This document shows positions 1 through 50,803 of a stretch of DNA of 50,803 nucleotides, one piece after another. This DNA comes from Blastocatellia bacterium (lineage in GTDB: Bacteria > Acidobacteriota > Blastocatellia > UBA7656), in the NCBI GenBank assembly GCA_022615215.1, contig JAKEHD010000252.1, forward strand, positions 1 to 50,803. Direction: 5' to 3'. The notes beneath the pieces are model-generated. The model saw only the letters and a program-made list of their open reading frames with translations, was not told the DNA's origin and made no database searches. Position 1 is the first letter of the stretch. The number at the start of each line of letters is the position of its first letter. The position numbers were made by a program, and so were the translations under genes.

Positions 1-1593
1 AGGCCCCTTGTACAGCTTGTTCTGCTTGTGCCAGTTGCAACTGCATTCGGCGCGCGTTATGCGCTCGTCTTTATCTATCCAGAGCGAGGGAGTGAAAATC
101 TTATCCTTCTCTCTGACGGTTCCTCTGAGTTCGAGCAGGTCCGCCGCGTCTATCATCGCCCAGGTCACCTGCGTCGCGTTGGCTAAGAGAAATTGTGTCG
201 CTTTCTCTTCGCGCGGATTTGCGAACCTGAGTTGCTCCATAGGCAGAGGCTCGCGGCTGAGTTCGCGCACGCGGTAGACTCGTTTGTTCAAATCGTAGAT
301 CGCGCGCCCCGCCTGTGTGTATGCGCTAAGTGCGCCGAGCACGAGGCTGCGATCCAGGTTCAGGCGCGATGCGAGAGCGTCGGGGCTTTCGGCCCAGTTC
401 TGCTTGAGATAGTTGAAGACTTCGCGTTTGGTGAAATCGTCGATATCCGCTCGCGGGGCCATCAAATCGAAATTCCCCGCCCTCGACCAGTCGTTGGCCG
501 TCCATCCCGATAGCCCCAGCGTGAATGACATATCGCCGAGGTCTGCTACATAGAATGACGGCAAACCCGTGCCTAAAAGATGAACTGTGAATCTCTTCGC
601 CACAGGTATGAGCCGTTCGAGAATGTGTATTCGGCGGCGGCCCCATACGCGAATCACTTCGGGATCGTTTCCTTCATAAATAGAGCGCGGACATGGAACT
701 TCGGTCTCCCAGGGTTCGAAGACCACCTTGACGGGATGGCCCGGACTGAGGTGATAGCGCATGCTGCGAGGGCCGCGTTTTTCTTTATGGCGGCGCAGCA
801 CGAAGCACAGGTTGTGAATGTCCATAGGGTGCAATTCGAAGGTCGTGGCCGGAAGCGACATAGCCGAACTCACTTGCAGAAATCCGCGCACCCAGCTATC
901 GGGCAGATCGATCTTTACTTCTTTGTAAACCTCTTCGCCTGTCGTCTGAACGTCGAAGCCCGTCGGGTCTATCTCGAATCGCGTGGTTTTATAACTGCGT
1001 ATCTTCTGGAACTCATCATATAGGGCCGCCGAGTAATCTATGTTCGTAGTGCCGCAGGCGAACTCGCCCACGTCTTTGAACACCTCGTAGCTTGCGCCCA
1101 ATCGGCCGTAGCTCGATTCATCCTCGCTGAAGCATTCGAAAAAAACCTCGTCCGGGTGGACGGTTATAACGGGGTCGAGCGCGAACCATATATCGCGCTC
1201 CTTCGCATAGATGTACTGTAAAAAATCGCGCTTGCTTTTTTCGTACTCGCTCCATCGCGCGCTGCGACGTTTGTATAATTCGTCATGCTCTTCTTGCAGA
1301 GTCTTTATTCGTTCTGCGACATCCTGACGCTGGGCCGCAACTATCTGCCAGTCTATAGCTTCCTGCCGGGCCGCCCACTCTTTGTAAGCCGTTCTGTCTT
1401 TCGGCTTGAATCGCAGGTCCGAAATCACTACATCGTGCAGCGCGCTTATGGCCTCGCGGAACTCTACGCCCTTGCGAAGCTCGCCCGTGAAGAAAGTAGG
1501 CTCGCGCGTCAGGTCGGGCGAAAAAGACATGTCGGTGCGCCCAGCAATGTCTGTGACCGTAGTGCTTCCTCTGTAGGTGTAATTAAACTCCAT
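1..1593 (-). CDS. SWIM zinc-finger family protein (C-terminus cut by window edge; 531 codons visible)
   Basis: Absent from the supplied track because there is no stop inside the window. My own minus-strand translation from the ATG at 1593-1591 stays open to position 1 (MEFNYTYRGSTTVTDIAGRTD...). The last visible residues, ...RAECSCNWHKQNKLYKGP, look like the CxC start of a SWIM CxCxnCxH finger. The ATG overlaps the stop of the upstream WGR gene by 11 nt. Confidence 0.8.
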   Translation of the reverse strand, partial: MEFNYTYRGSTTVTDIAGRTDMSFSPDLTREPTFFTGELRKGVEFREAISALHDVVISDLRFKPKDRTAYKEWAARQEAIDWQIVAAQRQDVAERIKTLQEEHDELYKRRSARWSEYEKSKRDFLQYIYAKERDIWFALDPVITVHPDEVFFECFSEDESSYGRLGASYEVFKDVGEFACGTTNIDYSAALYDEFQKIRSYKTTRFEIDPTGFDVQTTGEEVYKEVKIDLPDSWVRGFLQVSSAMSLPATTFELHPMDIHNLCFVLRRHKEKRGPRSMRYHLSPGHPVKVVFEPWETEVPCPRSIYEGNDPEVIRVWGRRRIHILERLIPVAKRFTVHLLGTGLPSFYVADLGDMSFTLGLSGWTANDWSRAGNFDLMAPRADIDDFTKREVFNYLKQNWAESPDALASRLNLDRSLVLGALSAYTQAGRAIYDLNKRVYRVRELSREPLPMEQLRFANPREEKATQFLLANATQVTWAMIDAADLLELRGTVREKDKIFTPSLWIDKDERITRAECSCNWHKQNKLYKGP

Positions 1594-4500
1594 CGCGCAC
1601 CTCCGGCGACCTGACCTGAAGCGGAAGCTCGACCTGCGGATACAGCCTTCGAATTTTGAGCATGGCTTCGATCATCTTCGCCCTGTCGCCTACGGCAAGG
1701 GTCAGCGATTGGCGAGTCAGAATTTCTGCGGCGATGCGCGCCGCTTCTTCGCTCTTTTCAGCTTCCGAGATCAGAAAAGCCAGTACCCGGTCCTTCGCCA
1801 CGCGGCCCCGGTTTACGAGCGAAAGCACGCTTATGAAATAGGGCGCAAGCTCCCTGAGCCGCGCGGGGACGCCCGTCGCATATCGCTCAAGATAGTTTGT
1901 GACGAAGAGTTGCAAGTCGGCAGACGGGTGCTCGCTCAACTTGAGCATGTACTCCTGGCCCGCTTCTTCTTCGAAGTGCTCGGTTATGAGCGCGCGCCCG
2001 TAAGTGCGAACCTCTTCGATCACGCTGTCGCAGATGCTTATCAGAGCGGCGGGCGTGAAGTCTTCGGATTTGAACTTCTCTCTGAAGAAAGCGAAAAGGT
2101 GATTGCGCGAGTCTTCCCATTTCGAATCGAGCAAGCGCACAGCTTTCGCCATCTCTTCGCGGTAGCCTGCGGGGTTCGAAGCTCGACGGCAGCGATCATG
2201 AATGCGCTCGAATATAACCCACGCCGCCCTTCGCACGGATTTGATTTCATGGTTCGAGAGTTTGACAAGATCGTCTATTCGGAAGCTCTCGCTCCATTCT
2301 TCGCTTCTGGCTTCGAGCACCATGCCGCCGAGTTCTTTTGCGGCAGACGATTTTTCGCCTATAAGGTTCAGGACCGTCTGCTTTGAGACGCCTTCCATCC
2401 ACCCCTGCAAATCGTCCCTGAGCATTCCCACGAGATGATTCTGGATTTCATCGGAGACGCCGGGCGTAAGCAATGCATTTATGAACAAGACCGACAGGCG
2501 ATCTACGAAGTTGGGGTTTTTGCCGCTCGCCCCGATGCGCGATATGACGGGGCGTATGCGAAGGCGCACATCTTCGAGCGCGTGCATCGATAACGCCGCA
2601 AGCAGGCTCTCGCGTTCGAGCAGGTCGTCGTCCGAAAGCTGATCGAGCAATCTTATGCCTACGCCGCGAACCTGTTCGAAGGGCGAATCGAGAAGCGCGC
2701 GAATGATCTCTTCGGGCAGACTTCTTGTTTCGGTGTCGTGATTCAAAAGAATGTTGCCGCCAAGTTCCTGCGCCGCAAGCATCGGATGCGCGAGCAGGTC
2801 CGCGACCACTTCGAGACCGACGGAGCGCAACTGAGGGCCGAAGCACTTGAAGATGGTTTCAGACAGATCATTCGCTATGGCGATTTCGTTTTCCGTGAGC
2901 GTAAGCATCCGAGCGATCAATCGAGCGATCAGCGAACGTGCCGCTTCATCTGCGAACGCTGAAGAGCGCAGCAACTCCCTTGCGAATGCGCGCGTATCGG
3001 CGTGCGCGCTTGCCGCCAGTTCCGTTAAAAATCGGCTGTCTTGCAAAAAGACCTCACGCTTCTCTTCTATCCAGCGATGCGCCTGACGGCGTCCCTCTTC
3101 GAAGGCGCAACCGGCAAGCGCGAGCACGAGTTTGAGATCGGGATTGGCAGGCTGGTAACGGTCCTTTGCCATCTCAAAGCCGAATCTCGCAGTCACTTCA
3201 TAAGGCCGTTCGAGCAGCATGAGGAGAGCGTCGATGTCGAGCGCGGCGCAGAACTCCGCGCAGGCTCTGAGCGCCTTCACTGCGAAGTGATGGACGGGGC
3301 GGCATTCGCTCTCCGAAAGCAGGTGAAGCAGTCCTTCGGGCCTTGCTTCCCATAGTTTCGGAAACGCCTCTTCGCGCAGGGCGGGTTCGGGCGAGCCGGG
3401 CGTATAAGACAGGCGGCAGCGCCAGGTCATGGTGCCGTCTTTCAGAAAGTAGCGCGGGCTGTTCCCGTAGAGGATGTGATTGAACGCAAGGTAGTTTGCA
3501 TACTCATCCCAATCGACGTGACGGGTCTGGCGCGCCTGCCAGTCGTAATAGCTCGAATGTTTTACCGGCTGCGCGTCGACGTCAGAGAAGGGAAGCAGCA
3601 CGCCTACGGCCATCTTCACATAATCGGGGTCGTCGAGCGCGCCGAGTCGCTTGAGCGTCCGCCACACGCGGCGGCGCAGGTAAGCGCGCGTCTTGTCGCC
3701 ATAAGCGAACGGCGCATTGGAGCTCTTTATATGGGCTTTCGGGTGCCGTTCTATTGTGCCATCTGCGGCGCGGACGAAGACCTGATCTTTATCCCAGGCG
3801 TATTGCCCCTGAAAATACCCTCTCGTCTCCTTCTCGAAGCGATAAGCGAGTATGCCGAACACCTCCCCGTCGCGGCGATACTCTGCGGCCTTGAAGATGT
3901 GGCGCATGCGTTGGAAGTAATTCGGCGCGAGCGGCGCAGTGCGCAAAAGGTTCAAGAGCGCGGGCCGAACGTGTTCGTTGTCGATGAGGTAGAGCCTGTC
4001 GAGCACGGCGAAGTTGCGATGATCGCCTTCGTTCAGATAATCCGCGAGCGCGAGGGCGAAATCATCTGCCGGGCCTGAGCGCGCAAGCTCGCGCAAGGGG
4101 CGCGGCACCTGCTCGATCATATCCGAGCGGAACTCAGCGCACGTCTCTTCGTCAGAGAGCTTCAATAATGCCTCGCCCGCTATCCGGCGTACCATATCGG
4201 GCGTCGAAGGGTTTGCATAGAGACGACTGAGCGGTTCGATTGCGCTCCCGTCACCGCAGAGGCCGAGCGCCCATGCGATGGAGTAATCCCTCAGCGCGTC
4301 GTCCGTGCCCATGAGATTTATGAGCAGAGGGATGGCAGCGCGCAATCGAAGTTCGCCCGCGCGCCAGATAGCGCGATCAACGGGAGAGCGTTTATCGCCT
4401 TTGCGGCGGGCGCTTTCCTTATCGGCCAGACGGTCCAGGATCATCTGATTGCGGGCATTGCTGTCTGTGGGCGTTGCGGGCCGAGGCTTTGGCGGAGCAG

Positions 4501-4762
4501 ATGGCGCGAGCGTCGCCGAGCCTGTGGCGTCGCGATAGCCTTTCTTCGTTTTCGAATTGACGAGAGAATCGAATACTTTCTCAGCATCCTTGCGAGGCAA
4601 GGGCGTAGTGGTCTTCGTGCCTTCTTTGAGTTGAGTACCTCGGCGGCCGTAGCGGAAGTTGACCACGTAGCGGTCCTGGCCGACTTCGCACAGGTCTACT
4701 TCGTAGACCTTGTCGGAGCGCCCCTCTCTGTAAACCAGAACCGTCTGTTTGATCAGTTTCAT
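1583..4762 (-). CDS. WGR domain plus HEAT-repeat protein (MolR-like architecture), 1059 aa
   Basis: The N-terminus MKLIKQTVLVYREGRSDKVYEVDL...FRYGRRGTQLKEG...KGYRD is a WGR domain. It is followed by HEAT/PBS-lyase-like repeats (AIPLLINLMGTDDALRDYSIAWALGLCGDGSAIEPL) and a long helical repeat region. Confidence 0.85.
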   Translation of the reverse strand: MKLIKQTVLVYREGRSDKVYEVDLCEVGQDRYVVNFRYGRRGTQLKEGTKTTTPLPRKDAEKVFDSLVNSKTKKGYRDATGSATLAPSAPPKPRPATPTDSNARNQMILDRLADKESARRKGDKRSPVDRAIWRAGELRLRAAIPLLINLMGTDDALRDYSIAWALGLCGDGSAIEPLSRLYANPSTPDMVRRIAGEALLKLSDEETCAEFRSDMIEQVPRPLRELARSGPADDFALALADYLNEGDHRNFAVLDRLYLIDNEHVRPALLNLLRTAPLAPNYFQRMRHIFKAAEYRRDGEVFGILAYRFEKETRGYFQGQYAWDKDQVFVRAADGTIERHPKAHIKSSNAPFAYGDKTRAYLRRRVWRTLKRLGALDDPDYVKMAVGVLLPFSDVDAQPVKHSSYYDWQARQTRHVDWDEYANYLAFNHILYGNSPRYFLKDGTMTWRCRLSYTPGSPEPALREEAFPKLWEARPEGLLHLLSESECRPVHHFAVKALRACAEFCAALDIDALLMLLERPYEVTARFGFEMAKDRYQPANPDLKLVLALAGCAFEEGRRQAHRWIEEKREVFLQDSRFLTELAASAHADTRAFARELLRSSAFADEAARSLIARLIARMLTLTENEIAIANDLSETIFKCFGPQLRSVGLEVVADLLAHPMLAAQELGGNILLNHDTETRSLPEEIIRALLDSPFEQVRGVGIRLLDQLSDDDLLERESLLAALSMHALEDVRLRIRPVISRIGASGKNPNFVDRLSVLFINALLTPGVSDEIQNHLVGMLRDDLQGWMEGVSKQTVLNLIGEKSSAAKELGGMVLEARSEEWSESFRIDDLVKLSNHEIKSVRRAAWVIFERIHDRCRRASNPAGYREEMAKAVRLLDSKWEDSRNHLFAFFREKFKSEDFTPAALISICDSVIEEVRTYGRALITEHFEEEAGQEYMLKLSEHPSADLQLFVTNYLERYATGVPARLRELAPYFISVLSLVNRGRVAKDRVLAFLISEAEKSEEAARIAAEILTRQSLTLAVGDRAKMIEAMLKIRRLYPQVELPLQVRSPEVRDGV

Positions 4763-4849
4763 AGTGATCGCCTGCCGCTGCCGCTAACATGATTCGAGCC
4801 AAACCGGCCACGCTTTTTGCGTCCGGGCTGAAGCGCCGAATGCAGATTA

Positions 4850-5452
4850 CTACAACTTTTTCCGTTTGTCAGCAATAAACCAACCGAACCTTCGCAAGAG
4901 TTGATCTGTCGAAATGACCGCAAACCCGCTTTCTTCGAGAGCCTCGACGAACCGGTCATGATCGAAGCGATCTTCTCGTGGGTGCTCAAGCAGACGCCGA
5001 ATGATTCGTTGATTTATGAACTTCTCAAAGACTTCTTCCGCATAAAAACGTCCCTTTGGCTTGAGGACGCGATGTATCTCCCTGAGAGCATCGCGCCAGT
5101 CAGGAACATGGTGGATGATGGCGAAGTCGAACACAGCGTCATAGCTGTTGTCCTCGGCCGGGATTTCAGTCACATCCCCCGTCCACAGCCGGACCTGCTC
5201 ACGACGAACCGCGAGTCTGCGACGAGCCATCTCCACCATCTTCGGGTCGAGATCGAAAGCGTCGACCTGTCGAGCGCCGAAAATATCCAAAATTATCTCT
5301 GTTCCGACGCCTCTTCCACATCCGACTTCCAGCACCGAGGCACCCGACACGCGGCCTCCCATAGCGAGCAACCGCCGCGCCTCGAATCGGCGTTGAAGAG
5401 TCGCCCGCGCCGGATTGTTCATCAGAGCTTTTTCGATACGATTCAAGAGCAA
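4850..5452 (-). CDS. class I SAM-dependent methyltransferase
   Basis: 200-aa ORF with SAM-binding motif I (VLEVGCGRGVGT) and the following acidic loop (VDAFDLD). Confidence 0.85.
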   Translation of the reverse strand: MLLNRIEKALMNNPARATLQRRFEARRLLAMGGRVSGASVLEVGCGRGVGTEIILDIFGARQVDAFDLDPKMVEMARRRLAVRREQVRLWTGDVTEIPAEDNSYDAVFDFAIIHHVPDWRDALREIHRVLKPKGRFYAEEVFEKFINQRIIRRLLEHPREDRFDHDRFVEALEESGFAVISTDQLLRRFGWFIADKRKKL

Positions 5453-5513
5453 ATCGCTACCTCACAATATCGGCAATATAGAATTACGCTTCGTATTACC
5501 CAATCTGCACATC

Positions 5514-6611
5514 TCAATATCCCGCCCGGACGCAACGGAACCCGACATTCGAACTGCCACTATCGCTTGCGCCCTTGCCGCGACTGCCGACCAGGTAGCG
5601 AACGCAATACTGATCGCTGCAAAGGAATGAGCCGCCCTTCTGCACGCGCTTGGCCAGGCCCGGCTCCTGCGGGTCAAAGCTGTCGGGCGGTCCCTGCGGA
5701 TTGCGGGCGATGTGGCCCGCCTGTGTCTGGAAATAATCGGGCCGATACCAGTCGGAACACCATTGCCAGACGTTACCGCCCATGTCGTACAGACCGAATC
5801 CGTTCGGCGGAAATGCCTTGACGGGCGAGGTGCGGTAATAGCCGTCCTCGGCGGTGTTCTGCGATGGGAATCTCCCTTGCCAGATATTCGCAGGCCATCT
5901 GCCGCCGGGTTTCAACTCATTGCCCCAGGCGTAACGGTGGCGATCCAAACCTCCGCGCGCGGCAAATTCGTACTCGGCTTCGGTGGGCAGCCGCTTGCCC
6001 GCCCATTTCGCATAAGCCATCGCATCATCCCAGGCTATATGCACGACGGGATGATCTTCACGCCCTTTGATCGTCGAGTTCGGGCCTTCGGGATGCCGCC
6101 AGTTCGCGCCGGGCACGTACCGCCACCATTGCATATAATCGTTAAGCGGAACATCCATCCCAGGCGGCGTGAAGACTGCCGAACCGGGCACGAGCATCTC
6201 AGGGTCAGCGCCCGGAAAATCTTTCGGATCGGGATAACGCTCGGCGATGGTCCGGTAGCCGGTTGCCTTGACGAACTCTTCAAACTGCGCGTTGGTGACA
6301 GGCGTTTCATCCATCCAGAAAGCGTCCAACGCGACCATGTGGAGGGGCAGTGCGTCGGGCATATTGCAATCCTCGCAGCCCATCCAGAATGTGCCGCCCG
6401 AAATCCAGACCATTCCGGAGGGCGCAGGACCGGGCGGCGGCGTGTCGTCGATCACAGGAGCGGCTGAGGCGGCGTCCGGGGTCGCCGCCGATTGATCACT
6501 CGCATGATGTCCGGCGTGCGGATCGGAGCTTGGCCGGGCAGAGGAAGAGTCCGGCCCGTTGGCGCTGCAACCTCTGGCAAACAAGAGCGTGAATAAAATT
6601 AATTGTTTCAC
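5514..6611 (-). CDS. formylglycine-generating enzyme (FGE/SUMF1) family protein, secreted or lipoprotein-like
   Basis: FGE-sulfatase hallmarks: WISGGTFWMG, HPVVHIAWDDAMAYAKWAGKRLPTEAEYE, GNVWQWCSDWY, RVQKGGSFLC. The N-terminal signal MKQLILFTLLFARGC is present. Confidence 0.9.
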   Translation of the reverse strand: MKQLILFTLLFARGCSANGPDSSSARPSSDPHAGHHASDQSAATPDAASAAPVIDDTPPPGPAPSGMVWISGGTFWMGCEDCNMPDALPLHMVALDAFWMDETPVTNAQFEEFVKATGYRTIAERYPDPKDFPGADPEMLVPGSAVFTPPGMDVPLNDYMQWWRYVPGANWRHPEGPNSTIKGREDHPVVHIAWDDAMAYAKWAGKRLPTEAEYEFAARGGLDRHRYAWGNELKPGGRWPANIWQGRFPSQNTAEDGYYRTSPVKAFPPNGFGLYDMGGNVWQWCSDWYRPDYFQTQAGHIARNPQGPPDSFDPQEPGLAKRVQKGGSFLCSDQYCVRYLVGSRGKGASDSGSSNVGFRCVRAGY

Positions 6612-6792
6612 GATGACCTTACTCGATTATTATTTCAACCTTGCATTCTCAAAATCCGGGTTCCATCCGCCCAAGTCCACGGTTGAATTCAATTGACTAT
6701 GTGCGGTTGAGCAGTGACCGATCTACTTTCCCGCCCTTGCCTGAATCGCTCATACGCGGTTTATTGTACCAAGCGCCGATCGTTCAATGCAT

Positions 6793-6824
6793 CACCGGCC
6801 CGACGGTTTCCGGCCGTGTTTTTT
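6793..6824 (+). terminator. orphan intrinsic-terminator-like hairpin plus T6 in a divergent intergenic region
   Basis: CACCGGCC...GGCCGTG forms a 7-bp stem with one bulge and an 11-nt loop, followed by TTTTTT (6819-6824). There is no convincing plus-strand CDS upstream. Confidence 0.3.
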
Positions 6825-6925
6825 GCTTGAAGTAAATCTACAGCAGCGTCGACAGACTTGTCACACCCTTGCGGCCGGGATAGGATTGGCGTGTCATTTT
6901 GTTTCTGGCTGAAGGAGACTGCGTT

Positions 6926-7516
6926 ATGAGATTGATGGCAAATCTATTGGGTGCGGCGGCGGTATTACTTTTCATCGTCAGTGCGACTGCCCAAACGAAG
7001 CCTGACTTCTCCGGCCGGTGGACGAGCGAGCCGGAGCCGGCGGCGACCTCGCCAGGTGGAGTTGGACAGGCAGGCACCGCACGAGAAGGTGAAGGACGGC
7101 GCAGTGGCGGCGGACGCAGGGTACGCATAGGCGACATGGGAAGCGGCTGGGGTTCGACCATAACGATCACACAAGATGCAGGCCGGCTGACGGTCGAGTA
7201 TGCGTTCTTCGCGCGCGGCGATATGCAGCCGCCGCTCAAGTTCGTTTACGCGCTCGACGGATCCGAGACGAAGAACTCGGTTATGATGGGGCGCGGCATC
7301 CAGGTGCAGATGTCGAGGACCGCGTGGGAGGGCGATAAGCTTGTCATCACGACGGCGCACAACTTCGAAAACCCTTCGGACGGTCAGCCGATGAAGGTCG
7401 AAGTGAAACAGACGCTTTCGCTCGAATCGCCGACCTCGCTGATCGTAGAAACGACGAGGAGCGGCGTGTTGGGCGGCCCCTCCTCGACCACGCGGACGGT
7501 CTACAGAAAGTTCTAA
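6926..7516 (+). CDS. hypothetical secreted protein
   Basis: The ATG at 6926 is preceded by GAAGGAGA (6911-6918), whereas the track ORF starts at 6899. The signal peptide is MRLMANLLGAAAVLLFIVSATAQ. I recognised no family. Confidence 0.6.
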   Translation: MRLMANLLGAAAVLLFIVSATAQTKPDFSGRWTSEPEPAATSPGGVGQAGTAREGEGRRSGGGRRVRIGDMGSGWGSTITITQDAGRLTVEYAFFARGDMQPPLKFVYALDGSETKNSVMMGRGIQVQMSRTAWEGDKLVITTAHNFENPSDGQPMKVEVKQTLSLESPTSLIVETTRSGVLGGPSSTTRTVYRKF

Positions 7517-8988
7517 TTCCGCCTGGGCGGGACGTAGGGGTCCGGCGCGTTCGGCGGGACGTGCGGGTAACGCTCGGTCGTCGCCGTGAAATCTGCGACG
7601 ATCTTGTCCATAACGCTTTGCGCCCAGGGGTTTGCATCCTTGATGTCCGACTCCTCCTTTGGATCGGAGCGCAGGTTGAACAATCGAATGAGCGGCTCGA
7701 CAGGCGGAGCGCCCGGCTCCGGCTGAAAGGCGTAGTGAAACTTCCAGTCCCTCCACTTGACCGCGCGGGTTTGGGTGCCGCTAGTGAAAAAGATGATGCT
7801 GTCGCGGTTCGACCTGGCGGTCTTGCCTTCCAGGAACGGGAGTTGATTCACGCCGTCAATCGCGCGGTCTTTCGGCACTATGTCAGCGCCGATGGCCGCC
7901 GCCAGCGTCGGGAAAATATCTATCTCATGGACGATCTCATTCGACACCCGTCCGGCGGGAATCCGGCCGGGCCAGCGAATGAGGCAAGGCGTGCGGATGC
8001 CGCCTTCCATCACTGTATTGTAGAAGCCATTCCAGGGGCCTGCCGAGCCGCGCCAGGGCCGCCGCTGTTCCGCGCCATTGTCTGTGCACCAGAAGACGAT
8101 TGTATTCCGCTCGATTCCCAATCGCTCGATCGCGTCGAGCACAAGGCCCGTGTTGTAGTCTACATCAGCCATCGCATCGCCTATGTCGCCCGCGCCGGTC
8201 TTGCCCGCAAAGTCCTTATGCGCAAGGGTGGGGAAATGTATCTGGGTTATGGGATAGTAGAGGAAGAAGGGTCTGTTCGCCCTCACGTTGCGTTCCATGA
8301 ATGCGACGCCTCGCTCGGCGGCCTCACGGTCCAGCGTGCGCCGCGTGTCGAGGTCGAAGACCTTTACCTTCCGCGACGGCTCGCCTGCCTTGCCCTCCCA
8401 GATGTAGGGTGCCTCCATAGTGGCGGGGTCGAAGTCAGGTCTGGTCGTCGTCTGCGCCTCATTGCTCGTCATAGGGATTCCGTACCATTCATCGAAGCCC
8501 TGATCTGTGGGTGCGCGCCCTTTCTGCCAGTCGCGGCCTCCCAGGTGCCACTTGCCAAACAGCGCTGTCGCATAGCCCACAGACCTCAGCGCTTCGGCCA
8601 TTGTGACCTCCCACTGCGTAATCCCTGAGTTTTGCACTGCGCCTGTTCGCACGGCGTAGCGCCCTGTGAGAAGAGCCGCCCTTGAGACCGTGCACGAGAA
8701 CTCGACGTTGAAGTTGGTGAGCCGTATCCCCTCGGCTGCGAGCCGGTCGATCCGCGGCGTCTGCGCACCGCGCACGCTCCCATAGACTCCCACCTCGCCC
8801 CAGCCGAGATTGTCGGGGAAGATCAGAACTATATTCGGTCGCCGCTGCCCGGACGTTTGCGCGCGCGCCGCCGGTTGAATCACATCGCCGGGCAGATTGA
8901 TCCGCGTCAGCAAGGCAATCAGGTCAGCCCCTATAATCATCGCAATCAGTGCCGCAAAACAGAAAATAAACGACAGCCGTGATCTCAT
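7513..8988 (-). CDS. arylsulfatase-family sulfatase (type I, FGly-dependent)
   Basis: Sulfatase N-terminal block PNIVLIFPDNLGWGEVG, active-site segment FSCTVSRAALLTGRY, and GKWHLGG. An N-terminal signal or anchor is present. Confidence 0.9.
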   Translation of the reverse strand: MRSRLSFIFCFAALIAMIIGADLIALLTRINLPGDVIQPAARAQTSGQRRPNIVLIFPDNLGWGEVGVYGSVRGAQTPRIDRLAAEGIRLTNFNVEFSCTVSRAALLTGRYAVRTGAVQNSGITQWEVTMAEALRSVGYATALFGKWHLGGRDWQKGRAPTDQGFDEWYGIPMTSNEAQTTTRPDFDPATMEAPYIWEGKAGEPSRKVKVFDLDTRRTLDREAAERGVAFMERNVRANRPFFLYYPITQIHFPTLAHKDFAGKTGAGDIGDAMADVDYNTGLVLDAIERLGIERNTIVFWCTDNGAEQRRPWRGSAGPWNGFYNTVMEGGIRTPCLIRWPGRIPAGRVSNEIVHEIDIFPTLAAAIGADIVPKDRAIDGVNQLPFLEGKTARSNRDSIIFFTSGTQTRAVKWRDWKFHYAFQPEPGAPPVEPLIRLFNLRSDPKEESDIKDANPWAQSVMDKIVADFTATTERYPHVPPNAPDPYVPPRRN

Positions 8989-9018
8989 GGTAGTCTCTCC
9001 TTAAACGTGGAAGAATTA

Positions 9019-9936
9019 CTATCGCGGCTGCCGGGGCTGCCGCGCCCTTCCCACGTAGACATTGCCGGGCATTTTATGTGCCGGGATGACCTGCCTGACG
9101 AGTTCGTACAGCCGCGGATCGTTCTCCAGCAGCCACTCCCGCGTCTGCCCGTTCGAGTATGTGTAGGACTCGACGCCGCCTGCCCAGTACTCGTTGAGGT
9201 TGTTGCCATAGTAGCCCTGCGCCGTGCGCAGACCCTGCTTTTTGGCAGCCGCGTAGGCGTCTTCGACAGCCTTGCGATACTCAGGGTCGACTGTGTAGAT
9301 CGCGCCTCGCATAATGCCGTGCGAGAACTCATGCACGAGGAGCGATTGTCCGAAGTAGCGCGTGCCCGGATAGCCGAGCAGGTTCTCCTCGGCGCAGGAG
9401 GTCGTGTTTTCGCCGTCCGGCTCACCTCCGAAGCCGCGACCGCGCCTGTTCCAGTATTGCTCCCCGGTCATGGTGCCGACCCCGCCGGGTTTGTAGTAGT
9501 TCTCCCGCTGCTGAGGCGTGAGCCGTTCGTCATCGATCCTGGGCAGCAAACGGTACTTGCGGTGTTCGGGGATGTCATAAGTCACTTCGGTCTCGGCCAT
9601 GATGGCGACCTTCCACTTCTTGCGTATGAGTTCCTTGCGGAGGTCCGGGCGTTCCGAGAGCATGAACTGCACTATGTCGCGCGCCATCAGAAGCGCCTCA
9701 TCGGGCACCTTCTCCGAACTGACGATCGGGATGCCGTGCGCGTCGGCGTACTTTTTGTAGAAGGGATCCAGTCCGAGCGCAGCGGGCGGAGCTGTCACCG
9801 TGAAGGTGATGTAATTCTGGAGCAGCGCACTCTCGCGCTTCTGCGCGGCACCCTGGCGGGCCTGATTCATCGCCGCGAGCGCCGCGAGCGACAACCCTGC
9901 TATAATCAGAAAGCCTGCAACGATGAACTTATGCAT
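9019..9936 (-). CDS. putative secreted zinc metallopeptidase-like protein (HExxH)
   Basis: The ATG at 9936 has GAGGAGA upstream, whereas the track start at 10005 lies further upstream. The signal peptide is MHKFIVAGFLIIAGLSLAALAA, and there is a single HExxH (LLVHEFSHGIM). I did not recognise the family. Confidence 0.6.
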   Translation of the reverse strand: MHKFIVAGFLIIAGLSLAALAAMNQARQGAAQKRESALLQNYITFTVTAPPAALGLDPFYKKYADAHGIPIVSSEKVPDEALLMARDIVQFMLSERPDLRKELIRKKWKVAIMAETEVTYDIPEHRKYRLLPRIDDERLTPQQRENYYKPGGVGTMTGEQYWNRRGRGFGGEPDGENTTSCAEENLLGYPGTRYFGQSLLVHEFSHGIMRGAIYTVDPEYRKAVEDAYAAAKKQGLRTAQGYYGNNLNEYWAGGVESYTYSNGQTREWLLENDPRLYELVRQVIPAHKMPGNVYVGRARQPRQPR

Positions 9937-10189
9937 CACGATTCTCCTCTCGATTTGGAGCGGACGGGCGCGTCCGGTTATCTCTGTGCGGCCATGAAGT
10001 TCCACCGTATTGGATGTCCGGGAATACGATTCCTACAAGTATGCAATTGATGAAGCCGTAGAGCGTCGAACTATATGCCCTGAACTCTTCAGGCGTCAAG
10101 ACTCCGTTGTCGCCATCGTACCGCTCGAAACCTCGACCCCTGGCATTCAAGAAAACGTCGGGAATAGTGATCGCCATCATCCGCTCATC

Positions 10190-11527
10190 TCAGGCGGCGA
10201 AGACGATGAAGATCAGCCAGGTCAGCAGCGGGGCCGTGACGACCATAGCGGCTCCCCAAAGCAGTAGCCCTCTGTAGATGTGCGGACGTTCCTCATCCTC
10301 GGAGTTTGCGACCACGAGGGCACCCACAGTGGAGAAGGGCGTCGAGTCCACGACTGTGGCCGAGATCGCGAGCGCGACGACGAGGCCCGTCGTACCGACC
10401 TCCCCTCGCGCCATGAATGGGACAGCGAGCGGAATCATCGCTCCCAGTATGCCCGCGCTCGACGCGAAGGCCGAAGTGAACGCGCCTACTCCACATATCA
10501 GCAGCGCCGCCACCAGCGGCGTGCCGAGTCCTGCGATGGCGTCGCCGACCGCCTGCACTGTTCCATATCGCTGCAAGGCGGCGACATAAGTGACGATTCC
10601 GCAGACCAGCAGCACAACGCTCCAGGCTATCTTCCTGTCGGCTCCATCGCTCGATGCAGGGAAGATCATTTGGAGCAGCGCGGCGGCGGCGAAGGCGAGG
10701 AATCCGATGTTGAGGCCGAAGCCGAGCGCCGCGACCGACACGGCCAATAGGGCAAACAGCGTGCATATCTGATCGATGCCCAAGCGCTCCGCGCGCTGTT
10801 CGACGCGCTCAGTAGTGTCGGCGGGCGCGCTCCGGGCGATGTCAACCGGTGATGCCTCAAAATCGTGAGCGACGCGAGCCCGTGCCCCCACGGCGGCGGC
10901 AGGCACGAACTGAGGCTTCTTCAACTTCAGCCGCAGACCGCCGAACGTGAAGTAAATGATGGCTGCGAGCGCGACATTGTAAGCAAGGTTTCCCAGAAAG
11001 AGCGCCGACGAGGACATATCGAGGCCGCTGCGCGCGACCGCCTGAGTGACAATAGCGCCCAGCACATTCAATGGAGAAAAATTTCCGGCCGCTGCACCGT
11101 GAATCACCATGAGGCCGATCATCCTCCGGTCGATGTCGTAGCGTTTGGCGAGGCGCAGTGAGAGCGGTGCCAGCATCGCCACGCCTGCCGATCCCAGAGC
11201 GCCGGCCATAGCCGGAAGGGACGCGACGACGAATACGATCCATGGAATCAGCGCCCGCCTGTCCTTGACGAGGCGTGCCGCCCCTTCGACTATGCGCTCG
11301 ACCGTGCCGTTGTTCGAGGCAATGGCGAAGAGGTATGTGACGCCCGCGAGCAGCACTAAGAGATCGACGGGGAACCCGCTGTACATATCCTTCAGTCCCT
11401 CGCCCGCGAAGATCGTGCCGACGAGAAACGTCATCACAAGCGCGAGCGCCCCGAGGTTGATCGCCCTTACGGTGCCGATGATGAATACGAGGACCAATGC
11501 GATAATCCCTATGGCGTGTATCGACAA
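10190..11527 (-). CDS. ion-transporter superfamily permease (SLC13/DASS, CitMHS or ArsB/NhaD-like)
   Basis: 445-aa polytopic membrane ORF. Two hydrophobic halves are separated by a hydrophilic loop at about aa 205-255. The substrate cannot be determined from the sequence. Confidence 0.75.
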   Translation of the reverse strand: MSIHAIGIIALVLVFIIGTVRAINLGALALVMTFLVGTIFAGEGLKDMYSGFPVDLLVLLAGVTYLFAIASNNGTVERIVEGAARLVKDRRALIPWIVFVVASLPAMAGALGSAGVAMLAPLSLRLAKRYDIDRRMIGLMVIHGAAAGNFSPLNVLGAIVTQAVARSGLDMSSSALFLGNLAYNVALAAIIYFTFGGLRLKLKKPQFVPAAAVGARARVAHDFEASPVDIARSAPADTTERVEQRAERLGIDQICTLFALLAVSVAALGFGLNIGFLAFAAAALLQMIFPASSDGADRKIAWSVVLLVCGIVTYVAALQRYGTVQAVGDAIAGLGTPLVAALLICGVGAFTSAFASSAGILGAMIPLAVPFMARGEVGTTGLVVALAISATVVDSTPFSTVGALVVANSEDEERPHIYRGLLLWGAAMVVTAPLLTWLIFIVFAA

Positions 11528-11590
11528 GTTAGACTCCCGATGGTCTCTGCCGAAGGTTGACGACGGCTCGCGCCGCAGCAGCAGAGATCG

Positions 11591-12484
11591 CTATGGGTCT
11601 TCGATCGTGGCGAGACCGTTTTCTGCGAGCGTGAGTTGCATAAGGTCTTCGCCCCAGATCACCTGGCCGTCGAACTCCTGCTGAATCTCGCGCATTATCT
11701 GCTCGCGTATGCCGGGCTGATCGATCTGGGCGAGGACGTGCGTGAGTACAAGTGTCTTGACGCCCGCGCGTCTGGCGATCTCCGCGTTGTCCCGATGATT
11801 CCCGCACGCCTTGCGATAGCTTGTGGTCGGCTCGGTGCCGCTCAAGTAGTGGTTCATATGTATGAGCATGTCGCAGCCGCGCGCGAGTTCTATAATCTCA
11901 TCGCACACTCCGCCGCTGTCGCCTGAGTAACAGAGCGAGCCTTCAGGGCTGTCGAGGCGGAACGCGAGGCATTCGAGCTGAGGCTGAACGTGTGAAGCGT
12001 TGCCGACGGTGACCTGCCAGCCGTTGCCTTCAACCACGTCGCCTGCGTGTACCTCTTTCACGCGCGGCGCGGGGCTCTTGCGAGGCGGATACCCACCTCG
12101 CTCCTCGAAGACGAAGATGCTGCTTTCGTGCTCTATGCGCGCGCGGATGTCTGGACCGTAGACGCCCTCCTCGCCAAAGAGCAGTTCGGTCATGCGGGCA
12201 ATAGGCGTCGGCCCGTAGACCTTGAGGTCGGGGATACGGTCTGCGCCCATATCCCAGCGCTGTAGCACAAGGCGCGCATAATCCATGCAGTGGTCGTAAT
12301 GCAGGTGGCTGATGAATGCCTGGCTCACGTCAACGGCCCGGTGCCCGCTCTCGATGAGCCGATGGTGAGCGCCGGGACCATGGTCCATTACTATCAGATC
12401 GTTGCCGACCTCGATGAGGTAGCCCGAGCTTTGCCGCTTGAGCGACGGCGCGGGCGTTCCGGTTCCAAGAAGCGTAATCTTCAT
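11591..12484 (-). CDS. MBL-fold metallo-hydrolase
   Basis: HxHxDH motif (FISHLHYDHCMD) and later metal ligands (LIHMNH, LTHV). Confidence 0.85.
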   Translation of the reverse strand: MKITLLGTGTPAPSLKRQSSGYLIEVGNDLIVMDHGPGAHHRLIESGHRAVDVSQAFISHLHYDHCMDYARLVLQRWDMGADRIPDLKVYGPTPIARMTELLFGEEGVYGPDIRARIEHESSIFVFEERGGYPPRKSPAPRVKEVHAGDVVEGNGWQVTVGNASHVQPQLECLAFRLDSPEGSLCYSGDSGGVCDEIIELARGCDMLIHMNHYLSGTEPTTSYRKACGNHRDNAEIARRAGVKTLVLTHVLAQIDQPGIREQIMREIQQEFDGQVIWGEDLMQLTLAENGLATIEDP

Positions 12485-12593
12485 GTGTTTTCCTCAAATG
12501 ATCGGGCCGCCGCGATCAGGCAACATCACCTGACAAGGAAACGGCGGAGGGCGGCTCAGATCAATCGACTTGTTATACACCTTTTTACGTAAA

Positions 12594-13076
12594 TCATGTC
12601 AGCTTATCTATCAATCGAACAACCCTGTTCCGCTCAACTCCCAGCCGCTTCAGCAGGTCCACAGGGAAACTGCCTTCGTCCTTGAAAAGTGCTATGAACA
12701 GGTCTGTCGATTCTATTGCCCTGCGACCTTTTCTCCGTGCATGCCTGAGAGCGTTCGATAGAAGAGTCTTCACAGACTCCGACATCTTAATACCTTTTCC
12801 GGGGTAATCATTCCGGGCCAAACGAGCCTCAAGGGCATCCAAGACCGCTTCCGTGTCGAGGTTGAGGCTTTGCATTATTTTGTCAAACAACGGGCGCTCG
12901 ATCTTCGTGATGGAAAGAAGTATATGCTCAGGAGCGAGTTGATTATGATCGCGCGAGCGAGCCTCTTCATAAGCTCTGGTAAACAGACGGCGACCGCTCT
13001 CGGCGAATTTGTCTATGTAGATTTCCAGGCTGAAGCCTGATGAGAGTTTCCTGATCAAGGCCATCAAAGTCTTCAT
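12594..13076 (-). CDS. stand-alone Clp_N (Clp amino-terminal repeat) domain protein
   Basis: 160 aa with two Clp_N-like repeats (NQLAPEHILLSITK...LNLDTEAVLDAL and IESTDLFIALFKDEGSFPVDLLKRLGV). Confidence 0.65.
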   Translation of the reverse strand: MKTLMALIRKLSSGFSLEIYIDKFAESGRRLFTRAYEEARSRDHNQLAPEHILLSITKIERPLFDKIMQSLNLDTEAVLDALEARLARNDYPGKGIKMSESVKTLLSNALRHARRKGRRAIESTDLFIALFKDEGSFPVDLLKRLGVERNRVVRLIDKLT

Positions 13077-13108
13077 CGAGTCCTCTGAGCAGCTAATCGA
13101 TGCGGGCC

Positions 13109-13585
13109 TCAGGCATAGCGTCGCTTGTGATACTCGACTTCGAGTATCAATCCTGCCCTGTCGTAATAGCCTTCGCCATCAACTTGTAATAAGCCTGTCC
13201 GATTAGCAAGCAACCATTGCCATAGCGGATCGATCTTTTCCAGCATTGCTTCTGTTTCACGCCCCTGCCACAACACACGAACCGCTACGATGGCGTTAGC
13301 GTTATTCAGAACGCTTAGAACATCGGCCTTCTTCTCGCCTTGCGCCTCTTCCGCATCTTCTAGCAGTTCCTCGATCTCCTCGTCGGAAAGAGGGTCGTCA
13401 AGGTAACTTACATCGACTTCGCCATAGAGATCATTGTTATGTTTGAGCAGGCCATAATTATCTGCATCTTCATCTCTCTCGATTGAATAGGCATCGTCAG
13501 CCTGTTTAAGCGCAGATTCGAGGATATCCAACGAAAGGTCTCGTTCATCATTGGAGATGAATCGTATGTAATAACCCATATACAA
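13109..13585 (-). CDS. hypothetical acidic protein
   Basis: 158-aa ORF with a strongly acidic stretch (DDPLSDEEIEELLEDAEEAQGE). It lies 63 nt downstream of the WGR-propeller gene on the same strand. I recognised no family. Confidence 0.55.
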   Translation of the reverse strand: MYMGYYIRFISNDERDLSLDILESALKQADDAYSIERDEDADNYGLLKHNNDLYGEVDVSYLDDPLSDEEIEELLEDAEEAQGEKKADVLSVLNNANAIVAVRVLWQGRETEAMLEKIDPLWQWLLANRTGLLQVDGEGYYDRAGLILEVEYHKRRYA

Positions 13586-13611
13586 GCACCTGACAGGTAT
13601 GGATCATCGAG

Positions 13612-13633
13612 GGGCGACCACAGAGGGTCGCCC
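13612..13633 (-). promoter_or_regulatory. intercistronic stem-loop (8-bp perfect stem)
   Basis: GGGCGACC-acagag-GGTCGCCC lies between the WGR-propeller stop (13649) and the acidic-protein start (13585). No T-tract follows. Confidence 0.35.
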
Positions 13634-13648
13634 GTACATGTTCATCAA

Positions 13649-15091
13649 TCAACTCACTAACTTTCTGATATTGCCATAAGCGCGATAGAAACCGCCACGC
13701 GCCTCGCGCACTTCGTCTACCACGTACCGCGCGCCCTCTTCGCGTATGCCTTTCGGAAATTGACACCGCCACCCTTTGTTGAACCCTTCGGAAATGACTC
13801 GCACGCGCAGCTTGCCGCCCTCCCTGTAGCATTCGACTTCTACGCCGCGTCCGACCGCTGCCGTTGTCTCGACCGCCGTTACGGATGACTCTTCGACCTG
13901 CGGAGCCTTGATCGAGACGGCTTCCGGAATAGAGCCTTCCTGCGCCGACTGTATGGCCGCTTCGCTTGCATCAATAGAAGCGAGCGAGCCGTCCGTTGTG
14001 ACTATGTAAAGCCGGTCGTTGAAGAACTGCATCGAATAGGCCGCGCCGCACCCCGTAGCGAGTTTCCATAATCGCTCTCCCGCTTCGTTGAAGCAATAGA
14101 CAGCCTCTCTGTTGTCCGCAGCAAAGACGTACTTGCCGTCTTCTGCGGCTGCGCAGGAAAAGATCGCCGCGTCGCACTGATACACGGTTCCGGGTTCGCC
14201 GCGCTTGCTGAAGCTGTGTACCTTGCCTTCATGGGTGCTGGCATAGACGGTCGCTTCTTCCTGCCAGCCGAACAACACCGATCCCCTGGTTGGGCGCTCC
14301 CATATCACGCGGCCGTCTTCCCAATCGTACATGGTCACACCCTCTGAATGGCCGTGATATACGCCTATCTCGTCCGCGCGAACCATCCATGCGTTCATGC
14401 CTCGGCTCTGGTGTGTCCACTGGGTTTCGTCTTCGTGATTGATTATGGTGACGCTGCCTTGCGCGTCCGAGACCGCAAGCACCCCGTCGCTTATGTCGAG
14501 CCAGTATATGTCGACATCTTCGGCGATCTCGTAGGCTATGCGCGGAGACTTGCTGCTCAGGTCATAGACCTTGCCGTCGTCGCATCCGGCGTAGAGCCAG
14601 TCGTCGTCTGCGACTATGCATTTCACGCCGTCGGGCAATTTGAATTTCGCTCGGACCTCGCCCGTGTGGTCGAGTGCGAAAATCTTTCCGGCTTCGTTCC
14701 CGACCCAGCAGAGCGATTCGTCTATGAATATGCCGAATGCGTTCGCGCCCGACTCGAATTTCCAGAGGACCGGGGCGGGTTTGTCTGCGGGCTGACGGCT
14801 TGCGGCGGTGCCGCGAGCGGGCCGCTCTACGGCTATGTGACGGCGAGTGACGGGCCGTTTCTTGCGCTCTCCCATGACCGCGTGTTCGTAGCCCTTCTTC
14901 ATCTTTTGATTGATCTTCTTTGCGGCTTCGGCCTTTGCCTTTTCGTGGCTCTCATAAGAAGCGGTGCTGGTCTGACCCGCGTCGCCTATGCGACCGAAGC
15001 GAATCGAGACCTCCGCGCCGTTGACCTTCACTTCATAGAATTTGTGGGAGCTGCCTTCTGATAGTTCGAGGTATGTTGTTTCTTCGGCCAT
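13649..15091 (-). CDS. WGR domain plus beta-propeller (PQQ/WD-like) protein
   Basis: The ATG at 15091 has a GGAGAC RBS, whereas the track start at 15109 is TTG. The WGR domain is TYLELSEGSSHKFYEVKVNGAEVSIRFGRIGDAGQ...KKGYEH. Repeated blade motifs follow (DDWLYAGCDDGKVYDL, VYASTHEGKVHSF, RLYIVTTDGSLASI), then a basic C-terminal segment of about 70 aa. Confidence 0.8.
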   Translation of the reverse strand: MAEETTYLELSEGSSHKFYEVKVNGAEVSIRFGRIGDAGQTSTASYESHEKAKAEAAKKINQKMKKGYEHAVMGERKKRPVTRRHIAVERPARGTAASRQPADKPAPVLWKFESGANAFGIFIDESLCWVGNEAGKIFALDHTGEVRAKFKLPDGVKCIVADDDWLYAGCDDGKVYDLSSKSPRIAYEIAEDVDIYWLDISDGVLAVSDAQGSVTIINHEDETQWTHQSRGMNAWMVRADEIGVYHGHSEGVTMYDWEDGRVIWERPTRGSVLFGWQEEATVYASTHEGKVHSFSKRGEPGTVYQCDAAIFSCAAAEDGKYVFAADNREAVYCFNEAGERLWKLATGCGAAYSMQFFNDRLYIVTTDGSLASIDASEAAIQSAQEGSIPEAVSIKAPQVEESSVTAVETTAAVGRGVEVECYREGGKLRVRVISEGFNKGWRCQFPKGIREEGARYVVDEVREARGGFYRAYGNIRKLVS

Positions 15092-15275
15092 AGTGTCTCC
15101 GTTATTCAAGATGTAATTTCAAGGTCAAAAATAATGCGCTATCAAACAGGTGTCCAGAGAAAATTATTCACCGGTTGGGAGCCGGCTGTCTCATTCGCGG
15201 ATGTCCGGGTTATTATATTTGGCCGGATAAAAAATTTCAGTAGCCTGAACGTAAGGGAGGGTTTCGGAGGTCGAA

Positions 15276-15668
15276 ATGGAGAGGAAGAACATTTCAAGCG
15301 GAACACGCTGGGAGCCTGTAGTCGGATACTCGCGGGCTGTTCGCATTGGCAATTCGATTCATGTATCGGGCACGACGGCCACCGGTCCCGATGGAGAGAT
15401 AGTCGGCATCAATGACGCTTACGCGCAGGCGGTGCAGACTCTTAAAAACATCGAAGCCGCGCTCGAACGGGCGGGAGCCTCTATGAAAGATGTCGTTCGC
15501 ACGCGCATGTACGTGACGAACATGGACGATTGGGAAAAGGTTGGAAAAGCGCACGGCGAATTCTTCGCGGATATACGCCCGGCCACGAGCATGGTCGAAG
15601 TCAGCCGTTTGATCTCGCCCGATATGCTGGTTGAGATAGAAGCCGACGCCGTCGTTGATAATTCATAA
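15276..15668 (+). CDS. RidA/YjgF family protein
   Basis: 130-aa ORF with YjgF/RidA-like blocks ([40 protein letters not shown]...LVEIEADA). Confidence 0.85.
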
Positions 15669-15674
15669 GAAAAG

Positions 15675-15801
15675 CAGGGGAGCAAGGGGGCAGGGGAGCA
15701 GGGGTGATCAGAATTATTGCGTGATTAGATAATTGGGTATAAATGAGCGAGTGAAGAGGAACTGCTCCCCTGCCCCTCTGCACCCCTGCACCCCTGCTTC
15801 C
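15675..15801. repeat. inverted pair of 8-nt tandem arrays (CAGGGGNG x4 ... CTGCNCCC x5)
   Basis: Left arm is 15675-15706 and right arm is 15762-15801. The right units are reverse complements of the left units. The element fills the spacer between convergent ridA-like and mtgA. Confidence 0.9.
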
Positions 15802-15802
15802 T

Positions 15803-16558
15803 TTAGGAGAGGTCTTTAGGAATCTCCACATAGCGCATGAGTCGCATTATGATATTGCGGCGGCGCTCGACCCGGCGGCGGTGTTTGTTAGGATTGAAGG
15901 TCTCGCGCGGGTTGGGAATGATCGCTGAGAGAAAGGCCGCTTGCTCAGGACTGAGCGAGGCGGCCGATGTATTGAAGTATTTGCGAGAGGCCGCCTCCGC
16001 GCCGTAGACGCCGTCGCCCCATTCGATCACGTTCAGGTAGATTTCAAGTATCCTTCGCTTGCTGAGAATCAATTCCATCTCCCAGGTTATCAGGGCTTCG
16101 TGCAGTTTGCGAACGGGGTTCTTCGAGGTTGAGAGGAAGAGGTTCTTCGAAAGTTGCTGACTGATAGTGGAAGCGCCGCGTTTGAACTTTCCCTGTTTCC
16201 AGTTCTCTTCTATAGCCTTTTCGATCTGTTCCCAATCGAAGCCCGAATGGTCGAAGAAGTTCGAGTCTTCGCCCGCAAGCACCGCGCGCACGAGGTTTCG
16301 AGATATTCGGTCGTAAGGCACCCAGGTCTGCTCGCGTCGGGGCGTAAGGCCCTGGTCCTCGGCCTCGGATGCGCGCTGCTCCATCAGGGCGGTAACTTCG
16401 GGATTCGAACTTCTCATTCGAAAGACGCGAAAGAGTATCCACCCGTGATAGAGGAGCATAAGCCCCAGCGCGATTGCGATTATGTTCTTCGCCCATCTGC
16501 GCCATCGCGGATGTTCGCGTTTTCGAGCTATGGTTTTTATCTCTGCCCGCTGAACCAT
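15803..16558 (-). CDS. mtgA: monofunctional biosynthetic peptidoglycan transglycosylase
   Basis: GT51 motifs (LAGEDSNFFDHSGFDWEQI, GASTISQQLSKNLFL, RRILEIYLNVIEWG), an N-terminal TM anchor, and 251 aa. Confidence 0.9.
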   Translation of the reverse strand: MVQRAEIKTIARKREHPRWRRWAKNIIAIALGLMLLYHGWILFRVFRMRSSNPEVTALMEQRASEAEDQGLTPRREQTWVPYDRISRNLVRAVLAGEDSNFFDHSGFDWEQIEKAIEENWKQGKFKRGASTISQQLSKNLFLSTSKNPVRKLHEALITWEMELILSKRRILEIYLNVIEWGDGVYGAEAASRKYFNTSAASLSPEQAAFLSAIIPNPRETFNPNKHRRRVERRRNIIMRLMRYVEIPKDLS

Positions 16559-16658
16559 AGCGGCTATTATAACCGCAATCGGGTTCCTGCTGTAGAGTTG
16601 GGCGGTACGGGGGAAAAGATGAGGAAAAAAGATAGAGTAATACCCTTCGTCTTCCTTT

Positions 16659-18068
16659 TTACGACCTCGGCGAATGCGCCGCTTTCCATATAAAATAGAC
16701 GGGGATTCCCGCCAGTATTATAAGGAACACAAGCAATGCGCCGCTGCCCTTCGATGAGCCTGAAAACACGCCATAATAGCGAAGGTCGTCGAGCAACGCA
16801 TTGCCGAGTAAAAAGAGCGCCGCAAGCAGGAAGAGCGCGGGAGTGACAGGATAACCGAAAGTTTTATATGGTCTCGCAAGGTCCGGGCGCTTGTGCCTGA
16901 GCATGTAAACTGCGGCCACTCCGCCTGCATAAAAAGGCCAGATAGCCAGCACGAAGGTGTCGGCCAACTCCTCGAAGGTGCGCACGAGGACGAACGCGAC
17001 GGCCATCCCTGCCGCAAGCGATATGGCAACGTAAGGCGTCTTGAATCGCGGATGCACGGCGGCGATCTTTTTGAAGAACAGCCCGTCGTCGGCCATAGCG
17101 AAAAATATCCTCGGTCCCGTCATCATCGAGCCGTTCAGCGTGCCGAAAGCCGACACCATAACCGCTATCGAAACCAGCGTCACTCCTGAGTCGCCTATTA
17201 TTCTATAGGCGGTGTCTGCGGCCACGAGCTTCGAATTGGCTATCTGCTCGATGTTGAGCAGATGAAGATAAGCCAGATTGGCGAGTATATAAATCGTTAT
17301 GACTGCAAGTGTGCCTATGATGAGCGCCAGGGGCAGGAAGCGTTCGGGACGTTTCACTTCACCGCTCACGAACGTAACATCTCCCCACCCGTCATAGACC
17401 CATAGCAGCGATATGAACGCAAGCCCGAAGAGCGTGGTCGATACTTCTCCGACCGCCTGCGTCTGCTGCTCAGGCGCGGGCGCGGGATGATTCGCGCCTA
17501 TAAGGAATGCCGCAAGCACGAGCACTATAAGAGCGAGGTATTTTGCCGCTGTGGTCAGGTTCTGAACGAATGCGCCGAGGCTTACGCCCACGATGTTATA
17601 TGCCGCGACCACGACTATGGCCGCCGCCGCGATGTAATGCACCGCATCCTGATTTTCTATTCGAAGCGATCTGAGAAAATATTCCGCGAAGACCGTCGAG
17701 ATAGCCCCTAAAGCGGATGCGCGAATTATTACCAACTCGGACCAGCCGAAGAGAAATGCAGGCAGCGGTCCCCACCCTTCGCGCAGATATACGAAGAAGC
17801 CGCCCGTGCGCGGGATTGCGCCCGCAAGCTCTGCTATCGTGAGAGCGCCGCACAAAGCGAAGAACCCGCCCAGCGCCCATAGCAGCAGATACATGCTCTC
17901 ATCGGGCACGTTTTTCGCTATGCCCGCAGGCGAGCGGAAAATGCCTGTGCCTATGACCGAGCCTACGAGCACGGCGATGGCGCTCACCAGGCCGAGCTTT
18001 CGAGGAAGCTCAGTGTATCGCCGGGACTCAACCATTGGGGCGGCATTCTTTTCAGTAGTAGTTTCCAC
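16659..18068 (-). CDS. APC-family amino acid permease
   Basis: 469-aa ORF with about 12 TM segments. The N-terminal block is GTGIFRSPAGIA and the organisation is typical of the APC family. Confidence 0.85.
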   Translation of the reverse strand: METTTEKNAAPMVESRRYTELPRKLGLVSAIAVLVGSVIGTGIFRSPAGIAKNVPDESMYLLLWALGGFFALCGALTIAELAGAIPRTGGFFVYLREGWGPLPAFLFGWSELVIIRASALGAISTVFAEYFLRSLRIENQDAVHYIAAAAIVVVAAYNIVGVSLGAFVQNLTTAAKYLALIVLVLAAFLIGANHPAPAPEQQTQAVGEVSTTLFGLAFISLLWVYDGWGDVTFVSGEVKRPERFLPLALIIGTLAVITIYILANLAYLHLLNIEQIANSKLVAADTAYRIIGDSGVTLVSIAVMVSAFGTLNGSMMTGPRIFFAMADDGLFFKKIAAVHPRFKTPYVAISLAAGMAVAFVLVRTFEELADTFVLAIWPFYAGGVAAVYMLRHKRPDLARPYKTFGYPVTPALFLLAALFLLGNALLDDLRYYGVFSGSSKGSGALLVFLIILAGIPVYFIWKAAHSPRS

Positions 18069-18074
18069 AGGATT

Positions 18075-18239
18075 CAGCTATCAGCTATCAGCCGTCAGCT
18101 ATCAGTAATCAGTGGTCATAAAGATTTCTTTCTTACGTTGCGCTTTCATCAATGCCTTGATTTAAAGCAACAACGGACAACGGACAACGGACGAATCACG
18201 CATCACGGCTGATGGCTGATGGCTGATGGCTGACGGCTG
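18075..18239. repeat. heptamer arrays: CAGCTAT-type x6, AACGGAC x3, A(T/C)GGCTG x5
   Basis: At 18075-18116: cagctat cagctat cagccgt cagctat cagtaat cagtggt. At 18172-18192: aacggac x3. At 18205-18239: acggctg atggctg x3 acggctg. The outer arrays are imperfect reverse complements. The element fills the whole spacer between two minus-strand genes. Confidence 0.9.
18119..18135 (+). repeat. 17-mer TAAAGATTTCTTTCTTA, copy 1
   Basis: This exact 17-mer also occurs at 31666-31682 (+) and 32585-32601 (-). Confidence 0.95.
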
Positions 18240-18241
18240 AT

Positions 18242-18829
18242 CTAATGTTTGAGCCATGACCGGACGGTGAAGAAAAGGGCCGCGACTCCTGCGAACAATG
18301 CAATTGCCATGAGCGCAACAGAGTATTGATGGAGGTCGTTGAATTGAAGTCGAACCGGGTCCGTGGCGGGCACATCATCTATCAGGCCGCCCATCTGGTT
18401 GCGAAGCGATGTCATAGTCGGTGATACCCAGAATTTCGACAGCGCCGCCGCGACTATCATCACCGCGATAAGCGCCGGACGTAGCGCGCCACTCAAGCCT
18501 CGTGAGTGCCTCGCCCGCCAGGAAACTATCTGAATCAGGATGAGCGAAGGCCCGATTATAAGGCCGAGCGATTCGACCTTGGAGATAGTGCTTGTGACTA
18601 TCTGGCCCGACAGATGGCGCGAAGGGAGGACGGCGAAGGCGCTCGGAGCGACGGCGAAGCTGAAGAAGGCCATCGAGCCGAGCCACACTCCAAGCAAGAA
18701 TATCTCCACGAAGGCGAGTATCTGCCAGCCGGTCCCGAGAGCAGCCACCATAGCCGGTTTCACGGTTTGCGCATTCGAAGTGCTTATAGACATAACTTCA
18801 TTAAGAACATAACCAGGTTTTCGCTTCAT
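18242..18829 (-). CDS. DUF4149-like integral membrane protein
   Basis: 195-aa ORF with four hydrophobic segments. The block LLGVWLGSMAFFSFAVAPSAFAVLPS resembles DUF4149/TMEM205-like proteins. The start codon is uncertain. Confidence 0.55.
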   Translation of the reverse strand: MKRKPGYVLNEVMSISTSNAQTVKPAMVAALGTGWQILAFVEIFLLGVWLGSMAFFSFAVAPSAFAVLPSRHLSGQIVTSTISKVESLGLIIGPSLILIQIVSWRARHSRGLSGALRPALIAVMIVAAALSKFWVSPTMTSLRNQMGGLIDDVPATDPVRLQFNDLHQYSVALMAIALFAGVAALFFTVRSWLKH

Positions 18830-18865
18830 CTTTAGAGCGAACGAACCGAATCATAGTGTGCTCAG

Positions 18866-18925
18866 TTCAGCTATCAGCTATCAGCATTAATACAGACCAC
18901 TGATGGCTGATGGCTGATGGCTGAA
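18866..18925. repeat. heptamer-array hairpin (20-bp stem)
   Basis: ttcagctatcagctatcagc (18866-18885) pairs with gctgatggctgatggctgaa (18906-18925). The stem has 18 Watson-Crick pairs and 2 G:T(U) pairs when read on the plus strand. Confidence 0.9.
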
Positions 18926-18972
18926 TTCACCGATTCTTCTCTCGAATATGCCGACTGACCGGCACATCTCGA

Positions 18973-19941
18973 TCAAGCGCCTGATTCCGATTGCACGTGC
19001 TTGAGGTGCGTTATGTACTTTTCGGCCGCGAGCGCCGCAACCGTCGCATCGCCGACGGCATTGGTTATCTGCCTGACCATCTGCGAACGTATGTCGCCGG
19101 CGGCGAAAAGCCCCGGCACGCTCGTCTCCATGCGTTCGTTCGTGATGAGATGTCCGCCCTCATCGTGCGCAGGGTGATCGTCGAGGAAATATGTGTTGGG
19201 CTTGAAGCCTATGAATATGAATACCCCCTGCGTGGGATGCTCGCGCACCTCGTCCGTCTTCATATCGCGCAGCACCACGCGGTCGACTTCGCCGTTGCCC
19301 TTTATCTCTTCGACCGCAGAGTTCCAGATCATTTCGGCTTTAGGGTTTTGCGATAGCTGGTCCTGAAGAATCTTCTGCGCGCGGAACTCGTCGCGGCGAT
19401 GTACGACGTAGACGCGGCTTCCGAAGCGCGTCAGGTAATTGGCCTCTTCGACAGCCGCGTCGCCTCCGCCCACGACGGTGATTACCTGACCGTTGAAGAA
19501 CGCGCCGTCGCACACGGCACAGTAGCTCACTCCGCGGCCTGCGAACTCATCTTCGCCCACAACGCCGAGCTTGCTAGGGGTGCCGCCCGCTGTGGCGATG
19601 ACGGTTATCGCCCGGTAGAGATTTTCTTCGCCGCTCAGTTCGTTGACGGTCTTCACCTCGAACATTCCGTCTGCGCGGCGGACGGATTTTACTTCCTCGT
19701 AAGTATTTATCTCGACCCCGAATTTGCGCGCGTGGCGTTCCATAAGCTCGGCAAGCTCTACGCCCTTGATGTGCTCGAACCCCGTGTAATCTTCTATGGC
19801 CTCGGTGTTGAGCAACTCTCCGCCCACGAGGCCCTTCTCTATAATCACAGTCTTCAGATTAGACCGCGAGCCGTATAACCCTGCGGTAAGCCCCGCAGGC
19901 CCGGCCCCTATGATCAGCATTTCGTAACTCTCTTCCATCAA
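18973..19941 (-). CDS. trxB: thioredoxin-disulfide reductase
   Basis: FAD motif IIGAGPAGLTAGLY, redox centre SYCAVCDG, NADPH motif VVGGGDAAVEEA, and 322 aa. Confidence 0.95.
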   Translation of the reverse strand: MMEESYEMLIIGAGPAGLTAGLYGSRSNLKTVIIEKGLVGGELLNTEAIEDYTGFEHIKGVELAELMERHARKFGVEINTYEEVKSVRRADGMFEVKTVNELSGEENLYRAITVIATAGGTPSKLGVVGEDEFAGRGVSYCAVCDGAFFNGQVITVVGGGDAAVEEANYLTRFGSRVYVVHRRDEFRAQKILQDQLSQNPKAEMIWNSAVEEIKGNGEVDRVVLRDMKTDEVREHPTQGVFIFIGFKPNTYFLDDHPAHDEGGHLITNERMETSVPGLFAAGDIRSQMVRQITNAVGDATVAALAAEKYITHLKHVQSESGA

Positions 19942-20049
19942 CTCCTCCGTTGTATTTCAATTGCTTCTACTGAACTGCGTCTAGTAGCCCCTCATTTTTA
20001 AAGGGCTGGTTTTGGTCCAGGTAGTTCGGAATTTCGGTGTATCTAAATT

Positions 20050-20232
20050 TCATATCTGAGGTATAAAAGCGCGGTCAAACGCCGGAACTTTGAACAGAAT
20101 CGTTTCTTTGTGCCCCTTTCGTTCAGCGTCTTCTGTGGCTTCAAAAGCGTTGTCTCCAACGCCCACGATTTCCTCATCCGATTCGCTTATAGCGACCCAC
20201 TTGTTTTCATACTGCGCCAGCTTTTCTGACAT
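20050..20232 (-). CDS. small DUF5678-like protein (possible orphan antitoxin-like)
   Basis: MSEKLAQYENKWVAISESDEEIVGVGDNAFEATEDAERKG...ILFKVP matches my recollection of the DUF5678 pattern. The start was chosen at the ATG at 20232; the track ORF extends to 20292. Confidence 0.4.
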   Translation of the reverse strand: MSEKLAQYENKWVAISESDEEIVGVGDNAFEATEDAERKGHKETILFKVPAFDRAFIPQI

Positions 20233-20362
20233 TGTAGATATTTCAACCATACAAACTGCCTGCCGCCTAATTATCTCCGCAAACATATACATTGTAAAGA
20301 TGAGCGAAATGAGCGGCCAATTGTTTCGTCTACGCTCTATGTCAACAGGGAATCCTGACGTC

Positions 20363-20575
20363 CTAAGCAGCGACTTCGATGTAATCTACGCGGCTGGTCG
20401 GCTCTGGAATTGGCAGTCCGTCCTCGCGCAGACCTCGTATGTGGAATACTATCGCCTCACGTATTTGCTGCTCGGTTTCTTCAACCGTCGTGCCTGTAGC
20501 CACACACCCTGGTAAATCGGGAACGTAGGCAGCATAGTTACTCTCTGCTTTTTCTATGACTATTGCATAACGCAT
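20363..20575 (-). CDS. hicB: type II antitoxin, HicB family
   Basis: MRYAIVIEKAESNYAAYVPDLPGCVATGTTVEETEQQIREAIVFHI is a classic HicB N-terminal domain. Confidence 0.85.
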   Translation of the reverse strand: MRYAIVIEKAESNYAAYVPDLPGCVATGTTVEETEQQIREAIVFHIRGLREDGLPIPEPTSRVDYIEVAA

Positions 20576-20590
20576 TTTCTATTCTCCCGG

Positions 20591-20776
20591 CTACTTCAAC
20601 CCAGCCTGTTTCAAAATGCTATTGAGGGTGCCAGACGGCAAATCATCATTAGGTTTACCTGGCACTGTTACCCGGCCTTTCTTAGTCGGATGCTTATACT
20701 GACGATGACTCCCTTCGGTAGAAACAAGATACCAACCGTCATCAATCAGCAACTTCAACACATCGCGCACCTTCAT
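20591..20776 (-). CDS. hicA: type II toxin, HicA family
   Basis: MKVRDVLKLLIDDGWYLVSTEGSHRQYKHPTKKGRVTVPGKPNDDLPSGTLNSILKQAGL is canonical HicA (61 aa). The ATG is at 20776. The longer track ORF (to 21232) overlaps pepA and was rejected. Confidence 0.85.
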   Translation of the reverse strand: MKVRDVLKLLIDDGWYLVSTEGSHRQYKHPTKKGRVTVPGKPNDDLPSGTLNSILKQAGLK

Positions 20777-20865
20777 CCCTGAACGATAGTCCGCCGTCCT
20801 CCAAAGCGTCAACGTGTTCGCACGTCTAATGCCTCGCATAAGTGCCGAGGCAACGTCGAAATCAA

Positions 20866-22380
20866 TTACCGTCTCGCCGCCCTGTCTATCACGAAGCCTG
20901 CCATGGCGCGCGTGCCGAAGCCCGTTGCCCCCTTCGACATGTAAGGCTTTTCCTCTTCGAGCCAGGCCGTCCCGGCTATGTCGAGGTGCGCCCACGGAAG
21001 TCCGTTTGTAAAGGTCTTCAAAAACATGCCCGCTGTGACGGTCCCTGCCTTGCGATTTCCCACGTTCTTCACGTCCGCTATGTCGCTCTTTATAAAATCG
21101 GCGTACTTGCTGTCGAATGGCATCTGCCATAATCGTTCGCCGGAGAGCTCGCCTGCCTGTATCAGACCGTCTATGATTCGCTGGTCTGTGCCCATCACTG
21201 CGGCCCGCACTGCGCCGAGCGCGATCGCGCAAGCGCCCGTAAGAGTGGCGGCGTCGACCATGTGTGTGGCCCCGCGACCGACGGCGTAAGCCAGAGCATC
21301 TGCAAGCGCCAGACGCCCCTCGGCGTCTGTGTTTAAGACTTCGATGGTCTTGCCGCTCAAACTCCTTACGACATCGCCCGGTTTTACGGCTTTGCCCGAA
21401 GGGAGATTCTCTGCTGCGGGAACGACTCCGAGGACGCGAACGCCGGGTTTGATGCGCGCAATCGCTTGCATGGCCCCTATTACGGCGGCCCCTCCGCCCA
21501 TATCGAATTTCATCTCGTCCATCTTCGCGGCGGGCTTGATCGATATGCCGCCGCTGTCGAACGTTATGCCCTTGCCTACGAGCGCAATCAACTCCTGACT
21601 CGCTTCACCTTGAGGAAAAAAGTCTTCCTTTTCAGGCTCGTGGCTCAACACTATCATGCGCGCAGGCTCATCGCTGCCGCGCGAGACCGCTAGCAGCGCG
21701 CCGCATCCCATACTTTTCAATTCCTCTTCGTCAAACGCTTCGAACGCGAGCCCTTCGCGCGCGGCCATCGCTTCGGCCTGTCGCGCAAGCTCTATGGGAG
21801 TCATCATGTTGCCCGGCTCATTGCCGAGCCGCCGGGCGAAGTTAGTGGCTTCGGCCATGGCGATACCTACCGAAACCGCTCGGCTGAGGTCGGGCGCATC
21901 GGGCGCGTCGCTCACAAGGTCGAGGCTTTCGATGGGGCGTGTGTCTTCGGTCTGCGATTTGTAGAGATCAGTATCCTCCTGGCCGAGCGCCCATCCCTCG
22001 ATGATGGCGCGCGCAGAAGTTTCAGGCTCAAGCCGGTCTCTCAATAGAAAAGCGGCCGAAGAGATGGCGCGTGAACGAAGCATCCTGACCGCTGTGCCTG
22101 CGAGTCGCTGCAAACCGAAAGGGTTCGCGTCATCGAACCGTCCCGCTCCGTATAGCATCAACCGTTGCGCCCTGAGCGCGCCCGTTTTGTAAAGAAGCAC
22201 CCACCGGTCTCGCTTGCCATTAAACTCTCCGCTATCGAATACCGATGCGACGGCCCCATCTGTGATATGGTTGAGCCGTGCGAGCGCGCCCTCATCGGGC
22301 GTTTCCCCCTCGAAGACCGGCACGATGAACACATCTTCATTTACATCTTCGAAACTTCTCCGGCTTGCAGTGATTTTCAT
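20866..22380 (-). CDS. pepA: leucyl aminopeptidase (M17)
   Basis: M17 signature NTDAEGRLALADAL plus the catalytic block VGKGITFDSGGISIKP. 504 aa. Confidence 0.92.
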   Translation of the reverse strand: MKITASRRSFEDVNEDVFIVPVFEGETPDEGALARLNHITDGAVASVFDSGEFNGKRDRWVLLYKTGALRAQRLMLYGAGRFDDANPFGLQRLAGTAVRMLRSRAISSAAFLLRDRLEPETSARAIIEGWALGQEDTDLYKSQTEDTRPIESLDLVSDAPDAPDLSRAVSVGIAMAEATNFARRLGNEPGNMMTPIELARQAEAMAAREGLAFEAFDEEELKSMGCGALLAVSRGSDEPARMIVLSHEPEKEDFFPQGEASQELIALVGKGITFDSGGISIKPAAKMDEMKFDMGGGAAVIGAMQAIARIKPGVRVLGVVPAAENLPSGKAVKPGDVVRSLSGKTIEVLNTDAEGRLALADALAYAVGRGATHMVDAATLTGACAIALGAVRAAVMGTDQRIIDGLIQAGELSGERLWQMPFDSKYADFIKSDIADVKNVGNRKAGTVTAGMFLKTFTNGLPWAHLDIAGTAWLEEEKPYMSKGATGFGTRAMAGFVIDRAARR

Positions 22381-22393
22381 AAAACCCCATGTT

Positions 22394-22566
22394 CAGCTAT
22401 CAGTCTTCAGCCATCAGCTATCAGTCTTCAGCCATCAGTGTAAAGTTTAGAGTTCGCGTTTTAGTATGTGAGAACAGCCTTGTTGGCTGAACTCTGAATT
22501 TTTCAGTTATCCGCTCTGTAGCTGAAAGCTGATGGCTGACGGCTGAAGACTGACAACGGATAGCTG
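22394..22566. repeat. heptamer arrays in inverted arrangement (21-nt super-unit cagctat-cagtctt-cagccat x2 ... aaagctg atggctg acggctg aagactg acaacgg atagctg)
   Basis: Left arm is 22394-22442 and right arm is 22525-22566, with a spacer of about 80 nt. The element fills the spacer between the pepA start and the IDH stop. Confidence 0.9.
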
Positions 22567-22567
22567 A

Positions 22568-23566
22568 TTAAAGCGAGCGTATGACCGCTTCGGTGAATTC
22601 GATGGTTGTGGCCTGTCCGCCGAGGTCGCGCGTCAGCACCTGTCCCTCGGCCAGTATTTTTTCAATCGCAGCCTGTATGCGGTCGGCCGCTTCCCGTTCG
22701 TCGATATGTTTCAGCATCAGGACCGACGTTTGAATCAGCGCCGTCGGATTGGCTATGCCGCGCCCGGCTATGTTTGGGGCCGACCCATGCACGGCTTCGA
22801 AGACGGCCATCTCGTCGCCTATGTTTGCGCCCGGCACCACTCCGAGTCCGCCGACAAGGCCCGCCCCGAGGTCCGATATTATATCGCCGTAGAGGTTCTC
22901 AAGCAGCAGAACGTCGAACTGGTTCGGGTTCATGACCAGTTGCATGCAGGCGTTATCTACTATCAGGTCATCGGCCAGGATTTCAGGGTAATCTTTTGCG
23001 ACCTCGCGGAAGCAATTCAGAAACAGCCCGTCTGACATCTTCATGATGTTAGCTTTATGAATGGCCGTGACCTTCTTCCTCGCTTCGCGGCGGGCGTATT
23101 CGAAAGCGAAGCGAGCTATGCGACGCGAGGCCCGGTCTGTGATTATCTTCAGGCTTTCGACCACGCCCGGCACGACTTCGTGTTCGAGACCGGAATAGAG
23201 GTCTTCGGTATTCTCGCGCACGACTATGAGGTCTACGTCTTCGTATCGTGATTTTACGCCTTTGAGCGATTTGATGGGCCGGAGATTTGCGTACAGGTCG
23301 AGCGCCTTCCGCAATCGAACATTCGAGCTGACGAACCCGGTCCCGACGGGCGTGGTGGCCGGGCCTTTGAGGGCGACCTTGTTTCTTTTGATCGATTCGA
23401 TCAGATCGGCAGGCAGGGGGTCTCCATACTTGGTAAGGGCTTCGGCGCCGACGACGAACGGCTCCCATTCTATCTGAACTCCGGCCGCGCGCAGCACGGA
23501 GACGGTCGCGCCCGTGACCTCCGGGCCTATGCCGTCGCCGGGTATAAGTGTGATCTTGCGCTTCAT
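22568..23566 (-). CDS. NAD-type isocitrate dehydrogenase (isocitrate/isopropylmalate dehydrogenase family)
   Basis: ITLIPGDGIGPEV, KVALKGPATTP, NLRP, LIVVRENTEDLYSG and NLYGDIISDL. At 332 aa it resembles IDH3-like NAD-IDH more than LeuB. Confidence 0.85.
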   Translation of the reverse strand: MKRKITLIPGDGIGPEVTGATVSVLRAAGVQIEWEPFVVGAEALTKYGDPLPADLIESIKRNKVALKGPATTPVGTGFVSSNVRLRKALDLYANLRPIKSLKGVKSRYEDVDLIVVRENTEDLYSGLEHEVVPGVVESLKIITDRASRRIARFAFEYARREARKKVTAIHKANIMKMSDGLFLNCFREVAKDYPEILADDLIVDNACMQLVMNPNQFDVLLLENLYGDIISDLGAGLVGGLGVVPGANIGDEMAVFEAVHGSAPNIAGRGIANPTALIQTSVLMLKHIDEREAADRIQAAIEKILAEGQVLTRDLGGQATTIEFTEAVIRSL

Positions 23567-23880
23567 TTAAAATACTCTCCTCATTATGAGGCCCTTGTGG
23601 CCCGTAACAAATCGGTAATGATACAGTAGCCTGCGACGGGCGCACAACCTGAAGGGCGCAACGGGACGGTTCAGAAGGCAAGGAAAAGGCTATCAGACCA
23701 AAATCAATGCTTTGCTCAGGGCTTATATGGAAGCTCACAAGACGTAGCGCCCGGCAATGAGCAACAGAGCGTTAGACGGCCCGCGTCTAATATGATAAAA
23801 GTTATGGAACGTCTGACGGACCTGGGGCGTTGGATTATGTGAAGTTCCAAGTTATTTTCATGACTGGAAAGGAGCCTGAG

Positions 23881-24879
23881 ATGAGATTGAAACCCGTGCC
23901 TTTTCACTTCAACGTCCATTCTCTGTTTTTAGTATTGTTTATTTCCGGCATTGCGGGGTTCGGCCAGACCGCTTCAAATGCCAATCCTCATGTAATCGGA
24001 AGTCTCATTATGAATGACGGCAGTACCAAAAAAGAGATTCCGTTCAAGCATGCTTACGCGACTTACGTGCTACCCGACACACTGATAGAAATCGCGCTCA
24101 GTGACAAGCCTCTCCCGGAACAGTATGAAGAGAGAGCGACCTACATCAATGTTCTGAGAAAAGAAGGGAGATTTAACGGGCTTGTGCTCAAAGTCAGAAA
24201 CGAAAAGATAGAACAGAGCCAGGCGTACTCCGAAATCAGCAAGAATCCGCAAAGAGACAACCGCCTGGGCGGCCTCTGGTACGCGAGCAAACGCAAACAG
24301 GTTTTTGAACTGACGAGCATGGAAAAAGGCGTACTCTCAGCGACGATTTCCTCCTCCGTGCTCGCTGATGAGAGCGGAATAGGCAAAAGAGGATCATACG
24401 AATACAGCGCCACATTCAAAGTCCCTGTTGCAGAGACGCTGGCCCTTTATGAGACGGAGAAAAACGATAAGCCTGCTGAAAGCTACATGGCTTTCTACAA
24501 GGCCGTCGAGGCCGGAGGCCTTGAAGAGGCGAGAAAGCTTATAGCCGCCGATTACGCCGCAGCATATCAAGGAGCGAAGGCAGAGGCGAAACTCTCAAAA
24601 CTGAAACCGTTGATCAAATCTTTCAGTCGAGTCGTTCAAATCCAGGTTTACAAGGGAGGCAAATCGGCGAAAATCCTGGTCGAGAATCCTGCGTATGAAG
24701 AAGAGTTGAAAAAATGGGAAGAGTCCTCCTCGCGCTCACCCGATAAACGCCCTGTGAGGCTTGCCGAGGTCCGGGCGGTCGTAGAAGACGGGCGGTGGAA
24801 AATTTATTGGGTGCTCGATACGGAGCAGTACAACATGCTCTCAGGAGATTATTTGCCGCTTTACGAAAGGCTCAATTGA
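23881..24879 (+). CDS. hypothetical secreted protein
   Basis: The ATG at 23881 follows GGAAAGGAG. A signal-like segment is present (VHSLFLVLFISGIAGFGQTAS). GC is lower than in the flanking genes. I recognised no family. Confidence 0.6.
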   Translation: MRLKPVPFHFNVHSLFLVLFISGIAGFGQTASNANPHVIGSLIMNDGSTKKEIPFKHAYATYVLPDTLIEIALSDKPLPEQYEERATYINVLRKEGRFNGLVLKVRNEKIEQSQAYSEISKNPQRDNRLGGLWYASKRKQVFELTSMEKGVLSATISSSVLADESGIGKRGSYEYSATFKVPVAETLALYETEKNDKPAESYMAFYKAVEAGGLEEARKLIAADYAAAYQGAKAEAKLSKLKPLIKSFSRVVQIQVYKGGKSAKILVENPAYEEELKKWEESSSRSPDKRPVRLAEVRAVVEDGRWKIYWVLDTEQYNMLSGDYLPLYERLN

Positions 24880-24927
24880 GGGGCAGGGAATCGGGACTGA
24901 ATCATCTTTCATAATCGTCAGGAAAAA

Positions 24928-24966
24928 GCCGCTCGCTCGACCGGCCAAGTCTGTCAGGCGAGCGGC
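24928..24966 (+). terminator. 9-bp perfect stem-loop downstream of the 23881-24879 gene
   Basis: GCCGCTCGC-(21 nt)-GCGAGCGGC. No T-tract follows, so terminator function is uncertain. Confidence 0.3.
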
Positions 24967-25094
24967 ACCTGTCATTGATGGAAAACCGCCTTCGCACGGC
25001 GCATACAACGGTAGACGGAGAAGCTTGTTTCTTATATTTCAATTGGTTCTTTAGGTCATCCCCATCGCGCCATAGCCTTCTCAGTTTTCGTCCT

Positions 25095-25124
25095 TTGCCA
25101 GGAGTTTCTGAAGGGCTATATAAT
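25095..25124 (+). promoter_or_regulatory. sigma70-like promoter for the DUF433/DUF5615 pair
   Basis: TTGCCA (25095-25100), an 18-nt spacer, then TATAAT (25119-25124), about 40 nt upstream of the ATG at 25166. Confidence 0.4.
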
Positions 25125-25165
25125 ACAGGATCGCATTTATATTGATAGTCGGGAGTGATAAGGAG

Positions 25166-25495
25166 ATGTCGACGCTGAAAAAAGTGGAGCAATTGCTTTC
25201 CGAGATGACGCGAGCCGAAAAGGTGCGCTTGCTTCAGTTGATAGCGCACGATCTCAGCGATGATGTTCCGGGAATCGAGAGGGCTTCTGATGTATGTGGA
25301 GGCGACCCGCGCATCGCCGGCACTCGTATCCCTGTATGGGTTTTAGTTCAATACAAAAATCTAGGGGCTGACGAAGCGGACCTGCTCCGCGCCTACCCGA
25401 CTTTGCGAGCCGAAGACTTGGCAAACGCCTGGTCTTATTATCGAATGCACAAAGAAGAGATCGAAGAGCAGATAGTCGAAAACGAAGCAGACTGA
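25166..25495 (+). CDS. DUF433 domain protein (antitoxin-like partner)
   Basis: GGDPRIAGTRIPVWVLVQYKNLGADEADLLRAYPTLRAEDLANAWSYY is the DUF433 core. The ATG at 25166 has an AAGGAG RBS. Confidence 0.8.
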   Translation: MSTLKKVEQLLSEMTRAEKVRLLQLIAHDLSDDVPGIERASDVCGGDPRIAGTRIPVWVLVQYKNLGADEADLLRAYPTLRAEDLANAWSYYRMHKEEIEEQIVENEAD

Positions 25496-25496
25496 T

Positions 25497-25838
25497 ATGG
25501 CCCGCCTGTATTCGAATGAGAACTTCCCCCTTCCGGTCGTCGAGGAACTCAGACGGCTCGGCCATGATGTGCTGACGATTCAAGAAGCAGGTAAAGCCAA
25601 TCAAGCATGCTCAGACGAAGAGGTGTTGGAATCGGCCAGCGCGGATGGGCGCGCGGTTTTGACGATCAATCGCAGAGATTTCAGGCGGTTGCATCAGAAG
25701 CAACCCGGCCACTGTGGGATAATTATTTGCACAGCCGATCTTGATTTCGCCCGTCAGGCAATACGCATTCATGATGCAATCGAAGCGAGTGATTCAACAG
25801 CAGGCAAGTTGATAAGAGTAAACCGCCCGGCGAAATAA
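25497..25838 (+). CDS. DUF5615 family PIN-like protein (toxin-like partner)
   Basis: MARLYSNENFPLPVVEELRRLGHDVLTIQEAG...AVLTINRRDF is typical of DUF5615. It starts 2 nt after the DUF433 stop. Confidence 0.8.
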   Translation: MARLYSNENFPLPVVEELRRLGHDVLTIQEAGKANQACSDEEVLESASADGRAVLTINRRDFRRLHQKQPGHCGIIICTADLDFARQAIRIHDAIEASDSTAGKLIRVNRPAK

Positions 25839-25963
25839 GCGGCTGCATCTTATCAGTCGAAGCCCTATAAACGGTGAAATAGATTTGCTGTAAATTTGAT
25901 CGCGTAGCACTAAAAGTTAAAGATGCGGTATTTTGGAGAGCATTATAACAAGAGGAAAATTGC

Positions 25964-26488
25964 ATGCGTAAAGATTTGAAGTTGAAGCAAGCCGCAATGC
26001 GCAAGCGATGGAGAAAACCAAGGCGGAACGAACAGGTTGCATATAATAAAGCAAGAGTTGAAAAGGCCGATAAGTATTCAACCAGCAAAACTTTAATACC
26101 TGCTACTCCACATACATCAATAAAATCGCCTTCTCGCCATAGTAAAAAGACTGACCATTCTTTGTCTATCGGTCACGAGGTATTGCTTTTGAACGAGTCT
26201 CCGTACGCTGAGTCTTGCCTGCCACAGACGATGAAGATGGCAGAACAATCTAAAAGACTTCTCTCTAGGTTGCTTCGTCAATTTCCAAAGAAATGGCCCT
26301 TCGCCGATAAGGTACTGGCCCTGTTGGCTCCAAGTTTTTTAGAAGATATAAGAGACTATTACTCCAATAACGGGCAAGGTATGATGAGAATGTTTGAGGG
26401 ACATCAATTAGAGTATTTGGACAATCTGCTGGTGCGTGATTTGACCAAGCTTTTAAAGAACATCAAAGAGTATAGCTCCTCTCGATAA
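25964..26488 (+). CDS. hypothetical protein (low-GC orphan, basic N-terminus)
   Basis: 174-aa ORF in a segment of about 40% GC. I recognised no family. Confidence 0.4.
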   Translation: MRKDLKLKQAAMRKRWRKPRRNEQVAYNKARVEKADKYSTSKTLIPATPHTSIKSPSRHSKKTDHSLSIGHEVLLLNESPYAESCLPQTMKMAEQSKRLLSRLLRQFPKKWPFADKVLALLAPSFLEDIRDYYSNNGQGMMRMFEGHQLEYLDNLLVRDLTKLLKNIKEYSSSR

Positions 26489-26588
26489 TGAATGCTCGAA
26501 GTAATTGAGCCTAATTCTTCATTTTGCCTCTACATCTGTGACGCTGCCTTTCATCGCCCGGTCGGCGGCGATTGAATTTGAGATTGGC

Positions 26589-26616
26589 TTGACGCTAAAC
26601 GACTGGCGCGTATAAT
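26589..26616 (+). promoter_or_regulatory. strong sigma70-like promoter for the ABC exporter gene
   Basis: TTGACG (26589-26594), a 16-nt spacer, then TATAAT (26611-26616), 40 nt upstream of the ATG at 26657. Confidence 0.5.
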
Positions 26617-26656
26617 GGAGCGTTAAATCGGATCGCACCTTCCCGGACTTGCTGCA

Positions 26657-28480
26657 ATGAAAGATTTCCGCATACTTCTCAAAAATGTCAGACCTTATGC
26701 AGGCTTGTTTGCGCTCGCTTTCATTTTGATGACCCTGGTCGGGTTGTTCGAAGCAGGTCGCACCGCTCTGCTCAAGCCCATGATAGATGACCTGTCAGGG
26801 GCTTCGCAGGTCACAGGCACAGGGCTTGCCGCTCGCATAGATATTCGCAGCTATTTTCCCGCAGGCACTAGTGCCTTGCCTCTGGTCGCGGCCTTGCTCG
26901 TCGTGTTTACATTCATACGCGGCACGTCCGAATATCTCTCTAATATCTTGATGTGGCGAATCGGAGTCGGCGTGGTCGTAGATCTTCGCCAGCGTCTGTA
27001 TGAACATGTGCTCGCTCAGTCTACCGAGTTCTTTACCGATCATCCGACCAACTCGCTCACCACGCACATAATCAGCGATGCCGAGAGGGTGCAGACCTCC
27101 GTATCGACTCTGCTTGCGGATATGCTGCGCGAGGGGCTGACCTTTCTTTCGCTCTTTACGCTCGTGCTCATACTGAACTGGCGATTGACGCTTATGGTCC
27201 TGCTTGTAGGCCCTGTGATCTATTTCCTGACTGTGAACTTCGGCCGCAGGCTGCGCCGCATATCGCATTCGACACAGGAAGGAACCGAAGATGTTCTGGA
27301 CATCGCTCAGGAGACCATCGCTGGCCATCGCATAGTGAAAGCGTTCGGAATGGAGGGATTCGAGAAGCGACGATTTCTCAAGGCACTGGTTCACCTGGCC
27401 GCCACACAGGTGCGCGCCGCGCGGGTCGTCTATCTCTCTTCGCCCATTTTAGAACTGGTCGGCGTGTTGATAGCCGCTGTCTTCGTGCTCTATGCGAAAC
27501 GCGAGATAGATAGCGGCGCGATGACTACGGGCATCTTTGCGACTTACATAGTCGCTATGCTTCAGATGTACGACCCTCTGCGCAGGCTCTCGCGCATACA
27601 GAATTTCTTTCAACAATCCTTTGCCGCAACCGCGCGCATATATTCGCTGCTCGATACTCACACGGAAAAACGCGACCGTGAAGACGCCGTAGAAATAACT
27701 TCGCTCGAAGACCGCATAGAATTCCGCGATGTCTCGTTCAAGTATCAGGATTCTGCCGATTCAGTCTTGAGGAGAGTAAATATGCTGGTTCAACGCGGCG
27801 AGGTCGTGGCCCTTGTGGGACTATCGGGCGCGGGAAAGACTACGATTACGAATCTGCTCATGCGTTTCTACGATGCGACCGAGGGCGAAATCCTTATAGA
27901 CGGTCTAAACATTCAAGATGCCCGGCTCGCAAGCCTGCGCTCTCAGATCGCGCTGGTCACTCAGGACGTTATACTCTTCAACGACTCTATCATTAATAAT
28001 ATAGCCTACGGGCGTCCCGACCTCGACCGCGAGCGTATAGAGGCGGCTGCTCGCGCCGCTTATGCGCACGACTTCATAATGGAGCGCGGCGGATACGATA
28101 CACTGATAGGCGAACGCGGCGTCAAGCTTTCGGGCGGCGAGCGACAGCGGCTCGCCATTGCGAGGGCGCTTGCCAAAGATGCTCCTATACTCGTGCTCGA
28201 TGAAGCGACCTCGGCGCTCGACACTCAATCCGAACGCCTGGTCCAGAGGGCGCTTGCGAATCTTATGCGCGGGCGCACGACCATAGTGATAGCACACCGC
28301 CTGACGACCATACATCGTGCAGACCAGATAGTCGTGCTCGACCGGGGCCGTGTGGTCGACGTGGGGACGCACGATGAATTGATGTCGCGCGGCGGAATTT
28401 ATAAAGACCTCTATGAGCTTCAGTTTTCAGACGAAGCTGTGACACTGGACGAAGTGGTGCTCGGAGAAGAGAAAGGGTGA
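26657..28480 (+). CDS. ABC transporter permease/ATP-binding protein, MsbA-like exporter
   Basis: An N-terminal 6-TM domain is fused to an NBD carrying Walker A (GLSGAGKTT), the signature LSGGERQRLAIARAL and Walker B (ILVLDEATSALD). Confidence 0.9.
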   Translation: MKDFRILLKNVRPYAGLFALAFILMTLVGLFEAGRTALLKPMIDDLSGASQVTGTGLAARIDIRSYFPAGTSALPLVAALLVVFTFIRGTSEYLSNILMWRIGVGVVVDLRQRLYEHVLAQSTEFFTDHPTNSLTTHIISDAERVQTSVSTLLADMLREGLTFLSLFTLVLILNWRLTLMVLLVGPVIYFLTVNFGRRLRRISHSTQEGTEDVLDIAQETIAGHRIVKAFGMEGFEKRRFLKALVHLAATQVRAARVVYLSSPILELVGVLIAAVFVLYAKREIDSGAMTTGIFATYIVAMLQMYDPLRRLSRIQNFFQQSFAATARIYSLLDTHTEKRDREDAVEITSLEDRIEFRDVSFKYQDSADSVLRRVNMLVQRGEVVALVGLSGAGKTTITNLLMRFYDATEGEILIDGLNIQDARLASLRSQIALVTQDVILFNDSIINNIAYGRPDLDRERIEAAARAAYAHDFIMERGGYDTLIGERGVKLSGGERQRLAIARALAKDAPILVLDEATSALDTQSERLVQRALANLMRGRTTIVIAHRLTTIHRADQIVVLDRGRVVDVGTHDELMSRGGIYKDLYELQFSDEAVTLDEVVLGEEKG

Positions 28481-28522
28481 ATAAGACTCTCTTTTTCAGC
28501 CTCTTCTCTTTATAATGAACTT

Positions 28523-29398
28523 ATGATTAAAAGCATGACCGGGTTCGGGCAGGGAAGCGCCGAGGGCGACACCTTCAAGGTGAGAGTCGACATTCGCTCC
28601 GTCAACAATCGCTTTCTCGACATTCAGGCGAGGCTGCCGCAGGAACTGGCAAGCCTCGAAGTGATGGTCAAAAAACATATACATGCCGCGCTTCAACGCG
28701 GGCGAGTCGAAGTGACGATTGCCGTGGAGCAATTGAAAGAAGCCTCTTTCGAGATCAACCGGCCGTTGGTGTCGGGTTATCTCTCCGCTCTGACGAGGCT
28801 CAGGTCCGAGTTCGGACTGGAGGACGAGCCGTCGCTCGAACTGATAGCGAAACTGCCGGGAGCGTTGCAGGTGTCTCAGGATTCGGGCCGACTCGACGAA
28901 AACCTCGTGAACGGAGTCCTTGAGGCGCTCTCCGGGGCGCTCGCGGTGCTCGTCGATATGCGCGCGGCCGAAGGCCAGGAGCTTGCCGTCGAACTAAATG
29001 CGCGGCTCGATATCATCGAAGGTCAGTTGCCGACTATCGAAGCGGAAGCCGAGAAGCTTCCCGGCATCTATCGCGAAAAGCTTATGAAGCGGATTCAGGA
29101 ACTGGTCGTAGGCGGAGAGGTCGAAGAGACCCGACTGGCCCAGGAGTCCGTTATGCTTGCCGACCGTAGCGACATAAGCGAAGAGATCGCGCGCCTCAAG
29201 AGCCACATATCTCAGATGCGCGAATTCGTACAGACCGATGGAGAGGTGGGCAAGCGGCTCGACTTCATATTGCAGGAGATGAACCGCGAGGCCAACACCG
29301 TACTCTCGAAGTCGGGCGATCTGGCCATAAGCGATGCGGCCATAATAATAAAGACCGAAGTGGAGAAGCTCAGGGAGCAGGTGCAGAATGTCGAATGA
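28523..29398 (+). CDS. yicC: YicC family stress-induced protein
   Basis: N-terminus MIKSMTGFG and C-terminal block FILQEMNREANTVLSKS. 291 aa. Confidence 0.9.
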   Translation: MIKSMTGFGQGSAEGDTFKVRVDIRSVNNRFLDIQARLPQELASLEVMVKKHIHAALQRGRVEVTIAVEQLKEASFEINRPLVSGYLSALTRLRSEFGLEDEPSLELIAKLPGALQVSQDSGRLDENLVNGVLEALSGALAVLVDMRAAEGQELAVELNARLDIIEGQLPTIEAEAEKLPGIYREKLMKRIQELVVGGEVEETRLAQESVMLADRSDISEEIARLKSHISQMREFVQTDGEVGKRLDFILQEMNREANTVLSKSGDLAISDAAIIIKTEVEKLREQVQNVE

Positions 29399-30095
29399 AA
29401 TCTGCCCAACGGATGAGAGCGCCCGCACAGGTTCGCCTGAGAGCACAGGCGAACCAAGAAAGAAGTCTTTATGCGGCAACCTCATAGTTGTGTCTGCGCC
29501 GTCGGGGGCAGGGAAGTCTACGCTCGTGGAGATGGCGATTGCCCGCGTGGATCGACTGCGCTATTCGATATCGTATACGACGCGAAAGGCTCGCGGAACC
29601 GAGCGTCATGGAGTAAATTATTATTTTGTGCAGGAGCCGGAATTTCTCGCCATGCGAGAACGCGGCGAGTTTTTGGAATCAGCCGAGGTGCATGGCTACC
29701 TCTACGGCACGCCCGCGGCCGAGACCTCGGCTATGATGGCTGAGGGTTTGGACGTGATACTGGACATAGATGTGCAGGGGGCGACCCAGATACGCCACCG
29801 GCTGCCTGAAGCAATAACGGTCTTTATACTGCCCCCATCTTATGAAGCTCTTGAGCGGCGGCTGAGATCGCGCAACCTGAACGAGCCTGCCGACCTTGAA
29901 CTCAGATTGCTTAACGCCCTCGGCGAGGTCAGGCTCTATGAGCAGTTCAAGTACGTTATTGTGAATGATGATCTCGAAGAGGCAGTGCGGTCGCTTGAAG
30001 CCATAATAGTGGCCGAGCGCCATCGCCCGGAACGTCAGAGGTCGGCCGCTCGAAACATATTATCCACATTCGGAGGTGAATCGCTTCATGCCTGA
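29388..30095 (+). CDS. gmk: guanylate kinase (with N-terminal extension)
   Basis: P-loop SAPSGAGKSTL, then SYTTRKARGTERHGVNYYFV. Overlaps the yicC stop by 11 nt. Confidence 0.9.
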   Translation: MSNEICPTDESARTGSPESTGEPRKKSLCGNLIVVSAPSGAGKSTLVEMAIARVDRLRYSISYTTRKARGTERHGVNYYFVQEPEFLAMRERGEFLESAEVHGYLYGTPAAETSAMMAEGLDVILDIDVQGATQIRHRLPEAITVFILPPSYEALERRLRSRNLNEPADLELRLLNALGEVRLYEQFKYVIVNDDLEEAVRSLEAIIVAERHRPERQRSAARNILSTFGGESLHA

Positions 30096-30306
30096 AGATA
30101 AGAACGAAGAGAATTGGACGACGGAAATAGACAGCAAATATCGTTTGGTTTTGCTTGCCGCAAGGCGCAGCAAGCAACTCCAAAGAGGCGCCAAACCCCG
30201 CGTGCAGAGTTCTGCCAGAAAGAATACTCGCATAGCCCTCGAAGAGGTTGAACGCGGGTTGGTGCAATACAGGAATATTAAAAAAGAGACGGCGGCAGAA
30301 GGTTAA
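30088..30306 (+). CDS. rpoZ: DNA-directed RNA polymerase subunit omega
   Basis: KYRLVLLAARRSKQLQRGAKPRV is the core motif. The ATG at 30088 has GGAGGTG upstream and overlaps the gmk stop by 8 nt. The track start at 30076 is GTG. Confidence 0.85.
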   Translation: MPEDKNEENWTTEIDSKYRLVLLAARRSKQLQRGAKPRVQSSARKNTRIALEEVERGLVQYRNIKKETAAEG

Positions 30307-30312
30307 TCAAGG

Positions 30313-30385
30313 AAAAAGTAAAAAGTAAAAAGTAAGAGTGCGGACCTCTTCACTTTCACCTTGACTGACCACTGACCACTGCCTT
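30313..30385. repeat. heptamer arrays (AAAAAGT x3, CTGACCA x2)
   Basis: At 30313-30340: aaaaagt x3 then aagagtg. At 30365-30385: ctgacca ctgacca ctgcctt, where ctgacca is the reverse complement of the CAGTGGT unit seen at 18110 and 41965. Lies between rpoZ and coaBC. Confidence 0.85.
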
Positions 30386-30410
30386 TTTGCCTTCTTGATG
30401 CGAAGAGATC

Positions 30411-31652
30411 ATGAGAGTCACTCTCGGAGTCACCGGTTGCATAGCGGCTTATAAGGCCGTAGAGGTCATGCGCGGCTTGCAGAAGAGCGGCGCATCTGTG
30501 CAGGTCGTGATGACTCGCAATGCCGCGAATTTCGTCGGCCCGCTCACGTTTCAAGCCATCTCCGGTCTCCCTGTGATAACTGAAATGTTCGAGCCGACCG
30601 CCGACCCCGAGATCAAGCACATTCAGATAGCCCAGGCTACCGATCTTCTGCTAGTCGCTCCGGCGACGGCCAACGCGCTGGCAAAGTTCGCAAACGGAAT
30701 CGCGGATGATTTTCTCTCGACGCTCTATATCTCGACGACTGCGCCTGTGCTCGTCGCGCCCGCTATGAACGTGGAGATGTGGGCGCACCCGGCCACGCGC
30801 GACAACGTGCGCAGGCTGAGAGAACGAGGCGTGGAATTCGTAGACCCCGGCGAGGGTTATCTCGCCTGCCGCACGGTGGGCGCGGGCCGTCTGGCTGCGC
30901 CCGAAGATATAGTCGGTCGCGCGCTCGCAATGCTCGGTCGCAATGAGATCGCTCGAATGCCTGAAGCCGGAGCGATAGAATCCGACATGGCGGGCGAGCG
31001 CGTCCTGATCACTGCGGGACCGACTTATGAGGCCATAGACCCTGTGCGCGGTCTGACCAACAGGTCTTCAGGAAGGATGGGATACGCGCTTGCGGAAGCC
31101 GCGCTCGCGCGCGGAGCCTATGTCACGCTTGTGACCGGACCCGTCTCGCTTGCGCCCCCGGCGGGCGCGCGAGTGTCGAATGTGAAATCTGCGGCCGATA
31201 TGTGTGCTGCCGTCATGGACGATCTCGCCGATGCAACCATAGTTGTAATGGCGGCTGCGGTTGCTGATTTTCGCCCCATCAGTGTGGCAGAACAGAAGAT
31301 CAAAAAGACCGGTTCAGGTCTCATGATCGAGCTTGAACAGACCGAAGATATACTTGCCGCGATCGTCCGCGCAAAGCATTCACAGGTGGTCGTGGGCTTT
31401 GCGGCCGAGACCGAGGATGTTACGGAGAACGCTCGCAAAAAACTGCTTGAGAAGGGAGCAGACCTCATCGTTGCCAATGATGTATCGTCGCAGGATTCGG
31501 GGTTCGATGTGGAGACCAACCGGATCATTCTGGTGTCGCAGGAAGATGTGGTCGAGATGCCTTTGATGGCAAAACGCGAAGCCGCAGAGCGTGTACTCGA
31601 TGCCGCGATGAAGATCAAAAGAGATGCGCTTTCCCCGGCAGCCGCTCAATAA
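30411..31652 (+). CDS. coaBC: bifunctional phosphopantothenoylcysteine decarboxylase / phosphopantothenate-cysteine ligase
   Basis: Flavoprotein N-domain (ITLGVTGCIAAYKA, PAMNVEMW) and DFP C-domain (ITAGPTYEAIDPVRGLTNRSSGRMG). 413 aa. Confidence 0.93.
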   Translation: MRVTLGVTGCIAAYKAVEVMRGLQKSGASVQVVMTRNAANFVGPLTFQAISGLPVITEMFEPTADPEIKHIQIAQATDLLLVAPATANALAKFANGIADDFLSTLYISTTAPVLVAPAMNVEMWAHPATRDNVRRLRERGVEFVDPGEGYLACRTVGAGRLAAPEDIVGRALAMLGRNEIARMPEAGAIESDMAGERVLITAGPTYEAIDPVRGLTNRSSGRMGYALAEAALARGAYVTLVTGPVSLAPPAGARVSNVKSAADMCAAVMDDLADATIVVMAAAVADFRPISVAEQKIKKTGSGLMIELEQTEDILAAIVRAKHSQVVVGFAAETEDVTENARKKLLEKGADLIVANDVSSQDSGFDVETNRIILVSQEDVVEMPLMAKREAAERVLDAAMKIKRDALSPAAAQ

Positions 31653-31665
31653 GAAGGTTCGCGCA

Positions 31666-31682
31666 TAAAGATTTCTTTCTTA
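31666..31682 (+). repeat. 17-mer TAAAGATTTCTTTCTTA, copy 2
   Basis: Exact match to 18119-18135. Lies 14 nt after the coaBC stop. Confidence 0.95.
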
Positions 31683-31861
31683 TTTCGCCTTCTTTTCGCT
31701 TATATTTCAACAGTTATCGCTGATCGCTTCTGGTAGGAACCGCGCGTCCGGTTTGAGGAAATACGGGCCTCTCGAAATGTCTTTGCGCTTGTGTGCTTGT
31801 GATCGGGAAACGTCCGCTTGAATCCCTGGCTTCTTCTATGACCGGGGAGATAAGGCCCTTT

Positions 31862-32032
31862 TCATTGGCTTCTTAAAGACTCGGTAAGAGTGGCAAGGGT
31901 TCTGGCCTTGCGCTCTTTATATTCGTCGACCCATGCCTGTGTGGAATCTATGAGTCGGCCGATTGAAGGAGCCTTGGGCGGTTCGTTATTATTCTTTGGT
32001 TGTTGGTCTCGCTTAATCAATTTGATTGCCAT
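31862..32032 (-). CDS. possible small basic protein (56 aa)
   Basis: The ATG at 32032 has a GAGAGG RBS. The product is MAIKLIKRDQQPKNNNEPPK...WVDEYKERKARTLATL. I recognised no family, so this is weak. Confidence 0.3.
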   Translation of the reverse strand: MAIKLIKRDQQPKNNNEPPKAPSIGRLIDSTQAWVDEYKERKARTLATLTESLRSQ

Positions 32033-32081
32033 CGATTTATACCTCTCGATTGAGTTGCTCAATTTATACCTGTTGATTGAG
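32033..32081. repeat. 22-nt direct repeat x2 covering the RBS region of the small ORF
   Basis: cgatttatacctctcgattgag (32033-32054) and caatttatacctgttgattgag (32060-32081) match at 19 of 22 positions. Confidence 0.8.
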
Positions 32082-32584
32082 TCGCTCGATAAAATAAGTA
32101 GCAATTAGAATGCCACAGCCGGATCAAGGAATACACGAGTCAAAATAAAGGGGACCAAATAAGATATTGAAAGGGCGGCACACGGAATCGTAACATCGTT
32201 TTACGATTTCAGTAAAGCGATTCGATCAACGGCTCGAAAGATAGTGCTGCCGGACGATCTCGGAACGGAGTCCTGACGGTCGGCAAGCGTTCAGGCGCAT
32301 TTTGTAACCTCAGTTTAACATTTATTGTCGTCATTTTATGAATTTTGAACGGCTAAAGCCTTGATTCTGCAACGAGTAGAGGCTACCATAAAGCAAGGGA
32401 TTTATCGGGCGGCCGGATGATAATGCCGAATGGGCATACAGAAACATGAAAACCGGAAATGTGCGGATACGAAACGTTTTGAATCTCCAGGCAGTGATAA
32501 CGGTTTGGCGGCGGCCGCCGCTAAGGAGCGGCCGAGGACCGACCGAGCGCGATGATTGTTTCATAGAAGGCTGATCTTGCGCGA

Positions 32585-32601
32585 TAAGAAAGAAATCTTT
32601 A
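32585..32601 (-). repeat. 17-mer TAAAGATTTCTTTCTTA, copy 3 (reverse orientation)
   Basis: The plus strand reads taagaaagaaatcttta. Lies about 160 nt upstream of the cdaA start. Confidence 0.95.
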
Positions 32602-32758
32602 AGTGCCCCTGCGCATTTTCATTAATGACTGCGGAGCGATTCTCAGGGAAGGTGCCCCGGATGTAGGAAGGGTTTCAGGTAAATGATCCGCGCCGAGTGG
32701 AGCCGGATTTGCTGAAACGTAAGCTTTATTTCGTAATGGCGGGAGCCGCGATACCCGA

Positions 32759-33634
32759 ATGACCCGTTCTATAGAGCTGATAGAGTTTTTCAAGCAACTT
32801 CGTTTGACCGACCTGGTGGACTTTCTGGTCGTCTGGGCGATCATTTACGGATTGCTGAAGCTTGTGCGAGGAACCCGCGCCGTGCAGATGGCCATAGGGG
32901 TGTTGGGTGTCGGACTGCTCTATCAAATGTCGGTTTATTTCGGACTGGAAACGCTCCAGTTCGTCATGCGCAACATGCTGCTTTACTTCGGGTTTGCGAT
33001 ACTGGTCATCTTCGCGCCTGAAATACGGTCGGCGTTGATGCGCGTCGGAACCAATCTGCGAAGCCCTATAAGATTCGGCCGCTCGAAGGCGGTCCAGGAC
33101 ACCTGGGATGAGATAGTCCTTGCCGCGCAGACGCTCTCCTCGCGCAAGACCGGCGCTCTCATAGTCCTTGAGCGCAACGTCGGTCTCCAGAATTACATCG
33201 ACACGGGCGTACTGCTTGAAGCGGCGCTTTCTTATGATTTGCTGGTAACAGTATTCGACACACACACGCCGCTGCACGATGGGGCCGTGATAATACGCAA
33301 TCATCGAATCGCCGCCGCCAGTTGCTTCCTGCCGCTCACGCTCAACCCCAGGCTCTCTAAAGAGCTTGGCACCCGGCACAGGGCCGCCATCGGTGTGACT
33401 GAAGACACGGATGCCGTGGCAGTCGTGGTCAGCGAAGAGACAGGCATCATCTCTTTTGTGGAGAAGGGGGAGATCACTCGCTATCTCGACAGTTCGCGCC
33501 TGCGCGAATTGCTGCGCCGCTCGCTTGAGCCTGCGCGTCCCTTTCGAGAAGCCATACGTCCGAGACGGCGCTCTCGCCGCGCCGCCGTGCCCGGTCCCGA
33601 CAGGGAACAGGTGAGCGAGACATACATCAAGTGA
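32759..33634 (+). CDS. cdaA: diadenylate cyclase CdaA
   Basis: Three N-terminal TM helices are followed by a DAC domain: TGALIVLERNVGL, HDGAVIIRNHRIAAASCFLPLT, LGTRHRAAIGVTEDTDAVAVVVSEETG. Confidence 0.92.
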   Translation: MTRSIELIEFFKQLRLTDLVDFLVVWAIIYGLLKLVRGTRAVQMAIGVLGVGLLYQMSVYFGLETLQFVMRNMLLYFGFAILVIFAPEIRSALMRVGTNLRSPIRFGRSKAVQDTWDEIVLAAQTLSSRKTGALIVLERNVGLQNYIDTGVLLEAALSYDLLVTVFDTHTPLHDGAVIIRNHRIAAASCFLPLTLNPRLSKELGTRHRAAIGVTEDTDAVAVVVSEETGIISFVEKGEITRYLDSSRLRELLRRSLEPARPFREAIRPRRRSRRAAVPGPDREQVSETYIK

Positions 33635-33640
33635 CGTTTT

Positions 33641-34606
33641 ATGGACAAAGTGCGATACTATCTGAACTGGCTGAAAGAGTATGGCAAGGACTACGTTCTT
33701 GAGAATACGGCCTTGAAGTTCCTTGCGCTGTTGATCACAGCCGTTTTGTGGCTTTCGGTCGGGTCTCGCCCGGTCAGCCAGATACCCCTGCCGAATGTGC
33801 CTATAGTATTTCACAATCTGCCCGACACGCGCGTTATGACCATTTCCAGTTACGACACGCTTTCGGCCAGGGTCTACCTTCAAGGTCCGCGCGATGTGCT
33901 CGATACGATTCGCTCAAGCGAGTTGACCGTTGTGGCCGATCTTTCGGGAGTCGAGCCGGGCGTGCGTGTCATACCGCTCAAACTGGACCGCTCACGGCTG
34001 CCTGCAAGCGTCGAGGAAGAGAGCATAGACCCTCGCAATATACGCATCACTCTGGAGCGGGTCGTAGAAAGAGAGGTGGTGGTCATCCCGCGTTTCGACG
34101 GCAAACCGCCCGAAGGATATGAGTTCATCAGGTGGAGCATAATCCCTCCGAGCATTCAGATATTCGGGGCCGAGAGCCAGGTCGAGGGGACCAACTCCGT
34201 CTCTACGGAGACTGTGAGCCTGAGAGGGAAGACGCGGACCTTCAGCGATATGGTGGCGATAGATCTGGGGTCTCCGAACATCAATGTGGGCGATGAGAGC
34301 AACCGGAAAGTCCTGCTGACGGTCGAGATTGATGAGATGCGCAAGGAGCGCGTGATAGAAAATGTGCCGGTCACGATAAATGGAGGCCCTCCGTCCGCAC
34401 AGGCCGTGCCTAGATCGGTCAGGGTGACGCTCTTCGGCGCTGAATCGATCATAGGGGAGATAACGCCTGACGACCTTATCGTATCGGTCGATTATCAAGC
34501 GGCCTCTGATGGAAGGGGCGGCCGTGTGCCGACCGCCACCCTCAAGCGGTTCGGCGAGCGCGTCATGGTGCGTTCGATAACGCCCGGCACCATTCGCATC
34601 AGATGA
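33641..34606 (+). CDS. cdaR: YbbR-domain protein, CdaA regulator
   Basis: 321 aa with an N-terminal TM helix and repeated YbbR-like beta modules. Its position directly after cdaA and before glmM matches the known cdaA-cdaR-glmM operon. Confidence 0.8.
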   Translation: MDKVRYYLNWLKEYGKDYVLENTALKFLALLITAVLWLSVGSRPVSQIPLPNVPIVFHNLPDTRVMTISSYDTLSARVYLQGPRDVLDTIRSSELTVVADLSGVEPGVRVIPLKLDRSRLPASVEEESIDPRNIRITLERVVEREVVVIPRFDGKPPEGYEFIRWSIIPPSIQIFGAESQVEGTNSVSTETVSLRGKTRTFSDMVAIDLGSPNINVGDESNRKVLLTVEIDEMRKERVIENVPVTINGGPPSAQAVPRSVRVTLFGAESIIGEITPDDLIVSVDYQAASDGRGGRVPTATLKRFGERVMVRSITPGTIRIR

Positions 34607-34643
34607 CGCGAGAGAAAAAAGAGGAGAGAAGGGTGCGTCCTGG

Positions 34644-36032
34644 ATGGCGCGAGGCGCTGTGAATAAATTGTTCGGGACTGACGGAATAAGAGGGGTGGCG
34701 GGCGAGTACCCGCTCGACACGTATTCTGTCGAAAAGATCGGCCGGGCGCTGGCCGCAACCCTTGCGCGCGACCTCACACACACGCCCGAAATCATAATCG
34801 GCCGCGACACACGTGAATCAGGACCGCAGATAGAGAGAGCCATTGCGCAGGGCGCTCGGGCGGCAGGCGCTCGCATCGAATCGGCAGGCGTAATTACCAC
34901 ACCAGGCATCGCCTATATAACACGCCTTTCAGGGTTCGATGCCGGAATCGTGATCTCGGCTTCGCACAATCCGTATCAGGATAACGGCATCAAAGTCTTC
35001 ACACGGTCGGGCCGGAAACTGCCCGACGAGATGGAACGCAGGATAGAAGAAGAGGTGGCCCGAGAGGATGCCGGTCGAATCTCAGAGTCTGATAGCTTTG
35101 CCGAAACCGGCGAAGCATTACATCAGACGGTTTCCCGACCCGTAGATTATCGCGAACGATATTTGAATTATCTTGTCAGTGTGATCGGGCGCGATCTCGA
35201 TCTGAGCGGTATGCGCATCGCGCTCGATTGCGCGAACGGCGCGGCCTCCGGCCTCGCGCCAGAGCTGTTCGAGCGGCTCGGAGCAGACCTTCATGTGATG
35301 GCGGCCTCGCCCGACGGCCGCAATATAAACGAGAACTGCGGGTCGACGCATCTCGAAGGCTTGAAGCACGCGGTCATCGAGCGAAGGCTCGACCTCGGCA
35401 TCGCTTTCGATGGCGATGCCGACCGCGCGTTGCTGGTCGATGCACAGGGGGAGCTTGTAGACGGAGACCGTATGCTTCTGATACTGGCCGATTATATGAA
35501 ATCGCGCGGGCAGCTTGCGGGAAATCTCGTGGTCGCAACGGTGATGAGCAACATCGGCCTTGAGGTGGCCTTTAGGGAAAGGGGCATAGAGATGGTTCGC
35601 GCGCAGGTGGGCGACCGCTACGTGCTTGAGGAGATGCTTGCACGAGGTGCCAGACTCGGCGGCGAGCAATCGGGCCATATCATCTTTCCCGACATTTCGC
35701 TCGCAGGGGATGGAATGATCACCGCCCTGGAGATGCTGCGCGCCGTCTGCGAATCGGGTCGTTTGATCGCCGAACTTGCATCGGCGATGAAGCGGTTTCC
35801 TCAGATACTCTTGAACGTCCGCGTGCGAAGCAAACCGCCCATCGAGACCCTGCCCCGCGTAAGTGCGGAAATCCGTCGGCTCGAAGAAGAGATGCAAGGA
35901 CGGGGGCGTCTGCTCGTTCGATACTCAGGCACCGAAAATCTTGCTCGCGTAATGATTGAAGGTGAAGACCTGAAGACTATAGAAGAGCAGGCAACCCGGC
36001 TCGCTTCGGTTATCGAAAGCGTGATCGGTTGA
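34644..36032 (+). CDS. glmM: phosphoglucosamine mutase
   Basis: LFGTDGIRG, active-site ISASHNPYQDNGIK, FDGDADR, GGEQSGH. 462 aa. Confidence 0.95.
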   Translation: MARGAVNKLFGTDGIRGVAGEYPLDTYSVEKIGRALAATLARDLTHTPEIIIGRDTRESGPQIERAIAQGARAAGARIESAGVITTPGIAYITRLSGFDAGIVISASHNPYQDNGIKVFTRSGRKLPDEMERRIEEEVAREDAGRISESDSFAETGEALHQTVSRPVDYRERYLNYLVSVIGRDLDLSGMRIALDCANGAASGLAPELFERLGADLHVMAASPDGRNINENCGSTHLEGLKHAVIERRLDLGIAFDGDADRALLVDAQGELVDGDRMLLILADYMKSRGQLAGNLVVATVMSNIGLEVAFRERGIEMVRAQVGDRYVLEEMLARGARLGGEQSGHIIFPDISLAGDGMITALEMLRAVCESGRLIAELASAMKRFPQILLNVRVRSKPPIETLPRVSAEIRRLEEEMQGRGRLLVRYSGTENLARVMIEGEDLKTIEEQATRLASVIESVIG

Positions 36033-36147
36033 GACCCCGTAAGCCGAGTGGCTCCCCAACTCGTGGGAAGTCTTCCCCTTGACCGGGCCGTGTGCTTGCA
36101 ATAAGATCAAACAGGACTGCTCTCATCGCCCGACCTCGGAGGTAAAT

Positions 36148-36861
36148 ATGAAGAAAAGTTTGTCCGTAATTTTTCTCGCCGCCGTCCTCGCGCTCGCGGC
36201 GATACCGGCGCTGCCACAGGCGGCACGCGAAGCCACTATAGAGCCTGAGACGAAGGCCCGCCTCTCGCTTCAATCTCAACTCAATTCCAAGTTGAACGAA
36301 CCCGGAGATATGATCACAGCCGTGCTTTACGAGCCTGTCTATGTCGACGGCAAGCTGATCCTGCCGCGCGGCACCGAATTCCATGGAAGGGTCACCGATG
36401 TGAAGCCCGCGGGTCGCGGCCTGAAGAACGGAAGCATATCGATCATCTTCGAGCGAATATCCATGCCCTGGGGCGAAGAACCCGTGTCGGTCGTGCTCAC
36501 GGCGATAGACGATTGGGAGAATGACGAAAAGTATAAGGCCGACGCCGAAGGCAAAGTCGACGGCAAACGAAACGGCAAAAACACGGCTGAAAACGTGGCT
36601 CTCGGCGGCACGATAGGAACCTCGGCCGGAATAGGGACCGTGCTCTTGAGCGGGTCCAGGGCTGGCGGAGGGGCTGCGATAGTCGGCGGGTTGCTCGGCG
36701 GGTTGCTGCTGACCAAAGGGGGCAATGTCAAGGTCGCTCCGGGCACGATCTTCCGCATAAAGTTTGTAAAGCCTTTGACCTTGCCTGTAATTCAACAATA
36801 CAGTTCATCCCCTCGCCCGATTCAGCAGGACGAACCGCCTGAGACTGTGAAAAAACCTTGA
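36148..36861 (+). CDS. hypothetical secreted protein with C-terminal glycine-zipper segment
   Basis: The ATG at 36148 follows GGAGG. The signal peptide is MKKSLSVIFLAAVLALAAIPALPQAA. The glycine zipper is GGTIGTSAGIGTVLLSGSRAGGGAAIVGGLLGGLLL. Confidence 0.6.
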   Translation: MKKSLSVIFLAAVLALAAIPALPQAAREATIEPETKARLSLQSQLNSKLNEPGDMITAVLYEPVYVDGKLILPRGTEFHGRVTDVKPAGRGLKNGSISIIFERISMPWGEEPVSVVLTAIDDWENDEKYKADAEGKVDGKRNGKNTAENVALGGTIGTSAGIGTVLLSGSRAGGGAAIVGGLLGGLLLTKGGNVKVAPGTIFRIKFVKPLTLPVIQQYSSSPRPIQQDEPPETVKKP

Positions 36862-37016
36862 TCGGGCAGCGCCATTTTATATGGTCCGTTTTCGCTGTGG
36901 CGAAAGCCTTCGACTTGCGCTATATTCGAGATGCGGTTATTTGACGAGAGGCCGGGTCCGAGGACTCGGCCTGCTGTCGGTCATACCGGCAACCGGATAA
37001 AACATGGAGCGCAGGG

Positions 37017-37772
37017 ATGTGGAGACGTACTAAAAGGCTTATCAATTCTTACCTGGACGATCTCATCAATCGAGCAAGCAGTCCTGAAAAGGACGTTCGG
37101 GCCATGACGCGCGCCGAGATTGGGCGGCTCAATGAAATCGAGGTGCAGTCGCGCGCGTCGGTGAAGGTGTTTGAGAAAGAACTGGCCGAAGTGGAATTGA
37201 AGATGATAGGCGTGGCCGAGCGCGAGCGACAGGCGCGCGAACAGGGGAACGCACCCGTAGCTTCAACCGCCACAAACAATCTCATCGCTCTCTCTTCTCA
37301 GCGCGACCTGCTCAAGAAACAGATCGCAGATGCCAGTGCTGCTGCCGAGCGCGCTCGCGTCCTGCGCGAGGAACGCCGACAGATTGGCGAAGAGCTTGCC
37401 ACAGAAACCCATCTTACCTCCATGCGCGAAAACCTTGCGGGCATACAATCGCCCTTCGACGCGACCGACCCCGCCTCGACCATAGATGAAATGCGCGCGC
37501 GATTGAATCGTTCGGGCACGCCTGCGGTCGACTCTCGCGTCGCCGAAGCTGACCGCGAACTCGAAGCCGAACGCGCTCGCGCGGCCGCCGATGAATTGCT
37601 GGCGCGTTACAAGCAAGGCATAAGCGGCGGCGCGTCTAAGGAAAATACTGCTCAATCTCCTTCAGCCAAACCTTCTACTCCCTCTCCTTCCTCTGAATCG
37701 GTCGAAGACGAAGGGGCGAAATCATCCAAATCGCTCGGCCGCACAGACGGCCCTCTTCGCCCGATAGATTGA
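37017..37772 (+). CDS. PspA/IM30-like coiled-coil protein (tentative)
   Basis: The N-terminus RLINSYLDDLINRASSPEKDVRAMTRAEIGRLNE resembles the PspA/IM30 start. The rest is long heptad-rich helices with a low-complexity tail. Confidence 0.45.
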   Translation: MWRRTKRLINSYLDDLINRASSPEKDVRAMTRAEIGRLNEIEVQSRASVKVFEKELAEVELKMIGVAERERQAREQGNAPVASTATNNLIALSSQRDLLKKQIADASAAAERARVLREERRQIGEELATETHLTSMRENLAGIQSPFDATDPASTIDEMRARLNRSGTPAVDSRVAEADRELEAERARAAADELLARYKQGISGGASKENTAQSPSAKPSTPSPSSESVEDEGAKSSKSLGRTDGPLRPID

Positions 37773-37793
37773 GCGAAATCTCTTTGTGATTTG

Positions 37794-37938
37794 GTCCGTC
37801 GTCCGTCGTTTTTCTGCCAGTGCGCTGATTAAAGAACAACTGATGGCTCCTGCCCCCGACCCCCGGCCCCTGACCCCTCTACTCGATTTATTATCTGTTT
37901 GATAGCAAGCCTTGCTTGTCACTCGTCACTTGTCATTG
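37794..37938. repeat. cluster of heptamer arrays (GTCCGTC x2; C-rich CCCNGNC units; TNGTCAC x3)
   Basis: gtccgtcgtccgtc is at 37794-37807, ctgcccccgacccccggcccctgacccct at about 37849-37877, and ttgtcactcgtcacttgtcat at 37915-37935. Lies in the convergent spacer between the PspA-like gene and the TBDR remnant. Confidence 0.85.
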
Positions 37939-38036
37939 TTGAATTCCTGACGATTACGATGATGCCTGTCGTGCGCTCCGCAAAAAAAGCGCACCGGCGG
38001 AGGGCCGGTGCGCGAAAGTTAGGGGGCGCTGCCAAG

Positions 38037-38252
38037 TTAGAAGCTCACTCGGAAGCCGAGTTGTAGAATTCGCGGAGACATCGCTCCTGTCGGCACGAGG
38101 AAGTTGGCGTTGTTGCCTCCGCTGAAATTGCCGCTCAGAGTGATCGGGTCGTAGTTGACCCTGTTTGCGAGGTTGAAGACCTCGAAAGTGAAGCCCGCCT
38201 TGATGCGTTCGGTGAAATCGTACTTGTAGGCCAGGCGCAGGTCTATGAGGAT
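38037..38252 (-). pseudogene. 3-prime remnant of a TonB-dependent receptor / OMP beta-barrel gene
   Basis: ...IDLRLAYKYDFTERIKAGFTFEVFNLANRVNYDP...PRILQLGFRVSF ends in the typical C-terminal aromatic residue of an OMP barrel. Only about 70 C-terminal residues are present and there is no upstream barrel or plug. Confidence 0.6.
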
Positions 38253-38332
38253 AGTACACTCTTGCCAATGGCGGAGCCGCCGTAACAACAAATGATTTGT
38301 TTGATGTTGACCCAAACCAAAACAATACCAAG

Positions 38333-38363
38333 CCACCAGACAATCGCAACTATTCGCTGGTGG
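38333..38363 (-). terminator. candidate terminator of the glycine-rich protein gene
   Basis: On the minus strand, CCACCAG-(17 nt)-CTGGTGG is followed by a T-rich run (cttggtattgttttggttt). Confidence 0.35.
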
Positions 38364-38412
38364 CTCGGTATTTCAGTCAGTATCTTTCAACTTTGGTTAT
38401 CCCCTGATTAAA

Positions 38413-40506
38413 TCATTGAGGGATTACAAAGAACACATCCCAGGCCCAGCGTCCTGTGCCCGATTGTCGTAATCGCTTTACCTTCGCGCGGAATCGGAAC
38501 CAGTTACCGTACTGATCCAGTTTCTTGAACTCTTTATAACGGAGCTTTATCGCTCTAACACCCATAGAAGATAATGTGTGCAATTCACTTGCCTCCGAAA
38601 GGCCGTTGTGATTGCTATCCTGCCATAGGCGAAGCAAGCCATAAACACTGTCTCTATTGTCTATCTTGCCATCTCCGTTACCACCGTTTTCTTCTTTATC
38701 GAATTCAGCGAGGGCTAGGAAACCATTCGGCTCGAATGATGGTGGCTGCGCTGTGACATTGCCAAATAACTCTTTGCCATTGTCTATCAGACCATTGGAG
38801 TTTCGGTCGAGTACGAGGAATGCATCATCTGACCCTGCGGCGGTCCATCCAATGTGGTCGGGGATGCCATTGCTATTGAGGTCGAAGTCAATCCCTTCTT
38901 CCGCGCCTGTAAGCGCAAACCCGTTCCCGGACACATCTATCAATATTGGAGAGGGGTGTTCACATGTGCAGGTGGTAGGGTTGAAATATCCCCCGCTGTT
39001 TTCGCATACCGTTTGATCATCAGGGTTACAACATGGTTCAGATGGGATTGGGGTGCAAGAACCAGTAGACCCGGATGTGCCGGAGGATCCCGGAAGGCCA
39101 ACACTTCCTGGTGAACCATTGCCGCCGAAAATGCCATCTATGCCGCCATTTCCGGAAGGCGGGGAGGTACATTGTGTACCCGCTCCTGCGCTACCACCGT
39201 CGCCGCCGAAATTTGCGAACCCCGGATCACCACCTTGGCCTCCTTCGCCACCGGAACCGCCTGGCCCTTCAGTGAAAATACAATTTATAGATCCCATCCA
39301 ATCTGAGGGGTATGAGACAATTATAGTCCCGCCATTACCGCCATCACCGCCATCTCCACCCTTACCACCGTCGCCGCCATTGCCGGCCCGACCACCGTCG
39401 CCGCCATTTCCCCCGTTTCCATTTCCGCCTTGATTGCATGGGCAATCGGCTCCGTTACCGCCAGAACCGCCCACTCCCCCACTTCCTCCCAGTCCTCCGA
39501 CTCCGCCTGTGCCGCCGTTACCGCCAGCTCCCCCTTTGCTTTTTAAGGTTACGGTAGTTGTGGTTCCGCAAGGGATTGCAAAAAATATGCTGCCTCCATC
39601 ACCGCCATCCTCGCCATTCTCAGTTCCACCTGTTCCACCAGTCCCTCCGTTTGCGCCTTTCATACCAGAGGTTCCATTCTGGTTGCCCCCACATATGCCA
39701 TCTACACCACCATTACCTGGATTCCCGGTTGACCCGACAGTGCCTGAAGAGCCAGTTCCTCCATCAGCGCCTTGCGATCCGTTCTCATTAATATTGAGAG
39801 TCGGAGAAGATGCCGCTTCCTTGCGAGACTTGTTTTTTTGTTTCAACCATTGTTTTCTACCATATCCACTGGTGTTTATCGTTATATGCCCCCCTGCTTT
39901 GATAACCGGGGTCGAAGGAAATACCCTCGCTTTTTCATTTGCATGTAGAGCAACTAACTGCTCGCTATCCCTTAAATCCCGGAGAGTCGTGCCCATTACA
40001 CCCATTCGCTGTATTGCAAACAGGTAAACATCATGATTGCCTCGTATTACAGCTTTATTGCCTTCAAAGATCAAGTTCTCTGCCAGAATCACTGTGTCCT
40101 CAGCAATCTCGATACTTTCGGGCAAGTAAAAAGTACCAGCGATATATGCGCCAGTTAGCGGTGAATCCTCATATTTTACGGTTTGCATCTCTGGCATGCT
40201 GGCAAGAAACGGCCTCAATTTTTTTCTCCAGTTCGAATCAAGCAGGATATCTGGATCGAAATCCACCCCTTTCGTTAGCAATAGTTCGCGCGCCGGTTTG
40301 AAGCTCTCACGCGTTCTTAATGCCTGCAACTCACGCTGCTCGTCACTGTCATTAGGTGAAGTCGCATTGGAACTCAATTGATAGTTGTTTACGCCTTGCC
40401 GCATGATCTTGGAGCGTGTTAGAGCAGTCAAATTAGAGCCTGTTAACAGACACACTGCCATTACAAAGGCCAGGACTTTGAAGCTATGTATTCTTTTAAG
40501 CATCAT
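38413..40506 (-). CDS. secreted glycine-rich repeat protein with C-terminal Ca-binding-like (DxNxNG) repeats
   Basis: The ATG at 40506 has an AAGGAG RBS, whereas the track start at 40686 was rejected. The signal peptide is [28 protein letters not shown]. The central 250 aa or so is GGxGGxG-type repeats ([28 protein letters not shown]...[17 protein letters not shown]) with spaced Cys residues. The C-terminus is [11 protein letters not shown]...[17 protein letters not shown]...[11 protein letters not shown] is lower than in the neighbouring genes. Confidence 0.75.
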
Positions 40507-40530
40507 TTTTCTCCTTCGCTTGTGGTTGGA

Positions 40531-40565
40531 AAATACAAGCATCCTTATTAAGGATGCTTGTATTT
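40531..40565. promoter_or_regulatory. 16-bp perfect inverted repeat with 3-nt loop, 24 nt upstream of the glycine-rich protein start
   Basis: AAATACAAGCATCCTT-att-AAGGATGCTTGTATTT. Confidence 0.85.
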
Positions 40566-40993
40566 GATTATGAACCAAACTATTATGCGCCAATTTCAAG
40601 TTACTGCCGGTGAGGAGGCCAGCGAACTTCTTGGAGCCGCAATTGAATAAAACGAGACTCCACGCAGCTTGCTGTACAATGTGCATGGAAGGTGTTCAAT
40701 TCACTTTAGTAGCAGGCTACGAAGAATTCTTTATCCCACAGAACTTAAGGGCGATCCAAACTGCGCGGGGTAAATGAAACTTTGAGAGAGAAGTTCAGAG
40801 TACGCGCCTCAACGTGCAACAACCCGAAGGCTTGACCCTGTGCTTTATACAAAAGCCCATTTGATGCCGCGCCAAACATACACTTGATTATGGTTTTATC
40901 TCTGCAATTGCGAAGTATAACACAATGTAGTTTAAAAATAAACGGAACAATTCATACATAAAGAAAAAACTGTTCCAGGTCGTCGTTGAAAGG

Positions 40994-41953
40994 CTATTTC
41001 GCGTGGAAGAGAAGGATAGCCTCTATCATCTCGATGGATTCGAGAGAGAGCATATTGTCGATCTTCAGTTCTTCGACATGGCCGGGAAGGGCTTCGCGGA
41101 CGCGCGAGTGGGATATGGGCGATACGTAAACGGCGCGGGCCGTCCGGACGGCTTTGCGAATGCTGGAGAGATTGGTGTCGTCGAGCGCCTTTATGTTATC
41201 TATGACGGCGGGCGGAGTCCCAACCATGGTCAGGCGCTTGCGGAAAGCGGGAAAAAAACTCGCGTCCGATACGATCATCAAGACCTCGCCGCGATGGGCC
41301 GCCCCTGTGAGCATGGATATGTAAGCGGGGTCGAGCCTTACCTGTAGAGTTTTTTTGTCGTACCGGGTCGCAAGCTCCGCGACCTGTTTGTAGTGATAAT
41401 CGGTCGTGATGAAATAGTCCATCTGCGCGAGCAGATGTGCGAGTTGTTCGGTTGGCCGCTCCACACGGTCGAGCAAGACCGGAAAGACGCGCATGTTGAG
41501 CGTGGCGATAAGCTCGCTCGCGCAAAGCCTTATCTGCTCTTCGTTGCATTCGATCATGGCGGCCTGAACAGATTTGAAGCGCGATTTTTCGACGAAGTTT
41601 TGCATCAGAGCGACATAGTGTTGGGGAGGCAGTTTCAACTGGCCCGCCTGCGATAGATTCGATTTTATGAGCCTCAGTATTGAGAGGTGGTATGCCTGGT
41701 CGAGGTCGGCTTTTTCCGGGTCCGATACGAATGCTCCTGCCCCTGCGCGAAGCTCGACGTAGCCCTCCTGTTTGAGGTGCTGATAGATTGTGAAGGCCGT
41801 TTTGATGTTTATGTTATTGCGCGAGGCCACCTGTCTCACGCTCGGAAGCCGGTCTCCTGAGCGGAGCTTTCCCATATATAACGCGGTGAGCAATTGCTCG
41901 CGCGCCTGCTCGACCAGAGATTCCTTGCGGTTTTTGTCGAGGATGAATTGCAT
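40994..41953 (-). CDS. GntR-family transcriptional regulator with large C-terminal ligand-binding-like domain
   Basis: The N-terminal wHTH is LPSVRQVASRNNINIKTAFTIYQHLKQEGYVELRAGAGAFV. 319 aa. Confidence 0.85.
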   Translation of the reverse strand: MQFILDKNRKESLVEQAREQLLTALYMGKLRSGDRLPSVRQVASRNNINIKTAFTIYQHLKQEGYVELRAGAGAFVSDPEKADLDQAYHLSILRLIKSNLSQAGQLKLPPQHYVALMQNFVEKSRFKSVQAAMIECNEEQIRLCASELIATLNMRVFPVLLDRVERPTEQLAHLLAQMDYFITTDYHYKQVAELATRYDKKTLQVRLDPAYISMLTGAAHRGEVLMIVSDASFFPAFRKRLTMVGTPPAVIDNIKALDDTNLSSIRKAVRTARAVYVSPISHSRVREALPGHVEELKIDNMLSLESIEMIEAILLFHAK

Positions 41954-41957
41954 AAAT

Positions 41958-42056
41958 CAGTTGCCAGTGGTCAGCGGTCAGTTGGACCCCTCCCTTACGG
42001 TCGGGGTACTGAAGGTTTCGCCTAAAAGCGACAACGGACTCGGACTACGGACGAAG
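41958..42056. repeat. heptamer arrays (CAGTTGC CAGTGGT CAGCGGT CAGTTGG ... ACAACGG ACTCGG ACTACGG ACGAAGC)
   Basis: Left array is 41958-41985 and right array is 42031-42056. A small ACCCC/GGGGT hairpin sits between them. The element fills the spacer between the DHS-like stop and the GntR start. Confidence 0.85.
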
Positions 42057-42068
42057 CGCGAGATGCTT

Positions 42069-43016
42069 TCAACCTGAAAGAATCGCAGCGGCCAGCAAAG
42101 GGACCATGAATTCGTGATGCCCGGTAAAGGAAAAGCCTCGCCCGCTGCCCGCGACGGGGCGGCGCACGACGTTCGTCATCGGGCGATAGTGCTGAATGAA
42201 GTCGAAGTTGGCCGTAGTGAAATCTTCAAGCCTGTATCCGAGGTTGCGAACCACGGTGACGGTCTTGAGAAAGACTTCCGGCAGCACGACCGCAGAACCG
42301 AGATTCAGATAGACCCCGCCGCCGTCGAGCGTGCGCACTATCGAGCAGAGCAAGCGGAAGTCATCGTAAGTGGTCTGGCCCGTCGAAGCGCCGTCGGCGC
42401 TCGGATGTATGTGAACGATGTCGGTCCCTACAGCCACATGCACGGTCACGGGAACGCTCGCTTCGTAGGCGGCGTGAAGCAGAGACTCTCCGGCGTGCGC
42501 GGGTTGCATGAGATGAAGCTCGCGGCCGAGGCTTTCGCCCATGCCCAGATGATCGCGCGCGCCCGCTTTGATGGCTTCGTTTATGATGCGCCCGGTCTCT
42601 TCGGCCATGCCGAAGCTGCCCGACCCCAAAGTCGCATCCACATCTTCGGAGGTCGCTCCGGCGAGGGCTATCTCGAAGTCGTGTATCATCGCCGAGCCGT
42701 TCATGACGAAAGCGGTCGCGTACCCGCGTTTCATCAGATCGATCAGCAACGGACCCACGCCCGTCTTGATTACGTGACCGCCCATGCCGACTATGATGGC
42801 GCGGCCTTTCTGTTTCGCCTCACGAATGAGAGCGGCAAGCGCGCGGAGTTCGCGTGCGGCCAGAATGTTCGGGAGGCTGTCGAGAAACTCTTTCAGTGTG
42901 GAGTCGGGCGCGAGAGGGCGCGCGAAATCTTCGGTAGTCACCTTGCTCGGGCGCGAAGCGAGCGGATAGGTGGCTATAGCGGAAAAGTCCAGCGGCTCGA
43001 TTTTGTAGCGCGACAT
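42069..43016 (-). CDS. deoxyhypusine-synthase-like (DHS-fold) protein, tentative
   Basis: 315-aa ORF. Segments AIIVGMGGHVIKTGVGPLLIDLMKRGYATAFVMNGSAMIHDFEIAL and VPVTVHVAVGTDIVHIHP align by eye with the DHS blocks IFLGYTSNLISSG...VLVTTAGGVEEDL and IPVFSPALTDGSLGDM. The family assignment needs an HMM check. Confidence 0.5.
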   Translation of the reverse strand: MSRYKIEPLDFSAIATYPLASRPSKVTTEDFARPLAPDSTLKEFLDSLPNILAARELRALAALIREAKQKGRAIIVGMGGHVIKTGVGPLLIDLMKRGYATAFVMNGSAMIHDFEIALAGATSEDVDATLGSGSFGMAEETGRIINEAIKAGARDHLGMGESLGRELHLMQPAHAGESLLHAAYEASVPVTVHVAVGTDIVHIHPSADGASTGQTTYDDFRLLCSIVRTLDGGGVYLNLGSAVVLPEVFLKTVTVVRNLGYRLEDFTTANFDFIQHYRPMTNVVRRPVAGSGRGFSFTGHHEFMVPLLAAAILSG

Positions 43017-43019
43017 CGT

Positions 43020-43604
43020 TCAGTCCTGTTTTCCGGCCGGATAGATCGCCTCTTCGACCATCTCGCAAAGGATGTGGGCTATGGTTATGTGCGTCTCCTG
43101 AATGCGTTGAGTCGAGTCGGCTTCGACGACGAGCGCGAGGTCTACGAGCGCGGCAAGCTCTCCCCCTTTGCGTCCCGCGAGTCCTATGGTTTTTATATCC
43201 ATTTCGCGCGCCGCCCTGACCGCTCGCAGAACGTTAGGCGAGTTGCCGCTGGTCGAGATGGCAAGGGCCACATCGCCCGCTCGTCCGAGGGCGCGCAACT
43301 GGCGCTCGAACAACTCGTCGAACGAGGAGTCGTTCCCGACCGAGGTGAGAATCGAAGTGTCCGTAGTGAGCGCGATGGCAGCTATCGGAGGACGGTCGTA
43401 ATTGAGACGATTGACGAGTTCTGCGGCTATATGCTGTGCATCGGCGGCCGAACCCCCGTTGCCGAACGCCATAACCTTGCCGCCCGCAGCGATTGCATCG
43501 ATGATGATTTCCACAGCGCGCGCGACCTCGCCCGAATGCGAGTCGAAGAAGGCCCGCTTGGTCGCAATGCTCTGGCGCGCTATGTCTCGTATGCGTTCTA
43601 TCAT
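43020..43604 (-). CDS. SIS-domain protein, GmhA (sedoheptulose-7-phosphate isomerase)-like
   Basis: GGKVMAFGNGGSAADAQHIAAEL, LTSVGNDSSFDELF, ISTSGNSPNVLRAVRAARE and RIQETHITIAHILCEMVE closely parallel GmhA/DiaA. The start was chosen at the ATG at 43604; the track ORF extends to 43727. Confidence 0.8.
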   Translation of the reverse strand: MIERIRDIARQSIATKRAFFDSHSGEVARAVEIIIDAIAAGGKVMAFGNGGSAADAQHIAAELVNRLNYDRPPIAAIALTTDTSILTSVGNDSSFDELFERQLRALGRAGDVALAISTSGNSPNVLRAVRAAREMDIKTIGLAGRKGGELAALVDLALVVEADSTQRIQETHITIAHILCEMVEEAIYPAGKQD

Positions 43605-43772
43605 CGCAAGGGAGTAGTGTATTTTCTCGAAGTGCAAAAGACAAGTTGCATGAAGAGCCATCGCGCGATCACGAATAAATTTCGACCTGACATGATCGAA
43701 CGGACAGTTAGAAAGCGTCGCGCGCAAAGTGCCCGGCCCTTTCGCTAACCGGTCTTTTTGTGCGCCGACGGT

Positions 43773-44630
43773 TCACTGTTCGATCTTCTCGCGCCACCAG
43801 GTCGGCAGCGCGAAAGCGGCAGTGTGGACCGCGCTGTTGTAGTAGCGGCCGGTGAATTCGATTGCGGGATTATCGTAGGAGTGATAGCCCTCGGTGGCGA
43901 GCGCAAAGGCCATATCGCCGCCGATATAGGTCGGGATCGATGCTCTGTAAACCTGGACGTTGCCGAAAACTTCCCGCATTCGGCGCGCGCCTCGCTCAAG
44001 AACATCGTCCTGATAGGCAGGCACGCCCAGATGCTGGCAGACCACGCCGTTTGGCGCGAGGCACGACTTGATATCTCCGTAGAAATCCCGCCTGTAGAGC
44101 GACCGTCCGGGACCGATTGGATCCGTCGAGTCGATTATGACGGCGTCGAATCTCTCTCCGCCCCTTGCAGCCGAACGCATGTAAGCAGCCCCGTCGCCTA
44201 TCACCAGTTCGAGGCGCGGGTCGTCGTAGTCGCCATGTATACCGAGATATTCGACTGAGCGACGGACTACTATTTCATCAAGCTCCACCATCACTACACG
44301 CTTCACCCACGAATGGCGAAGCGCTTCCCGCAGGCAGCCGCCATCGCCGCCCCCGATGATGATTATGGCAGCAGAACCGCCCGGCCCTCGGCGTCCGAGC
44401 AGCGGAACCTGCACGAGCATCTCGTGATATACGAACTCATCGGCCAGCGTCGTTTGAATGAGGCCATCCAGTACGAGCACGCGGCCCAGGTGGTCGTGCT
44501 CCAGTATCTCCAACCTCTGATATGGAGTCGTCTCGGCGTAGAGCAATCGCCCTCTGAGGCCCTGGATTATGGTTTCCGGAATCCCTTTCTCGTACCACCA
44601 CCTGACTGCCGGGACCGCTTTTTCAAGCAT
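43773..44630 (-). CDS. speE: polyamine aminopropyltransferase (spermidine synthase)
   Basis: SPYQRLEILE-type N-terminus (TPYQRLEILEHDHLGRVLVLDG), YHEMLV, IIIGGGDGGCLRE, MVELDEIVV and IIDSTDPIGP. Confidence 0.9.
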   Translation of the reverse strand: MLEKAVPAVRWWYEKGIPETIIQGLRGRLLYAETTPYQRLEILEHDHLGRVLVLDGLIQTTLADEFVYHEMLVQVPLLGRRGPGGSAAIIIIGGGDGGCLREALRHSWVKRVVMVELDEIVVRRSVEYLGIHGDYDDPRLELVIGDGAAYMRSAARGGERFDAVIIDSTDPIGPGRSLYRRDFYGDIKSCLAPNGVVCQHLGVPAYQDDVLERGARRMREVFGNVQVYRASIPTYIGGDMAFALATEGYHSYDNPAIEFTGRYYNSAVHTAAFALPTWWREKIEQ

Positions 44631-45012
44631 TGCCGGTCTCCTTATAGCCCTTCATTACTTCGACATCCATATCGAAACCGCGCTTGAGTTGTCGCACCAT
44701 TATCTCTTTTGCCTGTAGGGCGTTCTTGAGTGTCTCCAATGCGCGCTCGGGGTCGCCGCTGCCGCAGAAGAAAAGGTCCGCCGCGAAGTAGTTGAATTCG
44801 GGCCAGGTGTGGATTGTGATGTGCGACTCGGCGAGCAGGGCCGTAGCCGTTACGCCGCGAGGCCTGAATTGATGAATAGATAATTCGATTAGCGTCACCC
44901 CTCCTGCCGCTATCGCCTCTTCAAGCGCCTGCCGAATCCGGTCTGCATCGTTGAGCAGATCGTACGGCGATGACCAGGCATCTATGATCAAATGTGTGCC
45001 AACGTTCTTCAT
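44623..45012 (-). CDS. speH: S-adenosylmethionine decarboxylase proenzyme (pyruvoyl, small bacterial/archaeal type)
   Basis: GTHLIIDAW, the self-processing site LLAESHITIHTWPE and AADLFFCG. The ATG is at 45012 and the stop overlaps the speE start by 8 nt (ATGCTTGA). Confidence 0.85.
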   Translation of the reverse strand: MKNVGTHLIIDAWSSPYDLLNDADRIRQALEEAIAAGGVTLIELSIHQFRPRGVTATALLAESHITIHTWPEFNYFAADLFFCGSGDPERALETLKNALQAKEIMVRQLKRGFDMDVEVMKGYKETGNA

Positions 45013-45120
45013 AGCGGTTGCCCTTCCGTTCTTTGGAAACTCAGGGACCGGCAACTCCCGATCATGCTCGACGGATGTTTTGTGCCGGCCTGTCGATCAA
45101 TCTCAGTCTTCTGTGCCTTC

Positions 45121-46779
45121 TCAGTACGTCCGGGCATCTCCCCTCCATACCGCTTTCGCTTCGGGGGCGGCGCTTGCTTCATGAAAAACAGAGAACAACC
45201 TCTCTTCATAATCGCCTTCGCCGGGCGTCCCGTCGTTGAATCCCTGCACGAGTATTTCAGTAGCTATGAGCGAGAATCTCTCGATCTGCTCGACCGGGAA
45301 CCCCTTTCCCGTCAGATAGGGCAAGGCCCAGAAATCGAATGTGTAAACCGGCAGAATCGCAGAACCCTTCACGTTTCGATAAACCTCTTCGACCATTTCA
45401 ACGCCTTCTCGCCAGTCCATGGTGTTGTGCGTCCAACTGAGGTCCTCGCCGCGAATTCCGTATTTGTCGGCCTCCTTGTGTATCGGAAGAGACCTCCTGT
45501 GATAGTACATCTCCACGCGATAGAACATCGGCGAAGTCTCGTTGAGAAAGTCTATAGTATTATGGACCGTCTGTCTCGTTTCGCCCGGAAACCCGATTAT
45601 CATCGATACGAAGGTGGGAATGCCGCGCTCCTTCAGATTGCGAATGCCGTACTTGTATCTCTCGACTGTGGCGAACTTCTTCATGTTGGTCAGTATGTTC
45701 TGGTCGCCGGACTCTATGCCGAGGAAGACGCCCGCGCAGTTGCTCTCCGCCATCAGGTCGAAGGTCTCATCGTCGGAGTTCGAGCATCGGAAATATGAAT
45801 ACCATTTGAAGTCGAATTTGTTGCGGATCATCATTCGGAGAAGCTCTTTGAAGCGGGGCAGCGGGACGTTGAACGTGTCATCGATGAACATGAGATTCTT
45901 CGCCCCCGCGTCTTGCAAGGCGCTCAGTTCCCTCTCGACCACAGGCAGGCTTGTGAGGTTGAGCGGGCCTGCGAAGTACGGATAGCTGCAAAAGGCGCAC
46001 GAATAGGCGCAGCTTCGCGCCGTTCGCATAGGCACGGTAGGTGTGTAATAATCCCTGTCGAAATGCTGCCAGTCCACGCTGTTTTCATCCATGTCGTTGC
46101 TTTCGACGACTCTCTCAGTCCTGTGAAACTCTTCGTTGTCGAGGGTGTATATGAGATTTGGGATGCGACTGAGATCCTGGCCTCGCTCCTTGCGCAACTC
46201 TTCGAGCGTCATCGATAGCGTCAACTCTCCCTGAGAATCGTGAATGTATATGTCTGCGCCCATCTCTCTGAATAGTTCGTCCTGAGCCTCAGTGTCGTTG
46301 AGGAAACAAACGTCGAAGATATACGGCCCGCCGACTGCGATTTTAGTGCCTGAGCTATGCTGTCTGATGAACTTGACCAGAGCGCAAACGGGGTCCGTCT
46401 CCTCGTAATAGGTCGTGGTGATAGCGACCACGCTCGGCGACTGCGCGAGCAGGTCTATCAATCTCTGCTTTTCCCTGTTGAAGAAGTTGACTATTTCGAC
46501 TCTGAGATTCCGCCGACAGAGAAAGCTCTTCAAGGTGATAGCGCCGAGGTTGGGCATCTCCGCCATATTCAAGCGATGATCGCGGCCCGTTGCCTCTTTC
46601 AGCGTATGGTTCAGCAAATCCATTATAGGTATTCTGGCTCCGCGAAATTCAGGGAACTGCCATTGGAGATACCTGTAAAAGCCTGAGCTTTCTTTTGCCT
46701 CTCTTGCCAGGGCGATCTCTTCGTCGTAATCGCGTTCATAGAATCCTATGATGATGCAATCGAGTCGGTCTTTCTTCAT
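45121..46779 (-). CDS. B12-binding-domain radical SAM protein (class B rSAM), paralogue 1
   Basis: The ATG at 46779 has a GAGGAG RBS. The N-terminal Rossmann-like region is LDCIIIGFYE...VVAITTTYYE...KIAVGGPYI. The CX3CX2C cluster motif is RSCAYSCAFCSYPYF, and GVFLGIESGD follows. 552 aa. Confidence 0.85.
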   Translation of the reverse strand: MKKDRLDCIIIGFYERDYDEEIALAREAKESSGFYRYLQWQFPEFRGARIPIMDLLNHTLKEATGRDHRLNMAEMPNLGAITLKSFLCRRNLRVEIVNFFNREKQRLIDLLAQSPSVVAITTTYYEETDPVCALVKFIRQHSSGTKIAVGGPYIFDVCFLNDTEAQDELFREMGADIYIHDSQGELTLSMTLEELRKERGQDLSRIPNLIYTLDNEEFHRTERVVESNDMDENSVDWQHFDRDYYTPTVPMRTARSCAYSCAFCSYPYFAGPLNLTSLPVVERELSALQDAGAKNLMFIDDTFNVPLPRFKELLRMMIRNKFDFKWYSYFRCSNSDDETFDLMAESNCAGVFLGIESGDQNILTNMKKFATVERYKYGIRNLKERGIPTFVSMIIGFPGETRQTVHNTIDFLNETSPMFYRVEMYYHRRSLPIHKEADKYGIRGEDLSWTHNTMDWREGVEMVEEVYRNVKGSAILPVYTFDFWALPYLTGKGFPVEQIERFSLIATEILVQGFNDGTPGEGDYEERLFSVFHEASAAPEAKAVWRGDARTY

Positions 46780-46804
46780 GGTTTGTCTCCTCGCCGCAGG
46801 GGTA

Positions 46805-48406
46805 TCACATGAATATTTCCCGCAATCTTCTCTCTTCATCGCCGGTATCGGGGGTATCGGAATCGAATCCCTTAACGAGCATATCGGTCGCAACGCCTGC
46901 GAACCGGACGATCTTCTCTATCGAGAATCCCTTCGACATAAGATAGGGCGCAGCGTCTATCGAGAACGTATAGGTCGGCATTATGACAGGCCCTTTGACC
47001 GACCTGTAGACCTCCAGGGTCAGCTCGGCCGCCTCTTGCCAGTCCATAGTGTTATGCTTCCAACTGTAGCCTTCGCCTTCGATGCCGTACTTGTCGGCCT
47101 CTCTGTGTATCGGGACCGATTTGCTGTGCCAGTAGAGTTCGGCGGCATAAAAGGTCGGGTCGGTTTCATTGAGAAAGTCGATGGTGTTCTGAACGGTCTC
47201 CCTCGTTTCGCCGGGGAATCCGACTATCATCGATACGAAGGCGGGAATGCCGCGCTCCTTGAGCTTGCGAATGCTGTCCTTGTATTTTGCGACCGTAGCG
47301 CGCTTGTTCATATTGACCAATATGTTCTGGTCGCCGGACTCTATGCCGAGGAAGACGCCTATGCATCCACTGTCGCGCATCAGGTCGAAGGTCTCGTCGT
47401 CGGCGTTCGAGCATCGGAAATACGAATACCATTTGAAATCATACTTGTTGGCGATCATCGACTTGAGAAGGTTTTTGAATCGCGGCAGCGGCACGTTGAA
47501 GGTGTCATCGATGAAGCTGATGTACTTCACTCCTGAGTCTTTCAAGACTGCGAGTTCGTTTTCGACCACGGGCAGGCTTGTGAGGTTGAGCGGACCTGCG
47601 AAGTACGGATAGCTGCAAAAGGCGCACGAATAGGCGCAGCTTCGCGCCGTTCGCATAGAGGCGAAGGGAGTGTAAAACTCCTTATCGAAGAACCGCCAGT
47701 CCACGCTGTTTTCATCCATCTCATTGTTTTCGATGACCCTTTCATTTCTGTGGAACTCTTTGTTGTCGAGGGTGTATATGAGATTCGGGATGCGGCTGAG
47801 ATCCTGGCCTCGCTCCTTGCACAGTTCTGCGAGCGCCATCGAGAGCGTCAACTCTCCCTGAGAATCGTGAATGTAGATGTCTGCGCCAATCTCTCTGAAT
47901 ATCTCGTTTTGAGTTTCCGCATCATTGTTGTGGCATAAGTTGAATACATAAGGGCCGCCGACGATTATTTTGGTATCGGTGTTGTACTGCTTGACGAAAT
48001 CGATGATATTGCGGATGGGGCCGGAGTCTTCATAATAGGTGGTGGTGATAGCGACCGCTTTTGGCGATTGCGCCAGCATATCTATCAATCTCTGCTTTTC
48101 CCTGTTGAAGAAATTGATCATCCCGACGTTGAAATTGCGATTGCAGAGAAAGCTGGCCAGGACGACGACGCCCAGGTTCGGAGTTTCCGCCAGATTGAGT
48201 TGATGGTCCCGACCTGTCGTCTCGGTCAAGACGGTATTGAGCAATTCCATGTATGGAATTCTTCGTCCGCGAAAAGGAACTAGTTGACCGAGCACATAAT
48301 AATAAAACCCGGAATCTCCCTGTGCCTCTTTTTTCTTTTGGAATTCCTCTTCGTAATGATGCTCGTAGAAGCCTATAACGATGCAGTCGAGTTTGTCGCC
48401 CATCAT
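46805..48406 (-). CDS. B12-binding-domain radical SAM protein (class B rSAM), paralogue 2
   Basis: The ATG at 48406 has GAGGGG upstream; the track start is 48418. The architecture matches paralogue 1, including the identical RTARSCAYSCAFCSYPYFAGPLNLTSLPVVE segment. 533 aa. Confidence 0.85.
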   Translation of the reverse strand: MMGDKLDCIVIGFYEHHYEEEFQKKKEAQGDSGFYYYVLGQLVPFRGRRIPYMELLNTVLTETTGRDHQLNLAETPNLGVVVLASFLCNRNFNVGMINFFNREKQRLIDMLAQSPKAVAITTTYYEDSGPIRNIIDFVKQYNTDTKIIVGGPYVFNLCHNNDAETQNEIFREIGADIYIHDSQGELTLSMALAELCKERGQDLSRIPNLIYTLDNKEFHRNERVIENNEMDENSVDWRFFDKEFYTPFASMRTARSCAYSCAFCSYPYFAGPLNLTSLPVVENELAVLKDSGVKYISFIDDTFNVPLPRFKNLLKSMIANKYDFKWYSYFRCSNADDETFDLMRDSGCIGVFLGIESGDQNILVNMNKRATVAKYKDSIRKLKERGIPAFVSMIVGFPGETRETVQNTIDFLNETDPTFYAAELYWHSKSVPIHREADKYGIEGEGYSWKHNTMDWQEAAELTLEVYRSVKGPVIMPTYTFSIDAAPYLMSKGFSIEKIVRFAGVATDMLVKGFDSDTPDTGDEERRLREIFM

Positions 48407-48721
48407 CGCACCCCTCATTCAGAGCTAAAGGCAACGGTCGCAAACGGGTCGACCTTATGCCTGACGAACCGCCTGAGAAGGCGGTCCCGTTTGAAGGCTG
48501 TCGGCAGCCTCCTCGGCCCACATTTATGGATAGGCGAAAGCTGGCGGAGTTTGGAAATCGATTCGCACGACGGGGATAATGGTGACTTTTCGAAAGCCCG
48601 GCGATCAGGAAAAACTGATGGACCTGCCAGGGAATCGCCCCCAGGATCGGACGTGCCGCCGGCTACAGAGCCATCCGCTGTGGCAATGCTATCAAATTGT
48701 TACAAAATCCGAAGCGGCCAG

Positions 48722-48750
48722 AGTGTATCTAATCAAACCGGGATCGTCAA
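48722..48750 (-). promoter_or_regulatory. sigma70-like promoter candidate for the rSAM-polyamine cluster
   Basis: The minus strand reads TTGACG (48750-48745), a 17-nt spacer, then TACACT (48727-48722). This would give a leader of about 310 nt before the ATG at 48406. Confidence 0.35.
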
Positions 48751-48803
48751 GCGAATTTTAGAACGGGTCGTAAATCGCCGCTCCTGGGAGGTAAGTGTAA
48801 GGG

Positions 48804-48833
48804 GATCAACCGATTCGCTGCAAGCGGTTGATC
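48804..48833. promoter_or_regulatory. 9-bp perfect inverted repeat in the divergent intergenic region
   Basis: GATCAACCG-(12 nt)-CGGTTGATC. Confidence 0.8.
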
Positions 48834-48940
48834 GCGGCGTCAGGCAATTGAGCGAACCGAGGGATTGAGTTGAAACCCTTTCCTTGCCATTTCCTGACCC
48901 CACTGCGATAATCCGAGCGAGGGAATAATGAGGAATAATT

Positions 48941-49204
48941 ATGATCACGATGCCCAAAGAACTTCGACAAGCTGTTCGCGCATCCGAAGGTCGACCCGTG
49001 CGTGTCTCTGACCCGGAAACCAGCGAGGAATACGTCCTTTTGCCGGCGAAAGTCTACGACCAGGTGTCGGGATTGTTCTATGACGACGATCCCCTGACAA
49101 GCGATGAGAGGCGAAACTTGTTGATTCAGGCGGGCCTGCGCGCCGGGTGGGACGATCCGGAGATGAACGTTTACGACGAGTTCGATCCCCGGAGTTTAGT
49201 CTAG
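48941..49204 (+). CDS. hypothetical small protein (87 aa)
   Basis: An AGGAA RBS lies 5 nt upstream. The product is MITMPKELRQAVRASEGRPVRVSDPETSEEYVLLPAKVYDQV.... I did not recognise the family; it could be antitoxin-like, based only on its position next to the TA nest. Confidence 0.5.
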   Translation: MITMPKELRQAVRASEGRPVRVSDPETSEEYVLLPAKVYDQVSGLFYDDDPLTSDERRNLLIQAGLRAGWDDPEMNVYDEFDPRSLV

Positions 49205-49211
49205 CTCTATT

Positions 49212-49589
49212 TTAGGTAGTCAAACGCAGTCTGATGTAGCAAATATGTCTACAAAAATACAGATTGACAACTGCCTGCACCCATGAAATCATAGGTGTGT
49301 TGATAAGCTCTTTGAACTTCATATAGGCGGTTGTGATAGGAAGGCTGTCACGTAAAATATGAACCATGAGAGTCGATTCCTTGTGGCAAAAAGCAAAGGC
49401 GAAAACCAAGCCGAAATGCTTATAATCAAACCACTTATAAGGAATAAGAACCTTGCCGGTAGTGGCTACGTCGGCAAGTAAAATTCGCTTGTGGAGTTGG
49501 ATACCTCTACTTGAAATCTCGATTTCAAGCAAGTAACCGACTATGAAGCAGGTAGGTCTATGTTTGACTACATAGACTGTAGCAGACAA
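49212..49589 (-). CDS. doubtful ORF inside an AT-rich insert
   Basis: 125-aa ORF with a TTG start and no RBS in a segment of about 40% GC. I recognised no family and it may be non-coding. Confidence 0.2.
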   Translation of the reverse strand: MSATVYVVKHRPTCFIVGYLLEIEISSRGIQLHKRILLADVATTGKVLIPYKWFDYKHFGLVFAFAFCHKESTLMVHILRDSLPITTAYMKFKELINTPMISWVQAVVNLYFCRHICYIRLRLTT

Positions 49590-49591
49590 TC

Positions 49592-49804
49592 ATGAATGCC
49601 CGTCGCGGTGACATCGTGCTTGTGGATTTCCCTTACAGTAACCACACGGGAAGCAAGGTGCGCCCTGCCCTTGTCGTACAGTCGGATGTCTGGAACCGGA
49701 AATCTGCTTCTGAAACGGCACTTCTGAGCGAGCATGCGCTGGCTGAAGATTGGATGAGGCCGGAGGAGGACGAGGCGTGGTCACACCTACAGCCGGAGCG
49801 ATAG
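49592..49804 (+). pseudogene. chimeric ORF: MazF/PemK-like toxin N-terminus fused to an antitoxin C-terminus
   Basis: Residues 1-37 (MNARRGDIVLVDFPYSNHTGSKVRPALVVQSDVWNRK) form a MazF/PemK N-terminal beta-strand region. Residues 38-70 (SASETALLSEHALAEDWMRPEEDEAWSHLQPER) duplicate the C-terminus of the 50552-50773 antitoxin. Confidence 0.6.
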
Positions 49805-49834
49805 TTCTCTCTTTCCTTTCTCCGATCTGTCACA
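49703..49834 (+). repeat. 132-bp direct repeat, copy 1
   Basis: Matches 50672-50803 with 4 mismatches, all within the first 45 nt or so. The last 90 nt or so are identical. Confidence 0.95.
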
Positions 49835-50024
49835 ATCAAAGCTCCGCCCTGCCGTAGTATTAGCCGATGCCGGTAAAGGTGATTGGGTGCTGTGTCAGGT
49901 CACGAGCAAATCTTATGCTGACACGAATGGGGTTGAAATCAATGATACGGATTTTTCGAGCGGGTCATTGAAGGTGATCAGCTATGCCCGATCGATTGCC
50001 TGGCGATTCCTGGCTCCCGTATAA
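49777..50024 (+). pseudogene. MazF/PemK-like toxin gene, frame-broken and 3-prime truncated (copy 1)
   Basis: From the GTG at 49777 the frame reads VVTPTAGAIVLSF and stops at 49855-49857. The -1 frame from 49815 continues PFSDLSQSKLRPAVVLADAGKGDWVLCQVTSKSYADTNGVEINDTDFSSGSLKVISYAR and then diverges to a stop at 50022-50024. Confidence 0.55.
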
Positions 50025-50063
50025 TGATTCGCGGACAGTCAGGACGACGACAGGAAACAAGCG

Positions 50064-50402
50064 ATGGGAATAACCATACAAACCGAGGCTCCGCCGTTAC
50101 GTCGGGATGCGTCATGGGCGCTCCGTGTCGGTCAGTCCCGCGTCTTGTTGGAATTGGTGATCCGAGCATTCGAAGATGGCGCGACACCGGAAGCTATTGC
50201 CCAACGTTACTCGACCGCGACCCTGGCCGATATTTATGCAACTATCGCCTACTACTTGCGTCATCGGGAAGACATCGAAGCCTATTTGATAGAACGCGAG
50301 CAACGGGCACAGCAGGTTCGCCAACGCATCGAGGCCCGACAAGGGGATCTGGCAGATCTGAGAAGCCGCTTGCTGGCTCGCCGACACACTGTCCCAGGAT
50401 AA
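50064..50402 (+). CDS. DUF433-like protein (antitoxin-like partner), second copy in the window
   Basis: LRVGQSRVLLELVIRAFEDGATPEAIAQRYSTATLADIYATIAYYLRHREDIEAYL fits the DUF433 C-terminal pattern. Confidence 0.65.
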   Translation: MGITIQTEAPPLRRDASWALRVGQSRVLLELVIRAFEDGATPEAIAQRYSTATLADIYATIAYYLRHREDIEAYLIEREQRAQQVRQRIEARQGDLADLRSRLLARRHTVPG

Positions 50403-50405
50403 CTC

Positions 50406-50555
50406 ATGGTGAGGCTGTTGAGTGATCAGAACTTCAACGGGGATATTGTGCGCGGGCTGCTGCTGCGTCGTCCCAACCTTGACCTCGTTCGCGCGCAAGA
50501 TGTTGGATTAGACGTAGCAAATCTTCAGAGAATAGAAATGGAGGTGCGCTTATGA
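50406..50555 (+). pseudogene. truncated DUF5615 PIN-like gene
   Basis: Below the track size cut-off. MVRLLSDQNFNGDIVRGLLLRRPNLDLVRAQDVGL matches the N-terminal third of DUF5615. The ORF then ends after 14 unrelated codons in an ATGA overlap with the next ORF. Confidence 0.6.
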
Positions 50556-50773
50556 TCCAAACAGTAGAAGCGGTTATCGATCAGAACGGCAATGTTCATC
50601 TGCTCGAATCCGTCAAGCTCCCGGCTTCGAGACGTGCTCTGGTCACTATCCTGGATGAAGAGCCGGCCGTCTCTGTTTCTGAAACGGCGCTTCTGAGCGA
50701 GCAGGCGCTGGCCGAAGATTGGATGAGGCCGGAGGAGGACGAGGCGTGGTCACACCTACAGCCGGAGCGATAG
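50552..50773 (+). CDS. small antitoxin-family protein (DUF104/AF2212-like N-terminus)
   Basis: MIQTVEAVIDQNGNVHLLESVKLPASRRALVTILDEEP fits the AF2212-like antitoxin pattern. It is followed by a mazF-like start. Confidence 0.6.
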   Translation: MIQTVEAVIDQNGNVHLLESVKLPASRRALVTILDEEPAVSVSETALLSEQALAEDWMRPEEDEAWSHLQPER

Positions 50774-50803
50774 TTCTCTCTTTCCTTTCTCCGATCTGTC
50801 ACA
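50672..50803 (+). repeat. 132-bp direct repeat, copy 2 (runs into the window edge)
   Basis: See 49703-49834; the offset is 969 bp. Confidence 0.95.
50746..50803 (+). pseudogene. start of MazF/PemK-like gene, copy 2 (cut by window edge, same frame break)
   Basis: Identical to 49777-49834, including the tctttcctttctcc stretch where the homologous reading frame shifts by -1. Confidence 0.45.

Follow-up and report, generated by a model that had tools for sequence, protein, structure and literature searches.

The window analysed here, a 50,803-nucleotide stretch of DNA from a Blastocatellia bacterium (GenBank assembly GCA_022615215.1, contig JAKEHD010000252.1), carries six minus-strand ORFs whose order, gaps and overlaps, re-read from the coordinates, are as given in the initial annotation. 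The first gene, rSAM-2 (46805-48418), encodes a predicted B12-binding/radical SAM enzyme; its possible starts are 48418, 48406 and 48403, with 48406, which is preceded by a GAGGGG motif, or 48403 the likely one, and the NCBI call is a protein of 532 aa. A gap of 25 nt containing a GAGGAG ribosome-binding site leads to its paralogue rSAM-1 (45121-46779), also a predicted B12-binding/radical SAM protein, with CxxxCxxC at C257/C261/C264. After a further 108 nt comes speH (44623-45012), for a predicted pyruvoyl-dependent AdoMet decarboxylase (AdoMetDC), and the 3′ end of speH overlaps the start of speE (43773-44630), for a predicted polyamine aminopropyltransferase, by 8 nt (ATGCTTGA, read directly in the sequence). 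Following a 168-nt gap, a gene for a GmhA-like (sedoheptulose-7-phosphate isomerase-like) SIS protein (43020-43604) and, 3 nt on, a GSU2086-family gene (42069-43016), whose product has a fold of the DHS/LOR-SDH/ArgZ-C type, complete the series. Downstream of these, also on the minus strand, a GntR-family regulator (40994-41953; Pfam GntR, 34.1 bits) lies beyond a 115-nt spacer. The spacer had been called repeat-filled, but its only repeats are two of 10 nt, each in two copies, no more than expected by chance.

Two units are present at this locus: a cassette of four genes and 4.6 kb (43773-48418; rSAM-2, rSAM-1, speH and speE), and a separate SIS/GSU2086 pair. A scan for terminator-like sites found none in the 25-nt and 108-nt gaps, and the cassette genes are probably transcribed together. 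A candidate sigma-70-like promoter (48722-48750, minus strand; TTGACG-17-TACACT, 9/12 in a consensus scan) lies about 300 nt upstream of rSAM-2; since such sites are no commoner across the whole region than in shuffled sequence, it is weak evidence. No Rfam element was found in the cassette leader. A second promoter-like element (43616-43644, minus strand; TTGTCT-17-TACACT) stands 11 nt before the SIS ATG and is conserved: the window can be aligned over some 55 nt ahead of the SIS start with two loci, L001 and L002, that both lack the cassette. With this element a separate transcription unit appears to begin.

The two rSAM proteins match Pfam Radical_SAM (PF04055) at 83-86 bits, with 86 bits for rSAM-2, and carry the CxxxCxxC cluster motif, as expected of class B enzymes; C257, C261 and C264 of rSAM-1 are invariant among 16 homologues. 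The B12-binding profile PF02310 (gathering score 32.1) gives 31.9 bits for rSAM-2 and 19.5 bits for rSAM-1, and full-length matches to B12-rSAM NCBIfam models support a putative N-terminal B12-binding domain in both. By far the best family is TIGR04479 (PhpK), matched over its full length and leading the next family by about 480 bits, with the others at about 100 bits or less. Its scores are 584.8 bits for rSAM-2 and 598.5 bits for rSAM-1, against a curated cutoff of 600; orthologues in two related loci, L003 and L085, score 581-595 bits, and all six cassette-clade rSAMs tested are under the cutoff (581-598 bits). The earlier description as two class B rSAM paralogues fits the Radical_SAM and TIGR04479 matches. 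In JGI annotation, the orthologues are labelled 'PhpK family P-methyltransferase'. Phylogenetically, the cassette-linked rSAMs form their own clade inside the PhpK-like family (100% of 200 NJ bootstraps). This clade splits into two orthologous subclades, rSAM-1 and rSAM-2 (98% each), whose gene order is fixed. Among 75 downstream neighbours of the wider PhpK-like family, PP-binding (22), AMP-binding (18) and Condensation (15) domains are found. Given that most of these relatives lie in NRPS clusters, the typical substrates of the family are probably not polyamines but amino-acid-like compounds.

The identities of speH and speE were likewise upheld. SpeH scores 127.6 bits against TIGR03330 (cutoff 75.65), and its alignment to the T. 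maritima AdoMetDC 1tlu, which includes the self-cleavage segment AESHITIHTWPE, retains the ESH pyruvoyl cleavage site and the catalytic Cys (FFCG). Score, Glu-Ser site and cysteine together point to a class 1b pyruvoyl AdoMet decarboxylase. SpeE scores 273.8 bits against PRK00811 (cutoff 260); among solved structures it is nearest to E. coli SpeE (3o4f), to which its IIGGGDGG and DSTDPIGPG motifs align, and by score and by the GGGDG and D-x-x-D-P-x-G-P motifs it is predicted to be a polyamine aminopropyltransferase. All canonical spermidine-synthase motifs are kept, with no mark of an unusual donor, and the closest standalone relatives (60-62% identity) belong to ordinary speH-speE pairs or are single speE genes.

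The association of these genes recurs in five other metagenomic contigs, where rSAM orthologues immediately precede genes for an aminopropyltransferase or AdoMetDC. Six instances are thereby known in which an rSAM-1 orthologue directly precedes AdoMetDC and/or SpeE (the window, L003, L084, L085, L099 and L101, the last having lost the SpeE part at its contig end). The rSAM-1 orthologues of L003, L084, L085 and L101 show 64-71% identity, with a fragment in L099, and an rSAM-2 orthologue is present in 5/5 instances with upstream sequence, including L003 and L085, where it lies upstream of rSAM-1, and L084 and L101, where it is a fragment. By comparison, 80 family members of greater distance, taken from reference genomes, all lack speH and speE within 10 kb (6/6 versus 0/80; Fisher p ~2e-9, calculated by hand with loci treated as independent). 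Several related cassettes carry fusions, namely MT-SpeE (L003 and L084, from which the AdoMetDC domain is missing), MT-AdoMetDC-SpeE (L085 and L101) and AdoMetDC-SpeE, where MT is a methyltransferase domain. In an NJ tree calculated without bootstrap, the window's SpeE clusters with the fusion-borne SpeE domains from L003, L084, L085 and L099, a subclade that adjoins rSAM pairs; position 199 is Q in 6/6 SpeEs of this clade and R in 56/56 other close SpeEs. The domain fusions and this locus-specific SpeE subclade reinforce the linkage, and, as judged from gene context, we regard the coupling of the rSAM pair to speH/speE as real. The outer neighbours vary among cassettes (waaF, mutS, Sacchrp_dh or SIS), some related cassettes also holding a saccharopine-dehydrogenase-like enzyme (Sacchrp_dh, carboxynorspermidine-synthase-like), and GC content is 64-68% in the other cassette contigs versus 54% in the window. 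The cassette genes are rare, the best match reaching 70% identity in the case of rSAM-1 and 62% in that of SpeE, and the known instances number six or seven, all metagenomic and several on short contigs; the GSU2086-like neighbour, in contrast, has more than 100 matches at 78% or above.

The initial annotation had placed all six genes in one operon-like cluster, in which a DHS-like enzyme could act alongside the GmhA-like isomerase to make a sugar-phosphate-linked or aminobutyl-transferred polyamine. The genes are indeed adjacent and on one strand, there is no strong terminator after speE, and an LPS heptosyltransferase II gene directly upstream of the L003 rSAM pair puts a cassette beside heptose-pathway genes for a second time. 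However, SIS homologues of 78-80% identity are paired with a GSU2086-family gene in L001 and L002, and related Blastocatellia carry this pair without rSAM or speHE, while 4/5 other cassettes have neither a SIS nor a GSU2086 gene in the available sequence. Hence, the rSAM-speH-speE core of the proposed co-occurrence holds in the five other contigs, but the linkage to the SIS and DHS-like genes does not. The SIS protein scores 224.5 bits against PRK13936 (cutoff 276) and 190 bits against TIGR00441 (cutoff 209.45), close enough below both equivalog cutoffs for GmhA-like to be a fair name; that part of its annotation stands, whereas its membership in the rSAM-speHE system does not. The GntR gene goes with the pair rather than with the cassette, given that a GntR gene of 55% identity directly follows the pair in L001.

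The label DHS-like also fails. Residues 8-311 of the 42069-43016 protein cover positions 1-301 of the 301-position GSU2086-family profile NF052581 at 421.9 bits (cutoff 250). Against the Pfam DS profile PF01916 the protein reaches 25.1 bits (threshold 27) over residues 53-122 only, and against TIGR00321 it reaches 18.8 bits (cutoff 304). The ISWNK motif of the DHS structure 8put aligns with NVVRRP, which has no lysine, in a low-confidence stretch of the alignment, and the last 45 residues contain no lysine either. Resemblance to deoxyhypusine and homospermidine synthases is at the level of the fold superfamily only: phmmer against 8put gives E = 3.8e-4, and Foldseek returns 3c2q, AgrE/ArgZ and DHS, with TM scores of 0.36-0.55 among the matches listed. 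The protein is as similar to LOR/SDH and ArgZ-C proteins as to DHS, to which it is 10-18% identical, and, unlike DHS, it is paired with a gmhA-type gene and has no catalytic lysine. In Geobacter, the GSU2086-family gene sits between hldE and gmhA (PMC5585712). The six-gene pathway, whose linkage is not conserved and whose DHS family match is absent, is largely refuted by comparative context, and we consider it very improbable. A single six-gene system was rejected on the cassette-free occurrence of the pair, its own promoter-like element and the failed DHS tests; SIS and GSU2086 are a separate core Blastocatellia pair.

For the four-gene cassette, our main reading, to which we assign a probability of about 0.5, is that 43773-48418 is a rare, self-contained cassette for a modified aminopropyl polyamine that the rSAM pair would C-methylate. 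SpeH would decarboxylate SAM, the dedicated SpeE would move the aminopropyl group onto an amine acceptor, and each cobalamin-type rSAM paralogue would place one methyl on an unactivated carbon, both in the same molecule. The target could be the donor's aminopropyl chain, methylated as SAM or dcSAM ahead of the transfer, or else the completed polyamine; the absence of AdoMetDC from L003 and L084 speaks against a dedicated decarboxylase being strictly required and hence against the donor-first variant. In related cassettes, the class I methyltransferase domain fused to SpeE would probably add N-methylation. Synthesis of a C-methylated aminopropyl polyamine is the most likely function of the cassette, with methylation the probable chemistry and a polyamine or its donor the probable substrate. 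Somewhat more tentatively, we suggest that there are bacteria making natural C-methylated polyamines with two rSAM methylases and a dedicated AdoMetDC/aminopropyltransferase, the latter fused to an N-methyltransferase in relatives. Counting against polyamine C-methylation are the NRPS setting of most relatives, the wholly canonical motifs of SpeE, the small number of instances, and the fact that the PhpK-like family has P-methylation (PhpK) as its only named activity.

That activity prompts a rival reading, in which the rSAMs would be genuine P-methyltransferases of the PhpK type, serving a phosphinate product, with speHE merely adjacent. Their TIGR04479 scores of 585 and 598 bits are just below 600, and the JGI label says as much; yet every tested clade member is under the family cutoff, and the SpeE adjacency is conserved, with SpeE partly fused to other partners. 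Moreover, the PEP-mutase motif EDK-x5-NS is absent from the 99 loci L001-L099, which include 4/5 other cassettes but neither the window nor L101, and no phosphonate gene was found among the annotated large ORFs of the window or upstream in the source contig. This is the least probable of the readings, and we give it almost no weight. It is less improbable, but still doubtful, that the radical chemistry of the rSAM pair on a polyamine or precursor is of a non-methylating kind (such as rearrangement, cyclisation or dehydration): the class B-like non-methylases BchE, HpnJ, AprD4 and OxsB turn up in the lower-scoring family and structure matches, against the large full-length lead of the PhpK methyltransferase family.

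A more serious competitor, though still unlikely, is a specialised metabolite, in which the SpeE-like enzyme would aminopropylate a non-polyamine amine (an amino-acid-derived molecule or secondary metabolite) tailored by the rSAM pair. The NRPS setting of the wider family fits this reading, as do the aminotransferase and TauD genes carried by locus L005, the rare and accessory nature of the cassette, and the clade-specific change of R to Q at the conserved position 199 of SpeE. Nevertheless, 0/6 cassettes have an adjoining NRPS, PKS or other scaffold gene, the accessory genes are of polyamine type (AdoMetDC and the carboxynorspermidine-synthase-like Sacchrp_dh), and SpeE is nearest to genuine spermidine synthases.

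Several known systems come close to the cassette. The cassette rSAMs resemble the PhpK/BcpD P-methyltransferases in matching positions 2-501 of 504 of the TIGR04479 profile, with a putative B12-binding N-terminus and CxxxCxxC, and are about 50% identical to actinomycete members. They differ from them in their sub-cutoff scores and separate clade, and in having AdoMetDC and SpeE as partners in place of phosphinothricin or NRPS genes, with no phosphonate genes near. Like canonical speH(speD)-speE pairs, the window's two genes pass the equivalog cutoffs, keep their catalytic motifs and are translationally coupled; unlike them, they are preceded by two rSAM genes, as in the five other contigs, and have their own SpeE subclade with Q199 for R. 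As precedent for the donor-first variant, in which SAM is the rSAM substrate and the product passes to an adjoining SAM-consuming partner, Orf29/Swb7, a B12-type rSAM enzyme of 640 aa, methylates a carbon in the methionine part of SAM ahead of cyclopropanation (PMC7277169). It works with a PLP-dependent ACC synthase encoded in an NRPS cluster, not with AdoMetDC/SpeE, and its authors placed it in a clade apart from the other class B methyltransferases compared (PMC7277169); we liken it to the cassette rSAMs by its published description, as a fellow member of the superfamily.

The fused cassettes have a counterpart of another kind. Michael (2011, FEBS Lett 585:2627, cited in PMC6302742) reportedly proposed that fusions of methyltransferase, AdoMetDC and aminopropyltransferase serve N-methylated long-chain polyamines, and the domain logic of such fusions is reportedly that of the MT-AdoMetDC-SpeE and MT-SpeE proteins described above. 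The window genes differ in being unfused and without an MT domain, and the published description is not known to us to include the rSAM pair. Aminopropylation, carboxyaminopropylation, N-methylation, hydroxylation and branching all occur in polyamine biosynthesis. We know of no radical C-methylation among its steps, and the literature searched held none; nor did it yield a pathway coupling class B rSAM enzymes with speH/speE, in agreement with what had been claimed for this locus. C-methylated spermidine analogues are, as far as we are aware, known only as synthetic, metabolically stable probes.

If polyamine C-methylation is correct, the cassette would open a further branch of polyamine metabolism and extend class B/cobalamin-dependent rSAM enzymes to a substrate class new to them. 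The PhpK-like family, large and for the most part uncharacterised, would gain a second point of functional reference, and the cassette would be an enzyme source for stable polyamine analogues. An attractive but wrong six-gene reading is corrected to a four-gene cassette plus a separate pair, and the SIS/GSU2086 pair can itself be flagged as a candidate step linked to heptose synthesis.

Reading of the sequence bears out the six minus-strand ORFs of the initial annotation, in both their coordinates and their spacing. rSAM-2 (46805-48418, with its start at 48418, 48406 or 48403) and rSAM-1 (45121-46779) are separated by a 25-nt gap containing a GAGGAG ribosome-binding site; a 108-nt gap then leads to speH (44623-45012), which shares 8 nt (ATGCTTGA) with speE (43773-44630). 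The SIS gene (43020-43604) follows after 168 nt, the GSU2086-family or 'DHS-like' gene (42069-43016) after a further 3 nt, and a GntR gene (40994-41953), also on the minus strand, after 115 nt. This last spacer had been described as repeat-filled, but merely two 10-nt two-copy repeats were found in it. No terminator was predicted in the 108-nt gap, and the cassette formed by rSAM-2, rSAM-1, speH and speE has no terminator-like site; the sole candidate is a weak hairpin at 43700-43681, and terminator-like sites are fewer than in shuffles of the region. We infer that the cassette is co-transcribed. The search for a riboswitch in the 520-nt rSAM-2 leader or elsewhere was negative: Rfam gave 0 matches in the whole window at gathering score, 0 in 48300-49000 with E allowed up to 1, and 0 in the five related loci searched. 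Base composition gave no signal of recent horizontal transfer, GC3 being uniform (0.65-0.73) across all seven genes.

Profile searches supported five of the six family assignments, the 'DHS-like' protein being marginal at best. Both rSAMs are predicted B12-binding/radical SAM proteins and have the Fe-S cysteines; TIGR04479 (the PhpK family) outscores every other family by a wide margin, at 585 and 598 bits (cutoff 600). SpeH exceeds the TIGR03330 cutoff and has the Glu-Ser self-cleavage site and catalytic Cys of the T. maritima S-adenosylmethionine decarboxylase (AdoMetDC), while SpeE exceeds the PRK00811 cutoff. The two rSAM genes (45121-48406, minus strand) are 73.5% identical in DNA, rising to 78-91% over the central ~630 nt, and match perfectly for 64 nt where CxxxCxxC is encoded. 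Their products are more alike (68% identity) than every cross-genome pair of rSAM-1 and rSAM-2 (55-61%). This pattern suggests that gene conversion has acted on part of the tandem genes.

The proposed coupling of rSAM genes with speH and speE is upheld by comparison, as its core recurs in five other contigs. A few singleton proteins from metagenomes are the nearest relatives of rSAM-1, at ~68-71% identity. L003 carries waaF, the rSAM-2 and rSAM-1 orthologues, a fusion of a class I methyltransferase (MT) domain with SpeE, and a convergent unrelated rSAM; L084 has an rSAM-2 fragment, the rSAM-1 orthologue, an MT-SpeE fusion and a convergent mutS. In L085, rSAM-2 and rSAM-1 precede an MT-AdoMetDC-SpeE fusion, a saccharopine-dehydrogenase-like gene and a Rieske fragment; L099 has an rSAM-1 fragment, an AdoMetDC-SpeE fusion and a saccharopine-dehydrogenase-like gene; and L101 has an rSAM-2 fragment, rSAM-1 and an MT-AdoMetDC fusion running into the contig end. 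These contigs have a GC content of 64-68%, compared with 54% in the window's contig, and their outer neighbours are unlike; thus, the shared arrangement is not simply an inherited chromosomal backbone. A seventh instance is possible in sample SRR5262249, where an rSAM-1-like protein occurs along with a SpeE of the cassette clade. The instances are few and all metagenomic, and two scans of JGI metagenome contigs found nothing nearer than 52% identity. From these comparisons we infer an invariant core of rSAM-2, rSAM-1 and SpeE, with AdoMetDC, the MT domain and the saccharopine-dehydrogenase-like gene as variable accessories, and we consider it very probable that the cassette acts as one functional unit. 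It should also be noted that the saccharopine-dehydrogenase/carboxynorspermidine-synthase-like gene (L085 6951-8643, L099 2284-2820; 123 bits, cutoff 800) overlaps the SpeE fusion where that fusion ends, and that the Rieske oxygenase fragment after it in L085 resembles the glycine-betaine monooxygenase GbcA. Both genes possibly provide extra polyamine-tailoring steps.

In a neighbour-joining tree (200 bootstraps), the cassette rSAMs form a single clade (100%), within which the rSAM-2 orthologues and the rSAM-1 orthologues each make up a group of their own (98% for both). These two well-supported groups point to an old duplication with both copies retained in fixed order. Among 80 family members in GTDB representative genomes (≤58% identity), none has a speH, speE, SIS or GSU2086 match within 10 kb. 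The top database relative of the window's SpeE is no higher than 62% identical, and no rSAM gene lies beside its standalone relatives at 60-62%; a neighbour-joining tree without bootstrap places the window's SpeE with the fused SpeE domains. Residue 199 of SpeE is Gln in 6/6 members of the rSAM-linked clade and Arg in 56/56 other close homologues, and H74Q, Y135F and Y263H are further near-clade-specific changes. Such clade-specific residues may mark a changed substrate specificity.

For the product of 42069-43016, the 'DHS-like' identity could not be maintained: its match to Pfam DS spans 70 residues and, at 25.1 bits, falls short of the gathering score of 27, and the protein clearly belongs in the GSU2086 family, with 422 bits for a cutoff of 250. 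Its AlphaFold model (pLDDT 64, pTM 0.69) matches LOR/SDH 3c2q, AgrE/ArgZ and DHS structures about equally, with TM 0.36-0.55 and 10-18% identity among the matches listed. The segment aligned to the DHS catalytic-lysine motif (ISWNK in 8put) contains no lysine. The protein has the fold superfamily in common with deoxyhypusine and homospermidine synthases but is neither enzyme.

Comparative context also separates this gene and its SIS partner from the cassette. In L001 and L002, two long Blastocatellia contigs (~80% identity), the pair is intact with its 3-nt gap, and rSAM, speH and speE are absent within 10 kb of it; in L001 the GntR gene comes after it. The ~55 nt immediately 5' of the SIS start codon align among the three loci and include a promoter-like element, TTGTCT-17-TACACT (43644-43616, minus strand), that stops 11 nt short of the ATG at 43604; hence, the SIS start is fixed. 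Conservation of this element indicates that the pair (with the element, window 42069-43644 on the minus strand, L001 9412-10954, L002 9349-10951) keeps its own promoter. With this element so close and no Shine-Dalgarno sequence before the ATG, the mRNA looks leaderless. The SIS protein is GmhA-like, scoring slightly below equivalog cutoffs, and database relatives of the GSU2086-like protein at 78-91% identity number more than 100; by its homologues, the window belongs to Blastocatellia (Acidobacteriota). GSU2086 of Geobacter sulfurreducens is flanked by hldE (GSU2085) and gmhA (GSU2087), whose Tn-seq phenotype it shares (PMC5585712). Because the pair is kept in relatives without the cassette, appears to have its own promoter and has this Geobacter context, we read SIS/GSU2086, with or without GntR, as a core module linked to the heptose pathway; the GSU2086-family protein may be an enzyme of heptose biosynthesis that has no assigned step. 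The cassette lies beside heptose-pathway genes twice, next to the gmhA-like gene in the window and, in L003, with an LPS heptosyltransferase II gene (waaF, 2-1030, plus strand; TIGR02195, 291 bits) immediately 5' of the rSAM pair; this could be chance or a real cell-envelope link.

Read most economically, the cassette would make an aminopropyl polyamine C-methylated by both rSAMs, with N-methylation added in relatives with a fused MT. On evidence that is comparative throughout, we put the probability that the product is a methylated polyamine at about 0.5. SAM or dcSAM might be C-methylated before the aminopropyl group is transferred, or the methylation might come afterwards; L003 and L084 have no AdoMetDC, which counts slightly against a strictly donor-first route. 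PhpK itself acts on a 2-amino-4-X-butanoate, a type of structure that the methionine moiety of SAM shares. C-methylation of this moiety by a class B rSAM has a precedent in Orf29/Swb7 (PMC7277169); its different length and clade set it apart, and we take it as a mechanistic precedent rather than a homologue. Fusions of MT, AdoMetDC and aminopropyltransferase are discussed by Michael 2011, as cited in PMC6302742, and the L085 fusion has the same combination of domains.

Other readings are less probable. That the acceptor is not a polyamine, and the product a specialised metabolite, is unlikely though the most serious of these: the downstream neighbours of wider-family rSAMs include PP-binding (22/75), AMP-binding (18/75) and Condensation (15/75) domains, so that the wider family has an NRPS context, and the nearest outgroup, L005, is set among NRPS, aminotransferase and TauD genes; the window's SpeE has canonical spermidine-synthase motifs and is nearest to E. 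coli SpeE. Non-methylating radical chemistry by the rSAMs is improbable; the match to the TIGR04479 methyltransferase family covers their full length. The initial annotation had grouped all six genes in one operon-like cluster, of which the conserved rSAM-speH-speE core stands and the SIS and 'DHS-like' genes drop out. A six-gene operon was rejected on the comparative context and the conserved promoter-like element, and a single pathway for all six, consecutive as they are here, is very improbable. True P-methylation, for all the kinship with PhpK, is the most far-fetched; the PEP-mutase motif is absent from all 99 loci scanned.

The claim that no known pathway couples class B rSAMs with speH/speE agrees with our search of published full text, which found no description of radical SAM, cobalamin or PhpK coupled to aminopropyltransferase, spermidine (synthase) or polyamine. 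All parts come from known families; what is new is their combination and the probable chemistry on polyamines.

NRPS clusters from Blastocatellaceae, Pyrinomonadaceae, Plantactinospora and Kitasatospora that hold an rSAM of the wider PhpK-like family also have a conserved class I/II aminotransferase-like gene (L005 2264-3427, L006 2232-3347, L031 8864-9949, L033 8729-9829) upstream of the rSAM; it shares 54-75% identity with the L005 gene and in L031 and L033 is next to the rSAM. The order recalls swb6/swb7 (an ACC-synthase-like PLP enzyme and a SAM C-methylase, PMC7277169) and may, by analogy, hint at the family's substrate type.

The remaining window is ordinary chromosome, with CoaBC, guanylate kinase, YicC, CdaA-YbbR-GlmM, a sulfatase with FGE, transporters and others. 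As a class I MT partner, its sole match, a generic MT at 5039-5344 (33% identity), was rejected, being 40 kb off and unlinked. A 757-aa ORF (38413-40686, minus strand) without a Pfam match has a long glycine-rich middle, collagen-like or of GGxGG repeats, and the proline-rich ORFs opposite it (39053-40027) are mirror-image artefacts. Finally, an unusual pair of proteins with N-terminal WGR domains lies inside 12 kb on the minus strand, one of 1059 aa with HEAT repeats (1583-4762) and one of 486 aa with a PQQ/beta-propeller domain (13649-15109).
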